Of a DNA stretch of 64,000 nt, positions 1 to 64,000 are shown in pieces (the first letter of the stretch is position 1; every line of letters starts with the position of its first letter). Under the pieces are notes generated by a model that worked only from the letters and a program-made list of their open reading frames with translations, ran no database searches and was not told the DNA's origin. The DNA is taken from contig JAHRHZ010000040.1 in assembly GCA_024137785.1 (NCBI GenBank), positions 3,388,237-3,452,236 of the forward strand, given 5' to 3'. A program made the translations under genes and the position numbers. Origin of the DNA: Ginglymostoma cirratum (taxonomy: Eukaryota).

Positions 1-4
1 ATAA

Positions 5-211
5 AGAGATAAAAGGTACTGCAGATGCTGGAGAATCCGAGATAACAAGCATGGGGCTGGATGAACACAGCAGGTCAAGCAGCATCATAGGAGCAGGAAA
101 ACTTGATGTTTCGGGCCTAAACCCTTCATCAGAAATGCATTTCTGATGAAGGGTTTAGGCCTGAAACGTCAAGTTTTCCTGCTGTGTTCATCCAGCCCCA
201 TGCTTGTTATC
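5..211. mobile_element. Palindromic Penelope-like pLTR element, subfamily A, with hammerhead-like cores at 143-170 (+) and 105-132 (-)
   Basis: Inverted arms centred on ATGCAT (135-140); right arm has a deletion between CCTGCT microhomologies; core CTGATGA-A-GGGTTTAGGCCT-GAAACGTC. Confidence 0.8.
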
Positions 212-214
212 GCG

Positions 215-620
215 TAGAATGAGTGGGTTGTCTTATGAAGGAAACTTGGACAGGATAGGCTTGTATCTGCTGGAGTTAGGAAGTGTAAAAGACTACTTGA
301 TTGAAACATAGACAGTCCTGTGGAATCTTCATAGGTTGCACGTGGAAAGAACGTAGAGCTAGGAGTCATCATTTAAAACTGGTCACCCCTTTAAGACAGA
401 TAACAGGAGAGCCTTTTCTCTAATACTAGTCTTTGGAAATCTTCCATGAAAGGTTGTGGCAGCAGAGTCTTTGGTTTTAAGCCAGATCTTGATTCTTGAT
501 AAACAGGAAAGTGAAAGGTTGCCCTGAGTAGATGGGATGGGAGTAATCAAATGAGCCATGTTATTCAAATAGGGAAGCACGTTCAGGGAACCAAGTGACC
601 TATTCTGCTTTTAACTTGTT
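215..620 (+). mobile_element. Decayed CR1-type LINE 3' fragment
   Basis: gggttgtcttatgaaggaaacttggacaggataggcttg...; CR1 ORF2 C-terminus and 3' UTR pattern. Confidence 0.6.
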
Positions 621-3429
621 TTTGGGGCAGTGTTAATATGATTTTGGGAAAGGGAAGTCATGTTTTATTTGAGGAAGTAACCAGCAGCTTTGAAAAAGGG
701 AACCTGTAGATAAGGTGTGTATGGACTTCCAAAAGGCATTTGATGGAATTATGAAACGATTATGCCAAAAAGTAGCCGCTTGGCCCATTGTGCCTGCACC
801 AGTGGAAAAACAAATCATTCACCAAGCTCTACTTACTAGTATTTGGCTCATAGCCTTACAGGTTATGGCACTTGAGGTGCATATTCAGACACATTCAAAT
901 GAGTTGAGGATTTCTACATCTAACCTTTTTTCAGGTAATGAGTTCAATATCGCAGCAACTCTTTGTGTAAAAGTTTTCCTTGTCTCCCCTCCAATCTTTT
1001 TACTACTGTCTTTAAATCTTAGCCTTATAGCCCCTTCCCACAACTCTATCCAGGTACCTTTTGTAATGTTATTTTCCAATCAAATCTCCCCTCAATCTCC
1101 ACTGTTCCAAGGTGAACAATCCCAGACCGTCTTATCTTTTCCTCATAGTTGCAATTTCTAGTCCTGGTGGCTTCCTCATAAATGTCATCAGTACCCTGTA
1201 GTGTAATCAATCTTTATTGTAATGGTATGGCTAGACTTGTGTCCATTACTCAAGTTGTGGCCTAACTAATGATTTGTGTAATTCCAACATGATGTCTGAT
1301 AATAAATGAATAGGTTGCACATGCTGCTGTAAGCAGCCTCTGCCAAAGATCTGTGGACATTCACGCCAAGGACCCTTACTACTTGTACACCTCTGGGTGT
1401 TGTTTTAAGTTTAGTTTATTTTGCTTTCCTCCCAACATAGACAATTCACTTCTCCAGTCGAATTCTGTTTACTGCTTTTCTGCTGACGTGACAAGCTCAT
1501 TTGATATCATCTTGCAGTCTGCTGCTATATTCCTCACTAACAACTATACAGCCAATTTCATGTCCAGACTTCTAGATTATGCATCTTTCTCTTTAGATCC
1601 AAATTGTTAATACATACTGCAAAAAAGTTAGGGGCGTAATATTGAGCTTTGCAGAATTCCTCTGAAATCAGCCTCTTACTTGCAATGATTCCTTAGGGTA
1701 ATTGTTAGTGGATATTAAGTTTTTTTTGTTTTTTTTTTGCGCTGGCAGGCTATACCACAGAGTCAGTCTATAATATTTGCAATCTGTATCAGTGTCTTGG
1801 ATTGAGGGACTAAAAAGTTTGGTTGCTAAATTAGCATGAAGAAAGATAGAGTAGTTGTGGCAAGGATATAAAATGACGACAAGGGGATAGAGAAGCAAGA
1901 GCTCTAGTTGCAAAAATGTAAATTTGCATGCTTGACTACAGAGATTAGGGACAATCCATGTATAAACAGCTCAAATTCTGAAAAATACAGATGAGAATAA
2001 TACAGAGAGCAATACAAAGAGTAGCAAAGGATGACAAAATACTAGGAGCTTAATAAAAAGGAGCAAGGAAAGAAGAGATCTCAAGATTAATGATTTCCTA
2101 TTATGTTAGGAAAATGGTTGTTAAGAAGAGATGATGGCACTTGGGAACAGGTATTGGTGAGTGGAATGTAAATGAAGAAATGATGAGCGTGTTTAATAAT
2201 TATTTTGTTTATATTAACTAATAGCCTGAGAAAACACACATTAAATCGGTGACAAGAAATTCAACAAAATGTGAGCAAAGTCACTGACAAATAGCACATC
2301 TTCATGGTCGGATTATTTTCATCCCTGATTTTCAAGGAGTGAGATATTGACAAAGCTTTTTGTTGTATGCTAATCAAAACAAGCGGAAGAATGTGGCATT
2401 TCTGTTAATCATAGTGATTTATATAATAGAAAATGGTGCTGATCGGATGGCAAATGAAGTGGAGAAAGCAAAAGAGACCATTATAGACACCCCCAATTTC
2501 TTCGGTAATTCGAAAAAGATGCAAAACATATTACTTTTTCTATACCGACAATGGGCTGTTGCATAGGAAAGTATGTTGCTTCTAGCAAGCAAAAATGAAC
2601 CATTTCACCAGCCTGATTTGATTATTTTAAGCTGGTACCTTGTGTTATTTTAGTACACTCTCAATTGTTCAGAACATGGCCAATTGTGAGAATGTTAGCT
2701 TTCGCTTGCTGTCTCTGAAATCTTACATATCTTGAAGAACTTGGTGGGTTTTTTTCTTCCTTCATTCATTCACAAGATGAGGGCATTTATTGCCTGTACC
2801 ATATTGCACAGAGGGCAGTTCAGAGTCAGTATTGTGTTTCTTCTGTCGAGCTTAATGTTGGCCATGCAGTATTTTATTATCATTAATGTTTGTTTTTATT
2901 GTACGTTGCTGGTTTGAGATTGAACTGACTGACCAGATATTTTATATTCAGGCTTATTCCTTTTCTAAATACCTATGATTATTGTAAACTTTTCTGGTAG
3001 TGAGAGAATATAATTGAGTGCCCAATGTTCTAATTCACAGTCATGGCAGAGAGGAGTCGAACAAATGCTTTCTCCTGTGAAAGCAAATTGAAACAACCTG
3101 TACTATTTTTGTGTGTCATTTGGGACTTGGTTGTGTAGTGCATTAATCTAGAAGGTACCCATCCAGGCAGATTGAACAGTGGGTAGTGGGGAGAAGATCT
3201 AGACAGTGAAAAATTATTATTACTTTTGTACTGTAACTGATTTGTTTCAAGACTTCAGCATAAAGCCTGCATCTGAGTTATGGTAATGACACTGTATATT
3301 GTAAATTAATTTGAGAGAACAAATTAAAATTGAATGAAAAGACAATAACATTGATAATCTGGGAAGACAGACCTACATTTTTAAAAATGTATCTGTTCAA
3401 GAAAGGCTGATTTTCACTTGCTCTGATGA

Positions 3430-4480
3430 ATGACAGAATTGTTATACTGGAGAAGATCACCATTCAGCCCACTGTTTGCATGGCTCCGGAGCATTTTAAC
3501 TTGGTACCAATCTCCTGCCTTTTCCTCCAAATATCTTCACTTTATTACTAATTAAACAAATAATAGTCCCAATATTCTCTTGAATGCCGAGGTTGAAGCT
3601 GCCTCCATCACACTGCCAGGCAATGCATTCATATCCTAACTACTTGCCATGAAAAGATCCTCGCGCACCCCACTCGCCTCGCGCACCCCACTCGCCTCGC
3701 GCACCNNNNNNNNNNCTCGCCTCGCGCACCCCACTCGCCTCGCGCACCCCACTCGCCTCGCGATACATTTGCAAGTGAAAATATTTATTCCCAGTCACTC
3801 TGCAGACCACTTGAGATTTGACAGAAGCATTGAAAATCTCCTCTTAGCCTGTCCCTATCCACAGAAAACAATCCCAAATTCCTCAAGCCGCCTTAGAACT
3901 GAAGTCTTCGTCCCTGGGACCATTCCCATAAATATCACTTTCACATCCTTTGAAGTGTGGTGCTCAAGCGTGTACATAATACTCCAACTTGGGTCGAACA
4001 AGTTTCATAAGTTCATCATCGCCTCCCTGCTTTTGTACTCTATGCACCTGTTCGTGAAGCTTAAAAAGCTCTGTGCTTCATTAACAGGTCTGTCTACTAT
4101 CTGTCACATTTAATGACTTGGGTAGATACACACACAGGTCTGTACTCCACACCTTTTTGAATTGTATCTTTTTCAATACTGTCTCCATTTTTTTTTTTGT
4201 ACAGAGGTGCATCGCATCTCCCTTTTCCACTTGAGCTTCATCTGTCATCTATTTACCCACTCCAACATGTCAGTGTCCTTTCTCCACTGTCCTCGTGGTT
4301 GACAAAACTCCCAAGTTCAACGTTGTCTGCAAATTAATTTTCCCACGCACACAAGATCTAGACCATTTTTTTAAACATTAGGAAAAGCAAGAGTCCCAGT
4401 ACTGACCTCTCTGTCCATTCACCAGATTTAGTGCCTACTTACCGTTACTGTTTCCTATTGCTTAGCCAAAGCCAATTTTA
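3430..4480 (-). mobile_element. Decayed CR1-type LINE fragment containing the 18-bp minisatellite
   Basis: Reverse-strand CR1 3' pattern (caccattcagccc..., tccatcacactgccaggcaatgcattc). Confidence 0.6.
3659..3762. repeat. 18-bp GC-rich minisatellite (CCTCGCGCACCCCACTCG)n with a 10-N gap
   Basis: About 5 identical visible units; N at 3706-3715. Confidence 0.95.
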
Positions 4481-4744
4481 TATTCTCAAAAAAGGAGTCA
4501 AAAAGCGGTTAGCATCAAGTGGTTTATAAACTTTGTAGAGCTGCAATTTTCTGCCTCGAAGCATGTCAGTGTAGTTCCTGTTTTACGAATACATTCGAAT
4601 AAAGAATTCTCTGCCATTTCTAAACTGTTTTTGCCTACAAGATCAAAAATGCCAGCATGACATTCTAGCAATAATTAATGCCTACTTTGAAGATATTTTT
4701 GAAAAAAATGTTTTCAAGCTTATTTCATTTTTATTTCCTTCTAG

Positions 4745-4772
4745 GACTTCTGGAGCACCACAGGGAAATATG
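4745..4772 (+). CDS. SNAP91: AP180 exon, 28 nt, phase 2-0, (x)TSGAPQGNM
   Basis: ttccttctag|GACTTCTGGAGCACC...AATATG|gtaatt; size and phase fit the human SGAPSPLSK exon as recalled; joins the next exon in frame. Confidence 0.8.
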
Positions 4773-5394
4773 GTAATTATTAAATTTCATTTTAATGAAG
4801 GTACAATATGGGATGTTTGGCTTTATTTGTCATTCGGTGATAAACTGTGCAATACATATATGGACTTTATGTTGGAGATAATTTGATTATCTAACCTGTA
4901 TATTTTACAAAAAACATTTGTTTGTTCCCGTCTATCGAGAGTTTCTGTTTTCTCCTAACACGTTGCTAGACCTGCAGAAACTCCTCAGCAATTTTTGTTT
5001 TTGTTTCAGGTCTCCAGAATCTGCAGTTCTTTGTTTTATTTAAGCAAATTATAAGAAATGGTTTTCCTGCCCATCCCAAAAAATGATCACACCTGTTGGG
5101 TTGGATTTTCACAAAATGGAGCTGCTGTGGGGGTGTGGAACTGTGGCTAGGACCCTATTATGGGTATCCTGACCCTATTCCCAAGGTTTCTTGCTGTCGG
5201 TGCTGCTTAGGCATAAGATTATAATGCATTATAGACTGTGAGCCCAGTCATTACTTAGCTTTGAAATGTCAGACTCCTGGGGAAGCATAATTTGCTTCAT
5301 ACTTCTAGTTTTCTGATACGTGCTTTTCATTGCTCAATTTTCACTAATAGGAGTATAACTTGCCCCAAGTTTGCCTTTGTTTCAGTGTATCTTC

Positions 5395-5920
5395 TAATCA
5401 ACCCATTTGAGATGTTATGATACACCTATGGAGCTGGTGGGTCTTGAACCCAGCACTTCTGGAGCAAAGGTAGAAACACTTGCTGCGCCACAAAAACCTT
5501 TGGGTCTGCTTTCTGTTTTAACAACAATTGTTGGTAGCTATAAACTAAGAGTGGCTTTTAATTCCAGATTTTATTACTTGATGTTTTATTCCACCAGCTG
5601 CAGTGGTAGGATTTGATCCCATGGCCCAGAGCAATAGCCTGGGCATCTACATTACTAGCCCAGTGCCATTTCCATTAAAGCAACATGGCCTTCTTGTGTC
5701 TGCATCCTGGATACACCACTGGGGCTAGTGGAATTTGAACCCGGGCCTCCTGGCTGAAAGGTAGGGACACTACCCTCGTGCCACAAGAAGACCCTGGGTT
5801 TCTTTTGTAGCTATTTTCTAATCAAGCTGTTCAGAGATGTTATTACATGCCTCTGGAGCAGGTGAGACTTGAACCTGGTGTTTCTGGACCTAAGGCTGGG
5901 ACACTACCACGGTGCCGCAA
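5395..5920 (-). mobile_element. Cluster of three tRNA-derived SINE heads
   Basis: About 5420-5495, 5710-5787 and 5845-5920; reverse complement TGGCRC(A/G)..GTAGTGTCCC..GGGTTCAA (A-box and B-box like). Confidence 0.65.
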
Positions 5921-6766
5921 TAATTTTGCTGGGTCCACTTTGTATTCTTTATCTGCAGAAATGCTAGGTTCTGTTTTGTATTTCTTCTATTGCCAGAAGA
6001 CCTATATCTCTCAACTGAGCGACCTTTCCCATAGTGAATTCCATCACCTTTTAAAGCTATTAACTGCCACCAGCAGTTACTCCTGTGGCGTATCAGGTAT
6101 TTATAAGTAAAATCCATTACGGGTGATGCAAGCCATCGAAAGTGACAGGGAGGTAGGGAAAGGGCTAAATCAAAATGGAGTTGGAGGAGGAAATAAAACC
6201 CTGTTCCTCACAGTGCTGACCCCTCTCTAAATGCATCAAAAGCATTGAGGGACACCATCTGCTCCTTCTGCAAGAACAAGTGGGCACAACGATAACTACG
6301 AAGAGGGCCAGACAGTCAGCAGTTATGACCCCCTGCACAGCCAGCTGCCTGGACCTGTTTATAGCCAACCTGGCCAGGATCAGACCCATGAGAGCCATCC
6401 AATCTGCTCATAGCCCTCCATACCAGATACTCACTGGGTCTACATCTATCAAAGATTTGAGGTGATGAGTTCCAGCTGGGCAGGCCATTATCTATTATCA
6501 AGGGAACTAGTGTTCAATGAGCTCTACAGGGATTTACTGTAGGCCTTGTAGGGTTATCGAAAGGAGAAAAAGTTTAAGTCCTTGCAGTTTTTTGTTATGG
6601 ATATTTGAAGATCCAAATGATTTTTTTTTTCAATTGCCTGTAGTGGAAGAAGTATTTTGAGGAAAGTGAAAGTTAAGAATTATATTTTGAAAATTTTGTC
6701 AACATCCTATTGTCACAAGAGGATTCATTTGTGCTATGCAGTCTGAATGGGCATAGATATGTTGCA

Positions 6767-7145
6767 ACTCCTGGTAAGAACTGCAGATGCTGGAGTCAGA
6801 GATAGCACTGTGGAGATGGAAGAACACAGGCCAGGCAGCATCAGCGGAGCAGGAAAGTTGAAGTTTCAGGTAGGGACTCTTTAGAAATGGGGTAGGGAAA
6901 GGTGACTCTGAAATAAATAGAGAGGGAGGAGGAGTGGGGCTGGGTAAGGTAGGTGGGATGGTGATAGGTGAGTGCAGGTAGGGAGTGGTGGAGATTGGTC
7001 AGTGAGGTGGGAGGGGCGGATAGTTGGAAGAGAAAATGGACAGATTGTGTCAGGTCAAGGAGGTGGGGATGAGAGGGGGAGGGTTGGTCATAACTTTCCT
7101 GCCCCTCTGCTGCCTGGCCTGTTGTGTTCCTCCACACTGCTATCT
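6767..7145 (-). mobile_element. Longer 5'-truncated Penelope-like 3' end with inverted terminal segment
   Basis: Same terminal family (aactgcagatgctggag...gaacacag), purine-rich stretch, inverted arm at about 7093-7145; flanked by ATAGA(T/A)ATGTTGCA at 6753-6766 and 7146-7159. Confidence 0.7.
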
Positions 7146-9726
7146 ATAGAAATGTTGCATTTTGGCATGGAAAGGATAGAGGCTGTGGCTGGTAATGGAG
7201 GGTATGAGATGGCACAGATGGGGCATTGGAGTGTGAATGGGTGTGAGAGCTAGAAGAATTCTTTAAGCCTCAACATCCGGCAGCCCTGAGGCTGTTTCCA
7301 AACTCTTCAGGTTTGACTAGCCTGTATGCAGCCCAAACCTACCCTTGTAATGAAGATTTAATCTGAAATTTACCGACATTCTCTGCCTGCCTCAAAGATG
7401 AAACTTTAGGTCATTGTATGAGTACCCATTCATAATGCTATCAATTTTATAAATATATTGTTGTAACTAACTAATTATTGTTAATGAATGTTCAGCTGCC
7501 TGTCTGTTAACCAGCCCTCTCTCTAAGCTAATATATTGCCCACAACTTCATAAACCTTTATCTTATCCAGATGTATTTGCTGCAGTTAAATGGCTTTTGA
7601 AAATCAAAGCACATCACATTTGCCAGTTCCCTTTTATCTACCCTACTATTCAAATCTTTCTTACAAAGAAAGTTGTCAAACAATTTGCCTTTCATAAAAT
7701 AATGTTTTGGTAACTTCTTGATAGTGGGTTCCAGCGTTTTCTTGATAAATTTTGTCAAGCTAACTGTCATGTTTTCACTTTTTTTTTGAGCAGTGAGTAT
7801 CATATATTTGCTAACTTGGAAACTGCTGTGACTGTTCTTGAAGCTAGGGAAGGTTGGGTGTCCTAAAAGTTGGTCTCTGTATCTCTAAGGCAGTGTATTT
7901 TAGACCTTTTTAACATCTGTCCTTTCCCATTCTCAGTGATAATTCCTCTTGTTTCTGCTTCTAATGAACTAACTTTCACTTTAGCTGCACTTCTATTTAT
8001 ATACTTGTAAATGCTCTTAAACTATCCAGGATAGAAAAGCAGAATTTAATACCATTTCATAATCTTTTTGATGTCCTTTTGATTTCTAAAGCACTCCAAG
8101 TCTTCATGTTTATTGTTAGTTTTTGTCACATTAAATTTCTTCTTTTAATCCAATATTTCCTTAATCTTACCCTCTTCAGTAAGCCACTGTTGGATCTTTA
8201 TTGCCAAGCTTTTGCTTTTTAATGGAATTTGTTTTATTATTTACATGTTTCCTGCTGTTTATTTCCCACCATACATTTTCAACCTTGGACAGGTCTCCGA
8301 TCGTACTTAGGCAGTTGGATTTATTTGAGATTCTTGTTTGAGACCAGAATGTCACTTCCAAATTCTGTATGGAATTCTGTTGTATCAGTTTACCGCATTG
8401 CATTTTTGCTATGGGAATGCAAGCTAGTCCTGTCTCATTGTACTGTACTGTACCGTACCATACCATATCTAAAATAGTACCACTCGGTTAGTTACATAGC
8501 ACATTGTTCCAGAAAACTGCTAGAAAAGCATGATACGAAGTCTGCTTCCATAATTCCTTTTGCCCTAGTGCAGGAGATTATCATAACCGTTACTATTATA
8601 ATTATCCATGCTGCTTCTGTTGCATGCTCCAATTATTTCTTGATACTTTTTCCAATATTGTAACTCTTGTGATGGGAGTAATTTATGGGCCTCAAGTGTT
8701 CTTCTGATCTTTGAATCTGAGTGAAGGAAATTAAAAATACCAATGTCCTAATATTCTGAGCAGAAATCCTTTTTCATTGTCTTTGTGTTACCCTTTCACT
8801 ATCAGGGCCTGATTCTGTTACCTTTCAGAAATGATGTATATCCAGGGAACAACAAAAGACTGCTGCAATAGGGATCTTAAGGTGCAAGAGTAAAAATCGC
8901 GTTCAAACAGGCCCATGTTATAGCTGACTTCTTAGACAATCAAATAATATTTAAATGCTTGTGGCCTCTTACCAGCTAAATGTATGATACAGGTACAGAA
9001 TCCAACTGATTTGTCACTTGAATTCATTCTGTTAAAACATGTACTGTTGCAAACAGTGTTATAATCCCTGCTGATCATATTGGAGAATTCAGAACAGAAA
9101 TCTAACTTGATAGATCACATTTTGCATTTTATTATTTAGCAAAGTGGTTTTTCTTTGACATGTAAGCATGTGATGCTGCAGATGTGGTTTTAACAATAAA
9201 CCAGAAGCTTATTCTGCAAACTAAGCAGTACATTAGAATAAACAAAACTATTTTACATATAACACCATTTGAAAGATTTTGCAACACGTAATCAAACCAG
9301 AATCCCATCTATGCCAATATGATTACTTTACTCAAATATCTGAGAGTTTGATTCTCTGTTACATCTGTAAGTTTAACTTGACCATGTCTCTTAATTCCCA
9401 GTCTTGAGAGTTTGGTAGTCTCTTCCTTTATTACTCAAGCACCAAGCTTGGACTTCCTCAACTTCGAATAACTCTTTCAGGGTTCTAACCAAACACTTTT
9501 TTTTTTAGTCTGGAGCTTTCAAACTCAAGTCCTTACACTGAGGTAATCTGTTCCTGAACAGTGTTAAAAATATTTCTTCAGGTGAAACTGTTTTACTCAC
9601 CTAATTTCCACCAGGTTGTCTACAAACCAGAAAAGTGAAGCTTTCCAAGCTGTAGGTTTCTATGCTAGGCAATTTTTAAATCCTGATTCTTTTAAACAAA
9701 AGCAAACTAATCCTTTTATTTGCACC

Positions 9727-9857
9727 AGAGATAAAAGGTACTGCAGATGCTGGAGAATCCGAGATAACAAGCATGGGGCTGGATGAACACAGCAGGTCAA
9801 GCAGCATCATAGGAGCAGGAAAACTTGACGTTTCGGGCCTAAACCCTTCATCAGAAA
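9727..9857 (-). mobile_element. Single-arm Penelope-like pLTR, subfamily A, intact hammerhead-like core on - strand (9827-9854)
   Basis: 130/131 identical to 5-135 by eye; reverse complement reads CTGATGAAGGGTTTAGGCCCGAAACGTC. Confidence 0.82.
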
Positions 9858-10735
9858 ATGATGTGTCTTTCCATTTGTAATTTAACTGCCTATCTTTTTG
9901 TAGAAGAAGGTTCAGCCAATTTAAGCTAGAATCCTTTCCCTTTTAATGTCTTTCAGCCTTTTCTGTAACTTCTAAAAAAACACAAAAAATCCTCTTCAAA
10001 ACCCTGTTTATGAGTCCGTGTTGCCATGCCTTAACTCTTTTTTTTCTCTTACTTTTGCTCAGTGTCTCGTTTAAGTCTTGTATGTCAAAGGCATTGAATA
10101 AATGCAGTTTTGTTGGTACAGTTTCTGTAGTGTTGGCAATTTCTTCTGAAATATATGCTGAAATATAGCAACCAGAACTGCCTGCAGTACTCTGGTATCT
10201 ATCCAGATCTAGTTTATGTAGCCTCAGAATATGTTCAGTAGACTTGCATTCTGTTTTCTAACTTTGTTCAGCATTTTAGCAACTTCAGTTATTTGTTATA
10301 ATAGCAAAAAGCCACTGTTGCTCTCTTCATTTACTGCTCGTACATTCATTTAAATTTGCAGTTGCTTAAACTTAACTATAACAAACACTAGTTCTAATTT
10401 ATGCCATTCAGAAATCAAGTTGTTACTTGCATTCTAGGAAATCCTTTTGTTGTTGTCCTTAAGAGCCCTCTCTTCTCGATTTAAGATACAATCTATACAA
10501 TGAAAAATACTCTCGTATCTCTTGTACATCTCAATAGCTATAATGTTCCTTAGGTAACCTGTCAAAACCATGTGTCTACACATCAGTACACTCAAAAATA
10601 TCTTGATCCCTGCTTGGATCCACAGTATTGTCCTGTGAAGCTGTTCTGAATACTCTAAGTTCTTCCTCTTGGCTTTCTTTGCCAATCTGACTATCCCAAT
10701 CGGCAGGAAAATTAATATCTAATTTCCTAAAGTGA

Positions 10736-12018
10736 TAGGAGAGGTCCTTTAATGAATACTTTTCAGTACTCACAACTGAGAGGGACCAGGTTGTAGAGGA
10801 GGACGTTGTGAAACAGGCAGGTAGACTAGAGGAAGTTGATGTTAGTAAAGATGTGCTAGGAATTCTGAGGAAGTTGAAGATAGATAAGTCCCCCGGGCCT
10901 GATGGGATTTATCCAAGGATTCTATGGGAAGCGAGGGACGAGATCACAGGGCCTTTGGCGATGATCTTTTCATCCTCACTGTCCACGGGTATCGTGCCGG
11001 AAGATTGGAAAGAGGCAAACGTCATTCCCTTGTTCAAAAAAGGGAACAGGGATAACCCCGGAAATTACAGACCAGTTAGTCTTACGTCAGTGGTGGGCAA
11101 ATTATTGGAAGGAGCTCTGAGAGACAGGAATTATGATCACTTGGAAAGGCACAGTTTGATTCATAGTCAACATGAATTTGTGAGGGGTAGATCATGCCTC
11201 ATAAACCTTATCGAATTCTTTGAAGAGGTGATCAAACACGTGGATGAAGGTAGAGCAGTCGATGTGGTATACATGGATTTAAGTAGGGTGTTTGATAAGG
11301 TTCCCCATGGTAGGCTAATGCAGAAGGTAAGGAAGCATGGGGTAGGGGGAAATGTGGCAGATTGGATTCAGAATTGGTTGACCCTTAGACAAAGGGTGGT
11401 AGTGGATGGAAAATACTCAACATGGTGCTCAGTTACGAGTGTTGTACCACAAGGATCTGTTCTGGGTCCTCTTCTATTTGTGATTTTTTCCAAAATGATT
11501 TGGATAAAGGAGTGGAAGGGTGGATCTAGTTCTAGTCAACATGTGGAAGCATTAGAAAAAGGTGCAGAAGAGATTTACCAGGATGTTGCCTGGAATGGAG
11601 GGAAGGTCTTACGTGGAAAGGTCGAGAGCGCTAGGGCTTTTCTCTTTAGAACGACGCAGGATGAGAGATGACTTCATAGAGGTGTACAAAATGATCAGAA
11701 GTATAGATAGAGTAGATAGCCAGAGACATTTTCCTAGGGTGGAGTTAGCTTTTATGAGGGGACATAGTTTTAAAGTGAAAGGATGTAGATATTTGGGAGA
11801 CGTCAGAGGTAGGCTCTTTATTCAGAGTGGTAGGGGCGTGGAATGCATTGCCAGGGAGGGTAGTGGAGTCGGCCTCATTAGGGGCACTTAAGCGGCTATT
11901 AGATATGCATATGGATGATAGTATAAGGTAGCTGTGGAGGGTAGATTGACCTTAGGTTTAGGGTAAACGTTCGGCGCAACATCGTGGGCCGAAGGGCCTG
12001 TACTGTTCTATGTTCTAT
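10736..12018 (+). mobile_element. Relatively young 5'-truncated CR1-type LINE (RT fragment and 3' tail)
   Basis: ORF 10808-11671: KSPGPDGIYPRIL, GNYRPVSLTSVVGK, VDVVYMD..FDKVPH, VPQGSVLGPLLF; deletion near 11523 removes the FADD region; tail ...gggcctgtactgttctatgttctat. Confidence 0.92.
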
Positions 12019-13554
12019 ATCATTCATGCTTAACATACTGTCTTGTATGCAGTTTATCTTCGGTTGTGCAAGCAAATTTTTATTATAAGCCTGGTAGATC
12101 TATGTTGAAGTACAAAACTTTGACTTAAGTTTGTTGATTTGGTTAGCTGTTATCACTCGCCCTCCGCGGATGTTACACTGCTACAGCAGACATTTTTCCA
12201 TCCTCAGTCATAGGTCAATGGCAATCTCCATTACTAACGTTATCTTTGCCTCTGGTGTTGATAATCAAAGAAATGAAATGTTCTTCTTGTGCCAATGGTA
12301 TCTCATCTTCTGTAATCAACTTCAAATCTGCTACAAATACTTGTTCTGCAGCCAGTTCTAACTGAAGCAAAAATGCTTTCAGTGAGCTGGAAAAGCTTAT
12401 ACACTTCATCTTATGTCAGTATTTGATTCTTTGCTGATTTGTCAGCTAGATGGTCTTCAGTGAGTCACTTCTATATTGTCATTGATTTTCTTGTCAAAAA
12501 ATATTTCTACTCGTTGCCCAACAGCAGTTCATTCCTGAACCAGGTGTTTTCTGGCTTCCCATCAAATAGACTTGGTATATGTTGGTTTCTGTTGACTTGT
12601 TAAATTGTCACTTGAACACCTTGTGCTACCCCCTTGTAGGATGTTGAGGTCAAGATTTGCATGCAAGTGTAAGTGAGAAGTGTTGATGTAAATCATGTAT
12701 GCATGCTCAATTTTGTGTTAATTGTAACATAGTTTTGATCCTGAGTGTTATGCCAGCTGGACCATGTAGTTGCATCTCAGTGGGCTGCTCTATTCCTTTT
12801 AGCTACAGTATTCCATCTGAAAGGACACTGACGCTGTCCCTTTATCTCAACCTCCAGAGTTGTGCATTTGGTTCATGCAGGAATCCCAATGCAACTGACT
12901 TAACAGGTTTGCCTGGGAAGTGGCATTTTCCTTGTGACAATAGTCTCCATCTATAACCCTTTAAACATTTCCTTTGAACCAACCAAAATCTTCTCTTGCT
13001 GAAACTTGAAAGTTCTTGGGCAGGGTGGGGGGAAGCTAAAGGATTAAAAACCAACTCTTAACTGTTGGGTAGCTAATAAATTGAATCCCAACTCTACTGA
13101 CCCTCCCCCTTCTACCCATTTCAACACTGGCAGTGGTCGTACGCCCACTTCTGTTATGCTTGCACACTTACTTTCTCTGTCTGTCTCGTGCTGTCATGTT
13201 CTGAGGACATCCTAGGATATGTCTGAAGTCCACGAGATCTTAGTGTTCTGTCTTATTCCCAATCAAGCAATTATAGCTTCATCAGATTGAGTGAAGGTCA
13301 GCGTTGTCTCCAACATTTCCCTTTCAGAACCATTGTCCTATGCACAGGTAATGGAGCTGAAATGCTTGGAAATTTTCCTCTCATTAAAATTACTCTATAA
13401 ACACTTGAGTTAATTTAAAGTATGGACAAATCTGACTCTTTGCAAATAATAATAATAAATTCTGAACTTGAACAATTATACTAGTTAGCATGCCAAGAAA
13501 CACATTTTACTACTTATTCCAAGAATGTTTTTCTCTGTACCTGTCTTCTTCTAG

Positions 13555-13664
13555 GGTTCACCAGAAAACACCGGATCATCCCCCACTTGTAGTCCAGCAA
13601 AGGTGGCCGATACATCCGCGGTAGTCGATTTGTTTTCACCCCCACCCTCTGTAGCTCCAACAAA
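13555..13664 (+). CDS. SNAP91: AP180 exon, 110 nt, phase 0-2, GSPENTGSSPTCSPAKVADTSAVVDLFSPPPSVAPT
   Basis: tcttcttctag| ... CAAA|gtaagt; homologous to SSPATTVTSPNSTPAKTIDTSPPVDLF. Confidence 0.92.
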
Positions 13665-13854
13665 GTAAGTCTGCTCTGGAGTTGAAAATTTTTCTTAATA
13701 CTGGACTTTTAAAACGAGTGTAGTTACTTGTCAGCTTGAAACATATCTATTTCATTCATGTTGTATAATGAAAATATAAGGTAGGGGTTACGTATCTAAG
13801 TGGGGGAACAGAGTCCGCAGGGGGATTGTTTAAGATCTAGACACCAAATAAGGA

Positions 13855-14285
13855 TAAGAACGTATTGGAGAGTGCAGATGTGCTTTACAAGGATGGTTCC
13901 AGGGATGAGGAACTTAATTTGAGGATAGGTTGAAGAAGTTGGGGCAGCTCTGCTTGGAGAGAAGTATAAGTGGAGGTCTGAGGGAGGTTTTCAATATCAT
14001 GAGCAGGCTGGATAGAGAGACAATGTTGCCCCTCAAAAGGACAAGAGGGTGCTAATTTAAAGTGATCTGCAAAGGTGAAATGAGTAAAAACTTATTTGCT
14101 CAGCAAGTAGTTAGGGTGTGGAATGCACTTCCTAGAAGTGTGGTAGAAGCAGGTTCAGTTGAGGCATTCAAAAGGCTTTGTGATTATTTAGATCAAAGGG
14201 ATGCCCAAGGGTATGGGGAGAAAAGCAGCAGGTAATGATCCAGTGCAGGTATGATAGGTCAAGTTGCTTCCTTCTGCACTGTGAT
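13855..14285 (+). mobile_element. Decayed CR1-type LINE 3' fragment
   Basis: ggagagtgcagatgtgctttacaaggatggttccagggatgagg... gtgtggaatgcact. Confidence 0.65.
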
Positions 14286-14512
14286 TTGTTGCTATTTGTT
14301 ACTATGATTGTAAAGGTGAAACTCACCAATTTAGACAAATTCAGATTTAGTTAGGGTGCCCATCATTTAATATTTCAATTCTTTTGAAACTTCTCAATGT
14401 TAGCATACTTAATTTAGATTAACTTTAGCTGTAGTTTGAGTAAAGATTAAATTTATCCTATGCATTTAGAAATGGCGCAAATCAAGTACTTGAAAAAGAC
14501 CAGGATTGCTTG

Positions 14513-14606
14513 TGAGATAACAAGGTGTAGAGCTGGATGAACACAGCAGGCCAAGCCGCATCAGAGGAGCAGGAAGGCTGACGTTTCAGGCCTAGACCCT
14601 TCTTCA
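14513..14606 (-). mobile_element. Single-arm Penelope-like pLTR, subfamily B
   Basis: gagataacaaggtgtagagctggatgaacacagcagg...gacgtttcaggcctagacccttcttca. Confidence 0.78.
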
Positions 14607-14899
14607 TGGAAAGATTTTTGAGCAACATTTTTAATATTTTATGTTCTTTCAGTTGTTTGTAAGCAAACAGTGCATGTGGGTGTTTTTATGTTGAGTACCT
14701 TTTAACTGTGTTGTTGGAGTGCTTCGATTTGCTTTTCCCCCCACATAGTTTGAATTATTGTTTATGACTCTAAAGTTGTTTTTAAAAAGTCATAAGCAAA
14801 TGACTTGTACTTTTTTGCACATGGAGTCAACCTGTCAGTGTTATGTTTTGAATTTTTGTTAGATATTTCTGTACACTTAAGCGTCACAATTCATCTTCA

Positions 14900-15133
14900 T
14901 GTGAGGTAGATATAGGGGAGACGTCAGAGGTAGGTTCTTCCCTCCAGAGAGTGATAGGGGCGTGGAATGCATTGCTGGAGAGGGTAGTGGAGTCGGCCTC
15001 GTTTAGGGGCATTGAAACAGCTATTAGATAGGCATATGGATGATAGTACAAGGTAGGGGTGGCAGTTAGAGAGACCTTAGGTTTAGGGTAAAAGTTTGCC
15101 ACAACATCGTGCTGTACTGTTCTATGCTCTATG
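14900..15133 (+). mobile_element. 3' fragment of the same CR1 family as 10736-12018
   Basis: Similar to 11780-12018, ending tgtactgttctatgctctatg. Confidence 0.85.
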
Positions 15134-16849
15134 TAAGTTCCCACTCTCTGCAACCTAGTGTTTGTGTGTGAAACAGATACCTCATGTCACCTTTTCTCTG
15201 CTCAGTGGATAAATGACACCATTACTTTTGTTGGTCTTTTAAGTCAGCGTAGCATTTTTTGCCGCAACCTGTTTGCAAGTACATTTATTCCATTTATAGT
15301 TTAGTAAGCTACTATTCACTGCTGAACTTTGTGATTGTATACGTATGTAAGTTTGGCATGGAAAATAGCCAAGTCACTATTTTTGCATCAGTAATCAAAA
15401 ATTGATCTTTGAACTCCTCCTCTGGTAGTTTACTGCTGACTAACTAGCATTTCTATCCCATCCGAATTCATTATGGCTACAAGTGATTCTAAAACTAGGC
15501 AAAAGCTGTCAAATATAAACCTATGTTGCAGCTTTGGACTTCAGACTTATCCATCAAATGAATTATGCCATCATACCCACTTCCCTTTCACATAACAGCT
15601 GATTTAATTGTTCTCAAAACCAAAGATTTAAACTGGTTGTGAAAATTCAGTTTGCTAACAGTAAAGTTTAAAGATGCATCTTGAATTGAATGGCTTCACC
15701 CTCATTCTAATCAAAAAACAAATTTTGCCTGACCTGGCAAAATTCATTTTGATGCTTGTTAATGTTTTTAACACAGTAAGCTGTAGAAATATTACATAAG
15801 TGTTACAAAAGCTAACTAACTACAGATGCTGCGTGACTGAAACAAAAAATTCTGAAAATACTCAGCAGATCAGACAGCACCATTTTGTGAAGGGAGAAAT
15901 AGAATTGAAAAAATCTCACGTCAGTAACCTTTCATTACAACTGCTCATCTGAAATGTTTAACTGCTTCTTTTTCTCTCCATGCTTTGAGTTGAACACTCA
16001 TTGTGTTCTGCTTTTACTTAGATGGCCTCTGTTGTGAGACTCCGAGGAATCCTAAACTGTAATTCAGACTGTTGTGAAACAGAGTGCCACAGAATCCGAA
16101 ACATCGCAATTTCGTCTGTTCTGAGTTAGCTGATTAGCAATAACTAAAAGTGATCAAGTTTGAAAACCTTGAGCAACTGAGGGAATAAATAAAAGCAAAT
16201 TTCTAGTTCCTGTGTAGTGAGCCTGCTTGAAGTGTTGTGACCTTGAGTGAGAAGAAGAACAGATGCTGAAATGGCATACCTTGTGGAGGAAAACATGCTG
16301 ACTCTCTCAACAAGGCTCTCAAATTAAAAATACTATCAGAAGGCTTATTAGTCCCAAACTTGAGGCCCACCTCAGTCCAAGCTCTTGGGAATTTCAATAT
16401 TGCGCTGTTCAGAGCTGAAAACAGTGCATTGCATTTCATAATAAGAAAAATACCCAGCTAAGCAGTGGTATAGACCTGACCATGAGCTTAATTCTGTAGC
16501 AGAAATTGTAATGGGAGTCCATGCTGAAGTTTACATTGCCCATGCGTTGGAACCCTGCTGTTGCCTTGCCTTGCCTTTGCACTAATTGCTCATGCAATTA
16601 ATTCTAATTTGTCCTTGCATTCATGTGTAATTTGCATAGCTTGTTAAAGTTCATTTGTTGGAAGATTTCAGATCTAGATGTTGACTTAAAATTTGCTATT
16701 TTGGTGGTAGTGTTAATATTGTATAGATTAATGCCATTAGCTTGAGGTCATTTGGTGGGATAGAACTTGAATATTCAGAAAATTTTTATCGAAGCTTTTT
16801 GTCATCAGGACAGTTTATAGGAATAAGTAAAGAAGAAAAATAACATTCA

Positions 16850-18510
16850 AACTGAGTGGAGTGCTGCTTGGTTGGTAAACGGACTCTGGTAGCGTACTTG
16901 ATATTAGAAGCTGCAGCAATTAATGATTGAGTTGCATGGTAAAGGATTCCTTCGTGTGTTAAGACTATACAACATGTGCATATTGATAGCAGTGCAGAGC
17001 CCATGTGCTTATTTGATACTGCCAGCCTATTCATCAATGCATCAAAGAAGTCATAAATATCTGCACTGCAGCACTACCTGATGGCAGTCTAAACATGTTA
17101 CCATTACATAAATTAATTTATTAATTGTCCTTCGAACTCAGCAACCCAGGCGTTGCATTCCACTTTTAACACTTCCATGTATACCCAAATAGATGATGTA
17201 GTCATGGTATCCCCATTAGGCCCAGCTCTTGCAAACTTCTTTGTTCAATTCTGTGAAAAAGTGTCTTTGACGGGGTGACATCAAACCACCTACTACTTCC
17301 ATATTTCTGATATGTTAATGATAGGCTTGCTATATTTGAATCTGCAGCTGCATGGAAGAATTTCCTTACGTGTCTAAAAGGATTCATTTTGCACTTGAAT
17401 TCACAGCTCCCTTTCTTTAATGTTCTTGTTGAGAAATTGGCCAGGGAGTTCTTTGACTGTCTAACACAAACCTACCTTCACAGGTCACTGTACTTATTGG
17501 GATTCCTACAGATTTTTTTCCTGCAGTATAAGTTTGTTTTATAGGCAGTTCAAAATACTGTCCAAGCCACTCCCGTTTGATACAAAGTGGGTGTATCAAA
17601 GCGTCCTGATCAGATCATTTCCTGCTGTACGTCATGCATACTCATGAAAGACGCTAAGGGATTTTGAACTCCTTTCACTTTTTTAAAAAAAAAATAGTCT
17701 GTCCAGTCTACCTAAGATTACTCTGGAACGTGAAGTATCTCTAAAGTATAAGCAGTCAGTGAAGTGAACTATTTTACAATTTTACTATTCAGTAGCAATA
17801 CGAGTAGTGTTCACCAGCATGATACTGCTATCAGACCAAGTTGTGTTCTGCCTATAATACGAAGTAGTAATGTGGTGGATGAATTTTAGAGCCTGTATGC
17901 ACAAACCAGGTTTGTAGCTGTACCTTTCAAAGACTAATAGATTTTTTTTTTTCAAGCAGCGTATTCCATTTAGCAGTTAACAATAAGTAAACTTTGTACA
18001 CGATCAAACCACCTTTGCAAAACTCTGCAGTATTATTTGTGATCTGCCGTTGCACAGCATTTGATGGATAATCCCGAGTGTGGAAAGAATTAAGCTGAGG
18101 ACCAGTTTAGAATTGTCAGTCAAGTTTAGTGTGGCACACAAGTATGCACTGGAACTAGATATACTAATACAGTGTCCTGTTACTTGTAGTTCGAACGTGT
18201 ACATTCATTGCATCTATTTCAACTCCTCAAAGTAGCTACAGTCATTTACTGGTTCATTTTGAAAGGCAATGTCCTGACCAACCGCAGCCAATCTGCCTGG
18301 TTTAAGATCAAAACAAAGCTTGGCTGTTAACTGTCAGTTGTTAACTGCAACATTCTCCATGGTAACACCTCTGCCAATCAGCATTCACTTGCCAACTAGC
18401 TAATACGCTCCTTTCATGCAGTTTAAATACAGGCTTTCCCTTTTCTTTATAGTTTTGCAAATTGTCCCAATGAGTGCAAGGCAAAAAGCCATATCAAAAT
18501 GTTTTTTCTT
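16850..18510 (+). mobile_element. Decayed Penelope-like retroelement (RT, GIY-YIG and terminal region)
   Basis: Remnants: CLFDTASLFIN (about 17005), FNTSMYTQIDDVVMVSPLGPALANFFV (17165-17245; PLE QxDGxxMGSP motif), YF*YVND (17302; RYVDD), LPFL, KPTFTG, SNVVDEF (about 17866; GIY-like); many stops and frameshifts. Confidence 0.85.
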
Positions 18511-20294
18511 TCAGAGATTGTTAACTTATCTGTATTTTACTCCCAGCTTTATTTTGCTTGGATGCTTCTTTACCAAGCCTTAATTCGTATTGTTGATTAC
18601 TGCTGCAAATAAAATTGCAGGAAAGAAATCCATTGGGGTTCCTGTTGTCCTTCACAATTTTTAAATGAGAAGGAGAATTGCATAAAGGAACAACATGCAG
18701 ATGCTTGGTCCCTAAGTTGTGATGCTAACAAAAATGTAGTGGTGATGTCCACACTTGGTGTTATCCTAGTGTCCACATTTAAATGCTCACAAACTTTTAA
18801 ATATTCTTTTACACTTCCACATTGTAAGAATATCTGGGACTCTTCCCTAGGTTGATGGCTCTTCATAGCAAGGTGGCTCTTTCCAGCATTGCAAAGATTG
18901 CTTTCTATGAACTGTATTCCTCAAGCAGTTCCAGTGGCATTGCTGTTTGTGAAGGCATTCTGCTCACAGAAAACCCTGCATTTGTGAAATGGGCTATGCG
19001 AATTCTTTTGAACATAGCCAATTTAGATGGTTGATACTTCTGTGGACTGAAAATCACGTCTCTCAAATATTTGCAAGAGCTTGTTTTCAGTAGTAAAAGA
19101 AATTATTAGCTGGACAAAGTGTGGAACAAATTTGCAGCAAGACTTCCAAGATGCAGAGGGTAGTAAAGTACATCACACGACATCATAACTTCTAAGATGA
19201 AACCCATGTTCTAATTAAACAGGCATCCATTTACTTGTCCTTTCTGACTATAGCACCATCATGCTGTACCTCAGAAGCAGTGATGGTGCCCACAATATTT
19301 GAAAGTTCAGGTGAATCAGACAAAGAGGGAACCTAGCTTTCCTCTGCAGGTGGCGTTAAAGCCCCAACTGGAAATGGTAAAGCAGTGTTTGGAAGCAATA
19401 ATACATGATGTTTGTATCCTATCCTTGTCTCTATTCTGCAGATAAAGCTGATACTTAACTGATTTTTTTGCAGTACTTTGGTCAGTTTCATCCCTGTTTA
19501 AAATATCATTCGTGGAGTTCCCATGTATAGCACTTTGCTTTTCCACATTAAAATTAATCTTCCATTCCTCTGGCAACTTGTATAGTGCGACGAAAGTAGT
19601 TATGTCATTTTTGACCCACCACTACTTAATTCCTAACCTAAATAATTGAATGCCATTTGTAAATTAAATGGGTTTGCATTGAACTTGTGAATCTAACTCA
19701 ATAATAATTAGGTTTAGTATTTGGTTTTAGACATCTTACATGTATTCCTGCTGTGTATACCTAAGAATATCATTCAGCTGCTGACTTTAATGAAATAAAC
19801 AACTTTAAAGGTACATTTTTAATTCCACCCTTGTCCACACTGTTCTCTTTCTCCTCCCTGCTGCTGAATTGTACCCCCTCCCCCACCCCCAAGAAATATT
19901 TTTCAGTTTGAACACAATCGTGCTCCTGTCAGAAGCACTTCTTAGAGATAGGTGTACCCAGGTAGAAGTGGCAATTGTTGCACCCCTCTAAGATCAAGGC
20001 ATGAAAATCGCACATTAGGTAGCAGTTGAAATACTCTTAGCTTAGTGTTTCATTGGCTACCAATGATGGCCGTCACAAATGTGTTCACAATGCTGTTTTC
20101 CAGTTGGGATAATTCTTCTCAGGCACTGAACTACATGGCATTGGTGGGAAAGTTGGAAAAATGCACATTGACAATGAGGACCATCCTGCTATCAAGAGCA
20201 GAAGTCCCATTTTGCCAAACAAATGTTGAATGGCAAATGGTGAAGGTTCTTACTCGTGTGTCACGTAGCCTATTTGTATGTGTTAACATTTATT

Positions 20295-20326
20295 ATAATA
20301 ACAATAATAACAATAATAACAACAAC
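20295..20326. repeat. (AAT/AAC)n microsatellite
   Basis: ataataacaataataacaataataacaacaac. Confidence 0.9.
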
Positions 20327-21010
20327 ACCTTTCCTCACCGATGTACTGTTTCCCAGTCTCCCACAGCGGGATAGACTCTGGTGACTGATGATGGCTCGAA
20401 AGTCAAGATGGTTGCCTGGTAATTCCAGGTTGTCATGTGCTGCTCCAGATTGCCATCAACTACCAATCTTTCAGGAAATGCTCCATGAGCAGCAACTGCA
20501 CGCATACCCCATGCAGATCCCATGGGTAAAGTGGTATGACAATTTGCTTCTGCCCAATGTAAAGCAAATAAAGGACAAACTGCCAGCCCTTGACTGGGTG
20601 CACAGCTAGGCTTTTAAGATGGCACCAGTGCTTGGTATCCCAGGAGGTCCCAATAATAACCAGTATTTCCACCTGTGAGTGAGAGCATGCGCTGACCAGG
20701 GTGCCAGAAGGGCATGATGTATAGATAATGAGGCAAGTTTGGGAAGAAAACTCATTCTGGCTTGCAGAGAAAAACCCTCCACTAAACTCGTCAAAAGTGA
20801 CATATGCCGAGTCTTACTAGAAATCAAATTATTTTTAAGATATATCTATTTGAATATGACCTAAAACCATATTTAGGCCAATGTCTGCTCCAATGAAAGA
20901 GCCCAAATTATTGTTACTAGTTATTATAATTACAACTATTTTATACTAAATTTGAAAGAAGTATTTTGATAATTTTAATGATTATTAATGATTTTCTTTT
21001 CCCCTTCTAG

Positions 21011-21111
21011 TGCATCTAAATTATCCAGTGATCTTCTTGATCTACAGCCAGATTTTACATCTCCAGTGCAATCAACAGTGACTGCTAATCCACCAACCAG
21101 TGCTTGGGGAG
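21011..21111 (+). CDS. SNAP91: AP180 exon, 101 nt, phase 2-1, (N)ASKLSSDLLDLQPDFTSPVQSTVTANPPTSAWG
   Basis: ccccttctag| ... GGGGAG|gtgaga; conserved SSDLLDLQPDF and AWG. Confidence 0.95.
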
Positions 21112-22959
21112 GTGAGAATGGGGCATTGCAAGAAAGCCTTTTAACCCACAGACAAATTATCCTTAAAATGTTGTGTGGTTTCACTTTTGAGGTTATGATA
21201 ATTTGCTGGTATTGAATCCTGGTGGTTCCCTTTCCTTGCTGATACTGATTTCTGGAGAAGGTTTATATTGGAATTAGTATTGTATTGTAAGTTTCAAGTA
21301 CAATTCTTTGGTACAGGTTTTTTAAAAATCTATTTAAATACAAAATAAGACATTATAAACTGGATTTTAAGAAAAAAATGATTTATTGGGAGAAAAACTG
21401 TCTTGTGCGCATATTTGACTTTGTTTTCCTGATCATTTTTGAGTGTTTTCTCATTTGATGATTAGATCACTTTTAAAACTTTCAAGGTATACGGCAATAA
21501 TAAATAAGTTTACTATTCTTTCATATTAGTATAACTGATAGTATTAAATAAATCCAGCTTAATACGAAAACAAAATCTCACCTAATACAATAAAGGATTT
21601 TCAGCCTATTTAGTCAAATTAAATAGGCTGATAAATGAAACCCAGTATCTCCATTTCAGAGCACTTGCATTGTAACAGTGTTTCATTTTTGTTTTCTTTC
21701 TCTTGCTGAATTTCACTTGGTTTACTTGAATACATTTGGTTTGTGATTTGATAAAGCAAGGGTAGAAATAGCAAAGCTTGGAAGCAGAATACAAATTGGG
21801 AAAATGGATAAAATAGCCATCTTAAATAAAGCTCCAGTGGCAAATTCTACCATTTGGACAGTAATAAACTGTCAAATAGTATGGATTGTGATATTTAATT
21901 AGTGTCATATCACTTTAGCCATCTCTCAGGATTCTGTTTTCCCAATTTTCTGGTTAAACTGACTGCAGTTGTTGCTTAACTGATTTACAAGCTGATCTGC
22001 AATCTTGGCAGTGCTTAATATCATAGCAAAATAAAAATTGAAAAGTTAGTTGCAGTAGAATTGGCTTTAACCGTGGTGGCTTTAGCTGTAAAGTTTTCGG
22101 GATGTTCAAGAATGGTACTTCAAGAAGAAAAATGCTGACTTCACACACATCAAACCGTACCTGTTGCACGGTAAATCGTAAATGTCTTGCGTTGCTACTT
22201 GTTGCATTACTGGCTACCCTTGCTGTTGTGAAATTGTAACATACAAATGGATAAAAATCATACTCCCACACGTGGCATAGACGAGCAACCCTTCCGATGC
22301 TGTCAAAACAGAAAATTATTGATGTTGGGAACTTTATTGAGCTGGTGACAATACATTTGAAACATTATTTCACCCTGTGAAATTGTGTTAAACACGTTGA
22401 CGTGATCACATGAAGTCATTTTTGACTCTGTTACTTCAAATCTCACTACAGGCTTCTCAGCCTACCACATCTGTGCTAACCATGATGCTGCTCTATATGA
22501 ATCTCTTCTGCCTGCACAAGGCTCATGTACTTCTCTCGCCTGTTCATGTCCCTGCCTAAATGTCTCTTTTAAACGTTGCCATCATTATCTGCTTCTACCA
22601 CCTAACTGGCAATATGTTCTAAGCACCTACCATCCTCTGTGTATTTTTTTTAAAAAACCCTCTGATGAAAGAAAAGATTATTTGGGATTTCTATGTTGCC
22701 ATCTTGTTTTAAAATTTCAGGTGGTGTCAACTTGTGGTTTTATTTTGAACGGTTCTCGGTAAACTAACAAATAATCTGCAAGGATTTTGATAATTGAGTG
22801 AAAAGCATGTTGGGGTAATATTGAATGTTGCACTGTCTTTGATATGCTTGGTAAATAATTTGAACTTGGCTGTTATACATCAATTCAAGAGGAAAACTGT
22901 CCCAAAAATCTTTATTTTGTTAATGTTCTTTGAATACAAATGAAACTTTTTCTGAACTA

Positions 22960-23009
22960 TTATCTCTTTGCACTTTCTTTGCTCTGCATCATTGCAATGG
23001 ATATAACAG
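22960..23009 (+). promoter_or_regulatory. Candidate SRRM3/4-type microexon enhancer (UGC motifs before the 3' splice site)
   Basis: tctctttgcactttctttgctctgcatcattgcaatggatataacag: four TGC, with the pyrimidine tract displaced from the AG. Confidence 0.65.
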
Positions 23010-23024
23010 ACCTTTTAGGTGAAG
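23010..23024 (+). CDS. SNAP91: AP180 15-nt microexon, phase 1-1, DLLGE
   Basis: ataacag|ACCTTTTAGGTGAAG|gtgagt; supplies the DLLGE peptide expected between AWG and DSL. Confidence 0.93.
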
Positions 23025-23180
23025 GTGAGTAATTTAAGGTATTTAAATTCATTAACATTTCCAAGCAATTAACATTGTTAATGGTAACATTGTTTGGTAA
23101 ACTACATAATTGGAATTTGGCTTCAAGTGAATATTTTTCAGTTTTCTTCCCGTTCTTACTTTTTGATGCTTGTAATACAG

Positions 23181-23339
23181 ATTCTTTGACTTCTCCTGCC
23201 CTCCCTAATGCCTCTGAGGCACAACCTTCTGATCCATTTGTAGCAGACGCTTCCCTGACCACTCCTCCTACATCCGCTGATACTTCTACACCTGCTCCTG
23301 CTACTGCAGCAACAACCAGTGACCTGGATCTTTTTGGAG
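23181..23339 (+). CDS. SNAP91: AP180 exon, 159 nt, phase 1-1, DSLTSPALPNASEAQPSDPFVAD...TSDLDLFG
   Basis: taatacag| ... TTTGGAG|gtcagt; DPF and DLF motifs. Confidence 0.93.
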
Positions 23340-25002
23340 GTCAGTTCGGGTGTTTTTGCCTCTTTTCTCCATGATACAGGTGTCTCCACAATAGGAAGGA
23401 TTTTAGCTCAGGAATTAACATTTTCCACACTTTGTCGTTTTACTTGACTACAACAATTGAAAGAAATACCTTCTGGTGTCATGTTAAACTATTTGTTCAA
23501 ATTTAAATGATTGAATGTTTGGTCAAATCGGAATCAAATGATCTGAATCGTTTAATGATCTTCACAATTCTCTTACGTGAGCCCCCTTTATTTTTATTGG
23601 GCATAACGTTACATCCTCTTGTCAGTGGGTTTACAACAAAGCGGGGAGGCAGTTGCTAGGGGCCTGTAAAATTTCCCAGAAGCCTTCATGCTTCCCTCCC
23701 AGTTATTGGCTACTGAGAGGGCCGTTTTCCACTTGACCTCCATTTTTGACATTCAAAAGTTTGAGAATGTTGAAGCCTGCTGTAAGCCTTTGGTGGGAAG
23801 GCAGGTGAGGCTGCCTTACTCCAAATCCCCTCTCCCATCCCATCCCAATATGACTAACCCTACAGGTGCTTCCTATCACCACCTGGCCTTTTCAGAGAGA
23901 TCCCCACCGGTCTGTGCCATCCCTTCCCCCAGATTACGTCTGGATTTAGGGACTTCAAGTTACAGGGCTCCTGCAGTCCTATTCCTGGCCACTCCTGCTA
24001 CTGGTATTGCTAGGACAACAGAGCTCCAATTTGATTGGATGTCACTCTCAAGGTGGGTCTTGCGCTTGAGGAAAGTCTAATCTCACGATCATTAACACTC
24101 CTTTTAGAGTGATAGGGCAAATGTTACCCATTGAACAGAAGTATGTTTGAACACAGACCTTGGTATAAAGGAGAAAATCAATTTTGTTGAGATTACACTT
24201 GAGGGAGTTTGTAAAAGTATTAACTGGCTTATTAGGATTTTACTATTTTTAAAAGCTACTACTGTGGATCAATGAAACCTAGCAAACAAAAAAAAATCTG
24301 TCAGGTAGCATGTTGGGAGAGAAGCAATTTATAGGGGGAATACTAGATCCTCAATGGCTGTGTTAAAATGCATATTAAAAAATTTGAATCCCGAATCCAC
24401 ACTACCTCTGACTCTACTGGGGTTAGGACGTGATCAGGCAAACAATATCCTCACAAGAGGCAGGTTAGCATTTCAGGTATTCTAATGAGGCAGCATACTC
24501 ATGGAACTACTAGTTCCAACATAATTCTGACTGGCTGAGTTTTTTGTTTCCTTGGGAACCTAACAGTTACACAGGAGGCCAGGCTCTGAAATCCAGGAGA
24601 TAAGTGACTTTCTTCTGTGGATCCATCTATCTGCCTAATCCCAGCTTCCATGAATGCCTCTGCAAGCCATCCAATTTCTTGTTTCTCTATATTTGAATAT
24701 TGATCTGCCTCTGACCTCTGATTTCCCCTGCCTCTCTTATCCCCAGTGTTATCCAGATAAAGGTCCAATCTTCCTAGGTCTTTGCTGCTGCTTGACAGTG
24801 ACCTTGTGCTGAGGGCCTACCTGCCCAGCCCAGCCCATTCCTAACACTGGCTGGTTGCGGCTTGCCAACAGATTCAGGATTCAGTAAATCCTGCAATTAA
24901 ATTCTGCAGGATCTCTGGTACACTTGTTTTTCCAGATTCCATGCTGTTGGTCCTTTTTCAGTCTATTGATCTGAAGTATCAGGGTGTATTACATTTTGTC
25001 AC

Positions 25003-25830
25003 ACATAGAAACGTTGCAAGATTAGGCAATTCAACCCCTTGAGCCTGCTCTGCCATTCAATATGCTCATGGCTGATCACTGAGCTCAATGCTCTAATCCT
25101 GTCCTTTTTTTTTTTTCCCCCTTCTTTGTAATATCCCATTAACTGCAAGAGCTACCTCCTTTTTGAAAACGCACGATGTTTTGGCATCAACCACTCTCTG
25201 GTAATGAATTACACAGGCTGACCACTCTGAGTGAAGAAATTTCTCCTCCTTTCAGCCACCACTACTCCTCATTGGGAACATGCTTCCTGCAACTATACTA
25301 CTTAGTTCTGTTAGAATTTCATAAGTTTCTATGAGATTGCCGCCTCATTTTTCTAAATTCTAGTGAATTCAGTTCTAAAGAATGCAGTCGCTCCGCATGT
25401 CAGTCATCTCGGGAATCAATTTGGTAAAACTTTGCTGTACTCCCTCTGCAGCAAGAACATCCTTCCTGGGATAAGGAAAGCAAAACTGCACACAATATTC
25501 CAGGTGTGGTCTAACCAATGCGAGACCTTGTTGTTCCTCTTGGATTTTGTACGCTTTGGAGGTCAACATTTCGGTTTGCTTTCTTTTACTGCCTGCTGCA
25601 CCTACGTGCTTACTTTCAGTAACTAGTGCATGAGGTCACCTAGGTTTCATCGAACACTCTTCTCCCTCCCGCAACCATTTTACAGACATTCAAATAATAA
25701 TCTGCCTTCCTATTTTTGCTGCCAAAGGTGAATAACCACACATTTATGTCCGGGATACTGCATCTGCTGTGCATTTGCCCACTCATTCAGGCCATCCAAA
25801 TCACATTGTAACATCTCTGCATCCTCATCA
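25003..25830 (-). mobile_element. Decayed CR1-type LINE 3' fragment
   Basis: Minus ORF 25375-25569 contains [13 protein letters not shown]. Confidence 0.8.
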
Positions 25831-27129
25831 TGTCATCTACATCTGGATGTAAATCTAAATAATGTTTGGGTTTTATGGGAGGCATTAGAACAATATCTCA
25901 AATAGCTGTTAACTGCATGTTGTTTTGACAAAGAATTGATTAGTTGTGAGAAATGAGAAGCTTAACTTTTTTTCCCCTTTTTTTGCACAAGTACCTTGTA
26001 GGCCACTTTGGAAACATAGAAAAGAGAAACAGGAGTATGCCATTGGCCTTTTAAAGCCTGCTGTACCATTCACTATGGTCATGCAACTTAGTACCTGTTC
26101 CTGCTTTCTCCCCATCCCCTTTGATCTCTTTGGCCCACAGTACTATATCTGACTCCTCTTGAAAACATTTGATATTTACGTCTGAAGGCCATCCAGTGGT
26201 TCCTTGCTGATTTTCTCTGCCTGTTTTTTTAGTAAGGCCTATGATGTAACTTTTCCGATTAATGCTTAGTGTAGAGTCCTTTCTTAAAATTCTTTGGTGA
26301 AGACTGATTATAACAAGAATATAGTCATAATAATTATTCCAATGCATTGACATTGACTGGCCCTACTTCTATCATTGTTTAAATCATAGAATGTGTAAAC
26401 AGTAGGAAAATGCAGGTCCTGTAGCTACCATGATTTTTCTTAAACGTAATATACTTACCAAGCCTGTACAATACAGTTCTTTGCAACTGGGATGGTAAGC
26501 CATGTCAATTTTGTTGCTAAGTGTAAATTATAAAACTGGATTCAAAAGTTTGACCAGGTACACAGCTTCAGTTGTATTTTCACTAAGTATTTTTTATTCC
26601 ATTCCTGTATAAGCTAAGCATCCTGGAAGTCTTAACCTGACCATAGCTTTTACAAGTTCATGTACTAATTGCTGATATGCAAGAAATAATATTTCAAATC
26701 GAGTGTTTGTAGTTGGAACAAATCACGGCAACAAAAAGTAATATAAATATGTCTTGTGTGGTTGTTTAACGATCATAATATAACGTAATATAATGCAGGG
26801 CATTCAGTCTTAAGTAATACATAAGTCTTTAAGCAGTTCCTTTCCAATTCTGGTTTAAAACCAACCAATTGCGTTTTGTTGACTGAAAGCTATGTAATGT
26901 CCTATCGTTACTTCTATGCAAGAAGTTGAATTGAAGCTCATTCAATGGTTAAAATCTAGACACTTGTTGATGTCGTCATACTGATCTATCAGTAAAATTA
27001 ATGATGTGTTAACTGTTACCATTCCAACATGAGTTGAGTATAAAATTGCCCTTCTTTCTTCACTACTTTGGCCTATATATTGCAAACACTGTACAGTTTA
27101 CGTCCGCTACTATAAATTAGCAATAGCAG

Positions 27130-28010
27130 CACTGTATTTGAATAGCATTTTTTAAAAATGTAGCCAAATGTCTCAAGCTACTTCATCAGCTAAGAATTGA
27201 GCTGAGAAAAGAGACATTAGGATAAATCAAAAGTGTGGTGAAAAACAGTATGAAGAAATAGAGATGTTTAGAGCTTGGAGTCTTCGCTGCTGAAAGCAGA
27301 ACCAGCAATTGTCGAATGAGGGGTGCTAAGCTGTGCAAGAGGGTGGAATGGAAAGTGCTCAGGACTATAGAATTTGAAATGACACAAGTGTGGCACACCT
27401 TTCAATGGATTTGAGCATGAGGATTAGAACTTTTAAAATTGAGAATGTCACGGATGAAGAAGTTGCTGAGCGTCAGGATATGGGAAGAGTGAATGACCTC
27501 CCTTTTATTGAGTGTAGAAAATGTGAAGAACATTGGAGAAGTAAGTTCTTATTTTCTTTTTAAGTGTGGATGAGAGCTTCAGCCATGATGGGGTAACATG
27601 TACATGGAAGCAAAGTTACAGAAGTGGAGATAGTTTTGACAGTGGGAGGAGAGGTATTAGAGTGATTTGGGCATGAACTTGAGAAAAATGAAAATTTTGA
27701 AACTGAATTTTGAAGAGAGAAAAATGCTTGGTGATTAAGGTAGTAGTTTACTTGAACAATGTGATCAAGAGGAGGACAACAGTATCAGAAGAGAGAACCC
27801 TTTGCCATATCACCAACATGAAATCCTGGAAGGCAATATGTTTGTTGGAATGAGGTTGTGAAAGATGAATCTCGTGGATAAGCTGAGCTTAGAACAAGTA
27901 TATGAAGATAGAGTGAAAGGTGAGAGTTCAGTGCTGAGGCTGTTGGAGGAAAAAGCTTAGGAAAATTTAACTTTGTACGTTAAGGGAAGGATGCAGCAAA
28001 AGCAGTAGAA
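27130..28010 (-). mobile_element. Old L2-like LINE fragment
   Basis: Begins tgtatttgaatagcattttt (reverse L2-type tail), followed by purine-rich decayed sequence; no clean motif recovered. Confidence 0.4.
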
Positions 28011-28048
28011 CCAACTTGGAGACAAGTTTTTAAAAAAAAAAATCTTTC

Positions 28049-28244
28049 AGAGATAGTAGAAACTGCAGAAGCTGGAGAATCTGAGATAACAAGGTGTAGA
28101 GCCGGATGAACACAGCAGGCCAAGCAGCATCAGAGGACCAGGAAGGGTCATTTCTGAAGAAGGGTCTAGGCCCGAAACGTCAGCCTTCCTGCTCCTCTGC
28201 TGCTTGGCCTGCTGTGTTCATCCAGCTCTACACCTTGTTATCTC
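28049..28244. mobile_element. Palindromic Penelope-like pLTR element, subfamily B, hammerhead-like core 28154-28181 (+)
   Basis: Inverted arms; core CTGAAGAAGGGTCTAGGCCCGAAACGTC sits in the hairpin loop. Confidence 0.82.
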
Positions 28245-29104
28245 TTCTTAAAAAACAAAAAAAACCTTGTTCATTTTGAAGGTGAGGATAGAGGAGACTC
28301 CTGTAGGATTAAAGACTAACTTTACACATAATGTTGGCTGAATGGAATTTTGTTGTGCAGAGCTATCCCGTATCAGGATCCTGGAATGTCAGCTGCATCA
28401 ATTATTGCTGACAGTATGGCAGTTATTACATAATGGATGAAATTCAACATCACATAAAATGAAATATTGGGTATGGGAATAAGAAGACAGTCAATTTAAG
28501 ATGAATAAACTTCTGAAGGGGCAGTAGGAACTGAGCGTTTAGAATATTATGTGCAGTTTTGGCCTCCTTACTAAAATAGGCATGCACATACGTTGAAAGC
28601 AGTTGAGAAGTTCCACAAGACTAATTCCGGGGATGAAGAGGTTATTTTTTCTGGAACTTTTGACCAGGTTGATGAATGCTCACTGGAACTTAAAAGGATG
28701 AGATGTCTTTATTTAAAAGTAGAAGATAGTGAAGGATTCAAGTTTAGATGCTAAGGATGTATGACAGGATAAATGTTGAGAGGACATTTTCCCTCATGGA
28801 GTCTAGAATTAGAGGGAAAATGTTTATTTTTACAAAAGTCTTTTGCCCAAGGACTGAGGGGTTCTGTGATGGATATTGAAAACTATGGACTTTGATTTTC
28901 TCTAGTATATAATTGGAGAAAATATCTGCACATTCAGTACTTGATATCTGATGAGCAAATGGAGGTGGGTTAGAAAGCTACAGAGTCTCTGTTCATATGG
29001 AAACCTACATTTGTATTTTTGGATATTGTTGTGTTACAGTCCCAGCTGATGGTACTCATGGGCATGTCAAGTCCCAGAGTGAAACCTGGCTTGATAGATT
29101 TATA

Positions 29105-29332
29105 GGATAACAAGGTGTAGAGCTGGATGAACACAGCAGGCCAGGCAGCATCAGAGGAGCAGGAAAGCCGACGTTTCGGGTCTGCACCCTTCTCCTGAAA
29201 ATCATTTTCTGAAGAAGGGTCTGGACCCGAAACGTCAGCTTTCCTGCTCCTCTGATGCTGCCTGGCCTGCTGTGTTCATCCAGCTCTACACCTTGTTATC
29301 TCAGACTCCAGCATCGGCAGTTCCTACTATCT
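29105..29332. mobile_element. Palindromic Penelope-like pLTR element with 14-bp TSD, hammerhead-like core 29209-29236 (+)
   Basis: Near-perfect inverted arms of about 95 bp; perfect TSD TTGATAGATTTATA at 29091-29104 and 29333-29346. Confidence 0.85.
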
Positions 29333-31338
29333 TTGATAGATTTATAATTTGTTTTTAGTTTTTTTTTTTTAGTTAGTTAACAGTTGATATTCACGCAAGG
29401 CTGCAGATTTTCTTTAACGAGAACAGAAGTTTATCTCAGATTTTTTAAAAAAGGTAGTTATAATCTTTTACAATGCATTCAAGCAAGGGTTTTCAATCTT
29501 TTCCAACATTCTCCATTATCGCGTCAAATCCAAAGAAATTAGTACCCCTATCTCAACTCGAAGTACCAACATTTCACCCATCTGACAGTCTAATTTTCTC
29601 AATTCAAATAACCTGCAGGTTTCTAATCCAACTCTCCTGCTTTGGGAGGTTCTAAAACTGAACTCTTGAGTTCTGTGAACTGCACTGAACTCTAGGAGGA
29701 AAAAATTGCTTCTGAATTCAATACTGATGTCTTCTAAATTACAAGACAAAAATAAATACTTAATCCCGTATTCTTCTGAAATTAAAAGGAAGTAAATGGC
29801 CTTACATGTAGGTCACCAATACTCCTTGGTCACCATGTTCCAAACACACAGCAGCCATCATCTAGACGGGTGATAGATCCATGGGAACGCCACTGCAGGT
29901 TCCTCTAAGTCACTTGCACCATCATGACTTGGAGGAGGAGTGAGTTATTTCCAACGTTGTTGAATTAAAATCCTGGATCTCACTTCCCAGCAGGATGTAC
30001 CTGCAGCACATGGACTAGTGGTTCGTGAAGGCAGCTCACCACACCACCACCTCAAGAAGTGTTGACCCAATACTGAAGCCAACATACCATCAGTGACATT
30101 TTCAAAAATGTTTACTATGCCTGTTGTAAACCCAACGGCCTAAGCTGCTTTTCATTAATGTCACAGGGTCTGTTGTCTGACAGACTGCTAGATTTAGATC
30201 ACTCTTGCTGTATGATTCTAACCTATTTTTAAGATGAGTAAACCACTATGCAGAAATAACCCACCTGTCAACCTCCATTTTGAAATCCAAATTCCAAAAG
30301 TAATGTATGCACCTTTCATCATAGTTGCCAAGGGGTGGCTTACGGATAAGAACCGTGAGCACCAAAGAGAGAATTTAGGAGATTGCCTTTACAATGAGCA
30401 GATAAGGCAGATAGAAATGGAACTAGGTGACAGCAGTTGCACCCAGTTGGATGATAGAAGCTGAAGCAATGGAGGAAGATACTATGATCAGATGAATTGA
30501 AATGTATTAACAAGTCCAGAGAGATCAATGTTTATCACATCCACAATTGCTTGGGATGTTATTTGTGACTTTGATTAGGATTGTTGCAGTTTATTCACCT
30601 CAGAACAGCCCCACTTGACACTCTGACCAACTAGTAGTGCTGTACTATCATTTTTGCTTCAATTCTTATCATGTTTCAGTTTGAGATTCAGGCATGTCAG
30701 AGGAGAAACAGGTGTTTGAGCCTTAAAGGATGTTACTGAAGTTGAAAATGGTGCTTTGATTTCAAGCATGGGATGTGAAGTGAAAGTTGCTTTGGAGAAC
30801 ATAATTTTATCCTGATTATTACAAAGTGCAGATTGATGTCCTGGTAGTGTATAAATTCTTTACCTATTTTGTTACAATTTGTTAAAGTGATATAGGCCTG
30901 CAAATTGTTTAACTTATAAAAGCGCACAGTAAGTTACCATCAAAGTGGTAAAATATGATGTTTTAAAATGTGAATGCATAATCAAATGTGAATACAAAAT
31001 TATGCACCCTTCCAAGGGGAGTTGACATGCTGTTTCACATTTTCAATTTGTGTTTATCTTTGCTGTCTAATGGGAAATAGCTGAACTCTTCCCTCATCCT
31101 ACTCTTCAAACCCCCATCCCCAAAGCCCTCAACCATCCACCCTTAAGTGATTTCTTGCATGGCTAAAATTCCAACATTTTGTCTTGAATTTTGGGGAATT
31201 TGAATACTGTAAATGGGGGCATTTATTTGCCTTTAGCTTACAGACTTGTGACTTGTTTCTTGCTCTGTATATCCCTGTCTCCTTTTTTGCTTTTCTCTCC
31301 CATTTTCTGTTGTGAATGGTGTTGGTAATGCATCTTAG

Positions 31339-31440
31339 ATGCATTTGCAGCTTCGCCTACTGAAGAATCAACAACATCTGAAGGGGCAGGAGCAGCAGCA
31401 GCCCCTGCAGCAGCAGCGCTTGATGCATGTGCTGGAACTG
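31339..31440 (+). CDS. SNAP91: AP180 exon, 102 nt, phase 1-1, DAFAASPTEESTTSEGAGAAAAPAAAALDACAGT
   Basis: catcttag| ... GAACTG|gtgggt; matches DAFAASP...AAALDACSGN; missed by the ORF track. Confidence 0.93.
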
Positions 31441-32200
31441 GTGGGTCTTATATCATTAGTTTACTTGTAGTTGTCATTGAACTAACATTTTTAGTTATTC
31501 ATTATTGGTGTGGAATTTCTCAAGATAACCTGAGTTTTCCGATTTCTATCAAGCGTTTTTTTTCACAGCATATACCATTATCTACTTCGCTTTTTGTGTA
31601 GAGAAAAAAATAATCCAGTGTTTATAAATTGCATGGGAGCTTTTCTGTATCCTTAAAAACAGAACTAAGTATCCTTGTGTGTTGTCAGCAGTCCCTACCA
31701 TATTCCTATTATCCCATAAATTTGTAACACTATTTTACTTTGTTTCATATTGCTCTGAAAGCTAATATTAGAGTGCCCAATTCTGTACTGATTCCTGAAC
31801 TGCTTTCCTCCTCGTTTTTGTGAGCTTCCCTTCCTCAATGTCTCTTCCCCAGTATTTTCCCCCTGCAATGAATTTACTCTTTGCAGGCAACATCCTATCA
31901 TGCATCCACGACCAGTGCAGTGCAATCTGAGTGACATACTTTTCTGTTGCCGCTACAATCTACCTGGCTAAAACAGTAACTGGTGGCATAATTTTGGTCT
32001 GCACAGCATTTCTATCAATGTCCATAAGTCTCCAGTATGAGCAGACTGCTTCATCTCTACCACATCGAGTTTTAGGCTTTTTGTATTAAACACTTTATTT
32101 TGGATTATCCTAGACCCCATAATTTTAATCATAAGATTGGTAGAAACCCAAAGGAATTGATTGAGTGGTTTTCAACGCCACTTCTGCAGGAACTCCACTG

Positions 32201-32203
<3 letters not shown>

Positions 32204-32247
<44 letters not shown>
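32204..32247. repeat. (TG)22 microsatellite
   Basis: Pure TG run. Confidence 0.97.
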
Positions 32248-32249
<2 letters not shown>

Positions 32250-33349
32250 TGATTTCTGAAAAGGTAGTTGCTGGCTGAGTTTCCAAGAACTAGTGGAATG
32301 GAGGAGAGAGTAGTTGTGTCCAGCAGCTCAGTAGTTGAAACACTCGTGAGCAAAGAGGAGTAGGACTAGTCTTACCTGATCTCTTGCGGAAATCTGGTCA
32401 TTGGTCCTTTGAGACCTCCCAGCTGTTAGTTGCAGCTTCTTCCCCCACCCCCACCACGATTGACATCCCACCTCCAGCTCGTAATACTGAGCCGACTCCT
32501 AGGCAGAGGTTGACTCCATTTAATCACTGGTCCGTCCAGATTGTCCGCTTCCTAACCCTCACTACCTCACCGCCATACTCCAGCAAACCCAGTCTTTCTC
32601 AACTGCTGGAACACCAGCACAACTAGTACCAGCAGTAGTCTCCTACCTCTGGCTTCCTAGTTTTTCAGTTTGGCTGCTAGGCAGGAAATGGAGAAAAGAG
32701 AATTACAGAGGGCCTGTTGTGGAGGAATCTCTGCTCTGCTGGGAATTCTGGGTACCCCCCTCTCCGACTACTGTGCGCCCCAGTACCCCCCATTTGAATA
32801 TAAATTTCAGGGTCCTGGCAATGGAAATTGTAATGCAAAAAGGGGAATTTGAAGGGTGATTAGAAGCTTTCCTTATTTCAATGAATTACATTCACCAAGG
32901 AAGCAAATAGTTATGAGTTCATTGTCCATCTTTGATATGATCACAGAAATTTATGCTGATATTGTTGTGGTGCATTGAGAGACTGCTGCCTTGCTGGTGT
33001 TTTTTTTTTTTTTTGGGTGAATCATGCGAACTGAAGCCTTGTTTCCATACTTTGGTATCAATACAAGCTGATGAGGCCCTATTCAAAGAACTGGGGAGTT
33101 TATCCCTTGTGACATGGCATATTTTGGTTCCCGTGGATCCTAAAGCAATTGCACGTAAAGCATGGACAGTAAACTGCTTTGGGATGCAACGATCAGTGTT
33201 GTGCAATATAAATGCAGGTTTTAATGGTACAGGAGTTTAGCAATGCAATATCTTAGGAAAGGCTAAACTTGGCAACAGGGTCAGTGGCGATGAAAGGAGG
33301 CAAGGCTGCAGAAGATGTTAGGGCTATTCAGAAATATGGCAATAGGGAG

Positions 33350-33690
33350 AGACGACAGTGCAGTGTAATGTCACTGGATTAGTAATCCAAAACTCCAGGT
33401 GTGTTTGAATATGAATTTGAATCCTACCATGCTGATGGTGAAAGTTGAATCCAATAAAATAAATCTTGCATTAGAAGGTAACCTATTAATCTTGTAACCA
33501 CTGTTCATGGTTGATGAAATCCTAGCTGGTTCACGCATGTCATTTAAGGGAAGCAAATCTGCCATTCATGCTTTGTCTAACCTATTTCTGAAACTGGACA
33601 TATAGCAATATGGTTGGCTCTTATCTCTCACTGTCCAGAGTGGAGTTGGGTTGTTAATACTGGCCTAGCCAGTGGTGCCCATATCAATTT
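33350..33690 (+). mobile_element. tRNA-derived SINE sharing head, body and tail with the LINE at 38110-41350 (another head copy on - at about 5520-5690)
   Basis: gtaatgtcactggattagtaatcca (anticodon-like arm), B-box-like tttgaatcc, tail taatactggcctagccagtggtgcccatatc. Confidence 0.72.
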
Positions 33691-35124
33691 TTTTTTTCTA
33701 CAAAAGACTGAAGATTACAGAGAGCGAATGATGAGGCCAGGAAAAATTTGAAGAATTGGAACTGAGTAGCGATTCTTGGTTGACAAGATTGATGGGTGAA
33801 CAGGGTTGTGCCAAGCAAGTTGAATTTCTGAGGAAAGGCAGGCTAGCAAAGGAACAGTTAGAATAACCAAATGTCAAGCTGTTAAAAGCCACTTAATAGG
33901 ATGGGATTTAACTGGATTTGTGTTAGATGAGACTTAAACTGGTTCCTTACAATTCAAGTGATCAAGAAAGTATGAATAGTAGTTGGCAACTAAAATGGAT
34001 GACTCGTTGCAAAAAATAGGGTGGACACACCTTTGTGTGCTGCTAATGATTCTTGGGTAGGCCTTTTCAATATGTGCCCAGACTTCCTTCTCAGAATAGA
34101 CCAAGCTGTTTACTTGGTCTTGGGACCAAGTGCAATTCGAACATGCAAGTGAGTATCATCTGTAGTTTTATTCAGGACCTCACCAAAGATTCCTAAGAAG
34201 AGTACACAGTCACCTTTTGGAAACTGTCAACTTTTTAATAAAAAAAAAAGTTTTTTTGTTTTTTGAGACCACAAGCATTCTCCTCCTAGCCTCTCAATAA
34301 TCTCTATCCAACTGCTACCCAGCTCCTCCTTTCTATTCCCACCCAGTAGGTTTCACTGTCACTTTCAACAAGCTGAAATTAAAGCTTTTCTAGCTAACCT
34401 GATTTCCTCTAGAGGTGTTTACTTGCTCAGAAGTCTGCTTTATTTATACAGATGGCACTGTCCTCACTCATCACCCATGTGTTGGTTCACTGTCCTTTCC
34501 TGTCCACAATGCCTCAGATACCTTCATGAACTGGTATGGAAGTCAGCCAGTTTTCTGTCAAGTGTATTAGTGAACAACTATAGAGCATTTATTTGGCATG
34601 CTTACTGCCGAATTGGGAAGACCAAATCTGAAGACTTCCCATCTGCAGTCTGCAATATGTACTTTTAGCTGAAAGGTGAAAATCTGTCATCTCCATTCCA
34701 GAGCCTCCATTTGAAGTCTAAAGTTCAGCTCGGGATCAATTATGGGCTCTGATTCAGCCAAATATTCTTTATCCGTTCTTACTAAGACAGTCCCATTATT
34801 CTTCATATCATCAAGCATTAAAACACCACTTAAACTGATGTCATCAGCATTCTTTAAAGGGTGAAACTTACATTTTAATCTAAAACACTAGTGAAATAAA
34901 TATTTAAAGAAGGAATGGTTTTGACATTTTTTAAAATCGCAGCATCCTATTTGTAATTCTCTAATCAGTACAATTTCCTGATTTGGTGAGGTGTTGCTAT
35001 TATTTTGTGATAATTTTGGTTCTCTGTGCAAAGAATGTATAGAATGTTATTTGCTTATCAATGTAAATTAACCCCTGTACAAATAGTCATTTGTAAGTAC
35101 AGAACTTGAGCGTTATTTAAATAA

Positions 35125-35490
35125 AAGCATTTTATTTAAGCTTTTTGTCTTGCACTCATCAGGCTATTTTGCAAGAACATAATAAATGGGAAAACTAACG
35201 TTTTATACATGAGGATAAAATGGTGATTGCTTGGTAGAGGTATAACCATGGAGAATGCATGCAAGCTGACTGACTGTTTGATCAGCCTCTTAGTCAACCT
35301 GTGGTTTAAGCTTTAACAAAGTTAATCTGTCAGTCAGCATTAATAGGTGTGTACATAGTGACTCCTCTTCCCAAGTAGATCCCACTTGCCAACTAGCAAG
35401 CAGTCTCCTCTTATGTAGTAAAAGTTATTCTTCCCCCTGAATTTGTATTCTTGCAAAATATCTTAATGAGTGCAAGACAAAGTGTCAATT
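35125..35490. mobile_element. Inverted pLTR pair of the Penelope-like family at 16850-18510
   Basis: 35138-35176 is the reverse complement of about 35448-35482; both resemble 18450-18490. Confidence 0.72.
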
Positions 35491-35691
35491 TTTTTTTACT
35501 TGTATAAGTGGAACTTTTAGAACTTTTTACACATGTATGTGGCAGGGTTAATGAAGTGTCAGTTACTACTTTATGGAGAAATAAATCACTCTCTACTGCT
35601 GTTTAGATGTTAACCCTAGTTTCTTGATTGTAAACCTTTTAACTTTCCATCCTCTGACCCTCTTTCTTCCCACCTCTATCCATTTCCAAAG

Positions 35692-36030
35692 ACCCTTTTG
35701 CACCATCTGAAGGTAGTGCAGAGGCTGCTGCTGAACTGGACCTTTTTGCTATGAAGCCTGCTGAGGCCAGCGTTCCTGCAACTACCCCCACCACCAGTGC
35801 AACCACCAGTGCAACTACCAGTACAACTACCAGTGCCATTACCAGCACAACAACTAGTGTGACTACGACTGAGACTGTTACTGTTACTGCTACTGCGACT
35901 GCTACTACTACTACTGCTACTACTATTACTGCGACTGCTACTACTACTCCTCCTACTACTGCTCCTCCTACCACTACAACTGCTGATACTCCTGTCACCA
36001 CCACTGCACCTGTTCTTGATATTTTTGGTG
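35692..36030 (+). CDS. SNAP91: AP180 exon, 339 nt, phase 1-1, DPFAPSEGSAEAAAELDLFAMKP-(Thr-rich)-APVLDIFG
   Basis: ttccaaag| ... TTTGGTG|gtaatt; conserved ends, low-complexity middle. Confidence 0.95.
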
Positions 36031-36274
36031 GTAATTTTATTCTTTATCTTGGCATTTCTGATCTAAGATGGTGATAATGCAGCAAATTTAAGTTTTAATG
36101 CCTTGTAAACTTATGCACATTTGCGCCAAGGATGTTTTAAATACCTCCTGGTTGGAGGTTAGCTTGTGTTAATAGATATATTTGATGAGTGTCTTTTAAA
36201 TGTATGCAAGCTTCTTTTATCATGGAGATTTCATGTGAGAAAGGAAAATTAATATATCTTATTTTTGCTCTTAG

Positions 36275-36358
36275 ATTTGTTTGATTCAGTACCTGAACCA
36301 AATGCATCTACAACTCCCAAACCAGAAACAGCTCCTAGTGTAGACCTGTTTGCATCAG
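36275..36358 (+). CDS. SNAP91: AP180 exon, 84 nt, phase 1-1, DLFDSVPEPNASTTPKPETAPSVDLFAS
   Basis: gctcttag| ... CATCAG|gtacaa. Confidence 0.93.
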
Positions 36359-36540
36359 GTACAAAACAGGAAAATCTTCGGTTCCCATCTGACACTGAGA
36401 AATCTACGAGTATTTCGTATAATCTTTTGGACTCCATTTTAAATTTAAAATTGTGTATAACACAATTTTTTTTGGGGAGAAGGGACTAATTGATCTCTTA
36501 ATTATTGATATTTATTTGCTTTTGCTTTCACTTTCCAAAG

Positions 36541-36612
36541 ATGCTTTTTCAACCCCTTCTCGTGGGGCTTCTCCTTTGCCTGAAAATAGTCTTACTGCTG
36601 ATCTGTTATCTG
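36541..36612 (+). CDS. SNAP91: AP180 exon, 72 nt, phase 1-1, DAFSTPSRGASPLPENSLTADLLS
   Basis: ttccaaag| ... TATCTG|gtgagt. Confidence 0.95.
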
Positions 36613-37069
36613 GTGAGTCATCCTCTTCTTTCTGAGCACATGCTTTGGAGATAGTGACAGTATCCATTTGAACGAAATAGTTTTGAACTAAGTGTTGTGT
36701 TTAGGGCAAAGTAGTTAATCACTGAGTTCTCACTTTGAGCCCAGTGAAAAATGAGTCTGGGGACCCCTGTCTAATTCCTCAGGAGGCTAGATCCACAGAA
36801 CAATTTAGTTATGCTGTAACTTCAACTAAATTGGCAACTATGGTGGAAGCTGGAATGTGGCTAAAGAGATGATAAAGTTCTTTGGGTACTTTCTCCACTA
36901 GCAATAGTTCTATACCTAATGATTTCCATGCTGTGTCTTTAAAATGGAAAATGTCTAACAACCACCCCCAAACTCTCACTGCTAGTTGCATTCATGTATA
37001 AGCAGTGTGTTGTGCTATTAGCTATCTTTAGTCACTGGGTAGTTTGGTACTTGAATATTGCTGAAAAAA

Positions 37070-37545
37070 AGAGAGATGTTGATGTTTCTCGTCTTGTACT
37101 CGTCAAGACAGATGCAAAATGTCATTTAAAAGGGAACCACCAATTTGTATTTCATGAGGGGAAAGGTGCTGATTGGATGGCAGGTGGAATCTGCCAGAGG
37201 TGTTGCCATGAAGAATCCACCAGTTAACGATTAACTCAGATTTTTTTTGTTCAATTCTACTCTGGTTGAGGCATTGCTGTGGGGAATGCATATCTCGTTA
37301 TTTGCGGCTTCCAGTAGGCATTTGTTTGCAGAGCACAGTGCCCTGCAAATAATAAGAACACGTCCATGCAGTGTGCCCTCTTAGTTTAGGGAACAGTTGT
37401 TCCCAGATGCACTCCCCATGCTAGTGCCTTGAATAATCGCACTTGGGTAAAAAGGGATGCCGATTGTTTGGCAATAGTAATTGTTGTCTGCTTTAAAATT
37501 TGTCTTGCATTCAAGACGAAAAGCTTTGGCACATGCCTTCTCTCA
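37070..37545. mobile_element. Second inverted pLTR pair of the same family
   Basis: ctcgtcttgtactcgtcaagaca (-) at about 37088-37110 and caagacgaaaagctt (+) at about 37513; interior resembles the reverse complement of 18350-18450. Confidence 0.6.
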
Positions 37546-38109
37546 CCAATGCTCTAGCTGCCCTTCAGCTGCTCAGACTTTTAATGTCAAGAATTAAAGT
37601 AATTGTGGGTATAGTTGACTTTGAACTTTGGGAAAGTAAACCAGAAAACGCTAGAAGCGTCTGATAAGAATATTTTAGCTGTGGACCTTTCTTCAATATG
37701 GGAAGTGTAACACATCTGAATGAAACAAAGAGAGAGACTAATCTGTTTTAAAAATACCAAAAAAGTTGCTTTCTGTCACATTAATGGACTCAAACTGGAG
37801 CAAACCTGTTTACATGTTGGCATGAAGTGAAATCTCAGTGATCATGTAAACATAAATGATGAAAAGACACAAGATGTAAAAAGACGCGTGGTGCAACAAT
37901 TTGGGAAAAATTGAAAAAAATAAAAAGTCACATTCACTAACCACGAAATAAAGCGAAAAATGAAATGTATAGATGCATCAGCACTGAAAAAAGACTTCAT
38001 CCTGCCTAACTTCCTAATCAACTTGATATGCCCACCCACCACCTGCCAAACAATGAACTGTCTTGAACACAGGAGTCCACAGAAAATGGCAACATGAGGG
38101 ACAGTAAGG

Positions 38110-41100
38110 GAGGCAGTGGCCCAGTGGTATTACCCCAACACTAATCCAGAAACTCTGTTAATGTTGAGGATCGCATTGGTCTGGCCTATATATAAGTCCA
38201 AACCCACAGCAATGTAGTTGACTGACTCTCAACTGCCCTCTGAAATGGCCTAGGAAGACACTCTGTTTGTATTGATCACTACAAAGTCTGAACAAAAAAT
38301 TGAAACTGGATGCACCACCTGGCATTGACCTAGCTGCTGGAAGAGACAATGGCAAAAATAGCCTTGTCAACCCTGCAATGTCGTCCTCCTATCTGGGTGC
38401 TAGTGCCAAAATTAGAGCTGTCTCTCGGACTAGTCCAGCCGCAGCCTAACAGTCGTACTCACTGAATCAGACATTACAATGTCTCAAATACCACCATCAT
38501 CATCTCTGAATATGTGCTCTCCAACCTGCAGGACAGACCCAGCAGAGGTGGCAGCACAGTGGTATACACTTGGAAGGGAGTTCCCCTGGAAGTCCTCAGT
38601 GTTTGACTCCAGACTTCTTGAAGTCTCATGGTTTCAGGTTACACGTGAGCAAAGAAACATCCTACTGATTTACCAAGTATAGTCCACCTTCCACTGAGGA
38701 TGGCAACAGCACATCACATACACTGGGTTTAGGATTTCAATGTCTGCCATCAAAAGTGGCTTGGTAGCAGTGTTACTGATCGACCTGGTCAGGTCCCAAA
38801 GGACACAGTTGCTAGGCTGGGTCTGCAGCAGGTGGTGAAGGAAATAACGAGGGAAGAGCATACTTGACCTCCAGCATACCAATTTGCTGGCTGTAGATGA
38901 CAGTATCAGTGAGAGTCAGTATCGCAAAGTCTTTGTGGAGACGAAGTCCCACCTTCTCATTGAGAATATTCTACATCGTGTTAGTATCACCATGCTAACT
39001 GGGACAGATTTAGCACCACAAGACTGAGCATCCATTGAGGTGCTTTCAGCCATCAACAGCAACAGAATTGTGCTCCCGTGCAATCTGCAATGACATGGCA
39101 CAGCATATCCCCTGCTCAACCATTACCATCAAGCCAGGGGATCAACCTTGCTTCAATGGAGGGTGCAGAAGGGCATGCTAGGAGCAGCACCAAGTGGACC
39201 TAAAAAGGAGGTGTCAACCTGATCAAGCTACCAAAGAGTATTACTTGCATCCCAAACAGCATAGCTAGCATGTGTCGAACAAAGCTAAGTGATCCCACAA
39301 TCAAGGGACCAGATCTAAGCTCTGCAGTCCTGCCACATCCAGTTATGAATGGTGCTGGACAATTCAACAACTCAACGGTGGAGAAAGCTCCACAAATCTC
39401 CCCGTCCTCTATAATGGAAAAACCCAATATATCAGTGCCAAAGATAAGGCTGAAGCATTTGCAACAGTCTTCAGCCAGAAGTGCTAAGTGGATGATCTAT
39501 CTCTGCCTCCAGAGCTCCCCAGCTTCACAGATGCTAATCTTCAGCTAATTCGATTCTCTCCACATGATATCAAGAAACAGCTGGAGGCACCGGATACTGA
39601 AAAGGCTATGGGCCCTGACAACAATCTAGCTATAGTGCTGAAGACTTGTGCTCAAGAGCATGCTACTCCCTTAGCCAGGCACTTTAGTGCAGTTACAGCA
39701 CTGGCATCTACCCAACCAATATGGCAAATTGTCCAGATATGTTCTGTACACACATAGCAGGACAAATCCAACCCAGCCAATTACCACCCCATCAGTCTAC
39801 TCTTGATCACCAGGAAGATGTTGGAAGGTGTCAACAGTAGTGCTATGAAGCAGCACCTGCTTAGCAATAACCTGTTCACTGATGCCAATTTGTGTCCCAC
39901 CAGGGCCACTCAGCTCCTGACCTCATTGACTAGACCACTGACCAGAAACTCAACCGGACTTACTGTATAAATCTAGTAGCTACAAGAGCATTTCAGAGGC
40001 TACAAATACTATGGAGAGTACCTCCACGTCCTGACTCCTAAGCCTGTCCACCACCTACAAGTCAGGAATACGATAGAATACCCCCAACTTGCCTGGGTGG
40101 GTGCTGTTCCAACAACACTCAGCAAGCTTCTTGCCATCCACGACAAAGCAGCCTGCTTGATTTGGCACCAAGTCCAGAAGTGGCAATGGTTCATGGATAA
40201 AAGTACTGAATTCCAGAGGTGAGGTGAGTGTGACAATCCTTGGCTTAACAGCCATGTTCAACGGTGTGTGGCCTCAGAGTCTGTCCAAAACTGGAATTAG
40301 TGAGTATCAGGCCAAACTCTCTGGCTGGGGTCATACCTGGCACATAAGAAAATTGGTTGTGGTTGTTGGCGGTCAGTCATCTCAACTCAAGGGCGTCTCT
40401 TTAGGAGTGCTTCAGGCTAATGTTCTGGGTCCATCCATCTGTTTCTCTTAATGTTCTTCCCTCCATCATAAGGTTTGAAGTGGGGATGTTCACCACTGAT
40501 GCTGCAAATGGTGTTGAACATTGTGCCACATCAGCTACTGAAGCAGTCGATGCTCATGCTGCAAGATCTAGGCTTGAGCTGACAAGTGGCAAGTGACGTG
40601 TGGCATACAAATGCCAGGCAATGACATTTCTAGTGATAGACAATCTAACCACTGCCCCTTGACATTCAGTGGTGTTACCAAATCTGAATCCCCCACTACG
40701 TCCTGGAAGGTTACCATTGACCAAGAACTCAACTGGACTTGCTGTATAAATACAGCAGCAAGAAGAGGAGAGGCTAGGAGTACTGCAGCGAATCACTCAC
40801 CACCTGATTCCCCAAAGCTTGTCTGCAATCTACAAGGTACAAGTCAGGTATGCAATGGAATACTCCTTACTTGAGGAATGGAAGGGTGCAACTCCAACAG
40901 TAATTGAGATTGATACCATTCAGGATGAAGCAGTCCAGTTGATTGGCACCATAACCACTCACTCCTCCTCCAATGCTCAGCAACAGTAGTATGTACTATC
41001 TACAAGAAGCACTGCAGAAAATCACCAAAGATCCTCAGACAGCACCTTTTGTACACCGTCAACCACTTTCATCTATAACGATGAGGGCAGCAAATACATG

Positions 41101-41350
41101 GAAATACCACCACCTGCAAGTTCCCCTCCAAGCCACTCATAATCCCGACTTGGAAATATATTGCCGTTCCTTCACTGTCACTGGGTCAAAATCTTAGAAT
41201 TCTGTCCCTAATGGCATTGTAGGTCAAACCTACAGTGTGTGGATTGCTGTGGCTCAAGAATGCAACTCACCATCACCTTTTGCAACTAGGGATGGGCAAT
41301 AAATACTGGCCTGCCAGCAATGTCCACGTCCTGCAAATGAATGAAAAATG
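38110..41350 (+). mobile_element. Near full-length decayed APE-RT LINE (CR1/L2-group-like) with tRNA-like 5' head and no visible ORF1
   Basis: A-box-like TGGCCCAGTGG at about 38117; APE remnants from about 38390 (VVLTES, QDRPSRGG.TVVY); KAMGPDN at 39601; DKSNPANYHPISLL at about 39761; GVLQANVLGP at about 40403; tail gggcaataaatactggcc...aatgaatgaaaaa. Confidence 0.8.
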
Positions 41351-42502
41351 TTTTGCCCTGCATCTCCCAGATGCCAGTGGTCATACATCAAATCAAGTTG
41401 GCCATGCTAGGAAAGCTCTAATGCGAAGTTGTTGAAGTCAGTATTTGGATCAAAACAGAGGGAAAAGGTGAGATGTTGGTCCTGTAGCTTCCATTGAGCT
41501 TGATTGAAATAGTGGAGGAAGCCAAACTGAGGTTAGTGTGTTGTGGGAAGCAGTTTTTGAAGTAATGGGGAGGTTAGGCTCATAATTTGAGCCAGAATGC
41601 AAGTTATTGGCAAATTGCTCACTTTTTTTTTTGTTCCCCTGCCCACTGTGTATTAATTGCAGATTGCAACATAAGGAACAAATACATTTCGTCCACACAA
41701 AGGGAGTGTATGTGTATTGCTCTCTCCTGTACAGGGCGAGATGACTCAGCGGACCTTGTAACTGCCACAAATGACTAGGAGGTGATGAGGACTGCAGCTG
41801 CAGTTATTTTTAGTTGATTTGTTTCAACATTTTATGACACGTGGGTTCAAGTCCTACTTGCCCCATGTCTTCTGGCCCAGAGGTAGAGACACTACCACTA
41901 CACACAAGCTGTAGGACTTCAGCTGGAAGTGAGGATAATGAATTAGTGAACATTTGGAGAAGAAGAGGGAAGTAACGCTTGCTGTTGGATTTTATTTTTG
42001 AATGAAAAGAACCTGGTGAAAGTAAAAACTAATAAAGTAGGAAGCGAATCTAGCTGCACGAGAGAAGAGCAAGATGATGAAAATGATATGGATGTGGGAA
42101 ATCTCAGCTGAGAAGTTTGGCAGGCAAATTTGAAGTAGTCATACAAACTAGAAGATTCTGGTGGAGATCATCATATTATGATCAAGGAATGTCTCTGGAA
42201 ATTCAGTTTCCAATGTAGAAAGGGAAATCCTTTGTAAGGTAAGAGTCTAATGGGACTATGTTAGTAAAGGGTTCAAAATTAGATACAAAGGTAATTCTTG
42301 ACTAATAGAATTTCATATAAAAAAAAGAGCAACCGACAATAGCTTGGATTTAGATAGTGTTTTTATTTTAAAACAAAGCCACTTGGGCATTTTAAGTATT
42401 CACATACAGAATTGGACAGGGAGCCATATTGTGCCTTAGAAAGAAGGTTGAAAGGTTTACCAAACAAGTAGATTTAAGAGTGTCTCTTGGGGTAAGTTGA
42501 AA

Positions 42503-43220
42503 AGTCAGAGTCACACAGCATGGAAACAAACCCTTTGGTCCAACCAATCCATATCGACCGTAATCCCAAACCAAACTTGCCCCACCTGTCTGCTCCTGGC
42601 CCTTATCCCTCCAGATCTTTCCTATTCATGTGCTTATCCATATGTCTTTTAAGCATTGTAATTGTACCCGCATCTACCACTTCCTCTGGAAGTTCATTCC
42701 ACACATGAACCACCGTCTGTTGGGGGTGGGAGAGGAGGGGGGAGCGAGGAATGCCCCTCATGGTCTGTTTTAACTCCCTGTCCTCTCACCTTACAAATGT
42801 GCCCCCAGTCTTGAAATCCCCCATCCTAGGAAAAAGACAAATGCCGTTAACCCTATCCATACCCCTTGTTATTTTATAAACTTCTACAAGGTTGCTTCTC
42901 AACCTCCATACGCTCCAGTGAAAATAGCCCCAGCCTGTCTAGCCTTTCTTTATATCTCAAACTATCAATACCTGGCAACATCCTGCTAAATCTCTTCTGA
43001 GCCTCCTCCTCCAGCTTAACAATATCCTTACTATAACTGGGCAACCAGAACTAGGCACAGTATTCCAGAAGAAGCCTCACCAATGTCTTGTACAACCTTT
43101 AACATGACTTCCCAACTCCTATCCTCCAAGCACTGAACAGCGAAGGCTAGCATGCCAAATGTCTTTTTTAACCATCTTGTCTGTATGTGACGTAAACTTC
43201 AAAGAATTGTGTACCTGACT
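42503..43220 (-). mobile_element. CR1-type LINE 3' fragment
   Basis: Reverse-strand 3' end (gagtcacacagcatggaaacaaaccctttggtcc) and an LEYCA*FW-like segment. Confidence 0.8.
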
Positions 43221-45647
43221 CTTTCCTCTCCCCCCCCCCCCCCCCACCCCCCCAAACCCCCGGTATGGTACTGTGAAAATCGGGAACGCGCAAGAGGTCA
43301 GCATTAAGGTGTTGGAGATGAAATGGGCAAGGGAGTGGAAGGATTGGAAAACTAGGGCGAGTGAGATGAGGGCAAACTTATTTACTCAGTTGTTAGGATT
43401 TCTAATGTGCTGCCTGGGAGAGTTGAATTCCATAGGAGGATATATATTTGGAAGTGATTAACGTTAGAGGGCTACAGAAAGAGGACTGGAGAATGGGACC
43501 AGCAAGTGAGGCTCGCTAGGTAGCTATTTCGGGATCCAGTACAGACGTGATGGGTCAAATGGCCTCCTTCTGTGTTGTATAACTCTGATTCTATAAAATA
43601 CTTATTGAGGAATTCACCAGTACTCCTCTGGTACTTCAAACTTTGCATCTGGTTCCCACACTTGTAACATTGGCCTAAATGAATATGCTTCTGTATGTGT
43701 ACTTTTGGGAAGAATGGAATTTTTTGTTCTGGGTGCATCTTTCAAGTGTTGTTTTCCTGCATTTTATGCATTTCTTTCAATCAAAAATAGAAAACCTTTA
43801 GATTATCCTGCTTCCAGCTTTCAAAAATCATTGTGTTCGGCTGTGACTACAAAAGGCATTCCTCATTTTGGGCTTCTCTTCAGCGATTTCTCTGCCTCCC
43901 AACCTGAACCCTTTTTTGGTTTGTTCAGATCTTTTTTTAAGCCTCTCATCTCACTTCTAGTTTCCAGTCCTGATCAAAGGTCTTTGTGCACAGCATATTT
44001 GTATACACCCAGATATTAAAATAAAAACAAAGCACATCTGACAGGATCTGTGAAGAGAAAACCTGTAAAATGTTTCAGGTCATGTCCTTTGACCTGAGCA
44101 TGCAAGGGTTAGAAATGTGACTTTTTAAGGAGGTAAAATGGGAGATGATGAGGGGAAACCCAAGGGGTGCTGAATGGCAGGACAGAGGACAGGAATCATC
44201 AATGAAGAAAATATTGAAAAGCTGCAGGGAATGGTATTTGACAAGTAAATAAACAAAAAATGGATCCTTACACTTGAAGGTTGTTGTATTAAAATTTTGC
44301 ATTAGATGAATAGTCAATCTGTAAAGCAGGGCACAGATACAGTAAGTCATTATTGCTGAAGAGTATTCAGTGTTGTTTTTTGTGATACCATGTGGCACCA
44401 AGATCTTTCAATGTGGTAAGGGTAATGATCCAAAGAGAGTTGACTGTTGAGATATCTGTAATTGTCAATATATCTAAAATTTGAGAGTAAAATTTCATTT
44501 GGAGTGGGGTGAAATACCCATAGAGGCAGTCACTAAGGAATGAAATGTGGCTGTGACAGTAAGATATGGTAGATATGTGCTCAAGCATGAAAAGGAAAGT
44601 AGAAAGGATCAAAGATGAGCAACATAAAAGACACAAATTGAGAGAAGAGCAGAATTTCTTCAAGGTCAGCCTTCCCGGAAGAGCAGTGGCAATGAATGAA
44701 CCACTAGACAACTTTGTCAAAATGAGTGAGTGTTAGAAATATAGTAGCTTTTGAGGTAAATGGGGGAGTGTAAAAGAAAATCGAAAATGAAGCTCTGTGA
44801 TACTGAAATATTCAAATGCTGGAATTGTTTGTCAAATGTCAACCTGTCTTTTCTTTTTTCAGATGCTGATGGCCACTTTAACAAATAAAGTTGCAGGGCT
44901 CTGTGAATAGAGCTGGGGAATTCTTTGCAGCTTTTTAAATATTACAAAACTTTGTATTTTAGTTTCTCAAACTTTACAGTTAAAAATTGTTGTTCAGGTG
45001 GGGCTGGGGTGTAACTTTTTTCACTCTTGACTGTCTCTGAAATTTCAGTACCAGTAAAAATCTGCATTCTGAATTTGAGTAGAGGCCAATTCAAAGTTTG
45101 TCTACATGGAGCCTCCTGTGGATCTCAGAATTTAAATTAATTTTCCCATGAATTTATCAACATACATAGACTAGCCAATCTGGGTATTTTGATTTAGGAT
45201 GTACCTATCAATGAAACAGCGTGATCCCCTATCCCAATTCACATTTCAAGGCCCACAAGATGCGATCAAAATATTCTAACAAATAGGAATTACAATTGGC
45301 AATAGACATGCATTGCCTAGTTTTGTGGACTGGGTTTCTCGATCTCTCAGCTGCATCTACGCTATCAGACTTAAGTTTGGGAATATGCAATGGACAGAAT
45401 TTTTTTTCCCAGTTTAGTATACTTGGGAATTATTGTCAGTTGCTTCATTTGTCATATGTGGAAAGTTGAGATGGACATGACATGTACTGAAAACTATTGT
45501 ACTTCTAATTTTCTAAAATAGTCTTGCTATATGTTCAGTCTGTCTTTTGGGTCATGGGCTTGGCCGTAATTAATGTTTTGATTGAGAGAAATCTTTTGTC
45601 GTCTTTATTATTTACATATTTTCCTTTTATATTGCTGCCTGCTACAG

Positions 45648-45731
45648 TTGATGCATTTGTAGCACCACCACCTACAATCAGTGCCTCTCCTGCTAAATCA
45701 GAATCTTCAGCTGTAATTGATCTATTTGGTG
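45648..45731 (+). CDS. SNAP91: AP180 exon, 84 nt, phase 1-1, VDAFVAPPPTISASPAKSESSAVIDLFG
   Basis: gctacag| ... TTTGGTG|gtgggt. Confidence 0.94.
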
Positions 45732-46299
45732 GTGGGTATACCTCTACAGATTTCTTTCCACGTTAAACATTTGTTCAGTTGTGGCCATCGATAAGCTGTT
45801 TTAAACTGAAATAGCAGAATAGTGGAATATAATGAAGGACTTTAATGCTGTTCAAAATAACTAATGACTAAAAATATATTTTTAAAGTAAAAAATGTAGA
45901 ATTTTTTTCATATGCAATTGTTGGTTCATCAAAATCTACCGAAGTAACAAAATGATTGTGCTGCTTTAAGGCATGTTGTCATGCGGTAATAAGAACTTGA
46001 TATTTTCATCGTAATATAACTGAACATTTAAACTAATAATTGAAATGTGTTAGTGTCAAATTTGTATGATGTACAATTGGTTAATGTAACTCTGGATAGA
46101 GGTTGAAATAACAATATTATATCCATTGTTCAGCAACTTGAACTTAGATTTGAGCCTTTCCTTTGTGTTAAAGTTTGATTCCTCATCTCATGAAATGCAA
46201 CGTGATTTTATTTTGCTGATGTTTGTGAAGACCGTTTAGTCTAAGTTAGGTGCTTTTCTTTCTTTTTTTTGTGCTGCATTTCTTGGATCACAATATTAG

Positions 46300-46383
46300 A
46301 CGCTTTTGGTAGTTCTACTACTGAGTCTCAGCCTGCCACTCAGGCTGTTTCCAGTTCATCTGCTTCTTCGGACTTACTAGCTG
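46300..46383 (+). CDS. SNAP91: AP180 exon, 84 nt, phase 1-1, DAFGSSTTESQPATQAVSSSSASSDLLA
   Basis: aatattag| ... TAGCTG|gtaact; missed by the ORF track. Confidence 0.94.
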
Positions 46384-47963
46384 GTAACTGACCTTTTGTT
46401 AATTACGCAAGGGGAGGGGAGAAGACTAAATGCTCAAAAGATGGTTCTTTACCATTTTGGAGTATCACTGCATTTATTTATGCCTGTTGTTCCAGATTGA
46501 AGCTTGTTTGTAACAGTGCAGTTTTCTTAAGGGAGTGAGACTACACAAAATTTCAGAGCTGACTCTTGTTGTAGTGAAATTAGGACAACTTGTTAAGCAA
46601 CAAAATTTGTACACTCGTGAATGCGGTCAGTATCCTGGTTCAAGTAATCCTTCCCACTAACAACTATAAAAGGTTTCAACACTTCCCCTCACTTCTCCCA
46701 ATGTTGCATTCAAATCTGCACACAGAGTCTCTTCACTTCCATTTTTAGCCGCTGAGTCAAGGCCTTGTATCCGGCTGACCTTGCCATTGTACTTGGATCT
46801 CTGAACATATTTATTAATGATCACTGAGGGGAAGGAGGGAACATGCACAATACTACCCTAAAAAGCTCTTGTAGCTACTTCTAATATACGTGTCACCCCT
46901 CATCCCCAAGCATTTGCTGTACACCGAAATCAGAGATCAGCTACTTGCCACAACTGACATACCTGCAGACAAAGACTTCAGCAAGAGAAGAAAATCCAGG
47001 CAAAATATGTCCTGGGAAGGTGTAATTGGGGACACAGGACAAAACATTGAAGTGTAAGACTACCTTGGAAAATCTGAAGTAGCTGGTCATGTTGTATCAG
47101 TGTGATCTTAACTTGACTGCAGCCAGACTGGCCTTGTTTCCTAAGCATGCATTTGGAATCTAAACCTTCATGTGTCAGCTGCTCATTCAAAATGTGCATA
47201 AAAAGGAATCTAAAGTACAAAATGTAGAATGTACAAAAAGGTATGCCATTCATATATTAGTTTTTGTATTGTGATAACTTACTGCTTTGTTAATGTAAAT
47301 GAGAATCCAGCGCAACATAGTCTTGCCTCCCTAAAATATAACTAATTAGGGTTGCATTTTCAACTGTTCACAAAAATATTGTGCAGTCATTTAGGATAGT
47401 TTGATTTTAAAGGGTGGTCAGTTAAGTTTCTTTTATGGCCGAGGAGAGTGAAAAGAATCTCTCCTAGTGAGCGGAGGTGCTTCAGCTTGGATGGTTCTTC
47501 GGGACTAACAGTCTGGTTTGAACCACTTCCTGAAATAGCTGAGACTGTATATATAAAAGATATGCTTCTGTGCAACTAACAGCAACACGGGGACATAATT
47601 TCATGAAAGGCAGGAGGTTTAGAGGGAATTTGAGGAAACTTTCTTTTCACCCAGAGGGTGGTGGGAATCTAAAATGCATTGTCGAGTGGGCATGTGAGGC
47701 AGGAAGCTTCAGTACCTTTTTGGATGAGCATTTACAATGTCATAATGTCCAAGGCTATGGGTCAAGTGGTGGAAAGTAGAACTAGTTTAGATTTAGAGTA
47801 ACGTTGTCAGTACAGGCTCAATGGGCCAAAGGATTCAATCCTTTTATACATTATGGTTCAAAGAATGCTTCCAAGAGGAGGCATAAACACTCCAATAGGA
47901 TCAGTAATGAAAAGAAAATACGTACACTGCATTTTATTTTTAAAAAAATCTGTTTTCTCTAAG

Positions 47964-48089
47964 GTTTTGGAAATACATTTATGACACCGACAGCTACGCC
48001 AATGCCACCAGCACAGAATAATGTTTTGCAGCCTGACTTTGAAACAGCATTTGGTATGACAGCCACAAGTAACACCTTTGATTCTTCGG
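47964..48089 (+). CDS. SNAP91: AP180 exon, 126 nt, phase 1-1, GFGNTFMTPTATPMPPAQNNVLQPDFETAFGMTATSNTFDSS
   Basis: ttctctaag| ... TTCGG|gtaagg; matches GFGGSFM..AQNNLLQPNFEAAFG. Confidence 0.94.
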
Positions 48090-49493
48090 GTAAGGGAAAG
48101 AAAATGCTTTTATTTGAAGACAGAAAGAAATCTTTTGAAAATTACCGCTGTTTTTAACCAGTAATTTCAATAAATCAAAAATCAACTTATCAGATTTAGA
48201 ACTTAAATGAATGTCTATTTGAGAATCACTTCGAAAGCGACAACTGTTCAGCTATTTGTAATAATTTTTAAGTTGTCAAAAAGGGAAGTGTTTCAATCAG
48301 CTAGCAGTTATCACCAGTGGTTATAATTTGAACATGCATAAGGGAATATTTTACTGCACATTTTTTTTTTAAAAAAAAAACACTTGCATTTTAAGTTATA
48401 GCTTCTTTTATTAGTTCTCTGCTTACCATTATTATTCATGTTTTGTCAGGAAGTATGAAACAATGACTAGTGTGTATTCTGTTTCTTCAGTTTTGATATT
48501 AAATGAATTATTAAATGTTTTCGGTTTAATTGTTTGACAAATTTTTGCCTCCGACATGAATGTTTAACTTATTCCAGTGCATGCTTTCGTTAGCATTATT
48601 TTAGTATTCAAAGATGAAATTAGTTTAGTTGGTTAACACCAATTGAGACTCCCTAATTTTGTGGCTGATTTGTGTTGCAAAACCATGAATGCTTGGGTGA
48701 ATTCTTGCAAATTCTAATTGTAATGTACGCAGCTGTGCAGTGAAAGCCTTTTCACTTTAAGCATTATTATGCAACATATTGCCAGTCTGCATTGTTGCTT
48801 GGCTCTCAAATTCTGCATGAGCTGTGCTCCTGCTGAATTAAAAGTAAACCTGACATGGAACAGCTACTGCTGTTCAATATTGAGCCAAAGCTTTCAATTC
48901 CTAATGGTGCTATCGTATTTTCTCTTCTATTTCACGCCATCAACGTTGGCACCTTATTTGATGTGATTTCATTATTGGTGAGTTTTTTCCTTACTTGTGA
49001 CTTGGCTTAATTTTTACTATGATATACTGTAAGCTTATAGCATTTTTAGTGTGTTGTACACATTTTCTTTTAACTGACTAACAAATGGCAAACTTTGCTA
49101 ACGTGCTTTTCTAAATTCAAATTAACATAATTGCAAAGCAATGCCAGATTGACTCTTTTGATACTGCTGTGATCACCAAATGTACTCCACCTCAACTTTG
49201 AAGTAGTCGGGGTATACATAATACTTTTAACTCTGCCCAAAGGCCGGGAAGGTGATGTTTTGATCAGTGTATCCATCTTGTAATGCATACAGTTTATACA
49301 GCTTTTTCCAAAAGAGGTTGATTTAATGTGCATGTATTTATTCTTTGTGGTTAGTTTGCTATGGAACCTTAACGTGGCTCATATAAATGTATGGGATTGT
49401 TCGTATGAAAATGGTAGAGCTAAAAAAAATAGAAACTGTTTATTGAGTTCCCCACTCCTGTGTATTAATCCTCTCCTTTTTTGGCTGTCAAAG

Positions 49494-49640
49494 TTTTTGA
49501 TGGCTTAGGTGACCTCCTTATGCCCACAATGGTGTCACAGAATCAAGCTGTACTTTCAGGAATGCCAGCACCAGCAGGAACACAGCCAGTGAAAAGCCTA
49601 GGGAGTGATCTTGATTCTTCCCTTGCAAATCTTGTAGGAA
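49494..49640 (+). CDS. SNAP91: AP180 exon, 147 nt, phase 1-1, VFDGLGDLLMPTMVSQNQ...KSLGSDLDSSLANLVG
   Basis: gtcaaag| ... GGAA|gtaagt; possible alternative acceptor giving a start at 49509. Confidence 0.95.
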
Positions 49641-50184
49641 GTAAGTTGACAAGTTTTTTGTTTTGAAGTTCTCTGTAATATTTCCATTTACCATTCGCTA
49701 GTTTACGAAGACAAGTTGAATTATATAGTTTATACTTTGTAATCATGAAGTATTAACATGTAGCTAATAGTGATGAGAACCTGAAATTGAGACAATATGT
49801 GCTTATTAATTTTACAAGCTACATTATTATAAAAATATTGTTTTGATTAAATTCAGAGGTTATAGGGCTATTTAAAACAACCAAGTGTGGATAAAGTACA
49901 ATTGAATATTCACATATTGAAAATAACCAGTTTTCCATTTACTACTGTACAAGTGTTGAAAGTTTTTGCATGATAATAAATTGAGAGAAGTGATCAATGA
50001 GCAATAATTGCAAGGAATTTGGATAGGGTTAGTCATTGGACAGGGAGGTGACAGCAAAGGTTTGATATGAATGTAGTTAATTTTGTGAGCTGTGGGAGAA
50101 TGGCAATACAGTATGTTGTATATCTGCACCTTCATTAAGCTTTTAATAAAGAGCAGCTGAATTGAAGCCCATCAGGTTGAAGAA

Positions 50185-50427
50185 AGATTGCACTTTTCAC
50201 AATCACTGGATGTCTTAAAGTACTTTATAGCCATTCAGTCATTTATTGAAATCACTCATGATACAGAGAGCACTGCAGCTATTTTGCGCTGAGCAAACTC
50301 TCTCAAAGAGGCAGTTTGACAGTGATGCAATGATAACAGTGTTGTCTGTTTTGGCACGTTTATTGAAGATAAATAGTGACCAGAATGCCAGGGATACCGT
50401 CTCTGCGCTTTGAAATAATTCCATGAG
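50185..50427 (-). mobile_element. Probable Deu-domain SINE (SacSINE1/AmnSINE1-like) body and tail
   Basis: Reverse complement resembles the recalled consensus (atgg...tatttcaaag...cctggc...tatttatcttcaa...gtttgctcagcgcaaaatagctgc...atggctataaagtacttt). Confidence 0.55.
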
Positions 50428-50628
50428 GGGACGGTAGTGTAGTGTTAATGCCCTCGGCCTAGTAATCCAGAAGCCCAGGCTCTCATTCTGGGGACAGGGG
50501 CTTGCGTTCCATCAGCGCAGCATGTTGAATTTAAATTCAGTTAAATCTGCAGTATAAAACTAGTTTCAATAACTGTGACCATTAGACAATATTGTAATTT
50601 GTTGTAAGAAGCCATCTTGCTCACTAAT
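50428..50628 (+). mobile_element. tRNA-like head of a second copy of the same SINE/LINE, apparently continuing at 52640-52905
   Basis: ggtagtgtagtgttaatgccctcggcctagtaatccagaagcccagg...; resumes at 52640 and runs into NMWGFVQKSGVLSHRL (APE N-terminus). Confidence 0.68.
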
Positions 50629-50908
50629 ATAGGACAGGAAGGTAAGGGGGTGTGGTGTAGCTCTGATATTTAAGGATGATGTCAGGTCAGTCGTGAGATA
50701 TGATATAGGTTCTGTGGAGAATGAGGTTGAATCCATTTGGGTGGAAATGAGCAATTCTAAGATGGAAAAAGTCACTGATAGGTGTAGTCTATAGGCCACC
50801 AAATAATCTCCCGTTGGGGTGGGCAAAAACCAAGAAATAACTATTGTCTGTTTAAAAAAAAAAAAAAAAAGGTACAGCAATTAACAGGGGGATTTTAATC
50901 TACGTGTT

Positions 50909-51005
50909 GGAGATTGCACAAACTGCCGATGCTGGAGGAACACAGCAGGCCATGCAGCATCAGAGGAGCAGAAAAGTTGATGTTTTGGGTTGGGACCCTT
51001 CAGAA
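50909..51005 (-). mobile_element. Decayed single-arm pLTR copy
   Basis: aactgccgatgctggaggaacacagcaggcc...gatgttttgggttgggacccttcagaa. Confidence 0.65.
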
Positions 51006-51529
51006 GATTAAGGAGAAATAGGTGTTCACGTTTACGTGAAGGGTTTTTGTTTGTGTAAATGGGGAAAAAGAATTTCTGTCATCAGGTGGATTGATAACTA
51101 GAGGTTGTAGGTTTAAGGTAATTGGCAAAAGGACCAAACTGGGATGGAAAGGAGTTAATGATTTTAATGAAACATTTTTACACTGAGAGTTCCAATGTTA
51201 CTGAATGTAAAAGGTTGCTTGAAGCAGAGTCTATCTTGACAGTAAAAATGGAAATTGATTTTTTTTAATCAACCTATTCAGACAGGTTATGACGGATGTG
51301 ACAAGTGGAGCTTAATCTCCGCCCATTGTACAGTCGATAGGATTTGAATGTTCAGTGGGAAACACCAATCAGTTTCAAGTTTGTTGCTTTAACTGCTCTG
51401 CTTCGACTACAGCTCCAGAATATTTTGAATAGACCTCAAATGAAGCCAGTTCTGAAGAAGTCATATGGGACTTGAAACACAAATGTCACCACGCCTGACT
51501 TTGTCTCCACTCTGTGTTTGTTTCAAATA

Positions 51530-52420
51530 AAGCCATATGGGTAGAAGTTTTTTATAAAAAAAACAAAATAGGGAACATTCCCATTGCTGGGAGTGTACTA
51601 CAGATTGCCAAATATTCATGGAAAGATAGAGGACAGCTATGTAGGAAAATTTCAAATGTGTAAAAGTAACAGGGGATTTCAACTTTCCTGGCATTAACTG
51701 GGATTGACAGCGTTTACCTGAGGCCTATCTAAGCTGAAAGGCTTGGAGATAAATCGCTTAAAACGGATGAACGAGGTCTTTTTAAGTCGTCATGTAGAAA
51801 GTTCTGCAAGAGAAGCGGGTGTTTTTGGACTTAATTTTCAGCTTGTAGTGTGATTTGGAGAAGCTGAGTGAGCGGACAATATGCATGGCAAATGCCGTAT
51901 AATGTGGGTAAAAATGAAGTTTTTCGTTTTGGTAGAAAAAATGGGAAGGCAGATTATTACGTGGCTATAAACTGAGGGGGGGAATGGTCAACAAGACCTG
52001 GGTACACTTGTGCACCAGTCACTTTAAGCACTCAGATGTAGCAGGCAGTAAAGGAGGCCAACTGTATGTTGGCATTCATAGCAAGAGGATTTGAGTACAG
52101 GGATACCTTACTGCAATTATACAGGGTACTGGTGAAGCCATGCCTGGTATATTGTATACAATTCTGGCCGCCTTATCTGAGAGAGAATGTTCTTGCTATA
52201 GAGGGCATGCAGTGAAGATTTACCAGATTCATTCCTGGGATCGTAGGGCTGGCATGTGAGGAAAGATTGTATTCAGTGGAGTTCAGAAGAATAAAAGCTG
52301 GTGGGGGGGGGCGGGGATCTGATAGAAACCTATAAAATTGTTCCAGGATGAGTCACATTAGATGCAGGAAGGATGTTCCTGATGGTAGGGGGTTGTCCAA
52401 CACCAGGGGTCAGAGTCTAA
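51530..52420 (+). mobile_element. Decayed CR1-type LINE pieces
   Basis: GDFNFPGINW endonuclease remnant at about 51672; LLQLYRVLVKPCLVYCIQFW at about 52108. Confidence 0.75.
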
Positions 52421-52423
52421 GGC

Positions 52424-52625
52424 TAAATAAAAACTGAAAGAACTGCGGATTCTGAACATCAGAAACAAAAGCAGACTTTGCTAGAAAAACTAAGCAGGTC
52501 TGACAGCATCTATGGAGAGAAATGAGAGTTAACATTTTGGGTCCAGTGACCCGTTTTCTCAGAATAGGTTCTGAGTTAACTCTGATTTCTGTCCAGAGAT
52601 GCTCTCCAGCCGTTGTCAGTTCTGA
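52424..52625. mobile_element. Older related pLTR-type family with partial inversion (relatives at about 4945-5042 and 15815-16020)
   Basis: aaagaactgcggattctg...aacattttgggtccagtgaccc..ttctcagaa followed by an inverted segment. Confidence 0.55.
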
Positions 52626-52916
52626 GGAAAAATATATCGAGTTCACAGATGCCCTTCAGGGAAAGAAAATTGTTCTTCCCTTTTGATCCACCCTATATGC
52701 AACTCCAGACCCATGACACTGCCCTTTGAAGTAGCCTCGCAAGCTATTCAGTTTTATCAAACACAAGTCCCAGATAAATAAAACTGGACTGACTACCTAG
52801 CACTGACTAAGGCACCAGAAACATCTCCACCCTGTCAAGTCCCCCTCAGTAACATGTGGGGATTTGTGCAAAAATCGGGAGTGCTGTCTCACAGATTGTT
52901 AGGTTGTTGTTTGACT

Positions 52917-54340
52917 AGAGTCCTACAGATGTATAGCATGGAAACAGATCCTTTGGTCCAGCTCCTCTGTGCTGACCAGATTACCTAAATTTAGTCCCAT
53001 TTGCCAGCATTTGGCCCATATCCCTCGAAATCAGTCTTATTTGTATACCTGTCCAGATGCCTTTTACATGTTGTTATTGTATCAGCCTCCACCATTCCTT
53101 TGGCAGCTTATTTCATACACACCACCATCCTCTGTGTGGAAAAAGTTGCCCCTGAGGTCCCTTTTAAATTTTACCCTTTTGTCTTTAAACTATGCCATCT
53201 AGTTTTTAATTTCCCCTCCCCGGAGATAAGACCTTGTCTATTTATCCTATCCATGCCCCTCAATTTATAAACCTCTAGAAGGTCACCCTTCAGCCTCTGA
53301 CACTCCAGGGAAAATAGCCCAGCCTATTCAGCCTCTCCCTCTAGCTCAAACCCTCCAACCCTGGCAATGTCCTTGTAAATCTTTTCCTGAACCCTTTTCT
53401 GGTTTCGTACCATCCTTCCCATAGCAGGAACATCAGAATTGAGCTCCGTATTTCAAAAGTGATCTAACCAATGTCCTGTACATCCTCAACATGACCTGCC
53501 AACTCGTATAGTCAATGCACTGACCAATAAAGGCATGCATACCAAACATCGTCGCTATCCTATTTATTTCTGACTCCACTTTCAAGGGACTGTGAACTGC
53601 ACTCCAAGGTCTCTTTATTCAGTAACACTCTGCAGAACCTTACCATTAATTGTACAAGTCCTCCCCTGATTTGCCTTTCCAAAATGCAGCACCTCTCATT
53701 TATCTAAATTAAACTCCATCTGCCACTGCTCAGCCCATCTGATCAAGGTCCATTGTACTCTGAGGTAACCTTCACTGTACAGTAGACCACCAATTTTGGT
53801 GTCATCCTCAAACTTATTAACCGTCCCTCCTATATTCGCATACAAATCCCTTATATAAATAGCAAAAAGCGTTGGACCCAGCACCAATCCTTGCAGCGCA
53901 CCTCTATCACATGCCTCCAGTCTGAAAAACAACTCTCTGCCATCACCGTCTGTCTCCTACCTTAAAGCCAATTTTGTATCCAAATGGCTAGCTCTCGCTG
54001 GATGCCATGTAATCTAATCTGCTAACCATCTATCATGTGGAACCTTGAGAGACACTTTGCTGGAGCCCATATCGACGACATCTTGCTCTGTCTTCCTTAA
54101 CCTTCTTCGTCACTGCTTCTTCAAAAACTCAATCAAGTTAGTGTGACGCTCTTTGCCATGCGTAAGGCCATGTTAACTATCCCGAATCAGTCCTTGCCTT
54201 TCCAAGTGCATGTAAATCCTGTCCCTCAGAATGCAGTCCAACAACTTTACTGACGTCAGATCACTGGTCTGTAGTTCCCTGGCTTTTCCATACTATCTTT
54301 AAGTAATGGCACCGCATTAGTCTCCAGTCTTCTGACACCT
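52917..54340 (-). mobile_element. CR1-type LINE 3' 1.4 kb
   Basis: Minus ORF 53696-53932: QGLVLGPTLFAIYIRDL...KFEDDTKIGG...WAEQWQMEFN. Confidence 0.88.
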
Positions 54341-54806
54341 TCTTTGTTAATGACACTGGGTTATCTGCACCACAGTCCATTCTTCAGATTACTAATTGAG
54401 AATTGATCCTTTGAATATCCTGGAAGGCTTTCTCCTTTTTTCCTCCTTCAGGGGTATGGAAAAAAGTTTACAGAAAAAGGGTGAGAACAACTTGCAAGTG
54501 CTTGATTTACTGATCTCTTTCACACAAGGGAGAGAGAAAAAGATATCTTGTTGCTTTTCCTCCAGAGATTAGCTTCTCTGTGCTGCCCTTCATGCACGAC
54601 TGGTCTCCTGATCATAGGCCCATTATGTAGGAGCAGAAATGGCCATTGAGTGCTCTGCCATTCAAATGAGAGAGTGGCTGATCTGATGACCCACAACTCC
54701 CCTTCTCTGCCTTTTCCTTGATCAGGGGCCAATCTAAATGACGTAGCTGAGTTCTGTCTTGCCCATTCCAATTGGTCCATAGATATGCCATCCAACTAAT
54801 ACTGTT

Positions 54807-55294
54807 ATAACAAGCATGGGGCTGGATGAANNNNNNNNNNNNNNNNNNNNNNNNNNNNNNNNNNNNNNNNNNNNNNNNNNNNNNNNNNNNNNNNNNNNNN
54901 NNNNNNNNNNNNNNNNNNNNNNNNNNNNNNNNNNNNNNNNNNNNNNNNNNNNNNNNNNNNNNNNNNNNNNNNNNNNNNNNNNNNNNNNNNNNNNNNNNNN
55001 NNNNNNNNNNNNNNNNNNNNNNNNNNNNNNNNNNNNNNNNNNNNNNNNNNNNNNNNNNNNNNNNNNNNNNNNNNNNNNNNNNNNNNNNNNNNNNNNNNNN
55101 NNNNNNNNNNNNNNNNNNNNNNNNNNNNNNNNNNNNNNNNNNNNNNNNNNNNNNNNNNNNNNNNNNNNNNNNNNNNNNNNNNNNNNNNNNNNNNNNNNNN
55201 NNNNNNNNNNNNNNNNNNNNNNNNNNNNNNGTTCATCCAGCCCCATGCTTGTTATCTCGGGTTCTCCAGCATCTGCAGTACCTTTTTATCTCTG
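54807..55294. mobile_element. Palindromic pLTR element, subfamily A, spanning a 400-N gap
   Basis: Inverted ends flank N 54831-55230; TSD CCAACTAATACTGTT at 54792-54806 and 55297-55311. Confidence 0.8.
54831..55230. other. Assembly gap (400 N)
   Basis: Run of N. Confidence 1.
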
Positions 55295-55709
55295 ACCCAA
55301 CTAATACTGTTAGGCAGGTTCACCCTGAACGGTGCAGTTGAAGAGACAATTTCTGAGGCTTTGAAGTCCCCATCTAGGAATATCATTAACAGCTCCAGTA
55401 AATGTCACTTTTAAAACTATTGCCGTTCTCTTTCCACTGAACTCGGGATCAAAACTGGAAAAATATTGCTTTGAATCAACAGTCCAAAAATTGAGAAAAT
55501 AAAAATCTCCACAAAGTACTATGGCTACAAGAGCAGATCAGAGTCTAGGAATCCTGTCGTGAATAACTCTCCACCTGACTCCCCACAGCCTGTCCAACTG
55601 CGACAAGTCAGGAGCGTGGTGGAATACTCCCCACTTGTCTGGATGAGTGCAGCTTCGACATTCATGATGCCAAACACCATTCTGGACAAAACAGCCCACT
55701 TGATTGGCA

Positions 55710-55927
55710 GAGATAGTAGGAACTGCAGATGGTGGAGAATCTGAGGTAACAAGGTGTATAGCTGGATGAACACAGCAGGCTCAGCAGCGTCAGAGGAGCG
55801 GGAAGGCTGACGTTTTGGACCTATACCCTTTTTCTGAAGAAGGGTCTAGGCCCGAAAGGTCAGCCTTCCTGCTCCTCTGACGCTGCTTGGCCTGCTGTGT
55901 TCATTCAGCTCTACACCTTGTTATCTC
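55710..55927. mobile_element. Palindromic pLTR element, subfamily B, nested in a LINE fragment
   Basis: Inverted arms; TSD TTGATTGGCA at 55700-55709 and 55930-55939; core 55834-55861 with GAAAGGTC. Confidence 0.82.
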
Positions 55928-56049
55928 ATTTGATTGGCACCTCTTCCGTAAACTTTGACACTTCTACCGCTGATGCAAAGGAGAAGTGTATATCTTCTAA
56001 AAAGATGCATTGCAGAAATTCACCAAATCTTCTTGGACAGGACCTGCCA

Positions 56050-57110
56050 AAACAATTAGGTTCCCTTTCAACCTTCTCCACTTCAAGGAAAACATCTCTA
56101 GCCAATTTTGTCTCTGTTCTTAGCTGAAGCACTTCAAACCAGCCAACATCCTTCTCTCATGCAATGGCATTCATCCTAAAGCACACCAACCAGAACTGTG
56201 CATAGTACTTCAGCTGTGATCTAGCATCTTACACAGCTGCATCATGATCTCCCTTCTCATGTGTTCAATGCCTTGACTAGTCAAGGCAAGTATTCCATAT
56301 GTTGGGTTTATCCAATTATCAACCTGACCTATTGCCCTCAGGAATCCGTGGACATGCACACAATGGTCCCTCTGAACCTGAGTACTTCCCGAAGTCCTAC
56401 CGTTCTTCATATATTTCCTTGCCTTGCTCATCCTGCCAAAATGCATCACTTTCCACTTTTCAAGATTAAATTCATTACTGTTCTCCCCATCTTGTCCTGT
56501 AGTAAAAGGCTTTCCTCCTTGCTATTAATCACACCACAATTTTTGTGCTTTGTAAGAATACTGATAATACTCTTCTATTTGTATCTAAATCACTTAATGC
56601 ACACCACCCAAAAAAATGGATCCAGCTCAAACCCTGTGGTGTGCCACCGAACACAAGCTTCCAGACAAAACAAACTTCAACCCTAATCCATCATCCACAA
56701 GCTCCTGCCACTAAACCAACTTTGGATTCAGTTTGCAAAGTTGCTCTGGGTCCCGTGGGCTGTTAGCTTCTTGAACAGTCTACCATACATGAACTGGTCA
56801 AAGGCCTTACTGAAGTCCGTGCAGACCACATGAATTGCAATAACCTCAACTACGTACTTAGTGACCACGTCATAAATCTCGCCTCAATCCAATGTGTTAG
56901 ATGTTATCTCGCCCTAACAAAGCCATGCTGGCTCTCCTTGATTTAATCCTTGCCTCTCCAAATGTAGCTTAAGCTTGTCCTCCTAGAACTTTTTCTGATA
57001 GTTTGCCTGCCATTGGCCTGTAGTTTGCTGGTTTAACTCTCCCATCCTCCTTAAATAATGGTACTACATTATCTGTCTTCCAACTTCTGGCACCCCACTG
57101 AGGCCAGAGA
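56050..57110 (-). mobile_element. Decayed CR1-type LINE RT fragment
   Basis: Minus ORF 56210-56449 (MHFGR..., REIMMQLCKML) and a DFSKAFDQ-like segment at about 56800-56820. Confidence 0.75.
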
Positions 57111-57895
57111 GGAATTGAAAAGAAATGACAGAGCCCTGGTCAAAGGCTCGGAGGGGATTTAATGAAAAACAAATGTTGCAAGTGTTCTCACCTCCTTTCT
57201 GGCATTGAGTTCCAGAAATTAAGTGGCAATTAGATAAACGCTTGAAATAGCATCGCATACAAGATTGCTGGTCAATTGCTGGAAAATGATTAGATGGTTG
57301 CTTGATTGCCAACAAATAAAATATGATGGGCCAAAGGATCTCCCTCATTGAAAAGTTCTGATGGACTCCAAGTGGCTTTCAAAACCAAATTGTATAAATA
57401 CTTGAAAGGAGAACAATCCCAGCGATATGAGGAAAGAATTGAAACATCTGACTGACTGCAGCACTCTTCAGCGGAACAATTTTGGGCCCAATGGCCCCCT
57501 GTGCTCTAGTATTTTATGGTGCTTGTACTGGGAATCTATTGTGTAAAAGTCTCGCCATGTGGTCTTTGGACTTCCTTGTATGGTAATAGTGTAGTTGCTC
57601 TAAAGATGCAGTTGGATTGCAGAGCTTCCAATCAATCAGTTGAGGTGCTGCAGCCATCTAAAATTTTTGCACGCACACGTGCGTCAACTGCATGGGCGGT
57701 TGCTGCATGGCAATGTACTTTAAGGAAATGTTAGGACCCTGGTTTTCTAGTTCCATTTTTGATTTAATTTATTACATGCAGTATAGTTATGAATACTCTG
57801 TCGAAAGCATGCCAGTTGTTGATATTGGTCATTAAGTGGCATTATTATTAGTTTAATGTCTGATTAATCTTACTTTTCTCTGTTTCTGTTTGTAG

Positions 57896-57926
57896 ACTTG
57901 GGTATTTCTCCTGCTCCAGGAAAGAA
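57896..57926 (+). CDS. SNAP91: AP180 exon, 31 nt, phase 1-2, NLGISPAPGK(K)
   Basis: tttctgtttgtag| ... AAGAA|gtaagt. Confidence 0.93.
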
Positions 57927-58989
57927 GTAAGTTGTGTCGTGTCTAGCATATGTTAATTTACATGAACTTGAACTTAATACAGTTTATCTGCTTTGTGGTC
58001 CTCTGAAATATTTCTTTTTCGTAGTTCTTTTGTGTGTATATTTGCACAAGTATGCCAATGAAAGTAATGTAAGTCAGGGAGAATAAAATTGATGCTAAGT
58101 GAAAGTTAAGATATGAGCAACAGAACGGTGGATGAGTTCAAGTTAGAGTTTGAATGGAAGTCGGGCCAGAATAACATTGGAGTGGTCGAAAATATGCACA
58201 AGCTCTCCTGTGTAAAAGCAACTGCGACAGATTGAGACTGGAGATGTTTGTTGAAGTAAAATTAAGTGTTCGTTTGTAGGGATACGATATGAATTAGAAA
58301 TTCAACTTAAGATTTTACAGCCTAGGATATTGTGGATTGTCTGATTCTGCCTGAGACAGTGAATGAAGAGGAGGATGAATCAGTTGCATGAGGCGGGTAC
58401 CAAGATGATGGCTTTGTTTCTTTTATAGCTTATTCAGAACTGGATATCTGATGACCAGGCTAACAACGCAGATGTAATGGAAGATGCTGTGTCTTAGTGA
58501 CAGGGGGTGAACCAGCTCCTCCTTTTCAACTTCCTTGGCGCCACAGTGTATATTTAACTCCTTTATTTAGTGCAAGGCTGTACCTCTCTGCCCAGTTAAA
58601 ATATAGCTAGCTATTTCTTAGTGTAGCAATAATGGGCAAATCATAAAGCAGTCAGTGTTCAGTGGAAGGGCAACTTTATCATCCCCTCACCCTGAAGAGA
58701 TTAATCGTGTCACTGTCAAGTACAGTTTTTTTTTCTCATCTGTCACTTGGAGGCCTTCTCTCGCAGGTATAACATTGAAAGGACAGTGTTTCCAGTTTAA
58801 AGGAAGATAAAAAGAATATACAGTTTAGACTCCTTAGATAGCCTTTGAACCTTAAGATTTAAAGCAGACTGGGATGGATTCACTTTATTTTAAGTACAGT
58901 CAAAAGATTGCATTTGTTTCAAGCTTAACTCCCTGATGCTGCTTTTCTGTTTTTGTAGGATTTGTTCACAGACCATTTCATGAGAGAGA

Positions 58990-59418
58990 ATAGAGACAGC
59001 AGCTTCCCTTAAGTGTCCCCTCAAAGCTCTCTGAATCTCCCTTGTCAAATAACTCTACATAGGCTAGTATCCCGTCACCAAGCCACCCTTTATTCACACG
59101 TGCACAGTACTTGACACTGGTCTGGCTTCCTTGGAGCAGGTGTCAGAGCAAACAGAACTTCTGACACTCCTGTTTACTTTTTTGTATGTGTGTCTAAGTG
59201 CAGTGACTCAGTAAAGATACCATTGTGCAAATAATTTTGTTCAATATTTCCATACCAGGAGAATACCCATGTGGCAGTGAACCAGTAGCAAGCAAAGCCT
59301 GATAAGGGCAAGACACTCCCGCTTATATCTGTCAGCCAGGGCTCCCTGATTGGGGCTGTTAAACTGGTCCAATCAGGGAACTCTTATTCTGAGGTCCATC
59401 TGGCTGGCCTCCATAACA
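58990..59418. mobile_element. Possible solo-LTR-like element with an internal insertion
   Basis: Ends ...ccataaca; TTTATT at about 59089; GACACTCC duplicated at about 59163 and 59312. Confidence 0.35.
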
Positions 59419-62400
59419 ATCATTTACATTTTGAAATATTGCTTCCTGTCAGTATTTCCAAGAGGTTATTTTCTGATAGTTCTGTTAGTGGCAGCCATGG
59501 TGTCATTACCCTGTACATTGCAACTGCTAATGTCTTTCTCAAATCATAATAGGTTTTGATGGTGGTGTGGATTGTTGTGGGTAAATCACCACCGACTATC
59601 TTTAATTCGGCTCTTTATTAAGCAATCTCAGACAGTACAGAAACAATTGTTAAAACTTCACTGCAGATAGCAACCAAAATTAGACCCCTCAAGTAAGCAA
59701 GTTAAACCTCAACTCAACTTGGCTGTTACCTGATTAATGGTGGAACTAAGCTAAGACTCCAACCGACGGTGTCTTTGTCCAGTGTTTAATCCTTGTGCAG
59801 TGTTGGTCTTCGTATCTCTGCCCAAAGGCATCCTGAAGGTGAACTATCTCATAATTTTCTCTTTTCCGAATTTGTGGTGTGACATTATTGATAATCTTTT
59901 AGATTCTTTCATCCACAATATTACAAGTCTGCAGCTTACTTTCTTATCAGAAGTAGTTTCTTTGTTTGTTACTATATTTGGCCTTAACTGTCTGTTTGAA
60001 GGCACACAACTTTCCTATGATTAATTCTTTAAATTCTTCTGCAGGGCAATCATTTGTCCTTGTGACATTAGGCAGCCAGATGTCAAAACAGCTTTGTTCA
60101 TGTAGTCTCGAGTCGTTTTCCCAGACATTCTTGTATAACAGTTTGTCCTTATCCTTTAATAGTTTATTCCAAACAGTGGTGTTGCTGCTTTTTTCAATCT
60201 GTGAGCAGTTAAAGTTCGGAAGTTTACACTATCACAGAATTGTAGGACTGTTTCCTTTTTCCCCACCTCTGTGTTATTGCTTTTTAATCAGTTTACCTTG
60301 TCTCAATTCAATTTGCAACAGATTGATGTGTTTGGAGGCATTGAAAAAATACTCAATTACAGGTGTATTGCCTCCTTACAGTAGTAAGAGGTGATGAAGA
60401 CACACAGCCATATGTCATCAGTGGATATATTAAAACTGACATAGTACATTCAAGGAGTCATGGAGATGTAACACTCAAATGTAGAACAGGAGAGATCCTT
60501 GGGTATTAGCCTCTGTCTACTTAGCTTAGTTTGTGCACGACAATATTATCTCCTCTTTGGCACTTGTTCTGGTGGGAGGGAGCAACTGGAGGATAATGTC
60601 TTCAGTCACCTTGTTGTCAATTCACAAAAGTGAAACTCCATTCTGTTCAAGAAATATGCATTAATGAGTAGCCAGATATCTACTTGCATCTCGCCCTAGA
60701 GAATTGTCAGTTCTTGAAGAAATGCACCCTTGAGGAATCACGGTGAAGTATGTTTTTTTTTGCTGAAAAGATATAATGCCATCCCTAATGAGCTGTTTAC
60801 TAACTGAAATCTTTCCTTACCTGATTAATCTATTTCTTTTCATTTTCACTTCTAACATTTCTGAAAAATCACTTGTTCCCGTTTAGAATTGGTGTTTGTT
60901 GGAGATACTGAGAAACTATTTTGTCAGATTTGGTTTGAGCAGCTTTGCTGTTTATCTGCAATTAATCTGAGGATATTTTTGTCTTTGGGGACTGAATGTT
61001 TTTGCCTCATTGAAAATTAAGTACATTTTAAGTCTGTCAAACAAAATATCAAAATATGCTTGTGTTTCTAACATAAGTTGGAGTAAAATGGGACCAAAAT
61101 GAAATGAATTGGGCTCTGTCATGTATACTGACCATCCGTTACATTTCATCACTAAGCTCCATTTGGTAAACATGAAACAATGAATTTATTGTCTCAAATG
61201 CTAAATATAAAAATAAATAATTAAAAATAAATAACGTGAATAATTAACACAGCTCTGAAAAGTCATTCTTCTGTCACTATACAAGGGTGGCACTTGTCCG
61301 GCCAGTATTTGTTGCCCATCTCTAATCCTAAAGAGGGTGTGTTGAGCTGCTGCTTGAACTACCGTATCCTGTTTCGTTTAGGTACACCCACAGTGCTGTG
61401 AGGAAGGGAGTTGCAGGATTTTGATACATAATATTGTTAAAATTGTCCCAAGTTGCAAATATAACATCTTTTTATTAGAGAAAGGCAGAATAGTTCTGGC
61501 CAATTAGCATAACATCTGTCATAAGAAATTATTAAAATCAATTATAAAGCAGGTCATACTTAGAAAATGACAACTTCATAAGGTGGAGCTTTGAAAAAGG
61601 AAAATAGTTTTAACTAATCTATTCTTTTAAAATGGCATTTATGGCAGCTAGAGAGGAACCGATTTAGATGCATTGGACTTCAATACCAAAAGGCTGTTGA
61701 TAAGGCACCACATCAAAGCCACACGGTTAAGAAAACATGGTGTAGGATTAACATATTAGCTTGGAGACATGGTTGCTTTAACTGGTAGGAAGAAGAGCGT
61801 TGGAATAAAGGGGCCTTTATCAAGTTGGTATGCTGTACCCAGTTGAGTGCCAAAGGGATTGGAACTGGCATGTGATTTGGGGTTTACTGGCTGGGCCAGC
61901 ATTTAGTGCTCATTCCTACTTGCACTTGAGAAGGTGGTGGTGGTGAGCTTCCTTGAACTGCACAGTTGGCCTAATGTATGTAAACCCATAATGTTAGAGA
62001 AGGAGCTACCTAGTGCAATGTGATGTCAGTCAAGTAGCCTGCTTTCTTCTGGATGGTGTCAGACCTCTTGAGTGTTTATACAGCTTCACTCATTCAGGCA
62101 ATGGGGAGTAATCCATCTACTCAGTCCTGACTTGTGCCTTGTGAATAGTGAACAGGCTTTGTTACAAGATTCCTTGTCTCCGACATGTTGTAGCCATATT
62201 ATTTATATGGGTAATCTAGTCAAATTTTTGGTCATTGGTGACCCCCAGGATCTTGATATTGAGGAATGAGATTAAACATCAAGGGGCGATGGTTGCAATC
62301 TGTCAAATTGATTAGACACTTGGCCTCATTTAGATTTTTGATTGGCAAGAGTATCAAGGTTTGAGGTGCAGACACAAAAATGGTGCTGAGATCACAACCA

Positions 62401-63049
62401 GATCACCCAAGATTTTTTAATGGTGGAACAGATTGGAAGGGCCAAATAGCCCACTCTTGCTTCCTATGTTCCTAAATCAGGATAGTGAGGCTTGGAGGGG
62501 AACTAACAGAGCTGTTCCTATACAATTGCTTCCCTTGTTCATCCAGGTGGTAAAGTTGCAAGTGTGGAAAAAGTAAATATTTAAGATTGTAGATTGGGTG
62601 CAAATCGGGCAGATTGCTTTTCCTAAATGGTGTTGAGCTTCTTGAGTATTGGAGCTGCAGTCATCCAAGCAAGCAGAGTATTACACCTCTTAACTTTGGG
62701 AAGGCTTTGACAGGCTTTGGGAAGCCAAGATGAGTTCATGTGTAGAATCCCTAGCCTCTGAGTTGCTTGTGAGCAGAGATGATTCAGCTTGTTGAAGATG
62801 ATTATTGCTTGCACTTGTATATGTGAACGTTTCACACCTCTTATCAGTCTTTTTGAGCATGAATTGTTTGAGTATTTGGGGAATGGCAAATGATACTGAG
62901 CAGTCATTGTGCATTCAGCAGCAAACACTCCTGCTTCTGACTTTGAAGGAGGAAAGATTATTGAAGAAGCAGTTGAGTATAGTTGGTTCTGGGGTACTAC
63001 CCTGATGGCATACCTTTTAACTTGGTTTTAATATTTACTTTAATTGTAG

Positions 63050-63164
63050 GAGTGACCTTCAGTGGAATGCCTCTGAAAGGAAGTTGACAGGAGGAGCAAA
63101 CTGGCAACCAAAGGTTGCTCCAACCACAGCTTGGCCAGCAGGTTGTCCGCCCAGCAACCAAATG
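63050..63164 (+). CDS. SNAP91: AP180 exon, 115 nt, phase 2-0, (K)SDLQWNASERKLTGGANWQPKVAPTTAWPAGCPPSNQM
   Basis: aattgtag| ... CAAATG|gtactt; conserved KLTGGxNWQPKVAP. Confidence 0.95.
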
Positions 63165-63360
63165 GTACTTTCTCTTTTCATGAAATCAGCTTGGAAGATT
63201 TTTACTGTTCTTAAAAATGCTGATGTGACAGTTTGTTTTTAGATCCATTTTCCTGTTAGAAGTACAATTAAGTAGTATTTGATCAATTTGTACAATTTCA
63301 CATCTTCATCCAATGGGTATTTCCTGCAAAAATTCTAACTTTATTCTCCCGTACTTAACA

Positions 63361-63535
63361 GAAGATACCAAGATCTGCGAATGCTGGAGTCAGAATTAGC
63401 AGTGTGGAGCTGGAGGAACACAGCAGGTCGGCAGCATCAGAGGAGAAGGGTCCTGACCCAAAACATTTTTTTTTGTGTTTTGTTTTGTTTTCCTACTCCT
63501 CTGGTGCTGACTGACCTGCTGTGTTCCTCCAGCTC
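63361..63535. mobile_element. Older palindromic pLTR element
   Basis: Inverted arms ggagctggaggaacacagcagg / cctgctgtgttcctccagctcc; TSD CTCC(C/T)GTACTTAACA at 63346-63360 and 63536-63550. Confidence 0.75.
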
Positions 63536-64000
63536 CTCCTGTACTTAACACTTCTTAAAAAAAGAAAAAAAGCACTCCTTTTTAGCCCTTTTTTTTTCCA
63601 ACATTATGGGTGGATAAGTCATCTGTGTTCATTTCTCTGCATGTGTCACTGTAGAAAATGCACAAATGCGTATCAGACCAATTCTTCCTGAAATAAATTT
63701 TATTCCTCCCTGGATATGTGATATTTTTGTGTAATTGTATTGATGTTTTGGAAGGATAAATGTTATGCCTGTGTTGAAGGGAGTATGAACTTCAATGGGT
63801 CTGTCATACACATCATTCTTTTGTACGTGGGGTTGCTAATCCATGCTGGAATAATTTTCAGTATAAGTGCCTGAAGTGATTCTCTGCTGGCACTATGTTA
63901 AATGTTAAGTGATTCATTTGTAAATGTGCTGAAATAGGTTTAAATAGTTTAGAGTAAATTTAATACTTGAAAAAAGTGTTGGTAGAAACATTTTCAATTA

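What the first reader, a model, noticed from the sequence alone, without database searches (positions are those of the whole stretch)
38110..41350. LINE with a tRNA-derived head and no ORF1, sharing both ends with a SINE
Seen: the element opens with an A-box-like GGCAGTGGCCCAGTGGTA and ...CTAATCCAGA, homologous to the SINE head at 33350. SINE-body-like sequence follows (ggtctggcctata...cccacagcaatgtagttgact). The APE endonuclease starts only about 280 bp from the 5' end, then RT, then a tail like the SINE's (aatactggcc..gccag). A second copy shows the same order: head at 50428-50628, an interruption of about 2 kb, then body and APE start at 52640-52905. Established: SINEs normally share only the 3' tail with a partner LINE, and LINEs use Pol II internal promoters. 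Inference: either an autonomous LINE carries a Pol III-type tRNA head and the SINE is its internal-deletion derivative, or the LINE captured a SINE as its 5' UTR. Two copies argue against chance adjacency. The B box is deleted in the 38110 copy.
Basis: partly seen in the sequence, partly recalled or inferred. Interest (0 to 1): 0.7.

Follow-up and report, generated by a model that had tools for sequence, protein, structure and literature searches.

The report
Shark LINE with tRNA-type promoter head
This is an old, broken copy of an abundant shark-and-ray jumping gene that encodes its own copying enzymes yet begins with the tRNA-type promoter normally seen only on small non-coding SINEs, and it may be read by RNA polymerase III, which LINEs are not thought to use.

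Summary
38107-41350 is a decayed copy of the elasmobranch Zenon LINE (CR1 group, one APE-RT ORF, no ORF1), described in 2026 (PMC13343379). All 7 of 7 shark and ray Zenon consensuses in that paper's supplement start with this same A-box/B-box head and body; 0 of 3 hagfish or coelacanth ones do; 'tRNA' occurs nowhere in the paper or supplement. Reads from four runs show two short forms that join the LINE's 5' region to its tail, so the SINEs look like internal-deletion derivatives. Added here: the sense strand has no TTTT (Pol III terminator) for its first 2,940 nt; 0 of 119 related ORFs are TTTT-free. Against: no tRNA scanner recognises the decayed heads, no TSD, no transcript evidence, and the T-run test rests mostly on one copy. 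Missing ORF1 and two-ended SINEs are already known. Pol III transcription is inferred, not shown. The scan noted this architecture before on other DNA (e1-8041298, e1-8042209).

The parts
38107..38172 (+). 5' half of tRNA-type head (A box 38117-38127, remnant of anticodon-like arm); B box and first half of body deleted (about 150 nt)
   Evidence: motif TAATCCAGA(A/G) found in 7 rows of the published table, all elasmobranch Zenon; deleted stretch seen as loose ends before 38177 in 4 of 4 runs
38177..38267 (+). body shared with the short (SINE-like) forms; junction I leaves at about 38240, junction II at 38267
   Evidence: depth peak 38183-38256 and loose ends behind 38223 and 38267; 13-mer from here in 7 rows of the published table
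38268..38385 (+). LINE-only leader, probably coding a basic N-terminal extension in frame with the APE
   Evidence: z 11.9 to 52683-52897; contigs of other copies run from body into this part (tables 5 and 8); frame read by eye
38386..39034 (+). APE endonuclease, frameshifted and with stops
   Evidence: tblastn of full-length relatives, 38466-38864, E to 2e-11; shark fragments 58-61%; no Pfam hit on the fragments
39035..39933 (+). linker and first part of reverse transcriptase
   Evidence: 57-62% identity to Heptranchias and Heterodontus proteins; those proteins match L1 ORF2p in PDB at E 1e-7
39934..40172 (+). nested fragment of another copy of the same family
   Evidence: 67% identical to 40712-40952
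40173..41290 (+). rest of RT and C-terminal region, decayed; ORF end inferred
   Evidence: tblastn 40191-40439, 40750-40983, 41159-41236
41281..41350 (+). 3' tail shared with the short forms, ending in a short A run
   Evidence: z 3.9 to SINE tail; same letters in loose ends of both junctions; alignment
33345..33690 (+). complete short form (head, body, junction I, tail)
   Evidence: junction length equals junction I (by eye)
50425..50632 (+). head and first half of body of the interrupted second copy
   Evidence: z 8.0 to 33340-33556
52632..52900 (+). second half of body, leader and APE start of the interrupted second copy
   Evidence: z 11.9; nhmmer E 1e-10
5521..5684 (-). further head of the family, with a B-box match
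   Evidence: nhmmer E 1e-13; B box
2760..2850 (-). 3' half of another short form with junction I
   Evidence: weak hits only (E 0.2-0.8); junction read by eye
29809..30043 (+). 5'-truncated LINE fragment
   Evidence: nhmmer E 5e-11
55522..56046 (+). 5'-truncated LINE fragment split by a hairpin repeat
61295..62768 (-). three 5'-truncated LINE fragments (61295-61428, 61880-62299, 62465-62768)

Best explanation
A Zenon LINE gained a tRNA-derived head before sharks and rays split and has kept it as its own promoter. Shown: the head is part of the autonomous family, and short forms join the LINE's 5' region to its tail. Inferred: the A and B boxes recruit RNA polymerase III, which starts at the element's first base and reads the whole 3.3 kb because the sense strand avoids T runs; the single APE-RT protein binds the 3' tail and inserts the RNA by target-primed reverse transcription; internal deletions give ready-made SINEs that keep promoter and tail. 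How an uncapped RNA is translated is open: cap-independent initiation, or protein made from copies inside host Pol II transcripts.
For: 7 of 7 elasmobranch Zenon consensuses begin about 5-10 nt before an A box and carry a B-box-like motif; 0 of 3 hagfish/coelacanth ones do (by eye, first 400 nt only). The B-box 11-mers GGTTCGAATCC and GTTCAAATCCC occur 5 times in the supplement text, which holds the first 400 nt of about 1,000 CR1-group consensuses, all 5 in these rows; two other variants occur 0 times. One upstream sequence before 38177 in 4 of 4 runs (71, 211, 114 contigs; 1,693 reads); two body-to-tail junctions; contigs of other copies run from body to APE. Sense strand TTTT-free for 2,940 nt against 669 nt on the other strand; APE-RT span 0 runs against 6.1+-2.2 (base shuffles) and 3.4+-1.6 (dinucleotide shuffles, 19 of 1,000 as low); A, C and G runs are not depleted; 0 of 119 related ORFs are TTTT-free (longest free stretch 1,154 nt); 5 of 452 window tiles have at most one run, all 5 on this element. 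Family pieces in the window 5 runs in 5,865 nt, other LINE pieces 17 in 4,458 nt. A+B pair upstream of 1 of 61 invertebrate relatives, the same as the antisense control.
Against: ARAGORN, Rfam and a profile of 47 prokaryotic tRNAs do not recognise any window head; tRNA origin rests on boxes and a stem-loop read by eye. T-run test uses mainly one decayed copy; without it the other family pieces hold 3 runs in 2,621 nt; the 119 relatives are mostly distant and richer in T (14 have T at or under 27%, all with 3 or more runs). No read or contig shown joins head to APE in another copy (one search shows only the best rows). Pol III products are normally short and uncapped (PMC10886601 passages; established knowledge). 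Zenon lacks ORF1 with or without a head, so ORF1 loss says nothing on the polymerase.
Confidence: 0.55

Rival explanations
1. The head is a fixed part of the LINE but a passenger or a Pol II module: a SINE RNA was fused to the LINE 5' end by template switching, and the element is transcribed by Pol II from a promoter in head or body, or inside host transcripts.
For: LINEs are Pol II units (PMC5786205, PMC10886601); 39% of whale-shark Zenon-like copies lie in introns (10.1101/443036 passage); B box is imperfect in some consensuses; SINE module exchange is common (PMC7245038, PMC5499810).
Against: Boxes kept in five species across sharks and a ray; consensus 5' ends sit where a tRNA would start; T-run depletion is not expected under Pol II.
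Confidence: 0.3
2. The head works as RNA, not as promoter: a tRNA-like fold cut by RNase P (or bound by tRNA factors) frees a defined 5' end from longer host transcripts, as ribozymes do for R2, RTE and Ingi.
For: Several ORF1-less clades that give two-ended short forms have 5' self-cleaving ribozymes (PMC5786205 discussion); anticodon-like stem-loop is kept (by eye).
Against: No full cloverleaf detected; an apparent duplication of the anticodon arm disturbs the fold (by eye); does not explain T-run depletion.
Confidence: 0.1
3. Chance SINE-LINE adjacency here, and chimeric consensuses there (automatic extension walking from the LINE into more abundant SINE copies).
For: Consensuses were extended automatically with MCHelper; short forms dominate depth; no TSD found; direct head similarity in the window is weak.
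Against: Single insertions as long as the consensus are listed for three species; no SINE tail lies between body and ORF in either window copy; both window copies that reach the APE start have a head upstream (2 of 2).
Confidence: 0.05

Closest known systems
Elasmobranch Zenon LINEs (CarCar, HypSab, RhiTyp, ScyCan, SquAca Zenon; Stuart et al. 2026, PMC13343379; passages, outline, three sections and supplement searches seen)
   Same: Same family: shared 5' motifs, about 3.3 kb, single APE-RT ORF, no ORF1.
   Different: The paper does not mention the head, a Pol III promoter or the derived SINEs ('trna' 0 hits in text and supplement; 'sine' only in the reference list). Only the first 400 nt of each consensus were visible.
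Persaeus SIDE / Zenon of Lepidoptera (Wang et al. 2019, PMC6740152; part 2 of 5 read)
   Same: Short element made of the 5' and 3' ends of a Zenon LINE, arisen several times.
   Different: Persaeus has no tRNA homology and no Pol III promoter.
Bipartite SINEs from RTE and Vingi, e.g. Bov-tA, CoeSINE4, SINE2-1_EBu (Kojima 2018 PMC5786205, parts 1-4 of 5; Kojima 2020 PMC7245038, parts 1-2 of 4)
   Same: tRNA head plus LINE 5' part plus LINE 3' part.
   Different: There the head is added to the deleted form and is absent from the LINE; here the autonomous LINE has it, and the clade is CR1 group.
RTE-1_DAn and relatives (one sentence in PMC5786205)
   Same: A LINE that contains a tRNA-like sequence.
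   Different: RTE clade; position and role of the sequence not given in the passage; not examined here.
HE1/HER1, SacSINE1 and CmiSINE/L2-2_CM of cartilaginous fishes (PMC3747384 table passage; PMC5499810 parts 1-2 of 6)
   Same: tRNA-headed SINEs with LINE-derived tails in the same animals.
   Different: Described as sharing only the tail with CR1 or L2 partners and as V, Deu or CORE bodies; sequences could not be compared here.
Cassandra, Helenus, Ajax (PMC10886601; passages)
   Same: Retroelements other than SINEs with small-RNA-derived Pol III promoters.
   Different: Non-autonomous LTR elements of 0.3-1.3 kb with no protein.

Membership tests
Zenon (CR1 group) | Sequence identity with published elasmobranch Zenon consensuses | tested here: met
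   Window motifs found in 7 rows, all elasmobranch Zenon; compared by motif search and by eye over the first 400 nt.
Zenon (CR1 group) | No ORF1; one APE-RT ORF | tested here: met
   At most about 430 nt precede the APE; relatives are single 935-987 aa ORFs, those on short contigs filling 3.3-4.0 kb.
Zenon (CR1 group) | RT groups with named Zenon elements | tested here: inconclusive
   Quick tree only: window copy with 8 shark proteins (support 100) inside a 39-row group (99) apart from the window's other LINE; no named Zenon reference was in the tree.
Zenon (CR1 group) | Poly-A tail | tested here: inconclusive
   Five A at the end of the main copy, a short A-rich end at 2760 (-), a T run after the 33345 copy.
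tRNA-derived (SINE2-type) head | A box and B box at the 5' end | tested here: met
   A box at 38117, B box in the 5684 (-) copy; both in the consensuses, about 53 nt apart.
tRNA-derived (SINE2-type) head | Detectable homology to a tRNA, with isotype | tested here: inconclusive
   No hit on decayed window copies; the consensus could not be scanned.
tRNA-derived (SINE2-type) head | Transcription by RNA polymerase III | not testable with these tools
   Only indirect: T-run depletion.
SIDE / bipartite short element | 5' and 3' LINE ends joined across an internal deletion | tested here: met
   Junctions behind 38223 (1,424 RNA reads) and behind 38267 (74, 323, 306 contigs; 270 reads); junction I in two window copies.
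Single TPRT insertion | Target site duplication enclosing head and tail | tested here: not met
   Best 6-nt match, reached by 370 of 500 shuffles; copy is old, and TSD habit of the family is unknown here.
RTE or Vingi clade | RT clade and 5' ribozyme | not tested
   No RTE/Vingi reference available; set aside because of the match to Zenon consensuses.

The most novel reading that the evidence does not exclude
An autonomous, protein-coding retrotransposon transcribed end to end by RNA polymerase III from a captured tRNA promoter: a 'SINE with its own reverse transcriptase' that purged Pol III terminators from a 2.9-kb coding region, is translated without a cap, has lasted since the shark-ray ancestor and keeps shedding SINEs by simple deletion.
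Probability: 0.4. Interest if true: 0.88.

Novelty: new variant of a known kind. Interest (0 to 1): 0.68.

Why it matters
The working split is LINE = Pol II and coding, SINE = Pol III and non-coding. A LINE with a conserved tRNA-type head and a terminator-free coding strand would break that split, give a natural case of a long Pol III message that must be translated, and offer a one-step route to new SINEs that reverses the published model (head added after deletion). It is directly testable: consensuses are public and a few intact ORF2 copies are reported (3 of 612 in stingray, 1 of 1,419 in whale shark). If the head is only a passenger, it is still an unremarked feature of an abundant shark repeat that will confuse SINE and tRNA annotation.

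Tried and rejected
No genome held for the window, so no genome-wide copy count. tRNA detection failed: ARAGORN (7), Rfam whole window and two small stretches, profile of 47 prokaryotic tRNAs, which did find other SINE heads. Pfam did not see APE or RT in five short decayed fragments. A LINE-specific DNA motif found nothing in viral or metagenome contigs; protein scans of viral contigs found nothing. The shark head/body profile and tail found no relative in 160 invertebrate-type loci; relaxed ARAGORN on them gave only noise; Rfam found no ribozyme in 9 of them. No TSD at four junctions. RNA: no RNA holder listed; the poly-A run showed equal strand counts (1,285 vs 1,258 at the peak bin) and no start pile-up, which says nothing on Pol III. 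Non-AUG start: by eye no in-frame AUG lies between an AUG-GCC-UAG and the APE in three consensuses, but two others are out of frame, the window copy has an in-frame ATG at 38349 (probably CpG decay), and 16 of 41 relatives also lack an in-frame ATG by the same test: inconclusive. The careful tree did not finish; the quick one was used. Literature searches that found no description of the headed LINE: (DNA motifs, 0 papers); Repbase, Dfam, SINEBase, most subscription journals and bioRxiv supplements could not be seen and may hold the short form or the head. Earlier-findings look-ups by sequence and place were empty.

Full report
Observation. The stretch 38107-41350 reads, in order, as an A-box-bearing head, a body, an APE endonuclease, a reverse transcriptase and a tail. 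It is badly decayed: no ORF over 117 codons and no Pfam hit on five fragments. Its coding identity is clear from relatives: 57-62% identity to predicted proteins of Heptranchias and Heterodontus, which match L1 ORF2p in the PDB, and collinear matches to 935-987 aa single-ORF proteins from APE to C-terminus. A 240-nt piece of another copy is nested in the RT. Pairwise tests within the window are mixed: head against the 33350 SINE head z 2.1, against the 50428 head z 2.9, SINE against 50428 head z 8.0, LINE 5' region against 52683-52897 z 11.9, tails z 3.9. No TSD was found at four junctions. The window also holds a further head, the 3' half of another short form and five 5'-truncated LINE pieces. 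Both copies that reach the APE start have a head upstream (2 of 2), though the second is interrupted and not proven to be one element.

Family identity. Stuart et al. 2026 (PMC13343379) report Zenon LINEs in sharks, rays, coelacanth and hagfish, all without ORF1 and with a poly-A tail (passages). Their Supplementary Table 2 (1,004 rows; only the first 400 nt of each visible) holds ten Zenon rows. All 7 elasmobranch rows (five species, 2,886-3,314 nt) begin with the head, body and leader seen in the window; the 3 hagfish and coelacanth rows do not. B-box 11-mers occur five times in the whole supplement text, all in these rows. The word tRNA occurs in neither text nor supplement. The consensuses were extended automatically, so a chimera with SINE copies had to be considered; single insertions as long as the consensus are listed for great white, whale shark and dogfish, which speaks against it. 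Compared with these rows by eye, the 38110 copy lacks about 150 nt (B box and first half of body), which is why the APE seemed only 280 bp from the start. My own tree groups the copy with shark proteins (support 100) but holds no named Zenon and is the quick version.

Reads. Four runs laid on 37850-38950 at 80% likeness (only the best rows are printed) show: one upstream sequence before 38177 in all four (71, 211, 114 contigs, 1,693 reads; agreement 0.65-0.84), the same stretch that the SINE at 33345 and the piece at 52632 carry; a junction from body to tail behind 38223 (1,424 RNA reads), also present in two window copies; a second junction 27 nt further on, behind 38267 (74, 323, 306 contigs, 270 reads); and contigs of other copies that run from body into the APE. 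Two different exits from the LINE's 5' region into the same tail are what internal deletion gives, at least for the second form. No printed record joins head to APE in another copy. The deletion in the head is shared with the orthologous copy in another organism. The poly-A run gives equal strand counts and no start pile-up, which does not bear on Pol III.

Is the head a working Pol III promoter? No scanner recognises the decayed window heads. In the consensuses an A box lies about 5-10 nt from the 5' end, a 5-bp stem with 7-nt loop follows, and a B box lies about 53 nt after the A box; the dogfish rows suggest a duplication of the stem-loop that explains the long spacing (by eye). The isotype was not determined. 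An independent test is the Pol III terminator, a run of four or more T (established knowledge). The element's sense strand has none for its first 2,940 nt (669 nt on the other strand); the APE-RT span has 0 against 6.1+-2.2 from base shuffles and 3.4+-1.6 from dinucleotide shuffles (19 of 1,000 as low), while A, C and G runs are not depleted. Of 160 related loci from metagenome and genome contigs, 119 had a matched span of 1.5-3.3 kb and were counted: none is TTTT-free, the longest free stretch is 1,154 nt, the lowest observed/expected ratio 0.46. Of 452 tiles of the window, 5 have at most one run, all on this element. Family pieces in the window hold 5 runs in 5,865 nt, other LINE pieces 17 in 4,458 nt. 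Limits: mostly one copy; most relatives are distant and T-richer; codon use could contribute. Upstream of 61 relatives with an APE start, an A+B pair occurs once, as on the antisense control, and the shark head/body profile finds nothing in them, so the head looks like an elasmobranch gain.

Mechanism. Shown: the head belongs to the autonomous family; short forms join LINE 5' and 3' ends. Inferred (0.55): Pol III transcribes the whole element from the internal boxes, the APE-RT protein copies RNAs bearing the tail, and deletions yield SINEs at once. Translation of an uncapped RNA is the weak step; a non-AUG or read-through start was looked for and is inconclusive. In human cells Pol III-made RNAs retrotranspose without ORF1p while Pol II versions need it (PMC2666806, abstract), which fits but does not discriminate, as all Zenons lack ORF1. 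Rivals: passenger head with Pol II transcription (0.3), RNA-processing signal (0.1), chance or chimera (0.05).

Comparison with what is known. [quoted passage not shown] Shark SINEs described so far share only tails (PMC3747384 passage; PMC5499810, parts 1-2 of 6). The whale-shark and Squalomix preprints (passages) do not mention the head. Nine literature searches found no description; Repbase, Dfam, SINEBase and bioRxiv supplements could not be checked. Two earlier notes of this scan on other genomes reach the same architecture; I saw them after finding the consensuses, and they are not independent support.

Verdict. Known family, unremarked architecture, with one new quantitative hint that the promoter is used across the whole coding element. 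New variant of a known kind; interest 0.68; 0.88 if Pol III transcription of the full element is shown (probability about 0.4).

Noticed in passing
L001:430-540: Two copies of a motif GGGCGGATGAG-hairpin-CAACGGCCATC in the 5' region of an invertebrate-type relative; a similar motif is in the hagfish EptBur_Zenon-2 consensus and absent from the shark rows. Could be a conserved 5' RNA element of other Zenons; no Rfam hit.
   Followed up: partly
window 38245-38385: An AUG-GCC-UAG(C) lies in frame with the basic leader and the APE start in this copy and in three consensuses, but not in two others; possible stop read-through or reinitiation.
   Followed up: partly
window 5775-5721 (-), 5908-5856 (-), 5465-5430 (-), 41840-41865 (+): A second tRNA-derived SINE family, three copies clustered around the Zenon head at 5684.
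   Followed up: no
window 5-214, 6774-6894, 9726-9862, 14513-14618, 28040-28244, 29106-29343, 50931-51001, 55708-55928, 63362-63571: An abundant hairpin (inverted-repeat) family, MITE-like, giving weak microRNA-precursor matches in Rfam.
   Followed up: no
window 10682-11614 (+), 52935-54300 (-), 56698-57151 (-), 42517-43159 (-), 51849-52379 (+), 25275-25805 (-): Fragments of other CR1-group LINEs, used as the T-run control; family names not determined.
   Followed up: partly
window 38000-41500: Five runs of one organism with small assemblies hold 46-84% of the sampled words; if they are RNA runs the locus lies in a transcribed host region. Their kind is not on record.
   Followed up: no
P0002, P0010, P0166, P0175, P0178, P0181, P0203, P0208: Several shark and ray gene models in public sources carry pieces of this LINE's ORF spliced into host genes; probably annotation artefacts, exonisation not excluded.
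   Followed up: no
L081-L160: Many bacterial and archaeal species-representative genomes contain contigs with animal-type LINEs, i.e. host DNA contamination.
   Followed up: no
window 54832-55230: Assembly gap of N, flanked by the two arms of a hairpin repeat.
   Followed up: no
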